In this document: in pieces, positions 1-64,000 of the stretch
Layout of the letters: each line of letters starts with the position of its first letter
Numbering within the stretch: the first letter of the stretch is position 1
From: Macrostomum lignano
Taxonomy: Eukaryota
Assembly: GCA_002269645.1 (NCBI GenBank)
Contig: NIVC01002232.1
Span: 124,001 to 188,000, forward strand
Reading direction: 5' to 3'
DNA length: 64,000 bases
The notes under the pieces: generated by a model
Told to the model about the DNA's origin: nothing
Databases searched by the model: none
What the model saw: the letters and a program-made list of their open reading frames with translations, nothing else
Translations under genes and position numbers: made by a program

Positions 1-210
1 CACAGTCTGTAAGACACGTGTACCACAGTCCATTAGACACGGGTACCACAGTCTGTTAGACACAGGTACCACAGTCTGTAAGACACGTGTACCACAGTCC
101 ATTAGACACGGGTACCACAGTCTGTTAGACACAGGTACCACAGTCTGTAAGACACGTGTACCACAGTCCATTAGACACGGGTACCACAGTCTGTTAGACA
201 CGGGTGCCAC
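1..210. repeat. 23-bp minisatellite organised as a 69-bp three-monomer higher-order repeat (3 copies, open at window start)
   Basis: Units cacagtctgtaagacacgtgtac / cacagtccattagacacgggtac / cacagtctgttagacacaggtac recur in this order at 1, 70 and 139. Confidence 0.9.
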
Positions 211-597
211 AGTCTGTAGGACGCAGAGATCAGTCTGTAAATTGTATATAAAAGCCTTGTTCGTCTGATCCGCGCAGTTTAATTCGAAAGACGGACTCCG
301 CCATGTGTACAGTTCTCGAAAATCTGCACCCCTGGGACGTGGCAATGGCCGCTGGCTACCCGTTGATAACAAAGTCCTATGGTAGTTCCACCTTCCCAGA
401 AACCCACGCTGCTGTGTGTCTTAGCGCGCATCAGAAGCTGTGGATGGCAGCTCTGGAGAAGCCCGAGAAGCCAACGCATGCAACTCACAGACAGAGGTCC
501 GATAAACGAAAAGCGGATGGAGACAAACAGGTAAAAAATTGTTCAGATGTGTCGACTGATTTTGGCTGCAAGTGTGTCTCGACATAGCATAGACTAT

Positions 598-1400
598 TGA
601 AAGAGGGGTGAGTGGGGTAGGTGTCCCGATATCGGCATAGACTGTAGAAAGAGAGGGGTGAGTGATGTGGGTGTCCCGATATCGGCATAGACTGTAGAAA
701 GAGAGGGGTGAGTGGGGTGGGTGTCCCGATATCGGCATAGACTAGTAAAAGAGAGAGGGGTGAGTGGGGTGGGTGTCCCAATATCGTCATAAACTGTAGA
801 AAGAGAGAGGGTGAGTGGGGTGGGTGCCCCGATATCGGCATAGACTGTAGAAAAAGAGAGGGTGAGTGGGGTGGGTGTCCCGATATCGGCATAGACTAGT
901 AAAAGAGAGATGGGTGAGTGGGGTGGGTGTCCCAATATCGTCATTGTAGAAAGAGAGAGGGTGAGTGGGGTGGGTGTCCCGAAATCGGCATAGACTGTAG
1001 AAAGAGAGAGGGTGAGTGGGGTGGGTGTCCCGAAATCGGCATAGACTGTAGAAAAAGAGAGGGTGAGTGGGGTGGGTGTCCCGATATCGGCATAGACTGT
1101 AGAAAGAGAGGGGTGAGTGATGTGGGTGTCCCGAAATCGGCATAGACTGCAGAAAGAGAGGGGTGAGTGGGGTGGGTGTCCCGATATCGGCATAGACTAG
1201 TAAAATAGAGAGGGGTGAGTGGGGTGGGTGTCCCAAATATCGTCATAAACTGTAGAAAGAGAGAAGGGAGAGTGGAGTGGGTGTCCCGAAATCGGCATAG
1301 ACTGTAGAAAAAGAGAGGGTGAGTGGGGTGGGTGTCCCGATTTCGGCATAGACTAGAAAGAGAGAGTAATGAGTGGGTGGTAGTCCCGATATCAGCATAG
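598..1400. repeat. About 55-60-bp G-rich minisatellite
   Basis: About 13 copies of gggtgagtggggtgggtgtcccgatatcggcatagactgtagaaagagag. The long ORFs here only reflect the repeat. Confidence 0.9.
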
Positions 1401-1694
1401 ACAGTGGGGACAGAAGGGTATAGATTTTCTACAGTTTACCAAGAGAGATTTCAAGAAGTTTGTCGTCTGTTGCTTAGCAAACAATCGCTAACGATTACTG
1501 GGAGTGTTTGCACTGGCCCTAAAAATAACTGACAGTTCCTAATTGCAGCGTCTAGTACGAGTATTCCCTGACTAAAAGTGCACACATTCTTGGCTCTCTG
1601 TCAGTTACATTAATAAGAAGATAACTTTTTCCCCATTGCTCGGCTCCGTCGATCTAGCCGTTCAACCGGTGCTACGGAAAATACTGGTTACCAG

Positions 1695-2026
1695 GCGACC
1701 GGTACCTGGCCTGCGACCAGGGCATCGGGGGCGTCATCGGTGGCGTGCTGTACTTGAGCAGCCCTGCCGAAGGCTCGATCTACGCGTACAGCCTGTCTGA
1801 GGCTCCGTCAGCTAGCGAGCCGGGCAACCCTCTGAAGCCGAGCTTTGCTAATCGGGCCGAGCTCTACCTGCCGGAGGCGTTGGCCAACTTCGACTTTACG
1901 GAAGGCGGCGGCTGTCTGCGACCGGCCAGTCTGGCGTTCGACTCGCGGGCTCGCCTCCTCAGAGCTCTGGTTGGCAACTCGCATGCCGGCGTCAGCCACC
2001 TGCTGACCTGCGAGCTGCGCGCCTGA
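1695..2026 (+). CDS. Probable last coding exon of a host gene, possibly a beta-propeller/NHL-like C-terminus
   Basis: Acceptor ttaccag at 1694, then the open frame DRYLACDQGIGGVIGGVLYLSSP...CLRPASLAFDSRARLLRALVGNS...CELRA*. Codon usage is GC-rich like the other host exons. The P-x-x-LAFD motif resembles NHL/propeller repeats. Confidence 0.5.
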
Positions 2027-2049
2027 GGCTGCGGTGGAGCTCTCTGGGG

Positions 2050-2606
2050 GACGCGGAACTTTTTGGGGGGGCGTACCTTTTTGGGGGTGGCGTAACTTGT
2101 TGGGGGGCGTAACTTGTTGGGGGGTGGGGCGGAACTTGTTGGGGGGTGGGGCGGAACTTGTTGAGGGGCGGAACTTGTTGGGGGGCGGAACTTGTTGGGG
2201 GTTGGGGCGGAACTTGTTGAGGGGCGGAACTCGTTGGGGGGCGGAACTCGTTGAGGGGCCGGAACTCGTTGGGGGCGGAACTCGTTGGGGGGGGTGGAAC
2301 TTGTTGGGGGCGGAACTCGTTGGGGGGCGGAACTCGTTGGGGGCGGAACTTTTTGGGGGGGGGCGGAACTTTTTGGGGGGCGAAATTCGTTGGGAGACGA
2401 AACGTGTTGGGGAACTTTGTTGGAGGCAGAACTTTTTGAGGGGGGAACTTGTTGGGTGGGGGGCGGAACTCGTTGGGGGGAGGGGCGGAACTCGTTGGGG
2501 GGGGGCGGAACTCGTTGGGGGGAGGGGCGGAACTCGTTGGGGGGAGGGGCGGAACTCGTTGGGGGAGGGGCGGAACTCGTTGGGGGGAGGGGCGGAACTC
2601 GTTGGG
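2050..2606. repeat. G-rich tandem repeat of about 20 bp (ggggcggaactcgttggggg)
   Basis: Tandem units with G4-G9 runs are directly visible. Confidence 0.9.
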
Positions 2607-3043
2607 TTACAAAACTCGCAATATGCGGAACGCTTGAGAAATGGTTTAATTCAAATTTCTAACTGTTCACTCTTACAATGTTTATAATTTTTAGTAAGCA
2701 AAGGAAGATAAATGTGGTCAGTTTTCTGGACTTATTGAGATTGTATCAATATTTGAAAGGAGCGGTATTATTCATAGGGTGCAGGGGGGCCATTGGCCAT
2801 CATGCTGGAAATGAGAGAATGAGCTCTCGCGGTAGCTGCACTGCAATGTATGAGATATGCAAATCTCTCGCCCTTAATCTACTTATTCAATCTAGATCTA
2901 TCACGCGGTTTTGCAGAACCCACAGCTGCCAGTGAATTGCTTAAGGAGTCACGGCATAAACGGCCGTCCGATTCGCCATTTTCCCTTCATTTCTTCCCCC
3001 TTCTTTTCTTCAGTTCCATTTCTGGCACTGTGCCAAAGCTTCC

Positions 3044-4680
<1,637 letters not shown>

Positions 4681-5294
4681 TATTCTAACGCCACCTGAAT
4701 ATCAAACCGCAGAAATCAACGGGTTTTATGCGAGTTTACTGTATCAGATTTTCTCCTCAAAACTCTAACGCATTCATATCGCATACATCTAGATATTTAA
4801 TATATAGGATGAAGGCTACTCGCCATCCGCCGCGATTCGCCTCTCCCCCAAGCCTCGCCGTTTCATTTGGTTCCAACCGGGCGAGGCCGCCCAGTCTCTC
4901 TGCAAGCGGGGAGCCCCGCAACCCTCGGCCCCCATCAATCACCCGAGAGAGCGGCCGGTTGGCCAACTGGACTGAAGCTCGAGAGCTATTTATAGCACTT
5001 GCTCCTAGGAGAGAAAACTCGCTGGCGGAATACGCCTTACAGATCTGTGCGGCTCGAGCTGGGAAGAAGCTCGCCTTGCCGCTGCCTGCTGTGTGGTGTG
5101 TGTGGAAACTCCCGGAGAGGGATTTTCATACTCCAGAGAAATTGATGGGGCCCAGGCTTTTTCGTCGCGGCTCTCTCTGTAAGGCTTCTGAGATGTTATA
5201 GCATGAGACGGTTTTTACTGCTCTAACGGGTTTCGAGCTGATTGCGTAATCTGCTTGAATAGCTGATTTTCTTGACTGATTCACTGGCTAACTC

Positions 5295-8040
5295 ATGATG
5301 CTGGCTGGCTAGATTAGCAATCCATTCTATTCCTTCATCAGTGATGTTGGCTAGATTAGCAATCCATTCTATTCCTTCATCAGTGATGTTGGCTAGATTA
5401 GCAATCCATTCTATTCCTTCATCAGTGATGTTGGCTAGATTAGCAATCCATTCTATTCCTTCATCAGTGATGCTGGCTGGCTAGATTAGCAATCCATTCT
5501 ATTCCTTCATCAGTGATGTTGGCTAGATTAGCAATCCATTCTATTCCTTCATCAGTGATGCTGGCTGGCTAGATTAGCAATCCATTCTATTCCTTCATCA
5601 GTGATGCTGGCTGGCTAGATTAGCAATCCATTCTATTCCTTCATCAGTGATGCTGGCTGGCTAGATTAGCAATCCATTCTATTCCTTCATCAGTGATGCT
5701 GGCTAGATTAGCAATCCATTCTATTCCTTCATCAGTGATGCTGGCTAGATTAGCAATACATTCTATTCCTTCATCAGTGATGTTGGCTAGATTAGCAATC
5801 CATTCTATTCCTTCATCAGTGATGCTGGCTAGATTAGCAATCCATTCTATTCCTTCATCAGTGATGCTGGCTAGATTAGCAATACATTCTATTCCTTCAT
5901 CAGTGATGCTGGCTAGATTAGCAATACATTCTATTCCTTCATCAGTGATGCTGGCTAGACTAGCAATCCATTCTATTCCTTCATCAGTGATGCTGGCTGG
6001 CTAGATTAGCAATACATTCTATTCCTTCATCAGTGATGCTGGCTAGACTAGCAATCCATTCTATTCCTTCATCAGTGATGCTGGCTGGCTAGATTAGCAA
6101 TACATTCTATTCCTTCATCAGTGATGCTGGCTAGACTAGCAATCCATTCTATTCCTTCATCAGTGATGCTGGCTAGATTAGCAATACATTCTATTCCTTC
6201 ATCAGTGATGCTGGCTAGATTAGCAATACATTCTATTCCTTCATCAGTGATGCTGGCTAGACTAGCAATCCATTCTATTCCTTCATCAGTGATGCTGGCT
6301 AGATTAGCAATCCATTCTATTCCTTCATCAGTGATGCTGGCTAGATTAGCAATCCATTCTATTCCTTCATCAGTGATGCTGGCTAGATTAGCAATCCATT
6401 CTACATTCTATTCCTTCATCAGTGATGTTGGCTAGACTAGCAATCCATTCTATTCCTTCATCAGTGATGTTGGCTAGATTAGCAATCCATTCTATTCCTT
6501 CATCAGTGATGTTGGCTAGATTAGCCATCCATTCTATTCCTTCATCAGTGATGTTGGCTAGATTAGCCATCCATTCTGTTCCTTCATCAGTGATGTTGGC
6601 TAGATTAGCCATCCATTCTATTCCTTCATCAGTGATGCTGGCTAGATTAGCAATCCATTCTATTCCTTCATCAGTGATGTTGGCTAGATTAGCAATCCAT
6701 TCTATTCCTTCATCAGTGATGCTGGCTAGATTAGCAATCCATTCTATTCCTTCATCAGTGATGTTGGCTAGATTAGCAGTCCATTCTATTCCTTCATCAG
6801 TGATACTGGCTAGATTAGCAATCCATTTTATTCCTTCATCTGTGATGTTGGCTAGATTAGCAATCCATTCTATTCCTTCATCTGTGATGTTGGCTAGATT
6901 AGCAATCCATTCTATTCCTTCATCAGTGATGCTGGCTAGATTAGCAATCCATTCTATTCCTTCATCAGTGATGCTGGCTAGATTAGCAATCCATTCTATT
7001 CCTTCATCAGTGATGTTGGCTAGATTAGCAATCCATTCTATTCCTTCATCAGTGATGCTGGCTAGATTAGCAATCCATTCTATTCCTTCATCAGTGATGT
7101 TGGCTAGATTAGCAGTCCATTCTATTCCTTCATCAGTGATACTGGCTAGATTAGCAATCCATTTTATTCCTTCTTCTGTGATGTTGGCTAGATTAGCCAT
7201 CCATTCTATTCCTTCATCTGTGATGTTGGCTAGATTAGCAGTCCATTCTATTCCTTCATCTGTGATGTTGGCTAGATTAGCAATCCATTCTATTCCTTCA
7301 TCTGTGATGTTGGCTAGATTAGCCATCCATTCTATTCCTTCATCTGTGATGCTGGCTAGATTAGCAATCCATTCTATTCCTTCATCTGTGATGTTGGCTA
7401 GATTAGCAATCCATTCTATTCCTTCATCTGTGATGTTGGCTAGATTAGCAATCCATTCTATTCCTTCATCAGTGATGTTGGCTAGATTAGCAATCCATTC
7501 TATTCCTTCATCAGTGATGCTGGCTAGATTAGCAATCCATTCTATTCTTCATCTGTGATGTTGGCTAGATTAGCAATCCAATCTATTCCTTCATCAGTGA
7601 TACTGGCTAGATTAGCAATCCATTCTATTCCTTCATATGTGATGTTGGCTAGATTAGCAATCCATTTTATTCCTTCATCAGTGATGTTGGCTAGGTTAGC
7701 AATCCATTCTATTCCTTCATCAATGATGTTGGCTAGATTAGCAATCCATTTTATTCCTTCATCAGTGATGTTGGCTAGATTAGCAATCCATTCTATTCCT
7801 TCATCTGTGATGTTGGCTAGATTAGCAATCCATTCTATTCCTTCATCTGTGATGTTGGCTAGATTAGCAATCCATTCTATTCCTTCATCTGTGATGTTGG
7901 CTAGATTAGCCATCCATTCTATTCCTTCATCTGTGATGTTGGCTAGATTAGCAATCCATTCTATTCCTTCATCTGTGATGTTGGCTAGATTAGCCATCCA
8001 TTCTATTCCTTCATCAGTGATGTTGGCTAGATTAGCAATC
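5295..8040. repeat. 42-bp minisatellite, about 65 copies
   Basis: Unit gtgatgctggctagattagcaatccattctattccttcatca. The length is a multiple of 3, which explains the MLARLAIHSIPSSV ORFs. Confidence 0.97.
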
Positions 8041-8643
8041 CAATCTTTACCATTTCCGAGTTTAAAGACGAGATTTCCATCTAATCGAGTAGTTAAAGTT
8101 TATTATTAACTAATTTAATTTCTGTATGGTTTCATTATTTTCTATTTAATAAATCATATTTGATAGTTACTTAATCAAATTTAGCACAGAACTCCCCCTG
8201 AAAATACCAATAACTACAATGAAAGATAAAATGACGCACTTTGGATGCAATTTGCACTATATATGAATAAAACATGGCTCAGTATTTCAAGGGGGAATGC
8301 CAACCGTTAATGCTAACGAGAGAGCTGAATAAATACAAAGTTTTATCATGGAGGAAATCGCTAGATTCAATAAGTATAACTAATCGACAAACTAACAGAA
8401 CTGACTGGATAAAGTCGAAGAAAATCTGTTTCGGATTAACACGGGTAGTACTTTTAGTTCGATAGTCTAGCGCCTGAGCTACTTTCAACTCTCCTGAGCT
8501 CTCATATCCTTCTTTGCTCTCGGGATCACTGCTTTCAACTCTAGGCTTCGATCCCTCCACCTGCTCAGCTCCCAGGGTGCAGGGCTCAACGGTCCAACGG
8601 CTACAGAGTGTTTGAGCAAGCCAAGTCTGTCAGTTTCCTCAAC

Positions 8644-10308
8644 CTACTCCCCGGGGAGCAGGACGGTGTCAACTGTGCCCGGAGTCAGCCCGTCGCCTCC
8701 ATCAGTCCCAGCTGCCGTGTCAAAGTCTTCGTCAATCCACAGGTCTACGGAGTCCCTGTCGAATGCCAGCCGGCCCCAGCCAGCGCCGTGCATCGCTGAT
8801 CTTGCGGGGGTGCCGATCAGAGCCAGGCTGCTCGGGGCGTGGACACCGTGGCCTCCGCCGCCACTGCTGCCTCCGCCGTCGCCGCCTCCGCCGCCGCTGC
8901 CAACGCAGAACCCGCTGCACAGGTAGCTACTCAGGGCTTCACTCAGCCGTTGCTGCTGCTGGCTTGTGCTCGACCTCGCTGCACCGGGGTCTGATGCTTT
9001 TCTTGAAGGCAATCGCTGCTGCTGCTGCTGCTGATGATGATGATGATGCTGTGAAGGCGGCGGCAGGAAGTCCCGACAGCAGCAGATGTACAGGAGAATG
9101 GCCATCAGCAGCATGCCTAGAAGTGCCGTCAGGGTGGCTACCGAGGCTGCAGCAGCCGGTCCGAGATCCATGGAGGACGGCAGCAGGTCGAGTAGCTCGC
9201 AGTTGATGCCGCGGAACCCCGGCCGGCACCGGCAGTGCGGCTGGTCGAGCCGCTGCTCAACTCGCTGCTCCCGGGTCAACCAGCTGACAGTGACGAGGCA
9301 GGTGCCGTCGTTGGCGCAGTAGTACTGATCGCCGGTGAGGCTGCACGGCACCTGGCGAATCACGCGGGCCTCCGGTTGGACGAAGAACTCCGGCGGCGGC
9401 TCCTGCACCCGGGCCGGCTGGCGGCCGCAGGCGGCGGCGCCCGGTGGCTTGCGAAGGGCCGCCAGGACCAGCAGCAGCAGCCGGTGGCGTGCCTGGCGAC
9501 AGCCGCGACGGCGCCTGGGAGGAGGACATTCCTTGAGAAGCTGGATTCTGTTCTGCTCAATCTGATTCTCAGGCTGATGTTCGTCATCCTGCTGCTGATT
9601 GAGTGCTTGACATCGATGGTTGTCATGGTTACTAGTCTTGTCTGGAGGACGATTCTGACAGTGATGCTGGTCATGATGCTGGTCATGGTGTTGGTCATGA
9701 TGCTGGTCTTGATGTTGGTCATGATGTTGGTCATGGTGTTGGTCATGATGCTGGTCTTGATGCTGGTCATGGTGTTGGTCATGATGCTGGTCTTGATGTT
9801 GGTCATGATGCTGGTCATGGTGTTGGTCATGATGCTGGTCTTGATGTTGGTCATGATGTTGGTCATGGTGTTGGTCATGATGCTGGTCTTGATGTTGGTC
9901 ATGAGGTTGGTCATGATGTTGGTCATGATGCTGGTCATAGTGTTGGTCATGATGCTGGTCTTGATGTTGGTCATGATGCTGGTCATGGTGTTGGTCATGA
10001 TGCTGGTCTTGATGTTGGTCATGAGGTTGGTCATGATGTTGGTCATGATGCTGGTCATGAGGTTGGTCATGATGTTGGTCATGAGGTTGGTCATGATGTT
10101 GGTCATGATGCTGGTCATTGTTATGCTGATGGTGGCGCTGATCATGACGGTGGTCAGGATGTTGGTCATGGTGATTCAAGCCATCGCACTGTTTACAGCA
10201 GCGACAAGCACAATGTGGATCATCAATGCTGCGGTTAAGTTCATGATGAAGCTTCAATTCGAGATGCTGGCCTTGAAAGCGCAAATTTTTATTCTGCAAC
10301 ATTCTCAA
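8644..10308 (-). CDS. Single-pass membrane protein with one EGF-like domain; 5' boundary uncertain
   Basis: Six-cysteine EGF pattern CSLTGDQYYCANDGTCL...HCRCRPGFRGINC, then the hydrophobic segment VATLTALLGMLLMAILLYICCC and a His/Gln/Gly-rich tail. Upstream in the same frame is a (QHHD)n repeat. Confidence 0.65.
   Translation of the reverse strand: MRMLQNKNLRFQGQHLELKLHHELNRSIDDPHCACRCCKQCDGLNHHDQHPDHRHDQRHHQHNNDQHHDQHHDQPHDQHHDQPHDQHHDQHHDQPHDQHQDQHHDQHHDQHHDQHQDQHHDQHYDQHHDQHHDQPHDQHQDQHHDQHHDQHHDQHQDQHHDQHHDQHHDQHQDQHHDQHHDQHQDQHHDQHHDQHHDQHQDQHHDQHHDQHHDQHHCQNRPPDKTSNHDNHRCQALNQQQDDEHQPENQIEQNRIQLLKECPPPRRRRGCRQARHRLLLLVLAALRKPPGAAACGRQPARVQEPPPEFFVQPEARVIRQVPCSLTGDQYYCANDGTCLVTVSWLTREQRVEQRLDQPHCRCRPGFRGINCELLDLLPSSMDLGPAAAASVATLTALLGMLLMAILLYICCCRDFLPPPSQHHHHHQQQQQQRLPSRKASDPGAARSSTSQQQQRLSEALSSYLCSGFCVGSGGGGGDGGGSSGGGGHGVHAPSSLALIGTPARSAMHGAGWGRLAFDRDSVDLWIDEDFDTAAGTDGGDGLTPGTVDTVLLPGE
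9660..10170. repeat. 12-bp-based repeat (ggtcatgatgtt variants)
   Basis: Tandem units visible. On the minus strand it reads (QHHD)n or (TNIM)n. Confidence 0.9.
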
Positions 10309-10884
10309 CGGCTATACTTTCTATTGATCTTCAAAGCAACTAACTCTCTGCCAGAAGCGACCTTTATTGTTGCATGTGCGCCCTGTGCTCCGTAGAAGTT
10401 AACTAAAAGCAATATAAACATGCCGGTTTCTGTGCCGGCATGTTCTGGCATGCAGAAAAGAAAAGATATTCAAGGAAAAACTCGGCTGCATTTAAGACCT
10501 TGCAGGATTGGCTCGACGCTCTCATTCGCCCCGGAGCACGGATTGCGGTGCGTTTCTTTGCTTTCTTGGCTCCTCTGTGTCCCATTTTCTACTTCTGCCC
10601 GGCAGGCAATTTTACTATTTAAGTTTATGACCTCTTAGTTTCTGTGCGACTTTTTTCTACCAAAGCATTAACAGTGCCTGGGAATTTTTTATAAATTAAC
10701 TCTTTCTTATGTGCAATTAGTATGATTAATATGCATGGTATGAGGTTAGTATGTGTTCTGTACATAGTTCAAAAAATGTATTACTGAGGGGTTTAAAAGT
10801 CGGTGTTGAGTGCTTAAATGTCTAGACATTTAACTCCAGCCAATACGCGATCACGAGGCGTTTGGCGTTCCAAGGCCACTAACT

Positions 10885-11175
10885 TGGGATTCCCCTGACT
10901 GGGATACCCCTGACTGGGATTCCCCTGACTGGGATTCCTCTGACTAGGATTCTCCTGACTGGGATTTCTCTGACTGGGATTCCCCGACTGGGATTCCTCT
11001 GGCTTGGATTCCTCTGACTGGGATTCCCCGACTGGGATTCCTCTGGCTTGGATTCCTCTGACTGGGATTCCCCTGACTGGATTAATCTGGCTTGGATTCC
11101 CCCGAATAGGATTCCCCTGAATGGGATTCCCCTGACTGGGATTCTCCTGAATTGGATTTTCGATTGGGATTTCCC
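10885..11175. repeat. 15-bp tandem repeat tgactgggattcccc
   Basis: About 18 degenerate units visible. Confidence 0.85.
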
Positions 11176-11717
11176 TGTATGGGATTCCACTGACTGTGAA
11201 GAAGCAAGTGAATGCTTCCTATTTCGCCGCAGAAAACCGGGCACCCAGCAGCAAAATTTGCACGATTTGCGAGTCCAGAAGCCTTCTGCTTCAGCTGTCC
11301 ATGAAACGACGGCACACGGCACCATCGTAGCAAATAAGCAGAAAGGCATTAGGAACAATATTCCCCAGGTGCTGGTCCCCTAAGCAGGTGATACGAGACA
11401 TAAAATAGGAGGCGACATCAGCAGCAGCATTGCAGCAGAAGCAATTTCCTTCTAGAAGAAGATATGGCCAAAAGCGGAGCGTATCTTCGGGCAGCATGGT
11501 GTGGACTTCAATAGGAAATGAACGCTTTGGTGCCAGGAAATTTTCGTCCCAAAAGCTGCGAGCTCTAGAAGATGCATACGACTTCCTTCGTTTGTTCCTA
11601 GAAGAATCCAGTTGCAAAAATGGATCTTAAAAGTACGCACGTGTACTTTTTGTTTACATTTAACGTTTTATTGGAACTGTTTTTACTAGCTTGGGTGAAA
11701 CATTAAACATTCCCGAC

Positions 11718-11990
11718 TGACATTCACCCTTAATATACTCCTACCCCAATGTACATTCACCCTTAATATATCCCTACCCCAATGTACATTCACCCTTAAT
11801 ATACTCCTACCCCAATGTACATTCACCCTTAATATATACCTACCCCAATGTACATTCACCCTTAGTATACTCCTACCCCCAATGTAAATTCACCCTTAAT
11901 ATACTCCTACCCCAATGTACATTTACCCTTAATATATCTGTACTACTACCCTAATGTACATTCACCCTTAATAAATCTACCCTTCAATGT
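11718..11990. repeat. 33-bp minisatellite tacattcacccttaatatactcctaccccaatg
   Basis: About 7-8 tandem copies. Confidence 0.9.
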
Positions 11991-12969
11991 ACATTCAACT
12001 TTATTTTAGTACAATGTACCAATTGTTAGATTCATTTAATAATTGGGAATTTCAAGATATTTTGAAACAGAAGTCAAAATTTTCAGTTGGATTTGATTCC
12101 CCTTGCCGCATAAATTGTATTAAAAAGTTCATTCGAGATCATAAAAAATTTCATTCAGAAATTTTGTTAAAAAAAAACAATCATAAAAAACAATTGACAG
12201 GTTACAGGTTACAGTGAAATGAAACTTCAAAGAAACAAGATTTAAAGACTAGTTTATAGTAGAATTTATGCAAAATTATGAGATTTATGACCAGTAGACA
12301 TAAAATAGAATTAATGAAAAAGAATTTCAGAATTAGAATTTCATAACTGAATTTATACCTAGAATTTATGTCCATGAATTTACCCTTAATATTCTCCTGT
12401 CCAATGATTCATACCTGAATTACATAACTCCTACAATCATGTAACCAATGAATTAAGCCTGAATCATACATTCATCCCTAATATCCCCATGTACATTCAT
12501 CCTAATTAGGAGTCTGTACATACATAATCCTACAATTACATAACTCCTATCATGCCAACTTTCATAGCCTGAATCATAGATAAATAATTTTACCACTGAA
12601 TTACTGACTACTACCCAGAAATTAATAAATCTTATATTCTTCAAGTTGAGCTCAACTTTCATTTTAGTAAAACAAAGTGTACCAAATTGTTAGATAAAGT
12701 AAGGCATTTTAATAATCAGGCACTGAATTTAGACACGACACAGAAGAGTTAATAGGCTGGAATAACGCAGAAAAACAACAAAATCTATGCAGATTGCTAT
12801 AGATTGCCGGCCGTATGCTAGCCATAAATTTAGTGATCTAAACAGAAGTTCATTAGATGATCATAAAAAATTATACATTTTGTGACAGAAACTTCAACTT
12901 TTAAAAAAAATTACCTACTTCATAGAACCATATTCAAGATGGATTTTAGAAGATAGTTTAGAATTTTTA

Positions 12970-13650
12970 GAAACCATAGAATTTCATAGAAACCATAGAA
13001 TTTCATAGAATTTCATAGAAACCATAGAATTTCATAGAATTTCATAGAATTTCATAGAAACCATAGAATTTCATAGAAATCATAGAATTTCATAAAAATC
13101 ATAGAATTTCATAGAAACCATAGAATTTCATAGAAACCATAGAATTTCATAGAAACCATAGAATTTCAAAGAAACCATAGAATTTCATAGAAACCATAGA
13201 ATTTCATAGAAACCATAGAATTTCATAGAATTTCATAGAAACCATAGAATTTCATAGAATTTCATAGAAACCATAGAATTTCATAGAAATCATAGAATTT
13301 CATAGAAATCATAGAATTTCATAAAAATCATAGAATTTCATAGAAACCATAGAATTTCAAAGAAACCATAGAATTTCATAGAAACCATAGAATTTCATAG
13401 AAACCATAGAATTTCATAGAAACCATAGAATTTCATAGAAACCACAGAATCTCATAGAAATCATAGAATTTCATAGAAACCATAGAATTTCATAGAAACC
13501 ACAGAATCTCATAGAAAACATAGAATTTCATAGAAACCATAGAATTTCATAGAAACCACAGAATCTCATAGAAATCATAGAATTTCATAGAAACCATAGA
13601 ATTTCATAGAAACTATAGAATTTCATAGAAACCATAGAGTTTCATAGAAA
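12970..13650. repeat. 19-bp (and 11-bp variant) AT-rich minisatellite atagaatttcatagaaacc
   Basis: Tandem copies directly visible, just 3' of the CRAT stop codon. Confidence 0.92.
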
Positions 13651-13838
13651 TGACCAACTTTCCAAGAAATCTCTGATTAGTATCGGCAGTGCTAGTAGTG
13701 CTAAGACAATAACGATTGATCGAGAAGAATAACGATAACGACGTAAGTCCTGACTAAGGCAAATTGAGAAATTTAGGGAAGCAATTGTATGACAAAATTA
13801 TTAATAATTGATTATCAATTTGACCCCAAGCCGATGAG

Positions 13839-16800
13839 TCACAGTTTGGCAGGCCTGTCGCTGTGCAGCAGCATCAGGTCTCGAATATCCAGCAGGCTGT
13901 CCCTCAGGCTGGCCGCCAGCCGATCCGAGTCGGTTCCGCGCCGGTCGCTATAAGCGGTGAGCGACACCAGGAATTTGTCGTCAAGCTGGTTATAGCAGAC
14001 ACCGTAGCCGTCTGGCACCACCGGCCCGAAACTCATGGTGGCGCCGGTCTGCGACGGCACCTGGCTGGTGCTGAGCTGGAAGTGCTGAGCCCGGCGAAAT
14101 GCCCCGGAGTCGAACAGCGGATGCTGCGGCAGGCCGTGCTCCTTGGCGATGAGGCGCAGGCCCAGCAGGTGACGATCGATGCCCTGGCCAGCCACGGCCT
14201 GGGCGGTGAGCAGCGAGTGGGCCTGGCAGGCCACGCGGAAGGCCTGCGCAGCCGCATGGGATTCGTCCTTGAAGCATGGTGGGGAAATTGAAACTGCCAG
14301 TATTATTGTCATTTTTTAATTCTTATGGCAAGCATATGGGGTTGCTTTATAAGACTTTATTTTATAAGAACTTTTTATGATTGGCAATGCCATTTGTTGA
14401 AGATCGACAGTGCCATTTGTTGAAGATCGACAGTGCCATTTGTTGAAGATCGACAGTGCCATTTGTTGAAGATCGACAGTGCCATTTGTTGAAGATCGGC
14501 AGTGCCATTTGTTAAAGATCGGCAGTGCCATTTGTTGAAGATCGGCAGTGCCATTTTTAAAGATCGGCAGTGCCATTTGTTGAAGATCGGCAGTGCCATT
14601 TGTTGAAGATCGGCAGTGCCATTTTTAAAGATCGGCAGTGCCATTTGTTGAAGATCGGCAGTGCCATTTTTAAAGATCGGCAGTGCCATTTGTTGAAGAT
14701 CGGCAGTGCCATTTTTAAAGATCGGCAGTGCCATTTGTTGAAGATCGGCAGTGCCATTTGTTAAAGATCGGCAGTGCCATTTGTTGAAGATCGGCAGTGC
14801 CATTTGTTAAAGATCGGCAGTGCCATTTGTTGAAGATCGGCAGTGCCATTTTTAAAGATCGGCAGTGCCATTTGTTGAAGATCGGCAGTGCCATTTTTAA
14901 ATATCGACAGTGCCATTTTTTAACATCAGCAGTGCCATTTTGATGATTGAAAAAGCTAGCTTTGATGCTAGCTCTTTGAGCTGTTGTTCTTTGAGAAGTA
15001 GAGAAGTTTTCATGATTCTATAGTCTACTCTCATTTTCAGTCAATACACTATAGATACTCAAAATTTATCACTTCAAAATGGCACTGTCAATCTTCAAAG
15101 ATGGCACTGCTGATTTTCAAAATTTGCAGTAATGACCTCAAGAATGCACTGCTGAACTTCAAATATGGCATTAATGATCCTTAAAAGTGGCACTACAGAT
15201 CCTCAAAAATGGCACTGCTGATCCTCAAAAATGGCACTGCTGATCCTCAAAAATGGCACTGCTGATCTTAAAAAATGGTACTGCTGATCCTCAAAAATGG
15301 CACTGCTGATCCTCAAAAATGGCACTGCTGATACTTAGAAATGGCACTGATGTTAAAATCAATTGACATTCCTAAGTCGATGACAAATGTCGAGTTGCCA
15401 AGAAACAGTCTCCTTGCCTGCCTCACCTGACTCATAAGCTGGCAGAACCTGGCGCTCTCCACGGTGCACGATCGAATCGTGTCAGTTCGACCCAGACGGA
15501 ACCTGCGAAGCGATCCGGACTCGTAGGTGGCGCAGTGCTGCTGGTACAGCCTGAAGTAGGCCAGCTGGAGGGCCACCTGAAATATTTTTGTTAAATAGGC
15601 CGTTTTAAGTATTGTACAATCACTCATCAGTAGTACGATGTTTCTGTAAACTGCAAATCATCCAGTGGGCCGCCGCATCTCCTTAAAAAATCAGGAAAAC
15701 CTCCAGGCAACCCTTCAGTCTTTCAGGCAACCCTTCAAGCAATCCTTCAGGCAACCCTTCAGGGAACCCTTCAGTCCTTCAGGCAACCCTTCAAGCAATC
15801 CTTCAGTCCTTCAGGCAAACCTTCAGGCAACCATTCAGTCCTTCAGGCAACTATTCAGTCTCTCAGATGATTCTCTAGTTCTTCAGGCAACCTTCATTTC
15901 TTCAGGCAACCTTCAGTCCTTCAGGCAACCCTTCAGTCCTTCAGGCAAACCTTCAGACAATCTTTCAGTCCTTCAGGCAAACCTTCAGGCAACCCTTCAG
16001 TTCTTCAGGCAACCTTCAGGCAACCCTTCAGTCTTTCAGACAAACCTTCAGGCAACCTTCAGGCAACCCTTCAGGCAACCTTCAGGCAACCATTCAGTCC
16101 TTCAGGCAACTATTCAGTCTCTCAGATGATTCTCTAGTTCTTCAGGCAACCTTCAGTCCTTCAGGCAACCCTTCAGTCCTTCAGTCAAACCTTCAGGCAA
16201 CCATTCAGTCCTTCAGACAACCTTCTTTTTTCAGGCAACCTTTAGTCCTTCAGAATCAGGCAACCCTTCAGTCCTTCAGGCAACTCTAAAGTGGACAAAA
16301 ACTAGTCATGAAGGATTGCCCTGAAATAAATAAAGACCAATGACTCGTTACGTCACCCACTACTGCGATACTCAAACGAACCTGAAAGTACGCATCGGGA
16401 CTCAGGCGGCACTGATTTTTAACAAACAATTTTCCGTAAGCGTCAAACTCCAAGCAGGTGATCTGCAGGTTGTCAATATGAGACTGCAGCGCGGCGTCGG
16501 CTTCGGCCAGGTCTTTATTAAAGCTGGCGTAGGGCTTGAAGTCCAACAGCTGGCAGGGGATGTCGGGCAAGCCATCCGGCAGGTCGAGGTCACTGGCGGC
16601 GCCGGATGCCAGCCGGTCGAGCAGGTTGTCGAATATTCGAATAGCGGCTACGCCTTCGGCCGGCGAGTGCTCGTAGTGGAAACCGAACGCGCCGTCCTCG
16701 CAAATTATCAACTTCGGGGGTTTGGGTTGGGGTTTAATAGGCATGTTGCAAATTTATTAAACGCAAAATAATTCAGAATTGAACAGAATTAAAGAAGTAG

Positions 16801-19800
16801 ATTGACAGTGCAAAGTGGACAGTGGAACAAAGACCTATTCAGAATCTAAAAGAATAACAGTGGAACAAAGACCTATTCAGAATCTAAAAGAATAACAGTG
16901 GAACAAAGACCTATTCAGAATCTAAAAGAATAACAGTGGAACAAAGACCTATTCAGAATCTAAAAGAATAACAGTGGAACAAAGACCTATTCAGAATCTA
17001 AAAGAATAACAGTGGAACAAAGACCTATTCAGAATCTAAAAGAATAACAGTGGAACAAAGACCTATTCAGAATCTAAAAGAATAACAGTGGAACAAAGAC
17101 CTATTCAGAATCTAAAAGAATAACTGTGGAACAAAGACCTATTCAGAATCTAAAAGAATAACTGTGGAACAAAGACCTATTCAGAATCTAAAAGAATAAC
17201 AGTGGAACAAAGACCTATTCAGAATCTAAAAGAATAACTGTGGAACAAAGATCTATTCAGAATCTAAAAGAATAACAGTGGAACAAAGACCTATTCAGAA
17301 TCTAAAAGAATAACTGTGGAACAAAGACCTATTCAGAATTTGAAGAAAAGGCAGTGTAACAAAGACTTGCCAAGTCTGCATACTAACAACAAAGACTCAA
17401 TTCTCACAAGCCGCTCACCTGCAGAGTCTTATCAAAGAATCTATTGGCACTATGGCCCGAGCCGAAGCCCCATCCGTGCAGCATGTTGCCGCACACTTCG
17501 GCGTCCCGCTCAGCCCTGGTGGCCCTCGCCCACTCCTGGCCCTGCAGCAGCGGCCGGTCGAGGCACAGCAGAAATGCCGAACGCTCAATCTGGCGCATTG
17601 CGCTGGCGTTGTCCGGGTGAGCCGCCACCAGCTGCGCCTTGGCGTCCGCCCAGCGGTCCCGGTGCATGGAGGACAGCAGGCCGACGCCACCGTTGGGGAT
17701 GGAGAATCGGCGCTCGGAGTGGCCTTCGACAATGTCCACCTGGGCGGAGGCGGGGGAGGAACAGCAGGTGCGTGTGTGCTGCTGCTTGACAGTAGCTGTG
17801 CAGGTGTCTGACAGTAGCTGTGCAGGTGTCTGACAGTAGCTGTGCAGGTGTCTGACAGTAGCTGTGCAGGTGTCTGACAGTAGCTGTGCAGGTGTCTGAC
17901 AGTAGCTGTGCAGGTGTCTGACAGTAGCTATGCAGGTGTCTGACAGTAGCTATGCAGGTGTCTGACAGTAGCTGTGCAGGTGTCTGACAGTAGCTGTGCA
18001 GGTGTCTGACAGTAGCTGTGCAGGTGTCTGACAGTAGCTATGCAGGTGTCTGACAGTAGCTGTGCAGGTGTCTGACAGTAGCTATGCAGGTGTCTGACAG
18101 TAGCTATGCAGGTGTCTGACAGTAGCTGTGCAGGTGTCTGACAGTAGCTATGCAGGTGTCTGACAGTAGCTATGCAGGTGTCTGACAGTAGCTATGCAGG
18201 TGTCTGACAGTAGCTATGCAGGTGTCTGACAGTAGCTATGCAGGTGTCTGACAGTAGCTATGCAGGTGTCTGACAGTAGCTATGTAGGCGTCTGACAGTA
18301 ACTATGTAGGTGCCTGACAGTAGCTATGCAGGTGTCTGACAGTAGCTATGTAGGTGTCTGACAGTAGCTGTAGGCAGTAACTATGTAGGTGCCTGACAGT
18401 AGCTGTGAGGATGTCTGAATAAAGGCAGCTCCTACCAGTTGAGCCAACACATCTGGCAGCGGCAGGGGTTCCCACAGGCCTCGCTGAGCATCCTCGGGTC
18501 TGAGCAGCTGCACCCTATAGAACTGGTTCTCGTAGGCGACCACCATGTAGTCGCTGGGCCGTCCATCCCATACGAGCTGGGCGTCCCGGACAGGCTGGGC
18601 CAGACGGCAGGTGCCCAGCACACCATAATACTGGCTCATATCCAGCGGCGCGTTCCGCAGCCGTTCAACGGGAAGGCTGCCCTCTGCCAGGAGGCGTTGA
18701 AAGTCCACCAAGCCGAGCGCGGCCTCGGCGCAGAAGGCCAGCCAGTCCGCCCGGCTGCAGAAGCGCTGGCGGGGCAGCCGGACTCCCGGATTCACGTTGA
18801 TGACGGAGGACTCTCGGAAACCCAGGTAGGCAGTGTTCACCCACCAGTCTGTGAGCTGTTGGGAGGTTGGGGTTCGAAGCTTAGGGAATTATTGAGACCT
18901 ACCCAGTGGGGAAAAAAATCGAGCGCACTGTGGGCGTAGTATGCCTAAGGTACGCCAGGGATGCGCTCTGAAAAATATTAAAAGGTTATTTTTTCTAGTC
19001 AAGCTATGTGGATTATCATCAAAACTTAATTTTCAGGATGTTTAAACAATAATAAAAGAAAAGAAACCATATTTAAATGTTGCTCAGCTTAGTACGCTTC
19101 ACAATCCTTTGGGCGCACTGTTTGGGCGACTGTGCTAATTTATTGAAATTATTTGTGAAAATGAAAGCCAATTGTTTAACACTGCACACATAGCAATATT
19201 TTTATCATATTAACGTCCTTTGTTTATTATTAACACATGAAAAGCAATTATTTTAGTAACATAGTGCATGCATGATTTTATACTGAAATACAAAAAAATT
19301 GTTGCAGAAAATCTGCCTCGTTTTTTTCTTCAAGTGTCTACTTATAGTAGAGCAGCAATGATAGAAAATTATTTTGCCTCGTAGTGTTACTGCGTCACAT
19401 CGTACAGCTGACTCAGACTGATGCTAATCGGGTGCTCATTTCACACATAGGTCACACTGGTCTTAAGCTAATCGATTTTCAGACTTGATTTATAAATATT
19501 GACCAGTGTGAATAAATTCCGGTACCATTTTCAAAGTTATGCCAGTCGAATCACATTTTTCAATATACAAGCACTTTAACCATTACCCTCATATTTAGAG
19601 GAGACTGAAGAGGAGAAAGGAAAGAGGAAAGAGGAGAGAGAGATGAGAGGAGAGAGGAGAGCTGAGAAGAGTTATAAACATTGAGCTGGCCGGATTGCTA
19701 TTGTGAAGTTTCACAAGCCCTCGGACCGGAGTTTGCCTACTCCTGGCAATTGTCGGAAACCTCGAATATTGGACAGGAAGCATTTCAAGTTCCAACCTCT

Positions 19801-22800
19801 CCCCAATTTTAGCTTGAACTGTATCTCTAGTTATACTCATGCATGTCTAATTTACTCTCATTGAATCTGACTTATTAATGTAAATGTCAAAAATATCAGG
19901 GTAAAGAGGTGGATTTATTGGGGTTGGGACTCCCAAAAATACTTTGCTAGAACATATTGCGCCCTCTAAACTTGATTTTTCGCCCCTACACGCACTTGTA
20001 ATTGCGCCCCCTAGCTTAAAAAATGGCGCCCCTCATACTCATGTTGGTGCCCCAGACTTGAACCGCCCCCCCCCCTAAATTGCAGCTAAAGTGCATGTGA
20101 AGTGCATTTATCGATTGCACACTTGCCAATTTAATTTATACTCTTTAATGACTCCATGTTGAATGCTTTGCAGGTAATCCTGTCGGACGATGTCGAACCG
20201 AGCTCCATTCGGTTCGTACGTGAGCTGAAGACACGGAAGAAGCGACTACGCGACGTGCTAGCTCTCGTCCAACCCCCGAGTCTTTACGGAGGCGGATTTG
20301 AGAAATTCACGTCGTCAGTATCAGTCGCAGGTTAGTACTGCCAAAAGAAAATATGTCGTGTCGTTCGTAGTGACTTTTAGGGGATTGGATTCTAACCTTA
20401 TCCATCCACCCCGCCGTCTATCGACAGAATGTTCCCATCGGCTCTGCATCCGATTCCGACGGGGTTTTTTTGGAGCCTCCTGTGCATTCACCGGAGCGTC
20501 CATCGGTCGCTGCGTGCCCTGGACAGGACGTCCCAGCAACAGAAGCCCAGTTGCTCGCCGACTCCGAAGGAATTCACTGCGCAGCAGATGCAGTGGAGCC
20601 CTCCAGCATCCCGAAGAGCACAAGTACCGTTGATGTAGCGCAAGAGGCGACACTTGAGGTGTCGGATTTGTCAGATGCGGCATGTGAGGTATTGGAGGAT
20701 GCGGCACCAGAGACGCTGGGAACGGCCTTGAAGTCGCGGGATGCGACAAGCGCGGGAAGTGACACGCCGGATGCAGCCCCGAAAGCGCTTTTAACAATTC
20801 CGACGGGGTCAGCAGGAGCAAGCGATCAATGGCCGGACAATATTAAAAGCCTAGAGCACCAACTGCGAGAAGCCGCTGGTGGCCCGCTTTGTAACGCGCA
20901 AGGGCTTCTTTTCGTCATGCTGACGACGCTTCGGGAGCTCTCCGTGCGCAACACGCGATTACAGCAGCACCAAGCCCAGATGTCGCAGGAACTGCATGGT
21001 GTCCGGGCAGAGGTCGAGCGCTTATCAGCACTGCTCAATCCTGAAATGGCTGAACTGAATTCCACGTTCTGGCCAATCAGCTCCTGGAATGAGTACATCA
21101 ATTTTGCTACCGCTTTGCCGTCTGAGCACCTGACATCTTTGGTGAGTTTTCTAGTTCATTAGTATAGCAAATTTATGAAGCCGAGTGGTGAAATCACCAG
21201 AATCATCAGAATTACTCAGGGATTTAGACGTCTGCCGCTTTCTCCTCTCATCCTCCCTCTCTCCTCCGCCCTCTCCTCCCTTCTCTCCTCCAATTTTCCT
21301 TTATGACATTCCTGTGCTGCTCAGAAATACTCAGGGATTTAGATAGAAATCAAATAGTCATCCACCGTCTCATCTCATTCAGAGGCGCCAATTGCATCTT
21401 TGCCGGCGGCCACGGTGGCAAGACTCACTACGTGCAATGTTGGACCTCACACTGACGCCCGAACTTCAAGCCGCCGTGAACTTTATTGGTACTGGCATGC
21501 AAGACAGGGCTCGAGCTGGCGGCCTTCTGCGAGTGCAGCTGCAGCTTCAGCAGCGCTGACGGCTAGCCCGAGACCTCCCTCAGCCGCTGCAGCGACAACA
21601 CCATCAGCTGTTTCTGCAACGTCAGCGCGCCGGCAGTCGGCAAGTGCAGCGCCGTCGCCCTCGGGTACCTGGCGGCCTTCTGCGAGTGCAGCAGCAGCTT
21701 CAGCAGCGCTGATGGCTAGCCCGAGACCGCGACCTCTCTCAACCGCTGCACCAACATCGCTATCGGCTGCTTCTGCAATGTCAGCGCGCCGGCAGGCCAC
21801 GAGTACAGCACCTGCTGCGGCGCCGCTTACAACGCTCTCGGGTAGCGGACAACCTGCCTCAGCCGGTTGTCGAGAGCGCCGGTACGCAGCGCTAGACGAC
21901 ACAGACCGGGTCAGCAGCCGCTGCAGGCGCAGTCGGTCTTAATATCCCGCCTGGACTTTGGTCCGCTTATTTGTCCGATTCCCATCCGATTTTTGACCGA
22001 TTTCCGTACGAAATTCAGAAGCGGGCGAAATTCACCCGGTTTTCGTCCGATTTCGACGTCGTACGAAGCTGCGGACCAAATATCGGGCGAATCATCCGCT
22101 TCTTTTTGATGTTTCGTCCGAATTTCATTCGATTTCTCCTCCGCTTTCATTCCAGGCCAAAAGCGGACGAGAAAGTGGACGAGAAAGCGGATGAATTTCG
22201 GATGAGGGAAAAATTTGTCCGATCTGTCGTCCGGTTTTTTATCCGACTGTTTGTCCGCTCCAATTTCAGAAAAATGCGTGCAGGCCGATACTTTGTGAAC
22301 TGTATAAATTTTTTCGCTCTTGTTTGCGTTCGGTACTGTATTCAGCGTTGGCCTAAGCCACGTTTTTTTAAAACGCTTCGTTATTGCAATTACTTCAACT
22401 GTACCATTTTGTGCTCACTTATGACACTATTGTTAAATAATAACTGAACCAATTCTGCTATGCAAGTTGCAGCCTTGACCTTCCGATCCTTATTTCAACA
22501 GCCTTAAATAATCTTAAAATCAGTATATACATAGGTGCCGTCATTTAATATTAGTAAGTAGTAATAATTATTAATGGGTAGTTATTATTGGTAGTATTAA
22601 TTATAGTATAGTATAGCTTAGAATAGTATTATAGTTTAGCTGAGCATAACATAGTATAGTATTAGTATAGTGTAGCTTAGTATCAGTAAGCTAGGTGAAT
22701 TCAGCTTCGTGTGTCACTCAATCTTACAGCATAAACAATGGAGAATGACGAAGATGACGCTAAGTTTCGTCGTGCACAGTTCATGAAGCGCTATCGCGTA

Positions 22801-25800
22801 CGCGCGGAAGATTCAAGACCGCGCTCGGCGACGATCCCACTCACGTTCTCCGCTCCGAGTTGGGCCACCAGGCGAACAATCGGGTTCTTCTGTTGCTTGC
22901 GTACCACCGGTTGAGGACAATGACGCCAACAGTAATGCGGCTGCCAATGGCAAACATGGTTCTGCCGGAACGTCATGTCCAGGTGGGACTTTTAACGTTT
23001 TGTGGTTTTCTTTTATTTGCTAAGCGTGTCGGGTCGTGACTTGCAAGCCAGATTTCGCAATCTTCGTTATATAACATTATCGCGTTAGCCGGTCTATTTT
23101 GCTTTTACCACAAGACGACTCTTTATGATGCATTGTTGCCCCCAACTGTGTCACATATTAGGTCCCACTGGCAGCGCTTCATCCAGTCAGTCTGGCGAGG
23201 ACGCCGCTGCTCAGTCAGCTGACGAGGATGCAGCCAATCAATCAGCTGACGAGGATGCCGCTGCTCAATCATCTGACGAGGATGCCGCTGCTCAATCATC
23301 TGACGAGGATGCCGCTGCTCAATCATCTGACGAGGATGCCGCTGCTCAATCATCTGACGAGGATGCCGCTGCTCAATCATCTGACGAGGATGCCGCTGCT
23401 CAATCATCTGACGAGGATGCCGCTGCTCACATCTGTTTGCAGTCGTCCGGTGAGGACGCCGCCGACAATGATGACGATAATGAGGGTGACGACGAACCGC
23501 AGCTGCAAGACGAAGTACTGCAGCAGAGATGGCATGAAGCGTTGCCTGTCTCGTTCGGCGAAGCAATGGTCGAAATCCATCTCTGTGCCAGGGATCTGCG
23601 CCTTCCACGGGGCGGCACTACCAGAATTTTGGCAATGCTGCGCCGTCTTGTGCCGAACAATATTCTCCCACGGAAAAGCGCTTCTGAATGCATCCAGATC
23701 GTCACAGTCGATTTTGGGCACTGCCTCGTGTCACACGGTATGCAATAACTGTCACCGTAGCAACCGTGGTCGGTGCGATCCAAATGAATCGCTTTGCGAA
23801 CACTGTAATTCAAATAAGGTGAATAACTTTTGGACATTCAACATCCGACGACAGATCCAAACGCTAGCTAGCTCCTGTGGCCTTATGGAGAATGTCGTCT
23901 TCCCTGCTGACCAGATCGTCGATCCTGGCGTTGTCCACTTTGTGAATGGGGACCTGTATAGGTGTTTCCTCGAAACCATTGATCCTCAAAGTCGCAGTGA
24001 CCTGACATACACGTTCTGCGCCGACGGTTTCTCTCTTTTCTCCACTAGCGGTGTTGAAATGTGCCCAGTGTATCTGTGTGTAAACGAAGTTCACGACAGG
24101 CTGAAGTCGCGATTCGTGATCATATGCGGTGTCTGGGCGGGCAAGCAGAAGGTGCATCCGAGGGCTTTTCTACCCATCGTCGTTGACGAGCTAACATTGC
24201 TCCGAACTCGTGGACTCTCAATTACTGATGGTCATGGCGTGCGACATCACATTCGTCTGCACCCAGTACTAGGTCTTTTTGACGCGCCAGCTCGAGCGGA
24301 TGCGTTGTGTATGAAGCGCTTTTCTGCCAAATTCGGATGTGATAAGTGCTACATTCAATCAGCGCTACACCCTTCCGGATTCGGCCGCATATTCAAAGTG
24401 GAAATTACTCCAGCTATGCTGCATGCGGCAGCTCGGCTTGGATGCGTGCAAACGACTGTCCGCTCGATGAATGATACACACACCCTGGCGGAGTACCACG
24501 ACCGACACGTTCACCAGCCCAACGCAGACACTCTAGGTGTTCGTGGGCACTCTCCACTAGGACGGTTAGCTGGATTCGACTTTATCAGAGGGACCACGCC
24601 ATGCTACTTGCATCAGCTTGAGGCGGGCCTGTTTAGGAGAATGCTGTTCCAGATGCTTCTTGTCCAGCATGAGAAACCCGATCGCGGCCATAGCAACTGT
24701 CCCGACTTGCATACTCGGTCAGCCGAGATAGACGAGCGTCTGCTGAGGATCAGAGTACCGCGGTGTGTGCAGCGCCATACTGTCCGGCCCGTGAGGGAAC
24801 TGCGGCACCGGCGTGGTCACGAGTTGGAGATGTGGCTGCTCATTTACGCCCCGCTCGTTTTGCAAGGCATTCTCGCTGACTCACACTATCAGCACCTGTG
24901 CATCCTATCTGCTTGTGTCTTCTGGATGAGCAGGGAAGGGTCACCGATGAGCGAGCTGCAGCACGTCGAGGTCTCGCTGCGACATTTTCACGCCAATCTA
25001 GTTCGGCTGTACTAAGCGAGGGCTTTGACCTACAATGCGCACCAGGTGTGCGTGCATATGCTGCCGCATGTGTCTCTGGCTGGTCCACTGCACAAGCAGT
25101 CTGCCGGACTTTTTGAGTCCATGCATACCAAGCTTCGGAGACTTCTTCACGGCTCACGCCGAACGGATGTGAAACTGGTCGGTGCAGTGGAGCGGTGCTT
25201 CGCCACAATTCAATCGGGAGCGCGACTTCGGGTCAACGAGGCCCCACAGCCGGTTGCCATGCGCCGTACAGAATCCACTGTCATAAATGGCATTCTGCTC
25301 CTGCGTCCCGCTAGTATGGTGAACGGCTGGCGCAGTGTCACCTTGCCATCTGGTTGGACTTTTGAAGTCTTTAAACTGACGGGTGCAGATCAGGCAGGGC
25401 ACGTGGATCAGCGCCGAATTCCATCTGCGTTTGTTGCTGTTGTGGGCTGTCAACCTACAGTGTTCAGGTTTGCCCGCGTTCAAAATCTGCAACTCGTCGG
25501 CCAGGAGGTCATCGTCGGACTTGCTAGTTTGCCTGTCCTTCATTCGGACTGGAATCCGTTGGAAGCGCTGGCTGCTGTTCCCGCGACTTCGCCGAATCGC
25601 GGTTGCTCCTTCGCTCACATCCGGCAGCTGGCAGCCGATCCATTTGGAAACCTAGGTGACGAATTTCAGGTCCCTGTGACCGACATTCTCGGCGCATGTG
25701 TTTTGACGGACACGCATATTGCCTTGATGCCGCATCCGCAGACTTGTTTTGCTTAGGCACCTGTCTGCATGCATTATTTATGCTCCTACGTCTTGCAGCA

Positions 25801-28800
25801 TATGCTTCCAAACATACTTGCTATTGTCACATGGTCATGCTTATGCTACTTACATGCTTACATTAGAAATATGTGCTATGTTTTTCTTCTTCGCTGATGT
25901 CACTCGTTTTTTATAACTCTGGCATCTCATAAATTGATCCACTGTAATACCTTGTATCATAAATTCACACTTTTACGCCGGTGCGTGACTGGCGACTGCG
26001 TCGGCTGCTTCCAGCTGCTGTTAATGCGAGAATTGTTTAGCACGAGCACGAGAATCGCGCAATAAGGACTGCTATAAATTATATATTTGTGCTGACATAA
26101 GTACACAGATGAGGTGGAATGATTAAACGCTTTCCCCACTTAAATTGCTAATACCTAGAACCACACGTTGCTGCTTCGTTGTTTTCCTTACGAATATCGT
26201 CTCAGGCTATAATGGAAGGGTTTTATACGCCTCGTGACGTCATGACAACTACTTCCACTACTTCTATGTTCATTGATTTTCAGCAAGCATTCATGGAGAA
26301 GCGTCCAAGACCTGCAAAGTGGCTTCGGAAGGAACAACCGATTGAGGAGCGCTGGCTGCGCGAAATGCGCGCCAGTGTAGTAGCGAAACAAGCTGCTGTC
26401 TCCGCTGACGCTGTTCGGACTAATGTCGAATATTCCGCTGGTGCAGGTGAACCGGAAATGGAAGCGCAGTCGGAAAATCTATTCGCCTTCTACGGCAACC
26501 TGAGTCCGGCCAGTAGGGCCCATATTGCGGCTGAGCAGAACTATTTCTTCGACGTCGGAGCCTCCGAACCAGCTTCGACTCTAGAGACTGCAGAATTACG
26601 TTCGAGCACTTGCATAAATGAGGCTCATGATGAAAGAGCCCGACTGCACGAGAAATGTGTTCGGGCGCTACAGCGCGCAGAAGTTGCCGTGCAGGTAAGA
26701 ATTTATGCACGTATTGGTGGGAGGGTTACTTAGTAGAGAAAATCGGGACTGTTAACTTCAGCATGTCTTTATTTATACCATCTGTAGGAATACCGCGAAG
26801 CAATGGATGAGCTCGAGACTTTCGATCTTCGCAGTCAAGGCGAGTCAGTCTCTGTGTGCTGTACAGGCAGTTCTCTGTTTGCTAACTTCGACCCCGACTC
26901 CAATAGCCGCTCGCCATCACCTGTCTTCAACAAGACTGTAAATGTCTGCTCGTACCGCGCTTACGTAGAGGGCCGGCACTGGTCGGAAGATGGAATGAAT
27001 GGCCTTCTTGCCGCAGCCGCGGAGGAAACTGAGGGAACAATATATTCGATGTAGCCCGTTTCTCCTTACAATTATATCCAGAATATATGTACCTGAAAAT
27101 GGGATTCTGCAAATCCTGAAAATTAGTGATAACTAATTTCCCCCCGTCCCCATCGATCGCGGATCAGCATTGAAATCGGTTAAAGCATTTAACACACATT
27201 TCCACAGCTTCTATATATTTGTCCATGTACTGGCGGTATAACCGCGATGAACAATGTCATTGATCGGCGAATAATAAAATATAATTCCTCAAGCTTCCAC
27301 TTTCTGCACTTTCCGTTCCTCTTTTTATTTGCTTCATTTCTTAGTGGCTAAATGATGAATAGTATGAGCTACTTAGAAAGTATTTTGCTAATTACATATA
27401 GGATTCCTCGAAACACCTTCATTTGCAGCCCGTGCAGCGCAATGACGTCCAAAGCTTCTGGCAAGGCATCCGTGAAGACAGCTACGTCGGAATCGTCTAC
27501 AGAAAAAAGAAAGCGCAAGGCTTCCAACCATTGTCAGCAGCCTGCTAAACCACACAGCAAGAAGCCATCCAAGAAAAGTAAGTCGCATTCCTGCGACTCG
27601 GTTGCAGCGCCTCGAGGTTCGAAACAGTTGAATCCAACTGCTGTCTCGGCGCCTCCAACTGCTGTCTCGGCGCCTCCTGCTGCTGTCTCGGCGCCTCCTG
27701 CTGCTGTCTCGGCGCCTCCTGCTGCTGTCTCGGCGCCTCCTGCTGCTGTCTCGGCGCCTCCTGCTGCTGTCTCGGCGCCTTCAACTGCTGCAGCCCCGAC
27801 TGAAATTGCAGTGTCGCTCGAGGCTGAAAACGCTGATAACGATCAGGAAATTGGTGAAATGCAGGGCTACAAAATGGAGGACAAAGAGCGTTTTTTTGTG
27901 TTTCAATACAAACACTTTCACATGCGTACAGAGGTTGTCTCCACATCAAGTAGTACTGCGCCGCTCATTGTGTCTCGTCGACGTGGAGTGATTGGGCGAA
28001 TCGCGATTGGCGAAGAAGTCCTGATCGTAACCGCAAAAACAAATCGCCAGAAGGCTAAGCGCTGGTTTGGCACCTTCATCAAGGGGCCATTCCAGAGGAA
28101 GGCCGAGGCTACCGGCGAGGCGGCCATGACAAACGTTCATGCCACACCAGTTGACCTGCCTAGAGCGTGCGCCTCATGCCACAGCCTTCTCATAGAGCTT
28201 CAGCGGAGCTCGAGCCTAGTAGAAACACTGCGTGAGAATCGTTCCCGTATATAACTACCAGTATACTCGCATAAATCGTGATCGCAAAGATGTTACATAT
28301 TGCCTCGGTAATAATGCGAATGCGCTTTTTCACAATTATATTGCACAGGTACTGAACTCCGCAAGAAGGCGTCATTGGAGCAGACTTTCAACAGCCAACT
28401 GGACGCCCTAAAGGAGCGAAATAAAGTACTGACGAAGATGGAGTCGTCACTTCTCCGCGAACTCCAAGCAGAGCAGCGGCGCGCTGCCGCACTGGAGCAC
28501 AGAGCGACGCAGTGCAACGCCTTACTTACGCAAGCCTCGACCATGCTCTGTGGCAACGTGTCGGCAGCGACAGTCGTCCTGTCCGACGAACATTCAGAGG
28601 AAGAAGCCGTCCACGCCGAGCAGCGTCAGGATAGCGAGGCAGACTTTGCAGTACAAGTCGACACGTGCTTGTCAGCTGCACAGACACGTGCATTGCTCAA
28701 TGTGTGTGCGAAAAGCTCCGCAGCGGGTGAAGCGTCGTCTTCCGACTCCTCTTTGAAAGTGCCGCTGTCGGAAAAGCAGCCGTACGTCCTTGTCAAACCA

Positions 28801-31800
28801 AAAAGAAAAATGGAGCTGCAGACGAGCTTGCAGAATTGGAAGGATGTTGTCGCCAAGACGAGTGCCGAGTTGGTCCAAACGGAGGGGCACATAGAGATGC
28901 GCAGCACTGCACGTCTGACAGTGATACGCAGCCTTCTTCGATGCCTGTTTAGCGACGCGGAGTTTACTAACAGCTCCATCTCCGGTCGCAAGTCACGGGG
29001 CCGTGTCTGCCTGGCAGCCAATCCGGCGAAGATTGCCACCGCGGAACTGTGGCTGTCAGCTGAAGGCGTTGACTACAGTCCGCGCGATTTTAAGCGGTCG
29101 TTTAACAGGTGCGAAGATAAATATATGAATGCTGCTTCTATAGCTTTATATTAAAGGCGCTCCGCTCCGCTCTTTAATACTCGTATAAAGCTATAGAAGC
29201 AGCGCTTAGCACCTTACCTTAGCGCTAAGGTGCAGCTAGGTTTTAACTATCCATTCCAGGTGCACTGAGACGGCTCGGAAGCGCGCCGGACAATCGGTCA
29301 GTACGACAGTAGCAAGCAGTGGACGGCGTGCTGCGGCAGCTGTAGGCAATAAAAAGCCGATACGCAAGCGCGGCGCGAAGGTAGCTGCGAAGACGACATC
29401 AACATCGGCAGCAAGCTCCTCAGCTTCAGTGGTACTCCGTGTTATCACTGAAGGCGAGGCGGATGAGGCGGAGTCGCACGCCTTGCCTATTTCCTCGATG
29501 ACGACATCTGCCAATCAAATCGTTTCAGATGTCAGTCACCTCATGGGCGACGAGCATGCTGAACGTGCTGAACAGGACATGCTGAACGTCTTGCTCGATT
29601 CGTAAACTGCAGTTAGTGTGGTACAAGGATCGTAACATTTTGGTTGTAGGATTCTAGGATTTCTGGTTCTTTAATCGGTTCTTAGGAAAAAGGAAAATTT
29701 TATGATTAAAGTCAGGATTGAAGCGGCTCTCCTTTCGGGCCGGGGACCGCTTGGCTCACCTATCCTATAATTTTTCATTTATCTTTTTTTCTCGTTTTTT
29801 TTCTGTTAAAAACCGCAATTTGCAGTTTTCTGATTCGGGGGTTTTTTGGTACTACGCACGGCAATTTCGGAGACAAAATTCGAACGTAATTATGATATGA
29901 TCACACTCGAAGGAGTGATATACAGTTTGCCTTGATCGAAGAGGTATGGCCTCTGATATACAATGAGCAACTTTTACAGTTCCACTAAACATGTAATGGA
30001 CTGTATTAGCAATAGGCTAATATTAGCAACATCATGGGAAGCTACGTGTAGTACCCTTTTTCCTCCGGGTTCGATCTTTCCAACTTGATTCCCTGTTATG
30101 TCGATCAAACCCATATATAAGTATTGCCTAAATTTATATATACATATTTTAAAGTGATGTGTTCACTTTAAATTTCAATTTTAAAACAACGTTTTGCAAA
30201 CTTAAAAGTCAACCATTTCGAGGCCGCCTTCCAAAACTACACTTGTAACACTTCTCTAGTACACTTCCTAAAGCAACGTTTTTGTGCTTTTTTGGTCATT
30301 TCGCAATTTGACAATTTACCGCATTTGTCACTCACTAGCATTAAAATATAGACTATACGTCTATATTCTGTCCCTAAGTATAAGCATTTTTGCCGCTTGG
30401 CTTCAATTTAATACAACATTTATTTCTTATATACTCGGTGAATAAACTGAAATACAATTTACAGTGCCAGTCTGGATGCCAAGAATGACGTCAAGGATGA
30501 CGTCCATTTTTGCTATTTTCACAAATTAATTGACATTATTGTGGCTACGCTATTATATTTGAGGCCTTTACTTACTTTTCTGTCCGCATTTCACCCGCTT
30601 TTAATCCGCCTGCTCGTCCGAATCGCCAAATGAAGCGATTTCGTCCGCATTTCACCCGCTTTTAATCCGCCTGCTCGTCCGAATCGCCAAATGAAGCGAT
30701 TTCGTCCGCATTTCACCCGCTTTTAATCCGCCTGCTCGTCCGAATCGCCAAATGAAGCGATTTCGTCCGCATTTCACCTGCTTTTAATCCACCTGCTCGT
30801 CCGAATCGCCAAATGAAGCGATTTCGTCCGCATTTCACCCGCTTTTCATCCGCCTGCTCGTCCGATTTGTTTAGTCAGTGCTAAAGTGAAACGGACGAAG
30901 CATCGGCAGATAAACGGATCAAACACCGGACTAACGAGCGGACGAACGTCACGTGAGGTGAAGTTTTCGTCCGCTTTCGTAACTTTTCGTCCGCTTTGTC
31001 CGATTTTCCCTTATGGAAAAAATACATTATCAACCGGACGAACTATCGGATAAGTGAGCGGACGAAAGAACCGGATTAAAGTCCAGGCGGGATGTGGGCA
31101 GACAGCGAGTCTGCCGAGTCAGATTTAAGTTCTAACTCGGACACCGACTGGCGTCCGCCCCAGGGTTTTTTAACTGAAGCACCAAGTGCCAGGAAAAGGT
31201 CTCGAGAAGACAGTGACATTGACAGTGAATGATAGTTAAATTATTAAAGGAGGAATGTGCTGGATAGCAGTTAAAGTACCTTTTCATAATTTAAGACTGA
31301 TCTTAATTAGAATGCACGATGGAATATCTCAGAATCGGTAGTGGGATCTTAAAAATTGTCATTTGTTTGTAACATATAAAAAATTTTACACCGAATGGAA
31401 ACAAATAATATAAAAACTGTTCTTATTCCCTTTCTTCCTGAAAATTATTTGATGATTAGGAGATGGTATGCATTTTCAGTTAATGGTCAATAACCGGTCA
31501 TTATACTGTGCAGGATGGTGCAACTACGCTCACGAAAGCGAGCTGCGCAGCTGCGCTCCAGGGTGGGTCCGATTAAGCATAATGTCTTCATCATACTACT
31601 AAGAGTAGAATCAAGTGAATTTGTGCTGCCTAAAAATGTTACCGTACGCTCAGCGCCGGGCGCGGCGCCGACTTGGCGAGATCCATACAGTACGGCGCAA
31701 TGTCGCCCCGAATTAAGCGCCGCCGTCTGCGTACGGTTAGGCGTACTAAAAATCCCCACTGGGTAGATTAGAGATTATAGCATTTGGAGATTAAGGATTA

Positions 31801-32639
31801 GCATTCGCAGATTGGGGATTAGCATTCGCAGATTAGGGATTAGCATTCGCAGATTAGGGATTAGCCTTTGAAGATTAAGGATTAGCATTCGCAGATTAGG
31901 GATTAGCATTCGTAGATTAGAGATTAGAATTCGCAGATTAAGAATTAGCATTCGCAGATTAGGGATTAGCATTCGCAGATTAGGGATTAGCATTTGAAGA
32001 TTAAGGATTAGCACTTGAAGATTAGGGATTAGCACTTGAAGATTAAGAATTAGAATTCGCAGATTAAGAATTAGCATTCGCAGATTAGGGATTAGCACTT
32101 GAAGATTAAGGATTAGCATTCGCAGATTAGGGATTAGCAGTTGAAGATTAAGGATTAGCATTCGCAGATTAGGGATTAGCATTTGCAGATTAGGGATTAG
32201 CATTCGCAGATTAGGGATTAGCATTCGCAGATTAGGGATTAGCAATCGCAAATCAGGAATTCCCTAACGCACTTACCCAGTTGTCTTTGCCCTCAGCGTG
32301 CTTCAGCAACAGCTGCTGCAGTTTGTCGCCCATGCCGGACTGTTTAAAATCAGTCACCAGACGGGACGCCTCCGCCAACTCCTCCTCCGTGGCGATCGGC
32401 GCTAAAGTGCGCATGTACTTGTCTAAAGTGGCCTCCAGAGACGGCACCGGCAGAGGCGGCAGTCCGGCCTGGGATTGGAGGAATCGCCTGCGAAGATCCG
32501 CTTGAGCAGCTGGGCTCAAATTCAGCCCCGGACTGAGCGCCGAGGGCATGGCGGAGGCGGCGGCTGTGGTGGCGACCGCTCGACTGCGCTGATGAAGGAG
32601 CGCCGCTGATCGACAGAGCTGGACAATGGGGAGACGGGC
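13839..32639 (-). CDS. CRAT: Carnitine O-acetyltransferase. Coding exons 32639-32277, 18855-18436, 17739-17419, 16711-16382, 15576-15427, 14267-13839; the first exon for the mitochondrial presequence was not located
   Basis: Choline/carnitine acyltransferase motifs: LPPLPVPSLEATLDKY, NW|LTDWW...AYL, NRFFDKTLQ|LI, EHSPAEG (catalytic His), SPDAYFQ|VALQLAY, TYESGSLRRFRLGRTDTIR, GQGIDRHLLGL, FGPVVPDGYGVCY. All five introns are GT-AG and phase 0. The C-terminal AKL is a PTS1 signal, as in vertebrate CRAT. Confidence 0.93.
14395..14940. repeat. 22/23-bp minisatellite cagtgccatttgttgaagatcgg in the last CRAT intron
   Basis: About 24 tandem copies. Confidence 0.92.
15075..15350. repeat. Inverted, more degenerate array of the same 22-bp unit (aaaatggcactgctgatcctca)
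   Basis: aaaaatggcactg is the reverse complement of cagtgccattttt from the 14395-14940 array. Confidence 0.8.
15705..16285. repeat. Degenerate short-unit repeat (ttcaggcaacc / ttcagtcc), intronic
   Basis: Units directly visible. Confidence 0.85.
16818..17340. repeat. 38-bp minisatellite aataacagtggaacaaagacctattcagaatctaaaag, intronic
   Basis: About 13 near-identical copies. Confidence 0.95.
17788..18415. repeat. 22-bp minisatellite tgacagtagctgtgcaggtgtc, intronic
   Basis: About 28 copies. Confidence 0.95.
20173..21945 (+). pseudogene. Spliced accessory gene of the outer element, DUF4806-like; disrupted by a frameshift, a duplication of about 150 bp and the nested insertion; C-terminal tail resumes at 31092-31231
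   Basis: A coiled coil is followed by WPISSWNEYINFATAL, a donor TTG|gtgagt, and then AGG...DSLRAMLDLTLTPELQAAVNFIGTG, resembling the DUF4806 P(I/L)xS/TxEE...GG...NxxG pattern as recalled. Removing the inner element joins cttaat-AT-gtgggcagac, which reads NMWADSESAESD...RKRSREDSDIDSE*. Confidence 0.5.
22738..25756 (+). pseudogene. EnSpm/CACTA-type (Tnp2/Transposase_21-like) transposase with an intron, a frameshift near 23740 and an in-frame TAA at 25013-25015
   Basis: Motifs CxxC...CxxC, TFCADGFSLF, CPVYL.VNE, DAPARADALCMKRF..KFGCDKC, CYLHQLEAG, HELEMWLL, and TYNAHQ..H.LPH....GPL....AGLFES. The ORF starting at 25025 is in frame with the ORF ending at 25015. Probable exon 1 starts at ATG 22738. 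A 27-bp (AAAQSSDED)n repeat lies at 23200-23430. Confidence 0.85.
26212..27054 (+). CDS. Two-exon accessory gene of the nested element (26212-26694, 26788-27054), function unknown
   Basis: GT-AG phase-0 intron 26695-26787 (CAG|gtaaga ... tgtag|GAA) joins two open frames seamlessly: AEVAVQ|EYREAMDEL. Confidence 0.55.
27442..29154 (+). CDS. Two-exon accessory gene (27442-28231, 28349-29154): basic N-terminus, (AVSAPPA)n, coiled coil and C-terminal BEN-like domain
   Basis: Phase-1 intron C|gtgaga...gcacag|GT joins the frames (ETLRTELRKK). RSLLRCLFSDAEFTNSSISG...ANPAKIATAE resembles the BEN-domain consensus LLxxLFSxEELxxSSxxG...LDPxKLxAI. Confidence 0.6.
31775..32250. repeat. 21-bp minisatellite attagcattcgcagattaggg, intronic
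   Basis: About 22 copies directly after the transposon right end. Confidence 0.93.
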
Positions 32640-32789
32640 CTGGAAACAGGTGTGGTGACGCTTGAGCTGGGAGACTGGAACTGCGTGTGAGAAACTAAAT
32701 TCTACGTGACTGAATCACCTTGAGGTGTCTCAGATAAGCCCACAAGAGTCTCAAATCAGCCCCAGATGTTTCAGGTTAGCCATAGATGC

Positions 32790-33900
32790 CTCAAATCAGC
32801 CCCATATGTCTCAAATCAGACCCATATGTCTCAAATCAGACCCAGGTGTCTCAAATCAGACCCAGGTGTCTCAAATCAGACCCATATGTCTCAAATCAGA
32901 CCCATATGTCTCAAATCAGACCCATATGTCTCAAATCAGACCCAGGTGTCTCAAATCAGACCCATATGTCTCAAATCAGACCCATATGTCTCAAATCAGA
33001 CCCATATGTCTCAAATCAGACCCAGGTGTCTCAAATCAGCCCCATATGTCTCAAATCAGACCCATATGTCTCAAATCAGATCCATATGTCTCAAATCAGA
33101 CCCATATGTCTCAAATCAGACCCATATGTCTCAAATCAGACCCATATGTCTCAAATCAGACCCATATGTCTCAAATCAGACCCATATGTCTCAAATCAGA
33201 CCCAGGTATCTCAAATCAGACCCATATGTCTCAAATCAGACCCAGGTATCTCAAATCAGACCCAGGTGTCTCAAATCAGACCCATATGTCTCAAATCAGA
33301 CCCATATGTCTCAAATCAGACCCATATGTCTCAAATCAGACCCAGGTATCTCAAATCAGACCCAGGTGTCTCAAATCAGACCCATATGTCTCAAATCAGA
33401 CCCAGGTATCTCTAATCAGACCCAGGTGTCTCTAACCAGCCCCATGTGTCTCAGGTTAGCCATAAGTGTTTCAAATCAGTCCCAGATGTCTCAAATCAGT
33501 CCCAGGTGTCTCAAATCAGTCACAGGTGTCTCAAATCAGTCCCAGATGTCTGAAATCAGTCCTAGATGCTTCTATTAGCCCCAGGTGTCTCAAATCAGAC
33601 CCAGGTGTCTCTAACCAGCCCTGTGTCTCACGTTAGCTATGTGTCCCAAAAACAGTCCCAGGTGTTTTACAGCAGCTACAGGTGTTTCAAATCAGTCTCA
33701 GGTGCCTCTCATTAGCCCCAGGTGTCTCAAATCAGTCCCAGGTGTCTTAAATCAGATCCAGGTGTCTCAGATAAGCCCCATGTGTCTCAACTCAGCCCAG
33801 GTGTCTCAGATTAGCCCCAGGTGTCTCAAATCAGCCCCAGGTGTCTCAACTCAGCAACATGTGTCTCAGATTAACTTCTATATGCTACAGATTAGTCCCC
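32790..33900. repeat. 20-bp minisatellite tctcaaatcagacccatatg, degenerating toward 33900
   Basis: Tandem copies visible. Confidence 0.92.
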
Positions 33901-34479
33901 ACGTGTCTGAAACCAGCCACGGCTTAGAAGTCTGGGAAAGCGGAACCAGCTAACTACAGATTAAGCGCTACTTCATGAGTAGTTAATTAAGTAATTAGGA
34001 AGCTTTGTGTTAAAAAGCTTAATTAATAAAAAAATCATGTAATAAACATGTAACAAATTAATCAAAAATATAACGTTGCCTTTTAATAACGAAAAAACAA
34101 TTGAATAGTAGGCGCGCACTTAACAATCTTTTTTTAGAAGAAAAAAACTGTTATTAACTTCTTTACGACGCACTCGTGTTAGTCTTACTTGTTTTAAATA
34201 AAATACTCAAACTAGCTACTCACTGAGTAGGCGGGACAAACCGAGCTTGCCACTACAGCGGAGGCTTTTGCAAACCGATGAAGCAACTGGTGAAGAGCGA
34301 ACGGGTGCGATTAAAGCTACATGACAAGTACATGACCCACAAAGTGTACACTTGAAACTTTTTAAACTAGAAGTGGATAATTAACTTTAGTGTGGGAGTT
34401 ACAAGGGATGCAACTAAGAGCTAAGGTAAATTCCTACACGAGACCACTATTTATCCAAAAACAAAACAAATTCCACAAG

Positions 34480-35425
34480 AATCCGAGTCAAGGATTTATA
34501 TAAGAAGAACGACAATCCCAGTCAAGAATCCAGTTATAAAAGAAGGGGAATTCCAGTCAAGGATCTATTTGAAAAAGAAGGGGAATTCCCGTCAAGGATC
34601 TGTTTGAAAAAGAAGGGAAATTCCAGTCAAGGATCTATTTGAAAGGAGAAATTCCCGTCAAGGATCTGTTTGAAAAAGAAGGGAAATTCCAGTCAAGGAT
34701 CTGTTTGAAAAAGAAGGGGAATCCCACTCAAGGATCTATTTAAAAAGGGAAATCCCGGTCAAGGATCTGTTTCAAAAAAAGGGAATTCCAGTCAAGGATC
34801 TATTTAAAAAGGGGAATAGCAGTCAAGGATCTGTTTCAAAAAGAAGAGGAATCCCAGTAGAGGATCTATTTGAAAAGGGGAATCCTAATCAAGGATCTGT
34901 TTGAAAAAGAAGGGGAATCCCACTCAAGGATCTATTTAAAAAGGGAAATCCCGGTCAAGGATCTGTTTCAAAAAAAGGGAATTCCAGTCAAGGATCTATT
35001 TAAAAAGGGGAATAGCAGTCAAGGATCTGTTTCAAAAAGAAGAGGAATCCCAGTAGAGGATCTATTTGAAAAGGGGAATCCTAATCAAGGATCTGTTTGA
35101 AAAGAAGGGGAATCCTAGTCAAGGATCTACTTAAAAAGGGAAATCCCAGTCAAGGATCTGTTATAAAAAGAAGAGAAACCCATTCAAGGAATTATATAAA
35201 AAGAACGGAAAACCCAGTCAAGAATCCAGTTAAAAAGAAGGGGAATCCCAGTCAAGGATCTATTTGAAAAGGGAAATCCCAGTCAAGGATCTGCTTCAAA
35301 AATAAGGGGAATCCCAGTCAAGTATCTGTTTCAAAAAGAAGGGGAATCCCAGTCAAGGATCTATTTGAAACAAAGGGGAATCCCGGTCAAGGATCTATTT
35401 AAAAAAAAGGGAATCTCAGTCAAGG
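34480..35425. repeat. About 30-bp degenerate tandem repeat with core gggaatcccagtcaaggatct
   Basis: About 28 degenerate units. Confidence 0.85.
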
Positions 35426-36047
35426 ATCTACATGTAGTTAAAGGGGATCTATCAGTATCAACAAAATGGAAATAATATCAGGTCAGAGACACGAATCGAA
35501 GTTGTCTCAAAGCGCAAACATGCGCAAATTTTATTATCACACAAAGTCTGCTAATAGATTTTCCATAAATACACAGAAAATAGAGGCAACGTATCATAGC
35601 TCCGTTAAGCATTGTGTTTGTTAATAAAAATATCTATACAGAGATAGAAAAATAGAATATAAATATGTTTATAAAAAAGTTTAACATCTTTTCTAAAGTA
35701 GAAAATTTTGGAAAAAATAGACAAAAACTATATAAATATATCTAGACATAAGTAGTATATAAAGACAGACACACACAGAGGTGTTGCGCTGAAAAAAACG
35801 ACGCGAAATGACTCAATGAGGCAGGCAATTATTATTCAAAAAACTTTAAAATTACGTGGCTCAAGCCGAATGGACGGACTGAAGCGTGCAGCTTGCGGTG
35901 CCGACTAAAACAAAATAATTTTTTTCTGCGGCTGGTTGCTGAAAATACAGCTGACGATAAAATAGCAGGTTATAAATATAGCTTACTAATTCGATGAGCC
36001 ATGAGTTCTTTGATAGTTGAGCAACAGGTGGCACGGGGTGCTGGACA

Positions 36048-36058
36048 GACAGGCAGAC

Positions 36059-36091
<33 letters not shown>

Positions 36092-36186
36092 TAGCCAGGC
36101 ATACAGACACACACACAGACAGACAGACAGACAGACAGACACACAGACAGACAGACAGACAGACAGACACACAGACAGACAGACAC

Positions 36187-36217
<31 letters not shown>

Positions 36218-36250
36218 CACAGACAGACAGACAGACACACAGACAGACAC

Positions 36251-36301
<51 letters not shown>

Positions 36302-36302
36302 C

Positions 36303-36357
<55 letters not shown>

Positions 36358-36378
36358 CACAGACAGACAGACACACAC

Positions 36379-36409
<31 letters not shown>

Positions 36410-36510
36410 CACAGACATACAGACGGGCAGACAGACAGACAGACAGACATACAGACACACAGACAAACAGACAGACAGACATACAGACAGACAGACAGAC
36501 AGACAGACAC

Positions 36511-36557
<47 letters not shown>

Positions 36558-36644
36558 CACAGACAGACAGACAGACAGACACACAGACAGACAGACACAC
36601 AGACAGACAGACAGACAGACAGACACACAGACATACAGACGGGC

Positions 36645-36689
<45 letters not shown>

Positions 36690-36720
36690 TACAGACAGAC
36701 AGACAGACAGACATACAGAC
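36048..36720. repeat. (AGAC)n microsatellite
   Basis: Directly visible. Confidence 0.97.
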
Positions 36721-37344
36721 GGGCATGCACGCAGATGTAAAAAGTATGCAGGAGAAGTGAACAAAAAGCGTGCAAAAAGTCTCCAATAAAAAGGACGCAA
36801 ATCTGCGCAGAGAATGAAGCAGAAGCCTGTATCTACGAGCGCAATAGAAAAATCAGTTCAAAAAATCTGCAAACGACAATCTTATGCCTAGAAATAAAAT
36901 CATATTAGCACGCACACTCTTTTCCTTTGCATTATTGATAAAGAATCTTATCGAATTCTTTATCGTAGTGTTTCAGACCTTGCCTACACATTTAAACTAC
37001 TCAGTAGTAAGTAGCTTAAACGAACATTTCTAGAAAAGTTCAGAAGTTCGAGGCAAAACTACAATAACCTAAATCAGAGAAAAAATCTTCTAGGACAGAT
37101 TGGACAGAAAAAGATGGTAAAAGTTTAAAAAGTTTTTAAATCACAATATTGCACCGAACAAGGCTCTTTATATCGAGAAATTGTTTTTTTACAGCAAATT
37201 AATAAAAAGGCAAATGAAATTAAGCATGATATGCATTGAGAGAAGTGGGAATAGAGATCAGGAAGAGAGCGGTTACAATAAAGAATTATACTAGAATTGA
37301 ATACATTTTTAGCATAAATATATTCACAACTGTTTGACATTTGA

Positions 37345-38485
37345 TTCTCTCAGTGGATCATAGGGCGATTTTCTCAGTGGGTCATGTAGCGATTTTCTCA
37401 GTGGGTCATAGGGTAATTTTCTCAGTGGGTCATGTAGCGATTTTCTTAGTGGGTCATAGGGTAATTTTCTCAGTGGGTCATAGGGCGATTTTCTCAGTGG
37501 GTCATAGGGCGATTTTCTTAGTGGGTCATAGGGTGATTTTCTCAGTGGGTCATAGGGCGATTTTCTCAGTGGGTCATGTAGCGATTTTCTCAGTGGGTCA
37601 TGTAGCGATTTTCTCAGTGGGTCATAGGGTAATTTTCTCAGTGGGTCATGTAGCGATTTTCTTAGTGGGTCATAGGGTAATTTTCTCAGTGGGTCATAGG
37701 GCGATTTTCTCAGTGGGTCATAGGGTAATTTTCTCAGTGGGTCATGTAGCGATTTTCTTAGTGGGTCATAGGGTAATTTTCTCAGTGGGTCATAGGGCGA
37801 TTTTCTCAGTGGGTCATAGGGTAATTTTCTCAGTGGGTCATGTAGCGATTTTCTTAGTGGGTCATAGGGTAATTTTCTCAGTGGGTCATAGGGCGATTTT
37901 CTCAGTGGGTCATAGGGCGATTTTCTTAGTGGGTCATAGGGTGATTTTCTCAGTGGGTCATAGGGCGATTTTCTCAGTGGGTCATGTAGCGATTTTCTCA
38001 GTGGGTCATAGGGCGATTTTCTCAGTGGGTCATAGGGCGATTTTCACAGTGGGTCATAGGGCGATTTTCTCATTGGTTCATAGGGCGATTTTCTCATTGG
38101 TTCATAGGGCGATTTTCTCAGTGGGTCATAGGGCGATTTTCTCAGTGGGTCATAGGGCGATTTTCTTAGTGGGTCATAGGGCGATTTTCTCAGTGGGTCA
38201 TAGGGCGATTTTTTCAGTGGGTCATGTAGCGATTTTCTCAGTGGGTCATACGGCGATTTTCTCAGTGGGTCATGTAGCGATTTTCTCAGTGGGTCATAGG
38301 GCGATTTTCTCAGTGGGTCATGTAGCGATTTTCTCAGTGGGTCATAGGGCGATTTTCTCAGTGGGTCATAGGGCGATTTTCACAGTGGGTCATAGGGCGA
38401 TTTTCTCAGTGGGTCATAGGGCGATTTTCTCATTTGGGTCATAGGGCGATTTTCTCAGTGGGTCATAGGGCAATTTTCTCAGTGG
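37345..38485. repeat. 24-bp minisatellite attttctcagtgggtcatagggcg
   Basis: About 47 copies. The IFSVGHRA ORF is a repeat artefact. Confidence 0.95.
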
Positions 38486-38544
38486 CTCACTAAAATCAAC
38501 ACAAAAAATGGGCACAATGCCGAAAAAACAGCTGCGCAGAGTTA

Positions 38545-39666
38545 CTAAGCGGCCAGACCTCCGGGAGGCGGCGGTCCCCGCCGGTGCCTCGGAGGCGGCG
38601 AAGTTGAAGCACTTCGAAGCGGCCTGGCGTAGCCGCCGGCTCCGCTATTCGATGGCTTCATCGAGGACGCAGCGGCAGGCGGAGGCTGCGGCAGCGGCGG
38701 CGGCGGCGGCGGCGAGAACAGGTGCCTGCCAACCGGTTTCATCGGCAGGCCGCGCCTCTCAGCTTTGAAGCGTTCCCGTTCGCGGGCATTTTTTGCCGCC
38801 TCGCGTAGGCGTCTGCGTGCCGAATCGCGCGGCAAATTGATTGCAGCTGAAGCTGATGATGAAGAGCACGGAGAATTAGCTATGGAGGAATTCTTGCTGC
38901 TCACTACTAATACGCTGGTGCCCGAGGAGAGCCGGTCGCGCAGTAGAAACAATGGCTGCTCCTGCAAAATTGGATTTGGGTGGAAATTTAAACATTTTTT
39001 ATTCCGCAGAACGACAGAGCGGCCCATACATGCGCAACTGCTGGCCGACCAGGGGTAAATTGCAAAAATAACCACCCGACACAATATACGTAGTACTAAT
39101 TAGATGACGAGACATTTAGCCTCTATAAGACAGTCATAGCTACTCCTGCCGTTTACCCAAAATTGCGGGTTTCTTTCACAGCATTTTTGGTAAAAAAAGA
39201 AAGCCGCATGGCCAGTGTAAATCAGGGGGGTTGCGCATGATGGAGCGGCGGCGCCTATCCGGCCCAGGCTCGATTCAAAGTGCAGTCACATTAATTTGGG
39301 GTTAAATTGGAATCTCGGCTTGGCTCTGCACGTGCAACTAACCAACCCTCGAAACACAGTGAAGTGTACATGCCTTAACGATAAATAAAGTTAGGGCCGC
39401 TGTACCCTCCTGTGTGAGTGTGTGCCTGTGCGTATGGAAATTAATCCCTATAACAAGCTTACTTGAACCCGAACTTGTTGCTGAGCCTGCTGAGGTTGAG
39501 CTGACAGCAGAGGCGAACTGGCTCTTCTACGGCGCGCAGAAGTGGAATCATCAATAATGAGCAATGTTGCAGTTGTAGTGGTTGACACCGATGTTGATGC
39601 TGGCATTGATACAGTTGCTTTGGAGCCAAGTGGCAGATTTGACAGAGCCTGGCTGCCAGCCGCCAT
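38545..39666 (-). CDS. Possible two-exon host gene (39666-39463, 38961-38545), low-complexity protein of about 206 aa
   Basis: ATG at 39666, donor CAA|gtaagc and acceptor ttttgcag|GAG are both phase 0. The sequence is GC-rich and exon-like, but no domain was recognised. Confidence 0.4.
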
Positions 39667-41799
39667 CAGCTGTGTTAGGCTGCAGTTTTTATTATTGAAG
39701 TATGACTGAGATAAAAATTTAAAAAAAATTATTTCTATGATAAAAATTTTCTATATACATTTCTATGGGAAGGCTTCTATATGTTAGAATTTTCTTAATA
39801 AAAGGATATTAGCTTGTGAGTATAGGCCTAGTACTTATTGCCCATAGTTTGGATCATATATTAGTATACGCTAGGTTTAATGCCAGAAAAATGATGAGAC
39901 CTCATTTGTATGCCAGGTTTGTATGCCAATAAAAAAATTGTCATTTGACACAGTAGGCCTACATTTTCTATGTCATATATATAGGGATATACCCTGATAT
40001 ATACTGAAAAATTGTAAGAAAAAGAGCCTTGTTGTATGCCAGGAAATCTTGATGTATATGTTGCCTTAAAAACTATGGCTTATAGCAATGACTGAAATTC
40101 AAGGATGGAATCTTTGTATAAAAATTTTGAAACAAAAAGTTATATACATTTTTGCACAAGTTAAATGCACAACAGCATAAGTTTTTTACACTATTTTGAG
40201 ACTAACTTTTTATAGGTTTTCTATATAAAGTTTTAATGAATACTGTGGTAGTCTGGCCTACCACTAAGTCTTTTTGACTGTTTATTTTTTTGCATTAATT
40301 TTCTATGAAACCATTTCCCTCCCTCTTCAATGACAAAATTTTGTTGTCATTGCCTGTCCCATCGTTTGTCTCCCCCTGTCCTGTCCCTGTTCCCGTGGCT
40401 GTTCCCCTTGTTGCCCCATCCTGTGTTTTTCTGTTTTTCACCTGTTTTTCTACAAGAATCCTTGGGTTGACCCCTCCTATGGGAACCTTTTCCCCTGGTT
40501 GACCCACTGGTTGCCCCGCTCGCTGCCCCACTGGTGGCACCAGTGGCCAGCACTGCTTGTTGTTATTATTTATATGGCCGTCCTGGCCACCTTTATGGCA
40601 TACTTCTTCTTCTTCCTCCTTTTCCCTTTTCCTTGTTTCTTTTTTGCTCTTTGTTCATGTTTTGTGCTCTCTCTCTAGCATTTTTGCTTAAACCTTAATA
40701 GCAACTGCCGTTAATTAAATTTACTAATTGTTCCGCACCTCGGCACAGCCAGATTACCCTCTTTTGTAGCTAAAATATCTGTTGGAAAAATAACAAATAA
40801 TTTGGTGACCTGCTCTCTACTTAATTTCACTAATCTATTGAAGTCCTTAATAGTTTATCTTGAGTTATTTGCCTGTGGGGCGTTAAACTACCAAATCAGT
40901 CTTATCTCCGAACGAGCTCTGAGATCTCTAAATGTTCCATAATACATAAATTACAGTGGTGGCAGCGCTACACTACTAAAAGTAATCAATTTAGAAAACT
41001 CAGAAAATGAAATTGTGGTGTCTAGATCATTGAGTCTATTGTCTGAATGACCGTGCCTGCTCAAGACCACTTAACTATGATTACGACTACCCTCCCCCCG
41101 GAATTGAGGACCTGGCAGATGGAGTATCCAACAGCCAGATAGAGCAGCCACCCCAATAGCCGGATAGAGCTCCAGCGCCAAAACCGCTCAAGATCCAACA
41201 TATACATGCGCAACTTCTGAAATTACGCTGGCCGTGCGACTTAGTTTTCGATAAAAAATGCGACTTACCTATGAAAGAGCCAAGCAAAAACTTTAGGTAA
41301 ACGGCAGGAGTAACTATAACCATATTTTTAAAGCTAAATGCCTCGCCAGCTAATTAGTGCTGCGTGCAGATTTCGCGTTTTTATAACAGCTAATCAGTAT
41401 GTCATCTAGTGGCGGCATGAAGCAATTAGTAAATTGTCAGTACAGTGTAGTGAGCATACTACAAAAGTCATGATTCATGAATGTCCAGAAGTAAGTGAAG
41501 TGAATACAGTGTGACCTATAGCTCAAGAACGATTTGCTAGACGATTTGGCATGGAAGATGAGAGCCCTGATTCAGATGGCTCATCAGATGCAGAATACGA
41601 ATCCAGTAGAGATACAAGCTGTGAAAACCCACAGATTTTTAAACCACTGAATTCTAATTCCCGGAACTATTTTTGCATAGATTCTAAATTTGAAGTCATG
41701 CTCAAACAAAAACTTGTTAACAGTTAGGAAAAAGGCAAAGATGGGAGTAATGCATGTTAAACTAAGATTTGAGGCCTTTGCAAATTCTCTCCATTCCTC

Positions 41800-43626
41800 A
41801 ATCTTCTCATCCTCTTTTTCTTTTCTCTCTCATCCCTTATCCCTTCTCTCTTTCCTCTCCTCTCTCCTCTCTTTCCTCTCCTCTCCTATCTCTTCTGTCT
41901 CCTCTCTACATTCTTATCTCTCTTCTCGTCTCTCTCCATTCCACTCTACTCTCTCATCTTATCTTCCCTCTCGTCTCTCTCCACTCTACTCTCTCATCTT
42001 ATCTCTCCTCTCTTCTCTACTCTCTCATCTCTCCTCTCTTCACTCTCCTCTCATCTCCTCTTTATCCTCTCTTCTCTCATCTACTCTCTCCTCTTTCCTC
42101 TTTCCTCTCTTCTGATCTCATCCATCATCTTTTCTTTCCTCTTTCCTCTAATCTCCTCTTCTCTCTCATCTCTTTTTCCTCCCTCAGCTTTCCTCTCCTC
42201 TTCTATCTTTTCTCCCATCGCAACCCCGTTGGAAAAGTTATGCACCTGCAGAGGCACAAAAGGTGAGCGAGGTGCACAAAAGAGGCACTTTGGTGGCCTA
42301 TTACGTGTGTGTTTTGGAAATGCACCTGAGTGCACCTTTTATGCCTAAATGTCACCAATATTTTTGAAAAGAGGCATGAAAGGTGTAAAATCGGTGAAGT
42401 GGTCAGGCAGTAGGTGAATTCTCAATTTTGATTGGCTGCGGCGGTAGGGGCAGTAACGGTGCTGAAGGGGCGCAGAAAGTGCACAAAAGGTGAATTAGAG
42501 GTGCATAAGGTGTACATGTTGCAGCGTAAATATGTATACAGGTGCATTTCCAAAACACGCTCGAAATAGACCCCAAAGTGCCTCTTCTGTGCACCTCGCT
42601 CACCTTTCATGCCTATGCACGAATTAACGCATTAATAATCAGTAACAAAAAATTAACTGAGAGTTACATACTCGTACATTGCACGCACAGATCGAACATA
42701 GAAAAGCTTTATTTACACCTATACTAATTGCTGCTATCCCCTTCCTGATCCTGACTAACCACAAAAGTAAGCATTTCCTGTACTGATAAGTTTTAATAAC
42801 TTTCAAATACTCAGGAAAAGTTCCGAAAAGTGATGAAAAGCTTTGAATCTGTTTAAAGAATAATAAGAAAAAGTAGCAAAGAACTTTCGCAAGTTGGAAC
42901 GCCCCTTGCATTGCCTCTACACCTAAAGTGCCCACTGTGCACCGTTTGTTCACCTTTCGTGCCTCCAGTGCACACTGTACACTTTTTATGCACCTCCACC
43001 ACAGCGCACCTTTTTCACCTTTCACTCCACCAATGCCCCCAATTCCTACTTTGTTCACCTTTTGTGCCTCCAATGCACACTGTGCACCTTTAATACACCA
43101 AACTCCCCTATGACACCTGTGCCCCTACCACCTATTTCGTGCCTTATATTCACCTTCTGACCCTGCAGAGGCACTCAGGTGAACACGCGGTGCACAAGTG
43201 GCACAAAATAGGCATAAGAGAGGCGAAAGTGAGGCAGACGGTGTAAAACTCTTCACCTTTCATGCCTACTTTAAAAACTAAAAATTCAACGGGAACGCTC
43301 GCCTCTCCTCTGTTTGCTTATCTCTAATCTTCTATTCCCTCTACTTTGAAGTAAGAAAATATGCACATATTTTTGCTGAAGATAAGAGGAGAGAAGAGGG
43401 CATTGAGGAGAAAGGGTAGAGAAAGGGGGAGAAGAGAGGAGAGTAAAAATGAGAGGAGAGAGAAGAGGGAAAAGGGGGGAGAGAGAGAAGAGGGGAGGCA
43501 AGGTAGAGAAGAAGAGAGAGATGAGAGTTAAAGAGACACCAACCTTGCTAGTTAGGAAGTTTCAAAGAACCCGAGGGGCGAGGGCCAGATAGAGGGGCTT
43601 CGCGAGCCGGAGTTTGCCGACCCCTG
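41800..43626. repeat. CT-rich tract, gcacct/aggtgc-rich core and GA-rich tract ending in a hAT-like terminus; probable non-autonomous element remnant
   Basis: Opposite purine/pyrimidine skew at the two ends. The terminus ccggagtttgccgacccctg (43607-43626) resembles ccggagtttgcctactcctg at 19726-19745. Confidence 0.45.
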
Positions 43627-43804
43627 CTCCAGAGTTTAAGAAATCAATGGGAAACTGTTGACGCGGGCTTCTGATTTCAAAGATCTTGTCTGTGGTTGAA
43701 GGCTTCTATTCTGTTTTTGCTCTCCTGCCACACTTGCACCTACTACCCCCTGATTGCCTCTGATTGTGACTTACTTCCCTCTTATTGCGACTTAGTTGCT
43801 TCTT

Positions 43805-44930
43805 TTTGCGACTTACCTAATCCTTTTTGCGACTTACCTAATCCTTTTGCGACTTACCTAATCCTTTTTGCGACTTACCTAACCCTTTTGCGACTTACCT
43901 AATCCTTTTTGCGACTTACTTAATCCTTTTTGCGACTTACCTAATCCTTTTGCGACTTACCTAACCCTTTTGCGACTTACCTAATCCTTTTGCGACTTAC
44001 CTAATCCTTTTTGCGACTTACCTAATCCTTTTTGCGACTTACCTAACCCTTTTGCGACTTACCTAATCCTTTTTGCGACTTACCTAATCCTTTTGCGACT
44101 TACCTAATCCTTTTGCGACTTACCTAATCCTTTTGCGACTTACCTAACCCTTTTGCGACTTACCTAATCCTTTTTGCGACTTACCTAATCCTTTTTGCGA
44201 CTTACCTAATCCTTTTGCGACTTACCTAATCCTTTTGCGACTTACCTAATCCTTTTTGCGACTTACCTAATCCTTTTTGCGACTTACCTAACCCTTTTGC
44301 GACTTACCTAATCCTTTTTGCGACTTACCTAATCCTTTTGCGACTTACCTAATCCTTTTGCGACTTACCTAATCCTTTTGCGACTTACCTAATCCTTTTT
44401 GCGACTTACCTAATCCTTTTTGCGACTTACCTAACCCTTTTGCGACTTACCTAATCCTTTTTGCGACTTACTTAATCCTTTTTGCGACTTACCTAATCCT
44501 TTTTGCGACTTACCTAATCCTTTTGCGACTTACCTAATCCTTTTTGCGACTTACCTAATCCTTTTTGCGACTTACCTAATCCTTTTGCGACTTACCTAAT
44601 CCTTTTTGCGACTTACCTAATCCTTTTTGCAACTTACTTAATCCTTTTTGCAACTTACCTAACCCTTTTGCGACTTACCTAATCCTTTTTGCGACTTACC
44701 TAATCCTTTTTGCGACTTACCTAACCCTTTTGCGACTTACCTGATCCTTTTTGCGACTTACCTAATCCTTTTTGCGACTTACCTGATCCTTTTTGCGACT
44801 TACCTGATCCTTTTTTCGACTTACCTGATCCTTTTTGCGACTTACCTGATCCTTTTTGCGACTTAGTTTGCTTCTTTTGCGACTTACCTAATCCTTTTTG
44901 CGACTTACCTGATTATTTTTACAACTTAGC
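43805..44930. repeat. 22/23-bp minisatellite gcgacttacctaatcctttt(t), about 50 copies
   Basis: Directly visible. Confidence 0.95.
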
Positions 44931-45069
44931 TTGCTTCTTTTGCGAATTGTTTTTCTTTTGCTTCACCATTTTCCCTGAACTGCTCTTTCTTTCGCTTTCC
45001 TCTTGCCTTTCTTGGTTCTTGTGTTTTTCGGTTTTTGGTTGACTCAATTTTGCGACTTACCCCTGGTCA

Positions 45070-47454
45070 GCCACGATTTACGGTGGCCGGATCGGCCAGG
45101 TCGGCCAGCAGTTGCGCATGTATGATCCAACAGTACACCGCGAACCAGGACTTTGACGTCTGGATTTAAGCTCTCAAGGAGCGTTGCAAACTCAATGGGA
45201 TCGTGGACAACAGACATAAGAAGGCGGAAGTTCTAGTAAATTTGGACATTGCCACAACCTATCCCGCAGTTGTCAGGATAGAACTGCCAGACAACCTGAC
45301 ATTTGGCGAATTCAAGCAGAGGTTGTCCAAACGCTTCACACATGTCACTGACACACTGGAGTACTGTGAGCAGTTCAGGTGCTACTAGCAAGGCAAGAAT
45401 GAAAGCATGGGCAACTACAGTGATCGACTAATTGCTCTGGCTGTTAGAGCCTTTCTGCACTTCACCCGGGTTCAGAAGCAGGCTGAGCTAGTGGATCAGT
45501 TCACTGTGGGAGTGTGAATTGCCCAGTTGGCCCAAGAACAGCTAATCCTGGTGAGACCACAGAATCTAACTGCAGCGAGAAGGGCTGTGCTACGCCTAGA
45601 GACAGCAGCTAGTCTGGCTCAGCAAGTAGCACTGCCGCCAGCAGCAAGACATGTCCAGATTCTTGAGTGTGACGATAGTCAGTCACCAACTGGAGTGCAA
45701 CACAACAAGTCATCTTGGCCTGAGGAGAATTGGTTGTGTGAAGTGATGGAATAACAAACTGAGACTGCAAGAGTAGCGACGTCTTTTGGAAGCTTTGAGC
45801 AACGAGCTGCGAGAGTTCCACTCGCTGGGATCACACAATAACGACACCCAGGAGCATTAGGAACCTGCTTGCCACTAGTCACAGGACTCTTGGGGCCAAC
45901 GCAACTGATGTTTGGTGCCCTCGACTCCTCGCTACAATGCCAACGAGAGCGCCCAATTCAAGACACCCGGCACATGGATTGTGCAACACAAGCAGTTCCA
46001 TCGACTTCAGCAACCACGAGACAGCAGCAACCTGCCACCAAGGACACTGCCAGCAGGAGTCAATGTCGTCAGCAGCAGCAGCCATAGCTGCAGTGGTAGC
46101 AACAGTTGCATACGCGCCCGCCGCCCTATCAGCTGTGGGGACAGAGGGCAATGTGTTACAGGTGCAATTGCGAGCACCGGGCCAATGAGTGCCTGCATCG
46201 GCGGTTGGGCAGCACCACGTCCCAGTGCAACGGCAGCTTGGGAAATGGGATGGCTGGACGCGCCATCGGGGGCAGCACTATCCAGCAGCCAAGCCAGCAC
46301 TAAAGTCCCTGCCGAGGACTTTAGTTGCTTAGTAGGCCACTGCTGAGACCGTCTCCGCCGCACCTGTATAGTACTCTGCACCCAAGCGACCTTGAAGGGA
46401 TCTGTTTTGTAACTAGTGAGATTCAAGGTCGTTATTTTGCTTTTCTGCTTGACACTGGCTCCAAGTGCGAAGTCCTAGGATTCAGCACCTGGCACCGACT
46501 ATGTACCAATGACCCAACCCTGTGTGGCCAAATCGAGCCTTGCCTGCAACACATTGTGACCTACAATAAAGAACCTATTCAAATGGCAGGCCAACTAACA
46601 ATCAAAGTTAAAATTGGAAGTTTCGAGCCTACAGTCAATGTCCTGCTAGCAAAGGGATCTTATGACAACATCCTGGGCTTTGAGTTCCTGGAAAAGTAGA
46701 GCACCTCCCTAGATCTCGCTGCCGGGATGTTGTTTTTTTCAAGGATGGCACTGCCGCACCACTTTGCTACATGCAAACCAAAGCTACCACGTGCAGAATT
46801 TATATGGCTAAGAGCACAATTGTGCCACCGTTATCTTCAGCCCAAATCAAGATTAAACTAGCTAAAGGACGTGAGGAAAATCAAGGGACACCCGCTGTGA
46901 TTGAGCTGTTAAAACTGGCTCAGCGTGAAGAAGATGTGCAGCAACTGGATGCCGCGCCTGCCTTAATATCTATGGCCAATGGAGAAGGTGCCATTGAGAT
47001 GATCAATTGAGGCACTACTTCTATCAAAGTGTGAGCGAATGCCTTAGTCGTGGTAGCGAGACCAATCAGGCTGCCCGAGTTACAATTCTTTCCGCTACCA
47101 AAGCCAGAAGCCTCAGTCAATCAAGTTCAAGACGAAGATCCTGACACTTGGATGAAGGAGATCAACATCGACGAGGACTTGTCCAATGACCAGCATGCTC
47201 AAGTCATTGAGCTATTGAAGAAGTATAAGACCATCTTCTCGCAGGGGCCAAATGATCTCAGCTGAACCTAGCTGGTCACCCACAACATTGTATTGAAGGA
47301 CAAGGATCCTGTACATCTGCCAACCTGATGGATTCCGCTGCATCTGCTGCCCAAGGTGGACCAGCTGCTTGACGATCTACTTGCCAAAGGTGTGAATTGA
47401 CCGAGCTTCTCCAGCTACAACACCCCACTAGTGATCATCCCGAAGAAGGACGGC
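45070..47454 (+). mobile_element. Decayed Ty3/Gypsy LTR retrotransposon internal region (gag, protease, start of RT), truncated by the Polinton
   Basis: Gag-like helical region with many stops, aspartic protease FLLDTGS (46325-46699), linker EINIDEDLSNDQHAQVIELLKKYKTIFS, and RT start THNI...DPVHL...P...KVDQLLDDLLAKG...SSYNTPLVIIPKKDG, which ends abruptly at 47454. Confidence 0.85.
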
Positions 47455-48958
47455 AGTAGTAGTATGTTATAAGGGGCTGCGCCACACTTAATTGCTCGGG
47501 CGCATTGCGCGCCAGCTCGCTGGATGACTCAGCCCCTTATAACATACTACTACTACCAGGAGGTCATGGATTCAAGTGGGGGTGTGATAAATATAAAAAT
47601 ACATATATCTGTGACTGAGGGTGTTGAGGGTGAGGGCATGTGGGGGCATTGGCCTGTGGAATATTTCACAGAACACAGAATTTCCGGAATTTTTATACTT
47701 TTAAAAAGGGGGGGTGCCCTCGCCCTCATGCCCTCACTCATTTTGAAAATCACTAAAAACAGGTGAAAAATGACTAAAAACAGGTGAAAATGGTCTGAAA
47801 ACAGCGATTTTTTGTAATTTTCAAAAATTTTGAAAAAGTGCAATTTTCACGATTCCAGCTCTAAAACCATGAGAAAAGTTGGATCCTCGGGTCAATTTAA
47901 TGCAATTTCAGGTATATACAATATGAAAGTGTCATCCAATTCAACGATAGTAAATTATATATATATAAAATGGCCTTCAGTAAACCAATATTTCTAGGAA
48001 ATGCTTTAGATATTCAGTCAGCTATAACAAAACTACCACCCATCTTTTCCACTGGAAAGTATCCTGGCGAATTTCATATTCCAGGGTATTCTTTCGCAAG
48101 CCAACAGCTCTGACTCACAATGCTGATGATGTATCAGAACCCCGTAACGTGGCACATTTTTGTCTATTTTTAGAACTAGAAAAAAATGAATGAAGCAAAC
48201 ACAAAAGAATCTCAGACACACAGAGTGGGTGGCTCCACTGGAGCACAAAGGCAGCCTTTATTTCAAAGAGTTGTTTTCAAGGTATATACTAAGGTAAGTA
48301 GCGCGGAGTGAATGTTTGAATGATAATTGTCACTTTAAGTAGTAGCATGTCAATTTTTCTGGACGTCCAGAAAAAATTCTGGATATTTGTCTGCCATGTG
48401 TTTATTCATCAATAGAAGCGCTCCCCATTTCGCTAGTGGCTGCTTCAATCGTGTCGTTCTCTTCTTCATCAAGCATGCTGTCATCCTCTCCTTCAAAGTG
48501 CAGTACGATGTCGAGTTCGAGGCGGCATGCGAAATTCTCATCTTCTGATGCTCTTTGTTCAATTGCTCAAAGCAATATCCAGAAATTACCAGACTCGGGT
48601 ACTTTGTTGTTAGCTTGTAGAATGTAAATAGTCGCTGGGCAAACTTCACATCTATATCTAGCTATCTTTTATCTTTTAACAAACACACACAAATAACTAG
48701 CATAACGTTTGAGAGTTGGTGAGTGTGCCAGTCCTGCATCAGCCTGTAAATTGTTGTGAAAGACAGCTAGCATGAGGGGTGCGCCTAGTGTCTTTTATGA
48801 GTTGAATAAGGGGGTTTGATGAAGATGAAAAAACACTGAACTCCTGTGAGAGTCTCGGAGAGTGGCAGCGGAGTGTGGTGTGAGTCAGTCTCAATCTCTC
48901 AATCAGCGAAACCAGAATTCAAAAACCAGATTGTAACTGCTAAATTTTCCTAGAAAAA

Positions 48959-49300
48959 ATGGAAGCTAACCCAAATGTACGAAATGCACTGCCACAAAAG
49001 TATTATGATTCTATTATATATTTTTCTCAAATAAAAACACCCACTCGAAAGGCTCGACTAATTGAAGAAATTGATAAAGCCTACGATGAATATAAAGCAG
49101 AAATATTAAAACACAGCGATTGTAAATGCCCCCCATATTTGTATTCATTCAGAGTATATCTTGCACATGTTGATAAATGGGCATTGATTTCGAGACAGCA
49201 CATAAGGAATGATGAATTTTTCGTCATGCTTAAGTTGAACATTTTCAAACTCCCCATAACCCTTGAGAAGTACATTGAAACTGATGAATTATATTGTTAA
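48959..49300 (+). CDS. Polinton hypothetical protein (113 aa)
   Basis: Intact ORF preceded by AAAAAATG, directly upstream of the primase-helicase. Confidence 0.6.
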   Translation: MEANPNVRNALPQKYYDSIIYFSQIKTPTRKARLIEEIDKAYDEYKAEILKHSDCKCPPYLYSFRVYLAHVDKWALISRQHIRNDEFFVMLKLNIFKLPITLEKYIETDELYC

Positions 49301-49316
49301 ATTTATTTTAAATAAA

Positions 49317-51785
49317 ATGGAAAGAAAAAATCAAAACGATTCAAGTTTCTCTCCTGTGATCGTACAGGATCCGCTTCAAAACCATGATGCCCCACCACCG
49401 CCAAGATTGACAAATTTAAAACAAACAAAATCGTACGATAAACTAATTAATCTCTATGAAGAACTTAATTTTAGATTCGGAAGTTGCAGTGTAACATGGA
49501 ATAGTAAAACAAAGAAAAAAATACCATCAGGAATGCCAACCAAAGCAGATAGGAATTCAACCTCACCACCATTTCGACCAGATGTAGACAACATGATTTG
49601 GATAGATACTAGAAACTCAAATATAACCGTAATCGATATTGATAATGCTGACCTATGCCCTGAGTTGAATGAACTGTGTATGACTCATTGTGATTGGATT
49701 GTTCAGACAAACAAGGGACACCACTTTTACTTTAACAAGGTAGATGAATTGAAAGTAACGATTCAACAAAGTGTGGGTTTTGATATTCCCGCCTTAATAT
49801 TTGCTCCACCAGGTTTCTATTATGTCGATGGTGAAATTAGGGAATACAAACGTACAAAGTCCAAATGTTTAATAGACATGCCAGATGTAGTTCTTGAGGA
49901 GATAAATAGATTAATTGAGCCACAGGATAAAAAAGAAAACCAAGAACCCGATAAACAGGCACTAAAAAGCACCGTTCCACCACCCACTTGTGAAGGAGCT
50001 TCAAAGTTGTTAAGTATAATACAACACAAAAACCAAGACTATGATTCTTGGTACAAGGTAGCACTTATACTCCGCGACATAGACAGTGGTGATGAAATGT
50101 ACAAAGTATTCACTGATTGGTCAAAAGTAAATTATGATAAGTTCGATTCCGAATCATGTAAAAATGTGTGGAATAGCACCAGTACCAGCTCTGCTGATGC
50201 ACAGGACAGACTTACTATCGGTACACTAAAGAAATGGGCAAGTGAAGAAAACTATAACAAATATAAGGAATGGAAAAGCAAATATGATTATTATGGTAGG
50301 ATTGAGTTTCTTGATGATAATTTCACTGACGTTAATATAACCAACTTTGTTTATGAATATAAGAAGAATAATATAATTTACAATAGCGATGGTATTTACT
50401 ATTTTGATGATGATAAGTGGAGAGAACTAAGTAGTATAAATGACATATTTCTTAAAATATCACACCTTGTCAGCAGTGAGTTAAACCACCGAAAGACTAG
50501 ACTCGAAATTGCAATTAAGAAGGCGGCTGATGATAAAGAGAAGTTAAAAGCACTTGAAAAGAAACTACAGAGTACAATGAAGAATATAAATTCAATACAA
50601 GGAGCCAACAAACTAAAACAGGTAACTACTTTGTTCAAAGAGAGGTTTACTAACAATGAAATTGAATTCGACATGAAATGGAATTTGCTAGGGTTTAACG
50701 ATGGAGTATACGACCTCCTTACAGGTGAGTTTCGCGAGTATAGATATGACGATTACGTTACTAAATCGGTGGGATATAAATACTCGGATGTACTTAGAGT
50801 GAGTGATTACGACTATGGCTTCATTGTTAATCTGCATAACCAAATTCATCCCGATCAAGAAAACAGAAAGAGTTGGGAATCCGTTATAGCCACAGCTCTA
50901 ATGGGTAAGAATGTTGAAAACTTTATAATGTTTGATGGCGCTGGTGGAAATGGCAAGGGAGTTGAGGACAACCTACTTCTTAGAACTCTAGGGTCTGATT
51001 ATGCAGCACCACTGAGTCCTGATGTTTTGAATTCACCAATAAGAATAGACAGGCCACAACCAGCCCTAGCACAAATTAATAAAAAGAGGTTGGTTATCAG
51101 TCAAGAAGTAAGTGGTGTCTTGAACAATGCATCAATAAAATTACTAACTGGTGGTGGGGTTATCCAAGCTAGAAATTTATATTCAAGCCAGTGTAATGTC
51201 GTTTTACACGCAACCCTAATAGTCGAATGCAACAACAAGCCTGACTTTAGACAAAATATTGGAGATGCAGAAAAAAGACGAATTATAAATATTAATTACC
51301 CATGTAAATATACAACAGATACCGACATCATTGATCATGCGAAACACATTTATAAAGCCGATTCATATCTTAAAACCGAGGAATTTAAGAATAAATATAA
51401 GTTTGCTGAGATGAAAAACCTACTAGAAATTTTCAAGCAAACAAAGGGTGAAATATATCGATCGAAAAGCGTAATTGAAAACACTAATGAATTCATACAA
51501 AATTGTAATTGGTTTTCTCACTTCTTTGAAGAGAATTATGAATTTTTAGAAACTGAGGAAAAAACATTTATGCTTATTAGAGAAATTTACACTGCCGCAA
51601 CAGAGAGTGAATACTATAGGACTCTAGCCCAACGTGAGAAACGTGAATTCCAACAACAATACATAACAGATTTCTTCAAGAATCACAAAGACTATTGTAA
51701 GTATTATAAGGATAGATATAGGCGTAGGATAGATGGTAAACAGCAAGAAACTAGAAATATTCTGTTTTACTGTGTAAAAAAATAA
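49317..51785 (+). CDS. Primase-helicase: Prim-Pol (AEP) + PriCT-2 + D5_N + SF3 helicase
   Basis: AEP motifs VIDID and TNKGHHFYF; PriCT-2-like YDSWYKV...FTDWS...VWNS...TIGTL; D5_N NLLGFNDGVYDL; Walker A GAGGNGKG and motif C ECNNKP. True start taken as the TAAAATG at 49317. Confidence 0.9.
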   Translation: MERKNQNDSSFSPVIVQDPLQNHDAPPPPRLTNLKQTKSYDKLINLYEELNFRFGSCSVTWNSKTKKKIPSGMPTKADRNSTSPPFRPDVDNMIWIDTRNSNITVIDIDNADLCPELNELCMTHCDWIVQTNKGHHFYFNKVDELKVTIQQSVGFDIPALIFAPPGFYYVDGEIREYKRTKSKCLIDMPDVVLEEINRLIEPQDKKENQEPDKQALKSTVPPPTCEGASKLLSIIQHKNQDYDSWYKVALILRDIDSGDEMYKVFTDWSKVNYDKFDSESCKNVWNSTSTSSADAQDRLTIGTLKKWASEENYNKYKEWKSKYDYYGRIEFLDDNFTDVNITNFVYEYKKNNIIYNSDGIYYFDDDKWRELSSINDIFLKISHLVSSELNHRKTRLEIAIKKAADDKEKLKALEKKLQSTMKNINSIQGANKLKQVTTLFKERFTNNEIEFDMKWNLLGFNDGVYDLLTGEFREYRYDDYVTKSVGYKYSDVLRVSDYDYGFIVNLHNQIHPDQENRKSWESVIATALMGKNVENFIMFDGAGGNGKGVEDNLLLRTLGSDYAAPLSPDVLNSPIRIDRPQPALAQINKKRLVISQEVSGVLNNASIKLLTGGGVIQARNLYSSQCNVVLHATLIVECNNKPDFRQNIGDAEKRRIININYPCKYTTDTDIIDHAKHIYKADSYLKTEEFKNKYKFAEMKNLLEIFKQTKGEIYRSKSVIENTNEFIQNCNWFSHFFEENYEFLETEEKTFMLIREIYTAATESEYYRTLAQREKREFQQQYITDFFKNHKDYCKYYKDRYRRRIDGKQQETRNILFYCVKK

Positions 51786-51806
51786 ACGAAGATGTTATCA
51801 ATGAGA

Positions 51807-54800
51807 TTACATTGGCTGATGAGGAATAGATCTGATAGGATCTAAATAATATCTTTTATCATCTAACGGACTCATTGTTTGTTTCATAATCTCACGAATA
51901 TATATTTTATTTTTTTCAGATACAGTCATACTTACTCTACCTCTTTGAATATCTTTGTAAACTGTCAATAGTATGTTTTTAAATGTTTCAAACTTTATAT
52001 TTGTACTGCTTTTATCAACTCCCTTGATCTTAACACACTCTCCTGAAACTGTAGTGAAAGCATACTCCTTTGACCGCAGGAATACAGCTTCGGAAATTAT
52101 TGAGCCATTCATTTCATCTTTCAACTTTCCAATGACTTTCTTGTTCGTCTCGGAGTATAGTGGATGCTCTATTGGATAATCCGATGTGTCTAAGTGTTCT
52201 TTAATTTTTTTAAGATCCTGATAAACATCCTGAGTAATCACTGAGAATATTAGCGAATCACAATCAGAATAGTGCAATTGACAGCTGTTCCAATTCTTCT
52301 CAATAACATTGTAATAGCAATCGTACATTAGCATTTTTGCATAATCCAGAATAGCCATTCCTAAATAAATTGGCTTGTCACACGCAATTGTCTTTTTGTA
52401 CATTTGGACACCAACTGCATCCTCACTAAACATAATGAAATCTTTGAAATTTGGTTTGGAAAAATAACGCCTTGCAGTTTTTTCTTCAGCTACAAGATGA
52501 AAGTTCGACCTATTCTTTACATTTTCGATTGTTTTACCGTAGAATGAATTGTTCAGTAGTTTCCACAGGTCTTTCTCAAATTTAGTTTTTGCTTCCATTC
52601 TCCGCCTGGTATTAAATTCGATGTATTTACTCAACCAGTTTGACTCTTTGAATGAAAGAATTCTATAAACTCTCGTAACTCGCATGCCCATCTTCTCATA
52701 AAACTCAAGTAGTCTGTGATGTAAAACATATTTCTCCTTGTTGTAAAATGTCAACATCAACTTGGATTGAACAAACTTTTTCTTTTCGACTTCAAGATAT
52801 TGCTTCTGTATATCAGATAAATCCTCAAACCTAGTTGTTCGTTTCTCAGGAGCCAGTGGATATTTACTTGTAGCTTTCTTACATTCCTCTGTATATTCAA
52901 GGTCAACTTCAAGAAAACAACCCCTGCCATTAGGAATATTCTTGTGATACTCTAGATCATTTTCAAACTTGAAATCTCCCACAGGTAGATTTTTCATCAT
53001 TGCTTCACCATATAAATTATTCTTGTCCAAGTATAGCATGTACGACGATTCAGAATTGCTGTCATAATTTTCTAAATACTTATTGTTCATTTTTTTATAT
53101 CGATCTCCAAGAACTCCAGAGAAACCACCGCGAATACCACTTTCTACCATGGATATCATTTCTTTATCACCAAGTAATTCCAATTCCACATTAGTATATT
53201 TCAACCCACATGCCCAAGATAATCCAGAAAGGGAAAAGCAATACGCAGGATCTATCTTGAAATATTTCAAAAATGTTGATCGAAACTTCTCAAAAGCGTT
53301 GACAAATGAGTAAATCTTTCTAATTACTGCGTTGTATCACTGGGTGGCAAATATTTTATTTCTTCTTTAGAGAGTGTAAATGGTGGTTCCAAAAACCTAG
53401 ATCCATCTAAAAACACAACACCACTGGTATAATTCCCCAACTTAATTGCAACATGGTCTTCCGATGTTTTAGAAATAAAATCCAATATTATTTTTTATTA
53501 TTCATTCGTGTTAATGGAGCTATCAAATAGTTTAGATCTTTTCCAGATTCATTCAGGAGAAACAACGGTACTGTTTGATTCGCCTTGCCCTCTTGGTATT
53601 ACATGATTGACATGCTGCGCCGCGATATTTACCATTGTAGTGATTATGCTCTCGAATTTTTTTACTATCTACAAATGGCCTTGAGCAGAGAAAACATTGT
53701 TCTGCCGCTTTGTAATCAGTCTCTTCGACATCACTTAATCTTGGATGTTTATATCTATCCATTTCATTTTTTATATGCTCAAACTTTTTGATTACGGTTT
53801 CAACGAATGATTCCACTGTAGTATTTGAAATAATATCTGATTTTATAATGTCCTCATAGTCGGAACTAGTAAAAAGTGTCCATTGTGATAGCTCTAGTGA
53901 TTTATCATCCATCGTTACATAATCTAATATTGCATAAAACACAAATGGTTTTCTTACACTCATGTGGTAGTTTTTAAACTTTAATATCCTCTTATCAATC
54001 TTTGGAACTTCAATTGACACTTTGAAGTCAGTACAGATTGCTTTATGATTATCCAGTGCATCCTGGGAGTATTTAACTTGAAGACACTTTCGACAAAGAA
54101 AAACCCTGTTGTAATTTTGGGACGTGAGGAATAAACACAAGTCTGTTATTAAACAATAATGATTTTTGACAAGTAGTAAATCAATAACATTGGGGTTGTC
54201 GTAATCTTCTGTCAGACGAATAGAATATATTGACTCTTTAGTATTTATATCCCTTAATCCAAACACATTTATATGAAGACTGTTCAACTTTTCAATCTCA
54301 GAGATATCTCGAATGTCCACTGGAAATTTAACGTCTCCTAAGTTTATTTCATTTATATACTGTGTATACTTACCAACTCTATATCTATGTTCCTTCACAG
54401 GATGGAGCTTTGCTAAAATAGACCAGAGAAAGCACCTATTGTCTGTAGTGTTCTTAACATTTACTAATGCGTTTGATTTAATTGGAATTGGAATATAAGT
54501 TCCTCCTTTCAACTGATTAATGCCAACAACTTTCAACACAATCTTTACTAACTTAACAAAATAATATCCCGATCCCCTTTCATTAAAACTATCCTTCCAT
54601 CCATCGAATTCATCCAGAACATCCTGAATTGTACTTTCTATACTAGTTTCCACTTGGAGAAGATTTAACAAAGTTCGATACTTTGAATGATATTGGAACT
54701 CAATCCAACTGTCGGTAGTTCCTTTATAAAATTCTGCGACAAAGGAAATTCTGTATTTTATTGAATCTCTAGCCATCAAATATTCGGAAAGAATTGGGGA

Positions 54801-54871
54801 GATTAAACCGCGAATTTCTTCAACGGAGTCGAGATCAATTCATAAGAGGCCGCTGGTATTTTCCTTTCCAT
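51807..54871 (-). CDS. Polinton-type family B DNA polymerase (pPolB) with an endonuclease VII-like zinc insert; split by several frameshifts
   Basis: Polymerase motifs GIRGG, YLDKNNLYGEAM, KLLNNSFYGK and YSDCDS. The N-part has CFLWSIL, HYCLI, CFLC and REHNHYNGKYRGAACQSCN. The true ATG is in TAAAAATG at 54871. Frameshifts near 54840 and across 53270-53600. Confidence 0.88.
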
Positions 54872-54896
54872 TTTTAAGAAAAAAAATTAAACAGAC

Positions 54897-55637
54897 TCAA
54901 GCATAGGGGGGTGCACTTGGAGCATTTGATTGAAGATTGAGTGTTGCCGAGTACTCTTTTGGCTTATCAGCTAGACCCAATTTTTCTCTCAGATCTTTCT
55001 CCAGCAGTTCCTTTTTAACTTTTTCCTTCGCTGAATTATCAAGTCTACTCTCTTTGAGGATTTTATCAACGAATTCCGAATGGTTAACTTCTTCAGGCGC
55101 AACACAGGTGTCTAACAATTGGTCTCTTTTCTCTCTGTATTCTGAATAAATTGCAGCAGCTGCTTGAACCTCTTCAAGAGTTAATCTATAATCATCAACT
55201 GCTTTTTGGGAGTAAATATACAATCTCTCTCTGTATTGATTTGCCAGATCTCTGAGAACAATGTATTTTGCCTTCTGCTTTTGGCAATGCATTTTCACAG
55301 TTGCAAACAACGACGTGGATTTTACAGCTTCAAAACCACTCATTGCCCCGATTACTACTCCAATAACTAAGGGATTCAATGTCAGTATCGATGTTGCTAT
55401 GCCAATTCCTGTAGCAGCCAAGAGACTTACATTTCCTGTCACAATGTTGATCCAATTTATCCTGCTACTTTGTCGTTTGTACTTTTTTACCTTTTTGCTA
55501 TAAATTGTAAGATCTTTAGTAATGCATTCAATACTGCCTTTGATTTCACCCTTTCTCTGATTGAAATAGTCCCGCTCCCTCAAATCTGCTTCATGCAGCT
55601 CAACCACAGGATAGATGTGTTCATTTTTTTCATTCAT
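54897..55637 (-). CDS. Polinton membrane-associated protein (hydrophobic hairpin plus coiled coil)
   Basis: Basic stretch KKVKKYKR followed by two hydrophobic segments (NVSLLAATGIGIATSIL, PLVIGVVIGAMSGF); TAAAAATG start. Confidence 0.65.
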   Translation of the reverse strand: MNEKNEHIYPVVELHEADLRERDYFNQRKGEIKGSIECITKDLTIYSKKVKKYKRQSSRINWINIVTGNVSLLAATGIGIATSILTLNPLVIGVVIGAMSGFEAVKSTSLFATVKMHCQKQKAKYIVLRDLANQYRERLYIYSQKAVDDYRLTLEEVQAAAAIYSEYREKRDQLLDTCVAPEEVNHSEFVDKILKESRLDNSAKEKVKKELLEKDLREKLGLADKPKEYSATLNLQSNAPSAPPYA

Positions 55638-55639
55638 TT

Positions 55640-57048
55640 TTATGTGGCGATTATGTCTAAAATCGGATAAAGTTGAAAGCCTGAAACTATAAGAACAGTT
55701 GATCCTTCAGTGGTTGAATTAATATGCACTCTATAAACAGAGAATTTTTCGGTGGAAGCTACTTCGAAATACTTCATCACTCCAGGAACTAAACCAGCGT
55801 TTTCGGTAGAAAAAATATTCTTAAAGTCTCTCTTGTTATTGCTTCCTTTCAGAATAAAAATTTTTGGTTGATTTTTTATAATTTCACTACCCACTGCTTT
55901 GGTTCCTTTCAACCCGAATTTCCAAATTCGAATGGACTCGGGAAGTTGTACTTCAATGTAAGAATTGGGTTCATTCCTCGATGCCCATTCTGAATTAGAT
56001 ACTACATAACCCCAATTATCTGACGTTTCAAATGCTCCTGATGACGCTACATTGAAACCCCTTTCTCTATAGTTTTGACGTGTTGCTAGTGGGGAATATA
56101 TCCTGTATAAGATTTGAAACCTAGTCCCCGCCTTAGTCGCAGCTCCACTGATTCAAGTGCATTGTCTACGTATAGCTTTGGTACAGCTTGAAGTCTATCT
56201 ATAGGCCACACTAAATCATTAACCACTGTTTGTCTCTCAAGTAATTCAACTTTTGTAAGCTTTACGGAACCAGAAAAATTAAGAGAATAATGGAAATAAT
56301 ATGAGGGATTGGGTATTTTTTTCCTAAGATGTGCATTGCCTCTTCGTAGTTCAATGGGTGCACTTTGTTCAACAGGTGTCCAGTTTGTTCCATTTAGGCT
56401 CACACTAACAGACCAACCAGGCCACACCTCTCCTTCCAACTTTATCTCTACAACTTTCCTAGCTCTTTTCAGAAATTGAACTCGTATCCACTTGTCTGAG
56501 TCATCTACACTGCTCCATTCTGAAGCTGGGTTTGAATCTGCAACATGATATGCTGCTGAAGAGTTATGAGAAGCGGTCACTTTCATGTCAGGATGGGAAG
56601 CGTTTGAAGTCAGTAATGAAAGAATATTGACTAATTTCGAACTCTCTGTACCTCCCGCAGTACCTTGCCTTTCTGCTAACAAAGTGTCAATCTCAGTTTT
56701 AGAATACATCTTAGTGTCAATCTCAGTTTTAGAATACATCTTAGTGTCAATTTCGGTTTTAGAATACATCTTAGTGTCAGTTTCGGTTTTTGTGTAGACA
56801 TTGTTTACGCGCCCATGAGCATCGTCAATTAATTGTAGCATGGTGATATTCATTGCGTCACTATCTTCCTTTGAATAAGAGTCTGAAACATTTCTCTTTG
56901 CTAACAATAAATTATCTATTTCCTCTCTCTTATATCCTTCATTTTCATTGATGTATCGATCATCAGCTAACGCTATTGTTATTCCAGGTGCTATATCATT
57001 TGAATTTGACGAGTAACCAAATTGATTGGCAGTATTCTTGTAACTCAT
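55640..57048 (-). CDS. Fibre/spike-like protein with YSKTEIDT repeats and two discoidin (F5/8 type C)-like domains; one -1 frameshift at 56091-56094
   Basis: Domain 1: VTASH...AYHVAD....EWSS...WIRVQF...VEIKL. Adding one C gives YIPPLATRQ...GFNVASS...SEWASRNEPNSYIEVQLPESIRIWKFGL, continuing in frame into ORF 55912-55640. Confidence 0.7.
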
Positions 57049-57476
57049 TTTAATTGCTGCAAAATTTCATTATAGCTATCTCCTTTATCGATTCGGTGTA
57101 AAAAGTACAGCGACATTTGACCACAAAATTTCTTATCAAAAGTTTGAATTTGTTCTTCCATGTCTCCACATATTCTATTCTTTGTGTGATTAAACTTTTC
57201 CATAATTTCCAGTGTGGGCGGTAGTGCATAGGAATCAAAAAAATAAACCTTATCAGGAGCTGAAAATATAGCTGAATGATGTATACCCCGTTCTTTCGAA
57301 GTGTGAATATTTGTCATAAAGTAACCATACTGTGGTAAATCAACAATTTCATCTCTCATGGCATAGCGAAATGGTTTTAACTTGAGATATTTTGCCCAAT
57401 TTATCAGATCAATATTAGTCGTAGTGTCAGTCCCAAACTTTTGTTTAAATGCATTCCATGTCTCAGCTTCGCTCAT
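57045..57476 (-). CDS. Adenain-like cysteine maturation protease
   Basis: His (GIHHSAI), Asp (YFFDSY) and Gln/Cys (QIQ......CGQMSLYFL) motifs of Polinton proteases. The probable start is the TAAAAATG just inside the annotated ORF. Confidence 0.85.
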   Translation of the reverse strand: MSEAETWNAFKQKFGTDTTTNIDLINWAKYLKLKPFRYAMRDEIVDLPQYGYFMTNIHTSKERGIHHSAIFSAPDKVYFFDSYALPPTLEIMEKFNHTKNRICGDMEEQIQTFDKKFCGQMSLYFLHRIDKGDSYNEILQQLK

Positions 57477-57485
57477 TTTTAACAC

Positions 57486-58275
57486 TCATATTTGTCGTAC
57501 GTGTAGATTTATAAATATTTCCTCGCCATCAAAGTCGTATAGAACACCAGACTCATCTTCGATGACAAAGTCGAATGTGCTCAACATGTTTGTAGTTAGT
57601 GGTAGGTACACAGGATTTGCAGGCTCTTGAATAATTTTACTTCCCATTGGGACAGAGAACGATGGAATTGAAAGAAGTATTTGCTTATCAATTAAATGAT
57701 TTCCATTGGCTGGATCAGTGATAAAACCCCCTTTGATATTGAGACAACGAACCATGATCGCACTTCTAGCTCCGTCTATCCGAGCTGGATTTGGAGCTCT
57801 CTCAAATGGTTTCAAATACACTTCCGAATTGAATCCCAACAGTCTTCTAAAGTTATTGGAATGTGCATCCCTGAAATCAACTTGATACTCTGTGGCTAAC
57901 CGTAACTCAACTCTACGCGTGTCTAGGCTTGCACTGAAAACAATAGCCCCTCTTTCCAATCATTTGCAGCTGTTAGCAATCTTTGAATCTCGCTTGACAG
58001 ACTTTTAACTTCCCAAGATCCTGCTTGAATCTTTATTTTTTCCATGTTCTACCACTATCCCTCGAGTATCGCAACTCATTATTGCCTCCTTCAATATTGT
58101 TAATAGCATCAAAGACTGCAAACTTTTTTATACCAGCTTCGTATTCTCGATCTTCATACAAATTTATAGGAGTGCCTAGAGTTTGTCGAAATGGGTTTTT
58201 AATTGAAAAGAAGTCAAATGTGCGTTGAAACTTTTTACTCAAGAGGATGTTGACTTTTTCTATTTCTTTTTCCAT
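57486..58275 (-). CDS. Minor capsid (penton-like) protein, split by two single-base deletions
   Basis: N-part ...INLYEDREYEAGIKKF...AINNI...NNELRY. Restoring one A (58036-58041) and one G (57947-57950) gives WKKIKIQAGSWEV...DWKEGAIVFSAS, then NFRRLLGF, MVRCLNI and IIQEPANPVYLPL...FVIEDESGVLYDFDGE...LHVR. Confidence 0.75.
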
Positions 58276-58533
58276 TTTTAAGCAAGTAATTCTGCTAGCT
58301 CTTTATCAACATTGTTATGTCCCTCTGCTTTTGCGGCTAGTAATGTCAACACTCTTTCACTGAGTCCAGATCCCGGTTTTACTCGATATCCTGGTGGATT
58401 ATCTTTCAATATCCTTACTGCTTGCTTATAATTCCCACTTGATTTGGCCGCTGGATTTTTACATGTTCAATGAGGTTAACATAATCCTGCAATGTTTGCA
58501 TCTTGAATTGCTTCAGCTCTTCACCATTTTCAG

Positions 58534-59007
58534 TTACTTTAGGCATTTTGAACAACTCTTCAAGATCTTCAGAAAATGGCATTCGAATTCGTTGACAATG
58601 ATGTCTCGACCTTGTTCATGGAATTCAACATCTATTACAGATGATCCAAATATATATCCAGCATCAGTTTTTTGAATCCGTATACTAGGCGCTGGTCTTT
58701 GAGTTATTGGAATCTTTCCAATTTCTTCAATTATTTTGTCAAATACTTCCAGAGGTTCAAATCGTCCTTTTGGTGTACTTGATTGCGGAACTGGAACTTT
58801 TTGATTCTGAAGTTTATCAACAAGGTTGGCATTGACATCAATAAATTCATCGAGCTTTTCTGTGACAGGTTTTTGAGCTAATGGAGCCACTCTTGCATAT
58901 AAACTCTCTTCTCCAATTTTCAAATAGCGTTGAGCATCATTTCTGGATTTGTACGTTTCTCGCTGCTTTGCTAAATTAATGAGTTCTCTTATATATTCAT
59001 TAGTCAT
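58534..59007 (-). CDS. Polinton hypothetical protein; may extend to about 58280 through a frameshift
   Basis: TAAAAATG start and AT-rich viral codon usage, between the ATPase and the minor capsid gene. Confidence 0.55.
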   Translation of the reverse strand: MTNEYIRELINLAKQRETYKSRNDAQRYLKIGEESLYARVAPLAQKPVTEKLDEFIDVNANLVDKLQNQKVPVPQSSTPKGRFEPLEVFDKIIEEIGKIPITQRPAPSIRIQKTDAGYIFGSSVIDVEFHEQGRDIIVNEFECHFLKILKSCSKCLK

Positions 59008-59009
59008 TT

Positions 59010-59783
59010 TTACAATGGGATTTTAGTTAGAACATCCTTATACAAATCTTGCTCATCCTCATCAGCTCTTGTATTTATATAGATATAGCCATACTTCTTT
59101 TTCCAAGCCTCTCTACATTTAGCCTTGAATATAGCGGGTTCATAATTCGTTTCTATATTTCTAGCAATGTGATTCAAGTTTGTATCTTTTTGTTTAAAGA
59201 TTATGTAACATGTCGTATTCTCCCTGACAGTATTGCGATCTAGTTTGGTAAAATTTTGAGCTAGATAAAAACCACAACAGTTTCCATGCCTGCCTCTCTG
59301 AAACAGACTTTCCTGAAATGTTTGATTAGCCTCTCCCAAAACATCGTCCAATATCACACATGTCTTTAGTCCATTATGAAAAATTTCTTCATTTGGAGTA
59401 TGGGAAAGAGTGACAGGAATTTTCTCTATTACTTCTGAATTTTCTGATGTGCTTTGCACTCGACCAGGGTTGGCTGCCTCTCGACAAATATGTCTAATAT
59501 CTTCAGGAGATGCATCCTCACTCACCTGGTAGACATGATAGAGTGAGTTGATAAGAGAAGGTGGGAGACCATTTTCAAAGCCATATTTTAGAAACTGATA
59601 CTCTGGATCCATTTGAGATGCTCTGGGAACATATAAAACTAACTCATTAAAGTCAACTAGTTTTTCAGGACTTGTAAGAATATGGAATAGTAAATATGTT
59701 TTACCCGTATTTGTAGCGCCGATAATACAACATAAAAGAGGATTAGGGAAAATAGGATCATGCTGAAATTTTACTTTGGGCAT
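59010..59783 (-). CDS. A32/FtsK-like packaging ATPase
   Basis: Walker A IIGATNTGKT, Walker B VILDD, and FQRGRH...YLAQ...VRENT motifs. Confidence 0.92.
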   Translation of the reverse strand: MPKVKFQHDPIFPNPLLCCIIGATNTGKTYLLFHILTSPEKLVDFNELVLYVPRASQMDPEYQFLKYGFENGLPPSLINSLYHVYQVSEDASPEDIRHICREAANPGRVQSTSENSEVIEKIPVTLSHTPNEEIFHNGLKTCVILDDVLGEANQTFQESLFQRGRHGNCCGFYLAQNFTKLDRNTVRENTTCYIIFKQKDTNLNHIARNIETNYEPAIFKAKCREAWKKKYGYIYINTRADEDEQDLYKDVLTKIPL

Positions 59784-59804
59784 TTAAAAAAAGAAAAAAT
59801 GACC

Positions 59805-61169
59805 TTATTCGACGCGGGTCATTTGATATTCACTGGTAACTTTTATTACATTCTTTGTTTGTTCAAGAATTAGTGCAAAAGCAGTCAGCTCAACATTTGT
59901 TGACTTCTTGATAAATAATTGAATATTCACTCCACTCTTGACCAGAAACTCATCTTGAGCTGTTAGATCAAAGCAAAAGATTGGATAGATGGTTAGAAAG
60001 TCTTGTTTATTGAATGGAGGAGTTACACCGAAACGGCTGCAGATGTCTTCGTACATTTCATACGCTCTGTGAATGTCTTGAGCTACTGGATCAATTTCAA
60101 CATAATCATTCGGATACATCACCTGATTTAATCTGACTTGAAGCTGGGTTATTTTCACTGCATTTGCTCCAGTTTTGTAAGACACATACTTGTGATCATT
60201 AACTATATATGATGGGTTGTTTACGTCATATTTGAAAGCTACAAAGATTGCAAGTGGCATATTGGAGATGTTGGCTATGTTCCATGTATATGGACTTCCT
60301 TGAATGAGTTGTGGTGGAACCGTTACCCTCTCTGGAAATGATACTGTAATGTCCTTGTTGAGTGATTTTAGAAAAGCTGCTTCAGCACTGGGTGACAAAG
60401 TAATAGCAGGGATCCAAATCTCAAAGCTATTAATAGTTAACTTAGCTTCCGTCCCGGCAGCTCCAAAGAAAATTTCAGCATCGTTAGTCTTTCTTGTCCA
60501 TGTGAATTTATATTTAATTCCTTTGCTAATCTTCTGCCAATCAAGGAACCCAATGAGAGGTGTTAATGATAGTTTGATTGTTCCACCTCTGTTTGGAGCA
60601 TTAGTGACATTGTTATAATTTTCAAGCCTCCTAATGTATCCAGTATTCGAATCCTTCTTATTGAGTCTATTTTTCATAGCGATTGCTGCAGTTCTCACAG
60701 CTTCAGCATCTGCGTTGTTTGCTAGAGGTATATCAGAAACAGTCCCAGCATCTCCAGTGTCTGGAATCCATCCGTATGCTTCTCCAACTTCATTCATTAA
60801 TTTTGAGTACATTACGGACTTTAAGATTGTGTCATACTCTCCAGGATCATTATAGACTTTCTTTGTTCCTCCAATGTCAACTATGAGTTGAGAGAAAAGT
60901 CTCATAGGCCAATTATGTTCTAGAGTAATGTTCGTATTCAAGTCGGTGTTATCTCGTTGTGTTATTGAGTATTTTATACAACCGAATGCCTCTGACATGA
61001 GAATGTATGACTCTGTTGAATTGACTTCATGAACTATTTGACCTCCTGCAACATTGAGATTATTAGTGCTACCTGGAGTTGGAGAAATCTTAATATAGTC
61101 TTCTTTCTTTTTGAAAAAGCTAAAAGTTTTGTCCTCATATATGCTCAGTATATCCTTTTTGTTCTCCAT
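59805..61169 (-). CDS. Major capsid protein (double jelly-roll type), 454 aa, intact
   Basis: Size and position next to the ATPase; beta-rich pattern with Polinton MCP-like motifs (NNLN..G.QIV, RLFSQLIV.IGG, QVRLNQVMYP, PIFCFDLT). The fold is inferred, not demonstrated. Confidence 0.82.
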   Translation of the reverse strand: MENKKDILSIYEDKTFSFFKKKEDYIKISPTPGSTNNLNVAGGQIVHEVNSTESYILMSEAFGCIKYSITQRDNTDLNTNITLEHNWPMRLFSQLIVDIGGTKKVYNDPGEYDTILKSVMYSKLMNEVGEAYGWIPDTGDAGTVSDIPLANNADAEAVRTAAIAMKNRLNKKDSNTGYIRRLENYNNVTNAPNRGGTIKLSLTPLIGFLDWQKISKGIKYKFTWTRKTNDAEIFFGAAGTEAKLTINSFEIWIPAITLSPSAEAAFLKSLNKDITVSFPERVTVPPQLIQGSPYTWNIANISNMPLAIFVAFKYDVNNPSYIVNDHKYVSYKTGANAVKITQLQVRLNQVMYPNDYVEIDPVAQDIHRAYEMYEDICSRFGVTPPFNKQDFLTIYPIFCFDLTAQDEFLVKSGVNIQLFIKKSTNVELTAFALILEQTKNVIKVTSEYQMTRVE

Positions 61170-61212
61170 TTTTATAAGAGAAATTTCAACTAAGCTTCAT
61201 GAGGTCTAAGAA

Positions 61213-61641
61213 TTATCCCATTACCCTGTTTCTCCTTTTCAACTTTAAAGTCTTTAGCAGCCACTTGACTGCTTCGCTGGGTACTTGTTCGACTCTTTTA
61301 GCCGCATCAACTAATACTCCACTCCCTTGAGCCTTTTTCAACTCTTCTAGTTTTTGCCGTTCAATGCTTTCTATTGTCTTATTATGTTTAGCATTGTTGG
61401 CTGTATTAACACTTTTTGCAATCATTGTACCAACTCCTGAGGCTGCTCCGATACCACCCAAAATTGCTGGTAGTAAGCCTAATAGAGGAATTATTCCACC
61501 TTCATGTTCTTTCTGTTTCTCTTGCAATTCTCGAATCTTCTCTTTAGAAAGATATTGCTTTTGCTTATTTACAGTAACATATCTTGGTTTTCCCTCTCGA
61601 ACATATCGATTGAGTCTTGCTTCAGTGTTTTTCTCGCTCAT
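61213..61641 (-). CDS. Small virion/core-type protein with amphipathic GGIIPLLGLLPAILGGIGAASGVG segment
   Basis: Basic N-terminus plus the GG-(F/I)-(L/I)-P-L motif recurrent in small Polinton proteins; TAAAAATG start. Confidence 0.65.
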   Translation of the reverse strand: MSEKNTEARLNRYVREGKPRYVTVNKQKQYLSKEKIRELQEKQKEHEGGIIPLLGLLPAILGGIGAASGVGTMIAKSVNTANNAKHNKTIESIERQKLEELKKAQGSGVLVDAAKRVEQVPSEAVKWLLKTLKLKRRNRVMG

Positions 61642-61649
61642 TTTTAAGG

Positions 61650-62072
61650 TCAGAATTTCTTCAAACCATTGCCTTGTCTCAAAGACACTTGAGACTGTTC
61701 TGCTGTTCCTAGAGCCTTTTTAACAATATCTTGAATAGCCTTATTTGATTGAGAAGCTATCTGTTGCTCTTCTTCCATTCTTTTCTTTGCTTCTTTATCT
61801 CTACGTTTCTTTTTAATATATTCCAGTTCCTCACCTGCTTTAGACATGTCACTGTATGATTTCTTCGCATCGAATATGTTCTTCGCTGTGGTAGCTGTTT
61901 TACCTATTGCATCAGCTCCACTCACAATTTTACTTCCATGATTTGATAAAAAGTTTGTGACACCACTGATCATATCACCAATTCCTTCACCCTCTTTATC
62001 AGCTAGTAGTTGTGAATCAGACGTTTCAATCTGACCTTTCGCCCGTTTGCAGTTTGTTCGATAGGCGCTCAT
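61650..62072 (-). CDS. Small Polinton protein with GEGIGDMISGVTNFL amphipathic helix and coiled coil
   Basis: The true start MSAYRTN follows TAAAAATG near 62072; GxG motifs and a C-terminal QGNGLKKF. Confidence 0.6.
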   Translation of the reverse strand: MSAYRTNCKRAKGQIETSDSQLLADKEGEGIGDMISGVTNFLSNHGSKIVSGADAIGKTATTAKNIFDAKKSYSDMSKAGEELEYIKKKRRDKEAKKRMEEEQQIASQSNKAIQDIVKKALGTAEQSQVSLRQGNGLKKF

Positions 62073-63258
62073 TTTTAGTTGAAAAATTTGCTGGTAGAAG
62101 CTGGGATTTGTAAAATGATCCAATGATTTCTTCTCCATTCTCATCCTCAATAATGTAGGTTATGGGATTGGAGTAAACTATTTTCTTTATCCTAAACACT
62201 TCTGAAATTTTCCAATATCCTCTTCGACCCTTTTCAAAGTGCTCCTTATATCTATAGATATGAACTTTGTCACCTACTTTGAAGTTTGGTTTCTCATTTG
62301 AATACTCGAAAGTTGGCTTTGGTACTCGCTCAGGATGTTTAGATGCTTCTGAAGGAGTTATCAGAATCTCAGAATGGATTGTGTTGTTGTATTTTTCAAC
62401 AATAGCTGGCAATGTGTGGAGCCACTTCTGATTACCCTGTAGATCAAATTCAAACCAGAGTTTATTTGTGAGAGTACGATTGAACCTCTCAATCATTGCA
62501 TTCTTGGACTCGCCATAAATTGAAAACATCTTGTTAATATATTCACCCCTTTCATCCTTCTTTCTAATGTTGTCTTTTGAAAACGAGTATAGCTTGTACA
62601 TATGCTGATTATAAAACTCCTTGCCTTCATCTACACAAAGTCTCTCTGATCGTCTTCCTGATTCCTTAAATACTTTTTGGAAAGCTTCTGCAACTTCCGC
62701 TCCCGTCTTTGTTTTCAAAGGAACTGCCCAGGCGTAACGTGTAAAACCATCTATGATAGTTAGAGCATATTTGTAACCTCTTTCGGGCGGTAGGATAATG
62801 ATATCTGCATGCCAAATTGTGTCTTTTGCATAGTGAATCATTTTTCTAAATACTCTTGGCTTTCGATATTCTTTATGCAATTTTACTGCATCTTCATAGC
62901 TAAGACCCTTACCATAAATTGTTAGACAGTCTATACAATTGTTGGGGTTGTGAGTATGAATGCCTAATCCAAACCGAACTTTAGCCTTGATAATACGCTT
63001 TACTAGATTTCGAATGAGTCTCTCTTTCACAGACAAGTCACTGGTTGGAATAGCATCTAAATCAGCTATCATTTTTTCATCAGCTATATGCTTCTTTGCT
63101 AGAGCTTCCTCTGGATTTGAAGAAGTGTTTTCAGCATCTCTATAGTTTTTGTCATGATAGTAAGCAGTCCAATCGATTGGGTTAATTGGTAGACTGTCAT
63201 ACCGAGGCCGGTCTGTAATTGGATTGAGTCTCTTGTCTAAATTTGTACCGGCAGTTGA
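62026..63258 (-). CDS. RVE (retroviral-like) integrase with an N-terminal parvovirus-type phospholipase A2-like domain in the same frame
   Basis: DDE motifs WHAD, IIDGFTRYAWAVPLK, CVDEGKEFYN and MIERFNRTL, and C-terminal PITYIIEDENGEEIIGSFY. The frame is open upstream of Met 63072 to about 63260: GTNLDKRL...LPINPIDWTAYYHDKNY...KHIADEKM...KAKVRFGLG. Confidence 0.85.
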   Translation of the reverse strand, partial: STAGTNLDKRLNPITDRPRYDSLPINPIDWTAYYHDKNYRDAENTSSNPEEALAKKHIADEKMIADLDAIPTSDLSVKERLIRNLVKRIIKAKVRFGLGIHTHNPNNCIDCLTIYGKGLSYEDAVKLHKEYRKPRVFRKMIHYAKDTIWHADIIILPPERGYKYALTIIDGFTRYAWAVPLKTKTGAEVAEAFQKVFKESGRRSERLCVDEGKEFYNQHMYKLYSFSKDNIRKKDERGEYINKMFSIYGESKNAMIERFNRTLTNKLWFEFDLQGNQKWLHTLPAIVEKYNNTIHSEILITPSEASKHPERVPKPTFEYSNEKPNFKVGDKVHIYRYKEHFEKGRRGYWKISEVFRIKKIVYSNPITYIIEDENGEEIIGSFYKSQLLPANFSTKNERLSNKLQTGERSD

Positions 63259-63398
63259 TCCTCAGTCTTTCGAAAGAGGCTGGACTTTATCTTAAGGCAT
63301 CATCAGGATTGACCAGATCCTTCAGCCCCACCTCCATAAAGTCTCTGAACCTTCTCCATATCCTTGTCAACTTTAATGGACGTACCATAGGTACTCGA

Positions 63399-63984
63399 TC
63401 AAAGATCGGACTTAGGAGCTTGGCTGCGGATTTCCACCATGTCCTCAAGCTTGTTACCGTTGGGAACAGGAATTACCTGTGTTCCTTCAGAAGATTTCTC
63501 AGCTGAAGTGGTACTTGAGGCTATTGAAGGAGTTCCCGCAATTTGAAGGTGTCGCCATTCACTAAGCACTTGTTTAACCTTGGTTATAATGTTTGTGTAT
63601 TTATCCCGATAAAGAAATTTCAATGCAAATTCTCCTGTTAAGGGTGATTCCATTGTCTAGTAAAATATTCTTAGGTTCGTTTGCAGTTTTATTGATGCAT
63701 ACATAAAACAACTGGTAGGTGGGATTAGACTTTTTATAGTCTAATAGTTTCCGATAGTTACTTTCACGACTTGAGGAATTGTCTGTGTTATCAGAAGATT
63801 TAAGCTCTAATGCAATCTTTCGCTCAACGTGAACCAGGTCAATCTTTTTTACCTTTTCGAATCCAAAATATTTTTCTGCTAAAACTTCATATAGTCTACC
63901 TAGTCTCATTTGAATAACTTTAATCTTGTGTGAAATTATTAGCTCTTCTTGAAATAAATCGCAAAGAATTTGGTCATACCCCAC
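63399..63984 (-). CDS. PD-(D/E)xK nuclease, Eco47II/Sau96I restriction-endonuclease-like; +1 frameshift at 63642-63644; the N-terminus may extend beyond the window
   Basis: MRLGRLYE...IDL......ALELKSSDNTDNSSS matches the G..HE / D / ExK-xxx-NTxNSSS signature recalled for Eco47II-family enzymes. Removing one C joins NGIT to LTGEFALKFLYRDKY. Confidence 0.55.
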
Positions 63985-64000
63985 CTTGTCGTCAATTGGT

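Follow-up and report, generated by a model that had tools for sequence, protein, structure and literature searches.

The flatworm Macrostomum lignano harbors a recently active Polinton/Maverick family whose replication module appears to have been rebuilt: a helicase was gained, the exonuclease of the polymerase was lost, and the two events would be coupled. We put the probability of this reading at roughly 55%. The window, the whole 64,000-nucleotide stretch of DNA that was analyzed, brings together in one element a predicted virion gene set, an integrase, a pPolB whose exonuclease is stripped, and an intact Prim-Pol/SF3 gene of its own standing apart from pPolB. The degenerate exonuclease, absent from an earlier sequence-only reading of this DNA, is the most telling of these features.

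The element begins exactly at position 47455 with (AGT)n and extends past the window end; its GC content is 0.36 versus 0.51 in the flank. Three-frame translation of the flank gives zinc-knuckle, aspartic-protease, and RT-start motifs among many stops, and Pfam returned no match for three scanned pieces. A flatworm host had been supposed, and the major capsid protein (MCP) agrees: it is identical to P0054 and lies one residue from annotated M. lignano proteins (PAA48909/PAA55392). Features that characterize a Maverick-Polinton are present, namely pPolB, rve integrase, double jelly-roll (DJR) MCP, A32 ATPase, and an adenain-like protease. Size ranges for such elements are 100-1500 bp for terminal inverted repeats and 13-25 kb for length; with only the left end in the window, joints between contigs in two of the four runs would give a common form of ~16.4 kb with ~640-bp terminal repeats. 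An alternative genetic code is unneeded, as the long frames are open under table 1; the alternative codes of rhabditophorans are mitochondrial.

Features of the M. lignano element and its flank (positions in the window)
Feature	Position	Strand	Basis or remark
Decayed LTR-retrotransposon gag-pol, presumably Gypsy-like (insertion target)	45100..47454	+	Interrupted inside RT start
Left terminal inverted repeat, ~640 bp	47455..48095	.	(AGT)n terminus, contig joints; length inferred, right copy beyond window
Terminal hairpin	47455..47555	.	Inverted copy of the first 25 nt lies 76 nt inward; 26-pair stem on single-stranded DNA
5' piece of PLA2-integrase gene	47990..48095	+	Within terminal repeat; dead-ends at left end
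Variable spacer	48100..48950	.	In part of the copies only (low depth, skip joints)
113-aa ORF	48959..49300	+	Overlaps primase-helicase start; no Pfam match
Primase-helicase (Prim-Pol, PriCT-2, D5_N, SF3)	49284..51785	+	Open frame, convergent with pPolB
pPolB	51807..54839	-	TP region, vOTU, degenerate short exonuclease with EndoVII zinc-finger insert, polymerase
Two-helix membrane protein, 246 aa, weakly SLATT-like	54897..55637	-	Pfam SLATT_1 E 0.024, below cut-off
Fibre-like protein	55640..57048	-	10-residue repeats, two F5/8 type C (discoidin) domains
Adenain-type maturation protease	57045..57476	-	Open frame; His66, Asp81, Gln111, Cys118
Probable minor capsid (penton) gene	57486..58275	-	Position and relatives in other Polinton loci
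Conserved Polinton ORF	58278..59007	-	C-terminal piece matches L010
A32-type packaging ATPase	59010..59783	-	Open frame; Pfam Pox_A32 above cut-off
MCP, 454 aa, double jelly-roll	59805..61169	-	Open frame; PF21738
Pair of small, basic ORFs whose amphipathic stretches are rich in glycine	61213..62144	-	First has relatives beside MCP in L009, L019
PLA2-like domain in frame with rve integrase	62026..63261	-	DDE kept; PLA2 5' end missing here
DNA absent at this place from the common form	63250..64000	-	Contig joints, loose ends, depth; multi-copy itself

The polymerase domain of pPolB retains motifs A, B, and C, and the vOTU retains its Cys and His; we take the TP and vOTU labels from motifs. Both labels also rest on the domain order given in PMC11071308. 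The polymerase part is 51-53% identical to P0057, gives no PF03175 match, and is of the 'Beta' type as defined in PMC8502044. The exonuclease, in contrast, is ~75 aa short and lacks the ExoI and ExoIII aspartates: in ExoI the Asp is replaced and the Glu has become Asp, and in ExoIII both Tyr and Asp are gone. About 30 codons stand against ~100 aa of P0057, and the ExoII-to-GxRGG distance is ~133 aa, compared with a median of 209 and a minimum of 159 in the 98 homologues, out of 150, whose length allowed measurement. All four catalytic carboxylates are retained in 92 of these 98, and the exonuclease motifs are conserved across taxa in Polintons (Jeong et al., PMC10748475). Contig 11 of run X13, 3012 nt long against 3009 window bases and with 32 substitutions, covers the entire exonuclease region, so other copies share the deletion. 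A polymerase phylogeny had been proposed as a check; in a tree of 61 polymerase domains, none of them from mavirus, the window pPolB nests with P0057 and P0059 (support 0.95). Because these neighbors are exonuclease-intact, the loss is derived.

The primase-helicase (D5) had been read as an intact 822-aa protein convergent with pPolB, and this stands: the frame is open and encodes 833 aa from the first ATG and 822 aa from the second. Its primase motifs are DxD at residues 118-120, H147, and D167; its SF3 motifs are Walker A at 552-559, Walker B near 608, N650 of motif C, and an arginine finger near 666. PriCT_2 and D5_N score above the Pfam cut-off, Prim-Pol scores below it (E 0.0049, or 0.00069 for the N-terminal part alone), and a profile of the N-terminal part finds a weak match in pRN1 ORF904 (E 0.097). 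The predicted model matches ASFV C962R PrimPol at E 1e-23 and vaccinia D5 with Z 31.7 over 410 aligned positions (rmsd 6.3), and the protein is predicted to have the fold as well as the motifs of an SF3 helicase; confidence in the model is low for the primase domain (pLDDT 30-74). The protein resembles ASFV C962R, poxvirus D5/E5, the SaPI5 primase-helicase, and pRN1 ORF904 in its domain order and in how the helicase part folds, at 14-22% identity. The predicted N-terminal primase belongs to the Prim-Pol type, unlike the type in most helicase relatives, and is common to only 6 of 115 of them; DxD and GxH are kept in 6 of 6 aligned relatives. A PDB sequence search with D5 alone gave no matches, phage records yielded remote P4-type primases only, and searches turned up no M. 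lignano record of the protein. PLVs and giant viruses would be the gene pool it stems from. D5 contigs have about the depth of pPolB and MCP in X1, X13, and X16. None of 21 related loci, most of them short, carries D5, and their comparison revealed no sister lineage that lacks the exonuclease or bears D5.

The earlier expectation that D5-like genes occur in only some elements agrees with the accessible text of PMC4405056, which reports them in some polintoviruses. There, and in the legend of Fig. 5 of PMC8502044 (S3H), pPolB and a divergent D5-like gene stand together, as here; neither text portion names a flatworm among the bearers. Animal Maverick-Polintons and adintoviruses (Polintoviricetes; PMC8502044, PMC10748475) share with the M. 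lignano element a pPolB with OTU, rve integrase, A32 ATPase, protease, DJR MCP, a gene in the penton position, genes for a PLA2-like and for small amphipathic proteins, and, apparently, the terminal repeats and the size. The M. lignano element differs in its deleted exonuclease, in the extra Prim-Pol/SF3 gene beside pPolB, and in a PLA2 that is fused to the integrase and begins within the terminal repeat. Mavirus and the pMVRE group 1 (PMC11071308, PMC13215967) likewise combine a pPolB with TP, vOTU, and remnant exonuclease with a separate SF3 helicase, rve, and a DJR capsid. The M. lignano pPolB, however, groups with exonuclease-intact animal Polinton polymerases and keeps the EndoVII insert, its helicase bears a primase domain, and its MCP is 9-11% identical to that of mavirus; the likeness is most plausibly convergence rather than kinship. 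In PMC13215967, the name Macrostomum occurs nowhere but among the genomes screened. Group 2 Maverick-Polintons and PLVs with AEP-SF3 (10.64898/2026.06.19.733378; PMC11296320) also join a primase-SF3 fusion to a Polinton-type capsid module, in animals too, but there AEP-SF3 stands in for pPolB, frequently alongside a tyrosine recombinase, whereas the M. lignano element has both replicases and rve.

An undescribed lineage had been suggested, which is true in part. The pairing of exonuclease loss with helicase gain had hitherto been described from other groups of viruses, whose hosts are mostly single-celled. M. lignano pPolB-integrase loci are already listed anonymously in the table of Jeong et al. 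(PMC10748475; 78 and 175 rows for two assemblies). One of the 78 rows of one assembly has a similar pPolB-integrase spacing, judged by eye and by distance only; among 15 of the 175 rows of the other, none does on the same measure.

We propose the following sequence of steps. Protein priming at the (AGT)n ends would still start the excised linear genome. In phi29, the exonuclease domain has a role in strand displacement; the crippled exonuclease would leave pPolB without proofreading and probably poor at strand displacement. The SF3 hexamer would open the duplex ahead of pPolB, and the primase domain would re-prime or copy the displaced strand. Insertion of the copies would be the work of the integrase, and their packaging could fall to the capsid genes. 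Most likely the helicase was acquired before the exonuclease decayed, and its presence eased the selection that maintained the exonuclease; this order and the causal link are tentative, as they stand on one lineage, with no sister found that has either trait. In OmPLV (PMC12721341), a pPolB with a complete exonuclease is fused to a helicase, so helicase gain need not force exonuclease loss.

A replicase swap could instead be underway, though we consider this unlikely: the Prim-Pol/SF3 protein would be the real replicase, as in PLVs, and load at the terminal hairpin, with pPolB as a decaying leftover. Prim-Pol domains of the pRN1 type can polymerise (the match to pRN1 here is weak), the hairpin is strong (fold of 47455-47760, z -6.87; 0 of 100 shuffles equally stable), and the 80 best viral loci that carry a related helicase include none with pPolB or rve. 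AEP-SF3 often takes the place of pPolB in group 2 Maverick-Polintons (10.64898/2026.06.19.733378). Yet the decay is restricted to the exonuclease, with the polymerase and vOTU conserved as described above; DDE integrases accompany pPolB, not AEP replicases (10.64898/2026.10.13.758929); and a capsid-less deleted derivative, found in contigs, retains both pPolB and D5. The same study proposes mobile AEP-SF3 genes, which favors a further and quite unlikely reading: the primase-helicase is mobile cargo with no part in replication, and exonuclease loss an unrelated, tolerated deletion. Such cargo would suit a mosaic protein whose primase domain few helicase relatives share, the higher divergence of D5 among copies (1.5-3%) than of the capsid block, and the scattered helicases of coral polintoviruses (PMC11131425). 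It fits poorly with an 833-codon frame that is intact in all its motifs and at family-wide depth; moreover, exonuclease loss is rare in relatives, so that its chance coincidence with a helicase is unlikely.

The frames of the window copy bear on whether the family is alive. The sequence-only reading saw a near-complete virus with all morphogenesis genes, integrase, and pPolB; the gene set is present, and MCP, ATPase, protease, integrase core, and primase-helicase are open, but pPolB, minor capsid, fibre, the 58278-59007 gene, and a small ORF near 61.2 kb are frameshifted, and the PLA2-integrase lacks its 5' part. pPolB is spread over at least 3 frames, with a shift at ~53.3-53.6 kb; the other shifts lie near 56.1 kb (fibre), at ~57.9-58.1 kb (minor capsid), and at ~58.4-58.6 kb (58278-59007 gene). 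Among the indels listed, every break zone includes a single-base length difference carried by contigs from three or all four of the 4 runs, often at their full depth. Because the short-read contigs differ there by single-base indels, the breaks look private to the window copy or like assembly errors; homopolymer runs of at least 5 occur in 3 of 5 break zones, not clearly above background. Were the frameshifts real, the family would be non-autonomous or dying, its copies having been mobilized most recently by enzymes from other Polinton families of this genome. The five broken genes and the cut integrase gene, the many other pPolB-integrase loci of M. lignano, and the deleted derivative would accord with this, but the contig differences, the five open genes, and the near identity of the copies make it improbable.

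The earlier reading had also considered that all copies might be old, and had proposed counting and comparing them. The capsid/integrase block diverges by 0.04-0.46% from other copies, MCPs on 4 contigs are identical or one residue different, and the read depth of the family is ~20-fold that of its flank (one run); the more divergent D5 departs from this uniformity. With a capsid block <0.5% from other copies and near-identical MCPs, the family is, by these measures, young, recently active, and multi-copy. Two runs guessed to be RNA cover the flank and non-coding ends as the DNA runs do and are uninformative on transcription.

Under the coupled gain and loss that we favor, the pairing would repeat independently in a M. 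lignano Polinton what Krupovic et al. (PMC11071308) described in mavirus and PLVs. Their compensation idea rested on those two groups; the M. lignano element would be a third, independent, and recent case inside animal Polintons, and its close exonuclease-intact relatives make the idea testable with two natural proteins. A bolder version, tentative and on balance unlikely, is an active, particle-forming Polinton midway between protein-primed and primase-helicase replication, with ~20 near-identical copies, a transcribed capsid gene, and a capsid-less, replication-only satellite beside it. If true, this Polinton would be the intermediate needed by the proposed swaps from pPolB to AEP-SF3 and by the route from Polintons to giant viruses that use D5. 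Maverick-Polinton virions have not yet been seen (10.64898/2026.06.19.733378), and a laboratory worm that is cultured, open to transgenesis, and host to a young multi-copy family offers a promising place to seek them.

The full capsid module, earlier singled out as noteworthy, is not new by itself, a complete morphogenesis set being the norm for Polintons (PMC10748475). The MCP model (pLDDT 77.7) best matches the mavirus and Sputnik MCPs in the PDB (9-13% identity), with iridovirus MCPs also matching; BFVD gave remote matches only and viral-contig scans none. For the minor capsid and the protease, whose window proteins have no library match, we derive the labels from gene position, motifs, and relatives at further Polinton loci. 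Both minor capsid pieces match single ORFs adjoining ATPase/MCP in L014, L017, and L019, and a PDB profile search gave unrelated weak matches only. The protease His, Asp, Gln, and Cys are invariant in 5 of 5 aligned rows, and 2 of 4 relatives weakly match Peptidase_C5 (E 0.02, 0.045); a PDB profile search returned unrelated weak matches and no protease. The small basic ORFs, which we take to resemble pX/pVI/cupiennin, have no meaningful Pfam match. In the integrase gene, rve is above the Pfam cut-off and Phospholip_A2_4 reaches E 0.0032; the fused frame recurs in L008 and L019.

This gene lacks its 5' part because other DNA begins at ~63.25 kb. Of four related loci compared, two have a PLA2-integrase N-terminus that the piece in the left repeat matches (L008, E 6e-4; L019, E 0.005). 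Contigs of 2 of 4 runs join ~48.1 kb (+) to ~63.25 kb (-), at a depth of 1390 in X15 and 46 in X16, which is what a mirrored right end would be inferred to give. In X16, depth is 96 in the left terminal repeat versus 47-49 in the capsid block and core, 46 at the integrase-side joint, and 14.7 + 8.6 + 24.2 on the D5 side. An inversion of 48.1-63.25 kb is disfavored as the source of this opposite-strand joint, with no reciprocal joint listed and X16 depths that fit a two-ended repeat; the doubling in the repeat is absent from X1 and X13, so the inversion is disfavored and no more. The spacer holds a short acidic minus-strand frame with no Pfam match. In the right-hand DNA, an ORF from 63601 to beyond 63999 (-) resembles PD-(D/E)xK restriction endonucleases (Pfam RE_Eco47II above cut-off), and its Atlas neighbors are viral and restriction-endonuclease clusters.

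The element that begins at window position 47455 is a member of the Maverick-Polintons. Its new feature, judged from the genes, appears to be that an animal Polinton pairs a helicase with the loss of proofreading, a loss that is derived and shared across the family. The left terminus is an (AGT)n run, GC falls from 0.51 in the flank to 0.36 in the element, and the insertion splits a decayed pol gene, which we take to be that of a retrotransposon; the right end falls beyond the window. The flatworm host, conditional in the sequence-only reading, is confirmed: the major capsid protein (MCP) matches annotated Macrostomum lignano proteins (PAA48909/PAA55392; BOX15_Mlig029656g2/g3) at all but 1 of its 454 residues. 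It is identical to a homologue, P0054, and the identical sequence and the one-residue variant occur on 2 contigs each. All 24 runs listed come from one organism, and 20 of them, from 8 studies, contain at least half of the words. The Mlig_3_7 gene set is described as assembled from RNA-seq (PMC5730564), so MCP transcripts probably exist, with BOX15 identifiers assigned to Mlig_3_7 by their names and near-identical copies sharing reads. For the primase-helicase (D5), the matches of the protein and record searches included no M. lignano record.

The same reading had headlined a near-complete endogenous virus. Its gene set is borne out in part, some genes being open and others broken in this copy (table below); completeness itself is ordinary for Polintons.

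State of the element's genes in the window copy (positions marked ~ are those of the frameshift)
Gene	Position	Strand	State
Primase-helicase D5	49284-51785	+	open frame
Protease, ATPase, MCP, integrase core		-	open frames
pPolB	~53.3-53.6 kb		frameshifted, at least 3 frames
Fibre gene	~56.1 kb		frameshifted
Minor capsid gene	~57.9-58.1 kb		frameshifted
58278-59007 gene	58278-59007		frameshifted
Small ORF	near 61.2 kb		frameshifted

We compared the window with all contigs of four of the 24 runs (X1, X13, X15, and X16). Every break zone shows a single-base length difference between the window and contigs from three or all of the four runs, often at full contig depth (12 of 47 indel rows listed); the frameshifts therefore appear private to the window copy or are assembly errors. 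Divergence of long contigs from the window is lowest in the capsid/integrase block (0.04-0.46%), higher in pPolB (0.5-1.1%), and highest in D5 (1.5-3%). In X15, conserved element contigs have depths of 2296-2314 versus 108-119 for flank contigs, a ~20-fold excess that does not equal copy number. The DV1 line is reported to carry extra chromosomes (PMC5730564), so loci may be fewer than this depth implies.

The primase-helicase was claimed to be intact, and it is: the frame is open and carries DxD, GxH, and the third Asp, as well as Walker A, Walker B, motif C, and the arginine finger. Pfam places PriCT_2 and D5_N above cut-off and Prim-Pol below it. The structural model, at pLDDT 74 with low values over the primase domain, has matches in ASFV C962R and poxvirus D5/E5, and a profile of N-terminal relatives matches pRN1 ORF904 weakly (E 0.097). 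The helicase has 74 relatives at 26-47% identity, none with an animal name; the primase domain is common to only 6 of 115 relatives, which makes the protein a mosaic. Related helicases occur in 405 viral loci; the best 80 of these include 10 with an A32 ATPase and, within the locus DNA examined, 0 with pPolB, integrase, or an MCP of the element's type. Giant-virus bins and contigs of 15-30 kb rank highest.

The polymerase (pPolB) has its best relative in P0057 (53%), with which it can be aligned over the terminal-protein region, the vOTU Cys/His, the zinc finger, and the polymerase part. Relative to P0057, ExoI has another residue for its Asp and an Asp in place of its Glu; ExoII retains Asn and Asp; ~30 codons stand against ~100 residues in the stretch up to ExoIII; and neither the Tyr nor the Asp of ExoIII is preserved. 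All four carboxylates are kept in 92 of the 98 homologues (of 150) long enough to score, and two lack ExoI through alignment gaps alone. The distance from ExoII to GxRGG is ~133 aa, versus a median of 209 and minimum of 159 in homologues; a regex census of 67 of the 150 gave 153 versus a median of 229, with one shorter outlier (P0177, 107). Because X13 contig 11 crosses the region at the window's length, the shortening can be called family-wide, the motif codons of other copies having been checked in part. In a FastTree phylogeny of the window pPolB and the first 60 usable homologues, it groups with exonuclease-intact P0057 and P0059 and four partial sequences (support 0.95), a placement that argues for a derived loss. 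P0057, the closest exonuclease-intact pPolB, is one of 39 members of a cluster located on megabase contigs in ENA assemblies; this cluster is another multi-copy Polinton family and a natural comparator.

The exonuclease domain has a role in strand displacement, known from phi29. The explanation that we favor, at a probability of roughly 55%, builds on observed gene content, motif states, the family-wide deletion, and youth: protein priming would persist at the element ends, the SF3 hexamer would provide the unwinding missing from the stripped polymerase, and the primase domain would re-prime. Read from its genes, this replication module would work like that of mavirus, yet without kinship to it. 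A replicase swap in progress is unlikely. Group 2 elements often have pPolB swapped for AEP-SF3, and virions of Maverick-Polintons have not been observed (10.64898/2026.06.19.733378); replicase mosaicism is described (10.64898/2026.10.13.758929). Slightly less probable still is that the primase-helicase is a passenger gene, a reading to be set beside its open frame and complete motifs. A dying family is improbable: the window copy bears several frameshifts, but these appear to be its own or the assembly's.

A helicase in such an element is uncommon. Sources describe pPolB together with a primase-helicase as not common (PMC3671162), D5-like primase-helicases in some polintoviruses (PMC4405056), exonuclease loss going with helicase gain in mavirus and PLVs (PMC11071308), and conserved exonuclease motifs (PMC10748475). 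The last has 20,702 pPolB1 loci; its tables give 748 for flatworms, spread over 8 of the 73 assemblies, and for M. lignano 78 in one assembly and 175 in another. PMC8502044 defines the Alpha and Beta groups and names S3H in a legend on elements from non-animal datasets; a search of its supplement gave 0 matches to Macrostomum. Our literature search, which lay outside Repbase and most subscription journals, brought up no paper devoted to a Macrostomum Polinton or Maverick, the few matches being unrelated by title, and none on platyhelminth Maverick-Polinton capsids.

The terminus at 47455-47555 folds into a 26-pair hairpin, a possible origin or signal for the integrase. At 47491, contigs with loose ends reveal termini that vary, either among other copies or in related families. 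An opposite-strand joint of ~48.1 to ~63.25 kb, found in two of four runs (depth 1390 in X15, 46 in X16) and absent among the joints listed for X1 and X13, is as expected if the right end mirrors the left. From the contig joints, the terminal repeat would be the first ~640 bp, including the start of the PLA2-integrase gene (a start supported by sequence match to related frames), and the common form would be ~16.4 kb. A PLA2-like domain and integrase share a single frame also in the metagenomic relatives L008 and L019, which marks the fusion as a lineage trait. A second joint, ~48.1 to 55.66 kb (depth 201 in X15, 7 in X16; short side under 50 letters), suggests an 8.9-kb derivative with only D5, pPolB, and a SLATT-like gene, lacking capsid genes and integrase. 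A low-depth X13 contig (2.2) links pPolB at 53676 to the element's own terminus, possibly one copy inserted into another.

From ~63.25 kb, the window copy continues into other DNA (63250-64000), itself repeated, with a restriction-endonuclease-like ORF. This multi-copy DNA starts within the conserved PLA2 motif and may be a nested insertion or a recombinant end; one possibility is an insertion of homing type, another that a different Polinton family ends here.

Elsewhere, positions 22400-29200 hold long frames of 617, 246, 300, and 279 aa with no Pfam match, which by their motifs resemble a CACTA/EnSpm-type transposon. Positions 1-45000 are dense in satellite and minisatellite arrays with units of 8, 12, 19, 20, 21, 22, 24, 38, 41, and 42 nt; such arrays are reported in general for the M. 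lignano genome (PMC5730564).

What the first reader, a model, noticed from the sequence alone, without database searches (positions are those of the whole stretch)
62026..63260. Phospholipase A2-like domain fused in frame to the integrase
The supplied ORF begins at an internal Met, but the frame is open a further 62 codons or so. It encodes a parvovirus-type PLA2 core (GTNL..RL, P.N.ID...YYHD..Y, AD) that runs without a stop through a Cys/His linker (HTHNPNNCIDC) into the RVE integrase. In the Polintons and adintoviruses I recall, PLA2 is a separate ORF. A fusion would package an endosome-escape enzyme and the integrase as one polypeptide, possibly cleaved by the viral protease at FGLG. The Ca-binding YxGPG loop is missing here (GSTAGT after a TGA), so the 5' end is damaged or rearranged.
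Basis: partly seen in the sequence, partly recalled or inferred. Interest (0 to 1): 0.72.

Follow-up and report, generated by a model that had tools for sequence, protein, structure and literature searches.

The report
Self-splicing intron splits Polinton lipase-integrase gene
A virus-like transposon (Polinton) in what appears to be an animal genome has its membrane-lipase domain fused to its integrase, and that gene is interrupted by a group I (self-splicing type) intron carrying a restriction-enzyme-like nuclease whose likely five-letter target is exactly the interrupted site and occurs nowhere in the 16.5 kb of the element that could be read.

Summary
The PLA2-integrase fusion is real: 411 open codons, and 31 of 120 listed homologues carry both Pfam domains in one ORF. 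It is a widespread Polinton architecture that I did not find described.

The 'damaged 5' end' is not damage. It is the 3' end of a group I intron (Rfam RF00028, 82.6 bits, 63261-63621; IC1-like helices) inserted between the Gly and Pro codons of the PLA2 calcium loop. The missing 43 N-terminal codons appear at 47970-48098, probably a copy in the terminal inverted repeat. Intron-plus junctions occur in contigs of 4 of 4 runs laid, intron-free joints in 2 of 4.

The intron encodes an Eco47II/EcoO109I-like nuclease whose relatives sit beside C5 methylases in giant-virus contigs. Gly-Pro codons always spell GGNCC, and the element has 0 GGNCC in 16,546 nt (17.7 expected; 10 of 10 other Polinton-type loci are not purged).

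Best reading: a mobile intron with a captured GGNCC-centred nuclease, the element immune by site loss. Splicing, cutting specificity and the intron's 5' end are not shown. Group I introns are known in protist Polinton-like viruses; I found no report in animals.

The parts
62026..63251 (-). Exon 2 of the PLA2-integrase gene: PLA2 core (His-Asp, Tyr, Asp), G-x-G linker, RVE integrase (D,D,E) and C-terminal barrel domain
   Evidence: model of natural relative P0122: integrase folds Z up to 18.6, rice PLA2 2wg7 Z 7.8 over residues 23-138
62962..62973 (-). FGLG: conserved G-x-G at the end of the PLA2 domain, candidate site for the element's cysteine protease (inferred)
   Evidence: Gly invariant in 26 of 26 rows; K/R-L/F/V-G-x-G in 29 of 38 fused homologues; cleavage untested
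63247..63251 (-). Frame break in the window at the start of exon 2; probably an assembly error
   Evidence: Similarity to P0001 changes frame here; contigs of 4 of 4 runs differ from the window by a one-base indel at 63247
63252..63551 (-). Group I ribozyme core, IC1-like: P3, P4, P5, P5abc with GAAA loop, P6/P6a with 11-nt receptor, P7, P8, P9.0, P9; terminal G at 63252
   Evidence: Rfam RF00028 63261-63621, 82.6 bits (cut-off 50), E 3.1e-21, model 1-253 of 253; helix counts; subgroup assigned from recalled IC1 features
63315..64000 (-). Intron-encoded PD-(D/E)xK nuclease ORF (Eco47II family). It starts beyond the window and its tail reads into the ribozyme core; in the window it is in two frames, switching near 63640
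   Evidence: PF09553 E 2.1e-6, above cut-off; homologues align across both window frames; indel at 63638 in contigs of 4 of 4 runs; model of P0150 matches EcoO109I, Z 9.6
47970..48098 (+). Copy of exon 1 (43 N-terminal codons leading into the calcium loop), most likely part of the left terminal inverted repeat
   Evidence: 91% identical to P0002 residues 1-43; joined to 63249 on the opposite strand in contigs of runs X2 and X9
47455..48098 (.). Left end of the element: AGTAGT terminus with a 25-nt perfect inverted repeat (47455-47479 / 47530-47554) and the inferred terminal inverted repeat; abuts a broken Gypsy-like ORF
   Evidence: depth in the first bin above the interior in 4 of 4 runs (noisy); the right end is outside the window
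59805..61196 (-). Double jelly-roll major capsid protein
   Evidence: PF21738 E 2.1e-13
59010..59783 (-). A32-like packaging ATPase
   Evidence: PF04665 E 6.9e-6
57486..57959 (-). Part of the probable minor capsid (penton) gene; window has indels here relative to contigs
   Evidence: 32% identity, E 4e-16, to the 256-aa ORF beside the ATPase of locus L006; the name 'penton' is inferred from position; indels at 57946 and 58035 in 4 of 4 runs
57045..57485 (-). Adenain-like cysteine protease
   Evidence: His, Asp, Gln, Cys aligned with the corresponding ORF of L008, E 4e-8; no protease profile hit
51807..54839 (-). Polinton-type family B DNA polymerase, in pieces in the window
   Evidence: 39% identity, E 2e-109, to the 1320-aa polymerase-like ORF of L008; Endonuclease_7 in the N-terminal piece; no polymerase Pfam hit for the C-terminal piece
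49260..51785 (+). Primase-helicase (Prim-Pol, PriCT-2, D5-like)
   Evidence: PF08706 E 5e-12, PF08707 E 3.5e-11

Best explanation
The window ends inside a multi-copy group-2-like Polinton (Maverick/adintovirus). Its integrase is made as one polypeptide with an N-terminal parvovirus-type PLA2 domain. By analogy the precursor is packed into the particle and cut at G-x-G by the element's protease, giving an endosome-escape lipase and an integrase (fusion shown; packaging and cutting inferred). In most copies here the gene is interrupted, between the Gly and Pro codons of the calcium loop, by a mobile group I intron. The intron should remove itself from the RNA and so yield the full protein (structure shown; splicing inferred). 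The intron carries a nuclease captured, without its methylase, from a giant-virus-type restriction-modification system and centred on GGNCC. Gly-Pro codons cannot avoid spelling GGNCC, so the calcium loop is the one site the element cannot easily lose. The intron interrupts it and no other site is left, so intron-plus elements are immune while intron-free copies are cut at the insertion point and converted by repair (homing; inferred).
For: Intron: RF00028 82.6 bits. P3 7/7, P4 6/6, P7 6/6, P9.0 2/2 and a terminal G immediately before the Pro codon. Both allele types exist: intron-side junction in contigs of 4 of 4 runs, intron-free joint in 2 of 4. In a sister family (79% identity) P0001, P0003, P0123, P0124 begin with intron-derived residues while P0122 and P0002 have the whole loop. 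Nuclease: PF09553 in 76 of 80 aligned relatives. Best fold EcoO109I, Z 9.6, next 6.8, which cuts RG^GNCCY (PMC3089450, passages). The 6 closest homologues flagged of 155 scanned have tails read through the ribozyme. Relatives lie beside a C5 methylase in 12 of 13 loci from giant-virus-type contigs. Purge: 0 GGNCC in 16,546 nt against 17.7 expected; synonymous shuffles 6.5 +/- 2.3, 0 of 1000 as low; lowest of all 256 spaced words, next lowest ratio 0.56; Markov simulations never below 6 in 300; 10 of 10 other Polinton-type loci at ratios 0.75-1.78.
Against: No splicing seen: no listed run is on record as RNA and only contigs could be laid. The intron's 5' end, P1 and the right-hand exon 1 lie beyond 64000. 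Specificity comes from family, fold and site loss, not an assay. GGNCC avoidance is common in aquatic virus contigs without this nuclease: it was the rarest word in 10 of 35 control loci, though wholly absent in only 1 of 35. In the methylase-linked loci it was the rarest word in only 3 of 13, and above expectation in 1. A plain five-base cutter without a methylase (none in the window) should damage host DNA, which holds 62 sites in the first 47 kb, so a longer real site or tight control must be assumed.
Confidence: 0.62

Rival explanations
1. Classical homing with an older purge. The element lost GGNCC earlier, under restriction by a co-infecting giant virus or another enzyme. The intron nuclease recognises a long site around the Gly-Pro codons, like other homing endonucleases, and the intron incidentally shields the last site.
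For: GGNCC is often under-used in aquatic virus contigs lacking this nuclease (10 of 35). A long site would spare the host. 13 fused relatives have Gly-Ala-Gln in place of Gly-Pro-Gly, which could be escape from either enzyme. I-Ssp6803I shows that the fold can read 17 bp (PMC3424549, passage).
Against: The model is a compact single domain closest to short-site enzymes. Its relatives are methylase-linked. Total absence is rare in controls (1 of 35), and 10 of 10 other Polinton-type loci keep the site.
Confidence: 0.22
2. The intron is a relic that no longer splices. PLA2 is dead, and an N-terminally shortened integrase is made from an internal or intron-derived start.
For: Gene callers start P0001, P0003, P0123 and P0124 at a Met inside the intron sequence. 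Whole-window folding of part of the core was no more stable than shuffles (z -0.57). No spliced RNA is on record.
Against: Every core helix checked pairs, and the guanosine-site helix P7, P9.0 and the terminal G are intact. PLA2 catalytic residues are kept. The family is multi-copy, with long contigs about 99% alike.
Confidence: 0.08
3. The gene was broken by an inversion of about 15 kb. The piece at 47970-48098 is the only exon 1, and the two halves can no longer be joined.
For: The two halves lie on opposite strands, and the joint seen in X2 and X9 is between opposite strands. The right end of the element is not in the window.
Against: An inversion does not explain a complete ribozyme ending exactly at the Pro codon. 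The same junction recurs in a family 79% identical. No reciprocal joint is among the 15 joints listed (12 more not shown). Higher depth over 47400-47953 fits a repeat present at both ends.
Confidence: 0.06
4. The PLA2-integrase fusion is an artefact of an error-prone assembly that hides a stop or frameshift.
For: The window has several indels against contigs in this element. Two related loci, L006 and L008, have PLA2 and integrase as adjacent, out-of-frame ORFs.
Against: 31 of 120 homologues carry both domains in one ORF at 34-74% identity. An X1 contig bridges the join.
Confidence: 0.02

Closest known systems
Adintovirus/Polinton PLA2X gene (Starrett et al. 2021, PMC8502044; passages read) and the 'CAP' ORF of Sf Mavericks (PMC5803895; passages read)
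   Same: Parvovirus VP1-type PLA2 domain in a Polinton virion module, proposed for membrane disruption at entry.
   Different: Described there as a separate gene (with a C-terminal pX-like domain in PMC8502044). Here it is one ORF with the integrase, and the window's integrase ends without a chromodomain.
Group I introns (RF00028) of protist Polinton-like viruses (PMC12220804; passages read)
   Same: Same Rfam family inside a small integrating dsDNA virus.
   Different: Reported as restricted to Paulinella, Desmodesmus and Rhodomonas elements. In Rhodomonas they are 309-376 bp, in a short unannotated gene before the capsid gene, with no nuclease named. Here the host looks animal, the host gene is PLA2-integrase and the intron carries a nuclease.
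Mobile group I introns with PD-(D/E)xK homing endonucleases, e.g. I-Ssp6803I (PMC3424549 and PMC3984707; passages read)
   Same: Restriction-fold nuclease inside a group I intron at a conserved coding site; ORFs that run into the ribozyme core are known.
   Different: I-Ssp6803I is PF11645, prokaryotic, with a 17-bp site. This one is PF09553/EcoO109I-like, has methylase-linked relatives, and comes with loss of the short site from the element.
Type II restriction enzymes EcoO109I (RG^GNCCY, PMC3089450), Sau96I (GGNCC, PMC6346686) and Eco47II (PF09553; its site GGNCC is recalled, from no call)
   Same: Fold and profile match; conserved D...E-x-K core.
   Different: No methylase in the window; sits in an intron of a eukaryotic element. 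Protection appears to be by site loss, as described for phages avoiding Sau96I sites (PMC6346686, passages).
Group I introns and restriction-modification genes of giant viruses (IMG/VR contigs L076, L084, L137-L149)
   Same: The introns most similar to this one among fetched loci, and the nuclease's methylase-linked relatives, lie in such contigs.
   Different: In 9 of 9 nuclease loci scanned with Rfam there is no intron, and none of the intron-motif loci holds this nuclease.

Membership tests
Polinton/Maverick (adintovirus) | RVE integrase | tested here: met
   PF00665 above cut-off; D,D,E present
Polinton/Maverick (adintovirus) | Protein-primed family B polymerase | tested here: met
   39% identity, E 2e-109, to the polymerase-like ORF of L008; no Pfam polymerase hit; gene is in pieces in the window
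Polinton/Maverick (adintovirus) | Morphogenetic module: DJR capsid, A32 ATPase, cysteine protease, minor capsid | tested here: met
   PF21738 and PF04665; protease and minor capsid by pairwise similarity to L008 and L006 only
Polinton/Maverick (adintovirus) | Terminal inverted repeats and target-site duplication | tested here: inconclusive
   Left terminus begins AGTAGT; right end is outside the window and no genome is held
Group I intron (RF00028) | Covariance-model match over the whole core | tested here: met
   82.6 bits against cut-off 50, model 1-253 of 253
Group I intron (RF00028) | P3-P9 helices, P7 guanosine site, P9.0 and terminal G at the 3' splice site | tested here: met
   P3 7/7, P4 6/6, P5 5/6, P6 2/2, P6a 4/4, P7 6/6, P8 4/4, P9.0 2/2, P9 4/4; G at 63252 (helices chosen by hand, no covariation test)
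Group I intron (RF00028) | P1 helix with U.G pair at the 5' splice site, and P10 | not testable with these tools
   5' end lies beyond 64000; a loose end in X2 behind 48098 is a mixed consensus of two contigs (agreement 0.7)
Group I intron (RF00028) | Splicing of the precursor RNA | not testable with these tools
   No raw RNA reads offered
Subgroup IC1 | P5abc extension, GAAA loop on P5b and 11-nt receptor in P6a | tested here: met
   P5a 7/7, P5b 6/6, P5c 5/5, loop and receptor halves located; the IC1 definition is recalled, no subgroup model was run
Eco47II-family PD-(D/E)xK nuclease (PF09553) | Profile and fold match with conserved D...E-x-K | tested here: met
   27.9 bits against cut-off 25.9; D, E, K at 90% or more in 80 relatives; EcoO109I Z 9.6, rmsd 4.3, 168 aligned
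Type II restriction-modification system | Cognate methyltransferase beside the nuclease | tested here: not met
   No similarity to the family's methylase in the window; the few hundred bases expected beyond 64000 were not seen
Homing endonuclease | Cuts the intron-free allele at or near the insertion site | not testable with these tools
   Inferred only: the insertion site spells GGNCC and the element lacks the word
Parvovirus-type PLA2 (PF08398) | Calcium loop plus His-Asp, Tyr and Asp catalytic residues | tested here: met
   Catalytic residues invariant in 26 of 26 rows; loop whole in P0122 and P0002 (above cut-off), split by the intron in the window
PLA2X of alpha adintoviruses | Stand-alone ORF with C-terminal pX-like domain | tested here: not met
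   The domain runs on into the integrase

The most novel reading that the evidence does not exclude
A working group I ribozyme resides in an animal's nuclear DNA, carried by an active Polinton. It uses a short-site restriction enzyme taken from giant viruses as its homing nuclease. The Polinton has purged GGNCC and the intron masks the last site, so the pair acts as a methylase-free restriction system that converts intron-free siblings and may cut rival viral or host DNA.
Probability: 0.4. Interest if true: 0.92.

Novelty: new variant of a known kind. Interest (0 to 1): 0.82.

Why it matters
Group I introns are listed for bacteria, phages, viruses, organelles and the nuclear rDNA of fungi, plants and algae (PMC3984707, passage). 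In Polinton-like viruses they were reported only for protists (PMC12220804). My searches found none in an animal Polinton. One here would give a natural test of whether such a ribozyme splices out of a protein-coding transcript in an animal nucleus.

The nuclease looks like a restriction enzyme caught in the step to homing endonuclease, with a clear prediction: target GGNCC at the Gly-Pro codons. Intron-plus and intron-free copies in one species suggest that Polinton copies meet and recombine, which bears on whether they are active viruses.

The fusion itself offers a simple way to get integrase into the particle, and warns that truncated 'integrase' or 'damaged PLA2' calls in such elements can hide introns.

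Tried and rejected
No whole genome was held, so the right end, sister copies and target-site duplication could not be read.

PDB sequence search with the PLA2 part: 0 hits. Single-protein scan of viral contigs with P0002, and alignment scan with the 7 closest nucleases: no confirmed locus. The one metagenome scan gave 2 loci; Rfam found no intron in 12 of 12 integrase loci. A search for stand-alone exon-1 peptides found none. NCBIfam and PHROGs added nothing on the nuclease.

No RNA holder was listed; this is no evidence either way. Minimum-energy folding of part of the intron was not better than shuffles, which is uninformative for a pseudoknotted core.

Rejected: scarcity of Gly-Pro in fused integrases as a sign of family-wide avoidance, because unfused integrases are also low (3 of 13.7 expected against 9 of 25.1). 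Rejected: the Cys/His linker as a conserved zinc domain (only the nearest relatives have it; model pLDDT below 50 at 133-150). Rejected: a spliceosomal intron, as I saw no AG acceptor in the right frame before the Pro codon (by eye).

A single origin of the fusion is not shown: the quick tree needs 16 changes for the label, but many unfused rows are cut short (82 rows kept, the careful search did not finish). BFVD gave integrase matches only. No complex prediction was run.
Full report
OBSERVATION. The minus-strand frame 63261-62026 is open for 411 codons. It holds a PLA2 core (GTNL at 63249, PINPID, YYHD..Y, AD), FGLG at 62973-62962, the Cys/His stretch and an RVE integrase with D, D and E. 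Pfam gives rve above cut-off and Phospholip_A2_4 at E 0.0032, below cut-off because the domain's start is missing. The ORF lies in a Polinton: DJR capsid, A32 ATPase, primase-helicase, a family B polymerase, a cysteine protease and a probable minor capsid, starting at an AGTAGT terminus at 47455. The host looks like an animal. A nearby EGF-plus-membrane ORF scores 0.94 by features against neuregulin-like clusters, all listed rows being chordate or nematode (a lead without alignment); a carnitine acyltransferase gene is split into at least five pieces; and 20 runs of 8 studies under one organism label hold the element. No listed contig shows the host-element junction, so integration at this exact site rests on the window.

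THE FUSION IS REAL AND GENERAL. Of 120 listed homologues, 31 carry both PF08398 and PF00665 (counted from the table). By motif 38 of 120 have the PLA2 His-Asp signature, 31 of these a calcium-loop-like motif and 29 a K/R-L/F/V-G-x-G before the integrase core. A contig of run X1 bridges the join. The model of the natural relative P0122 shows a confident helical domain (about 30-131), a low-confidence linker (133-150) and the integrase. Its best non-integrase match for the first domain is rice PLA2 (Z 7.8, rmsd 3.5, 94 aligned; a middling score). In IMG/VR, six loci have PLA2 as a separate gene on the other strand and two (L006, L008) have it directly before the integrase, out of frame. In a quick tree of 82 integrase rows the window sits in a starred set of 39 rows, 25 of them fused; fused rows also occur in three other groups, and one origin is neither shown nor excluded. 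Cleavage at G-x-G is inferred from conservation and from similar motifs in two neighbouring small ORFs; it was not tested.

THE '5' DAMAGE' IS A GROUP I INTRON. Residues 1-43 of P0002 match window 47970-48098 on the plus strand (91%), and residues 46-359 match 63249-62263 on the minus strand (74%). Upstream of the Pro codon lies RF00028 at 63261-63621, 82.6 bits, E 3.1e-21, the only Rfam match in the window. Hand-chosen helices pair as expected: P3 7/7, P4 6/6, P5 5/6, P5a 7/7, P5b 6/6, P5c 5/5, P6a 4/4, P7 6/6, P8 4/4, P9.0 2/2, P9 4/4. P9.0 places the terminal G at 63252 (two helices mis-indexed were redone). P5abc, a GAAA loop and an 11-nt receptor point to subgroup IC1 (definition recalled). 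The insertion falls between the Gly and Pro of the loop seen whole in P0002 and P0122.

Since an intron needs its first exon upstream on the same strand, a second copy of the 43 codons should lie beyond 64000, and 47455-48098 would be the left terminal repeat. This is inferred. First-bin depth exceeds the interior in 4 of 4 runs (for example X9 896 against about 220-300; X1 only 25 against 21), but contig depth is a poor copy measure.

BOTH ALLELES EXIST. Contigs of 4 of 4 runs laid (4 of the 24 listed) cover the intron-side junction. A joint from 48095 to 63249 on opposite strands stands in X2 (depth 14.3, 102 letters on the short side) and X9 (115, only 30 letters), not in X1 or X16. Cover is fairly even over all 30 bins, so these are more likely intron-free DNA copies than spliced RNA; the data cannot decide. 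In a sister family P0001, P0003, P0123 and P0124 start with residues that match the intron's 3' end in the window (75% over 12 residues for P0001), while P0122, in P0001's 90% cluster, has the whole loop. The window's frame breaks at 63247 and 63638 differ by an indel in contigs of 4 of 4 runs, as do 57946 and 58035; 56091, 58462 and 61246 in 3 of 4; 54836 in 2 of 4. They are probably assembly errors.

THE INTRON'S NUCLEASE. The ORFs at 63601-64000 and 63399-63656 are one gene in two frames. It matches PF09553, as do 76 of 80 aligned relatives. Six of 155 relatives scanned, all among the closest, have tails that read through the ribozyme's P3/P4 strand, and P0161 and P0305 align over the same tail, so this subfamily is intron-borne. 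The model of P0150 (pLDDT 86) is closest to EcoO109I (Foldseek E 4.5e-4; VIA Z 9.6, next 6.8), with AvaII also high in Foldseek. EcoO109I cuts RG^GNCCY (PMC3089450) and Sau96I GGNCC (PMC6346686); that Eco47II reads GGNCC is recalled. More distant relatives are fused to a C5 methylase (P0174, P0239) or lie beside one in 12 of 13 loci (10 of these were found by the nuclease and 3 by the methylase), many on contigs named as giant-virus bins. None of 9 such loci scanned has an intron. The most similar introns among fetched loci also lie in giant-virus-type contigs. The window has no methylase.

THE SITE. Gly-Pro codons always spell GGNCC, so the intron-free loop is a GGNCC site and the intron splits it. 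The element (47455-64000) has 0 GGNCC against 17.7 expected from dinucleotides, 15.3 +/- 4.0 in Markov simulations (minimum 6 of 300) and 6.5 +/- 2.3 in synonymous shuffles of 15 ORFs (0 of 1000 as low). It is the rarest of 256 spaced words, and 17 ORFs hold 0 Gly-Pro against 7.5 expected. Ten of 10 other Polinton-type loci show ratios of 0.75-1.78. Against this: host DNA is also somewhat low (62 against 120-134, confounded by tandem repeats); GGNCC was the rarest word in 10 of 35 control virus loci without this nuclease; and in the 13 methylase loci it was below expectation in 12 but rarest in only 3 (L139 0 of 37.9, L145 36 of 131, L148 2 of 5.3). The exon-1 copy at the left end stops one codon short of the site, which fits either cutting or the limit of repeat copying.

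MECHANISM. Shown: fusion, ribozyme core, insertion point, nuclease family, both allele types, site absence. Inferred: splicing, exon 1 in the right repeat, GGNCC-centred cutting, homing, packaging and cleavage of the precursor. How the host escapes a short-site cutter is open. The ORF overlaps the core, and such ORFs are described as tightly controlled (PMC3984707); the real site may also be longer.

LITERATURE. Nine full-text searches. Term-search passages only were read for PMC3671162, PMC8502044, PMC5803895, PMC12220804, PMC11296320, PMC10748475, PMC4642659, bioRxiv 10.64898/2026.06.19.733378, PMC2441816, PMC3089450, PMC6346686, PMC3984707 and PMC3424549; PMC11131425 (coral polintoviruses) had no occurrence of phospholipase, PLA2, intron or fusion. 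No supplements were opened; genome maps in those of PMC8502044 or PMC12220804 could show the fusion or further introns. Searches found no description of a PLA2-integrase fusion; none of a group I intron in an animal Polinton; none of an Eco47II-type intron nuclease. The library lacks most subscription papers. The scan's own notes hold no such finding; two notes concern spliceosomal introns in other Polintons.

VERDICT. Observation confirmed, interpretation partly right. The fusion is a real, apparently undescribed but common architecture. The more surprising feature is the nuclease-bearing group I intron in its calcium loop. New variant of a known kind; interest 0.82.

Noticed in passing
window 47455-47554: The element's left end is a 100-nt hairpin-like stretch: 25-nt perfect inverted repeat beginning AGTAGT, directly after a broken Gypsy-like protease/RT region (46325-47454).
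   Followed up: partly
window 49260-54839: The element has both a Polinton-type polymerase and a convergent primase-D5 helicase gene; PMC3671162 (passage) calls that combination uncommon.
   Followed up: no
window 48099-48940: The stretch just inside the left repeat varies among copies: lower depth, several loose ends, a 732-letter insert at 48667 in X2 and X16, and a 789-nt skip in X9. It holds a 22-nt palindrome at 48354-48375.
   Followed up: no
L006 9641-11223 and L008 7066-8480: PLA2 and integrase are adjacent ORFs in different frames, changing frame just after the G-x-G motif near an A run: a possible programmed frameshift version of the same fusion, or sequencing errors.
   Followed up: partly
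proteins P0007, P0009, P0011, P0126-P0135: A subfamily of fused proteins has Gly-Ala-Gln instead of Gly-Pro-Gly in the calcium loop, which removes the obligatory GGNCC (13 rows).
   Followed up: partly
window 55640-57066: Two adjacent ORFs with F5/8 type C (discoidin-like) domains, one with short 10-residue repeats: probable fibre or receptor-binding proteins.
   Followed up: no
L084 4402-5646, L076, L048, L049: Virus contigs with three or four group I introns each; in L084 three lie in a row just upstream of a giant-virus-type capsid ORF piece.
   Followed up: no
L139 (20987 nt) and L049: Complete absence of GGNCC (37.9 and 16.1 expected); L139 carries the methylase-nuclease pair, L049 showed no hit to the nuclease profile.
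   Followed up: partly
window 13839-32714: Host carnitine/choline acyltransferase gene on the minus strand in at least five pieces, with large introns full of tandem repeats and other ORFs (23162-25756).
   Followed up: partly
window 8644-10311: Host ORF with one EGF-like domain and a membrane segment, resembling EGFR-ligand (neuregulin/gurken-like) clusters.
   Followed up: partly
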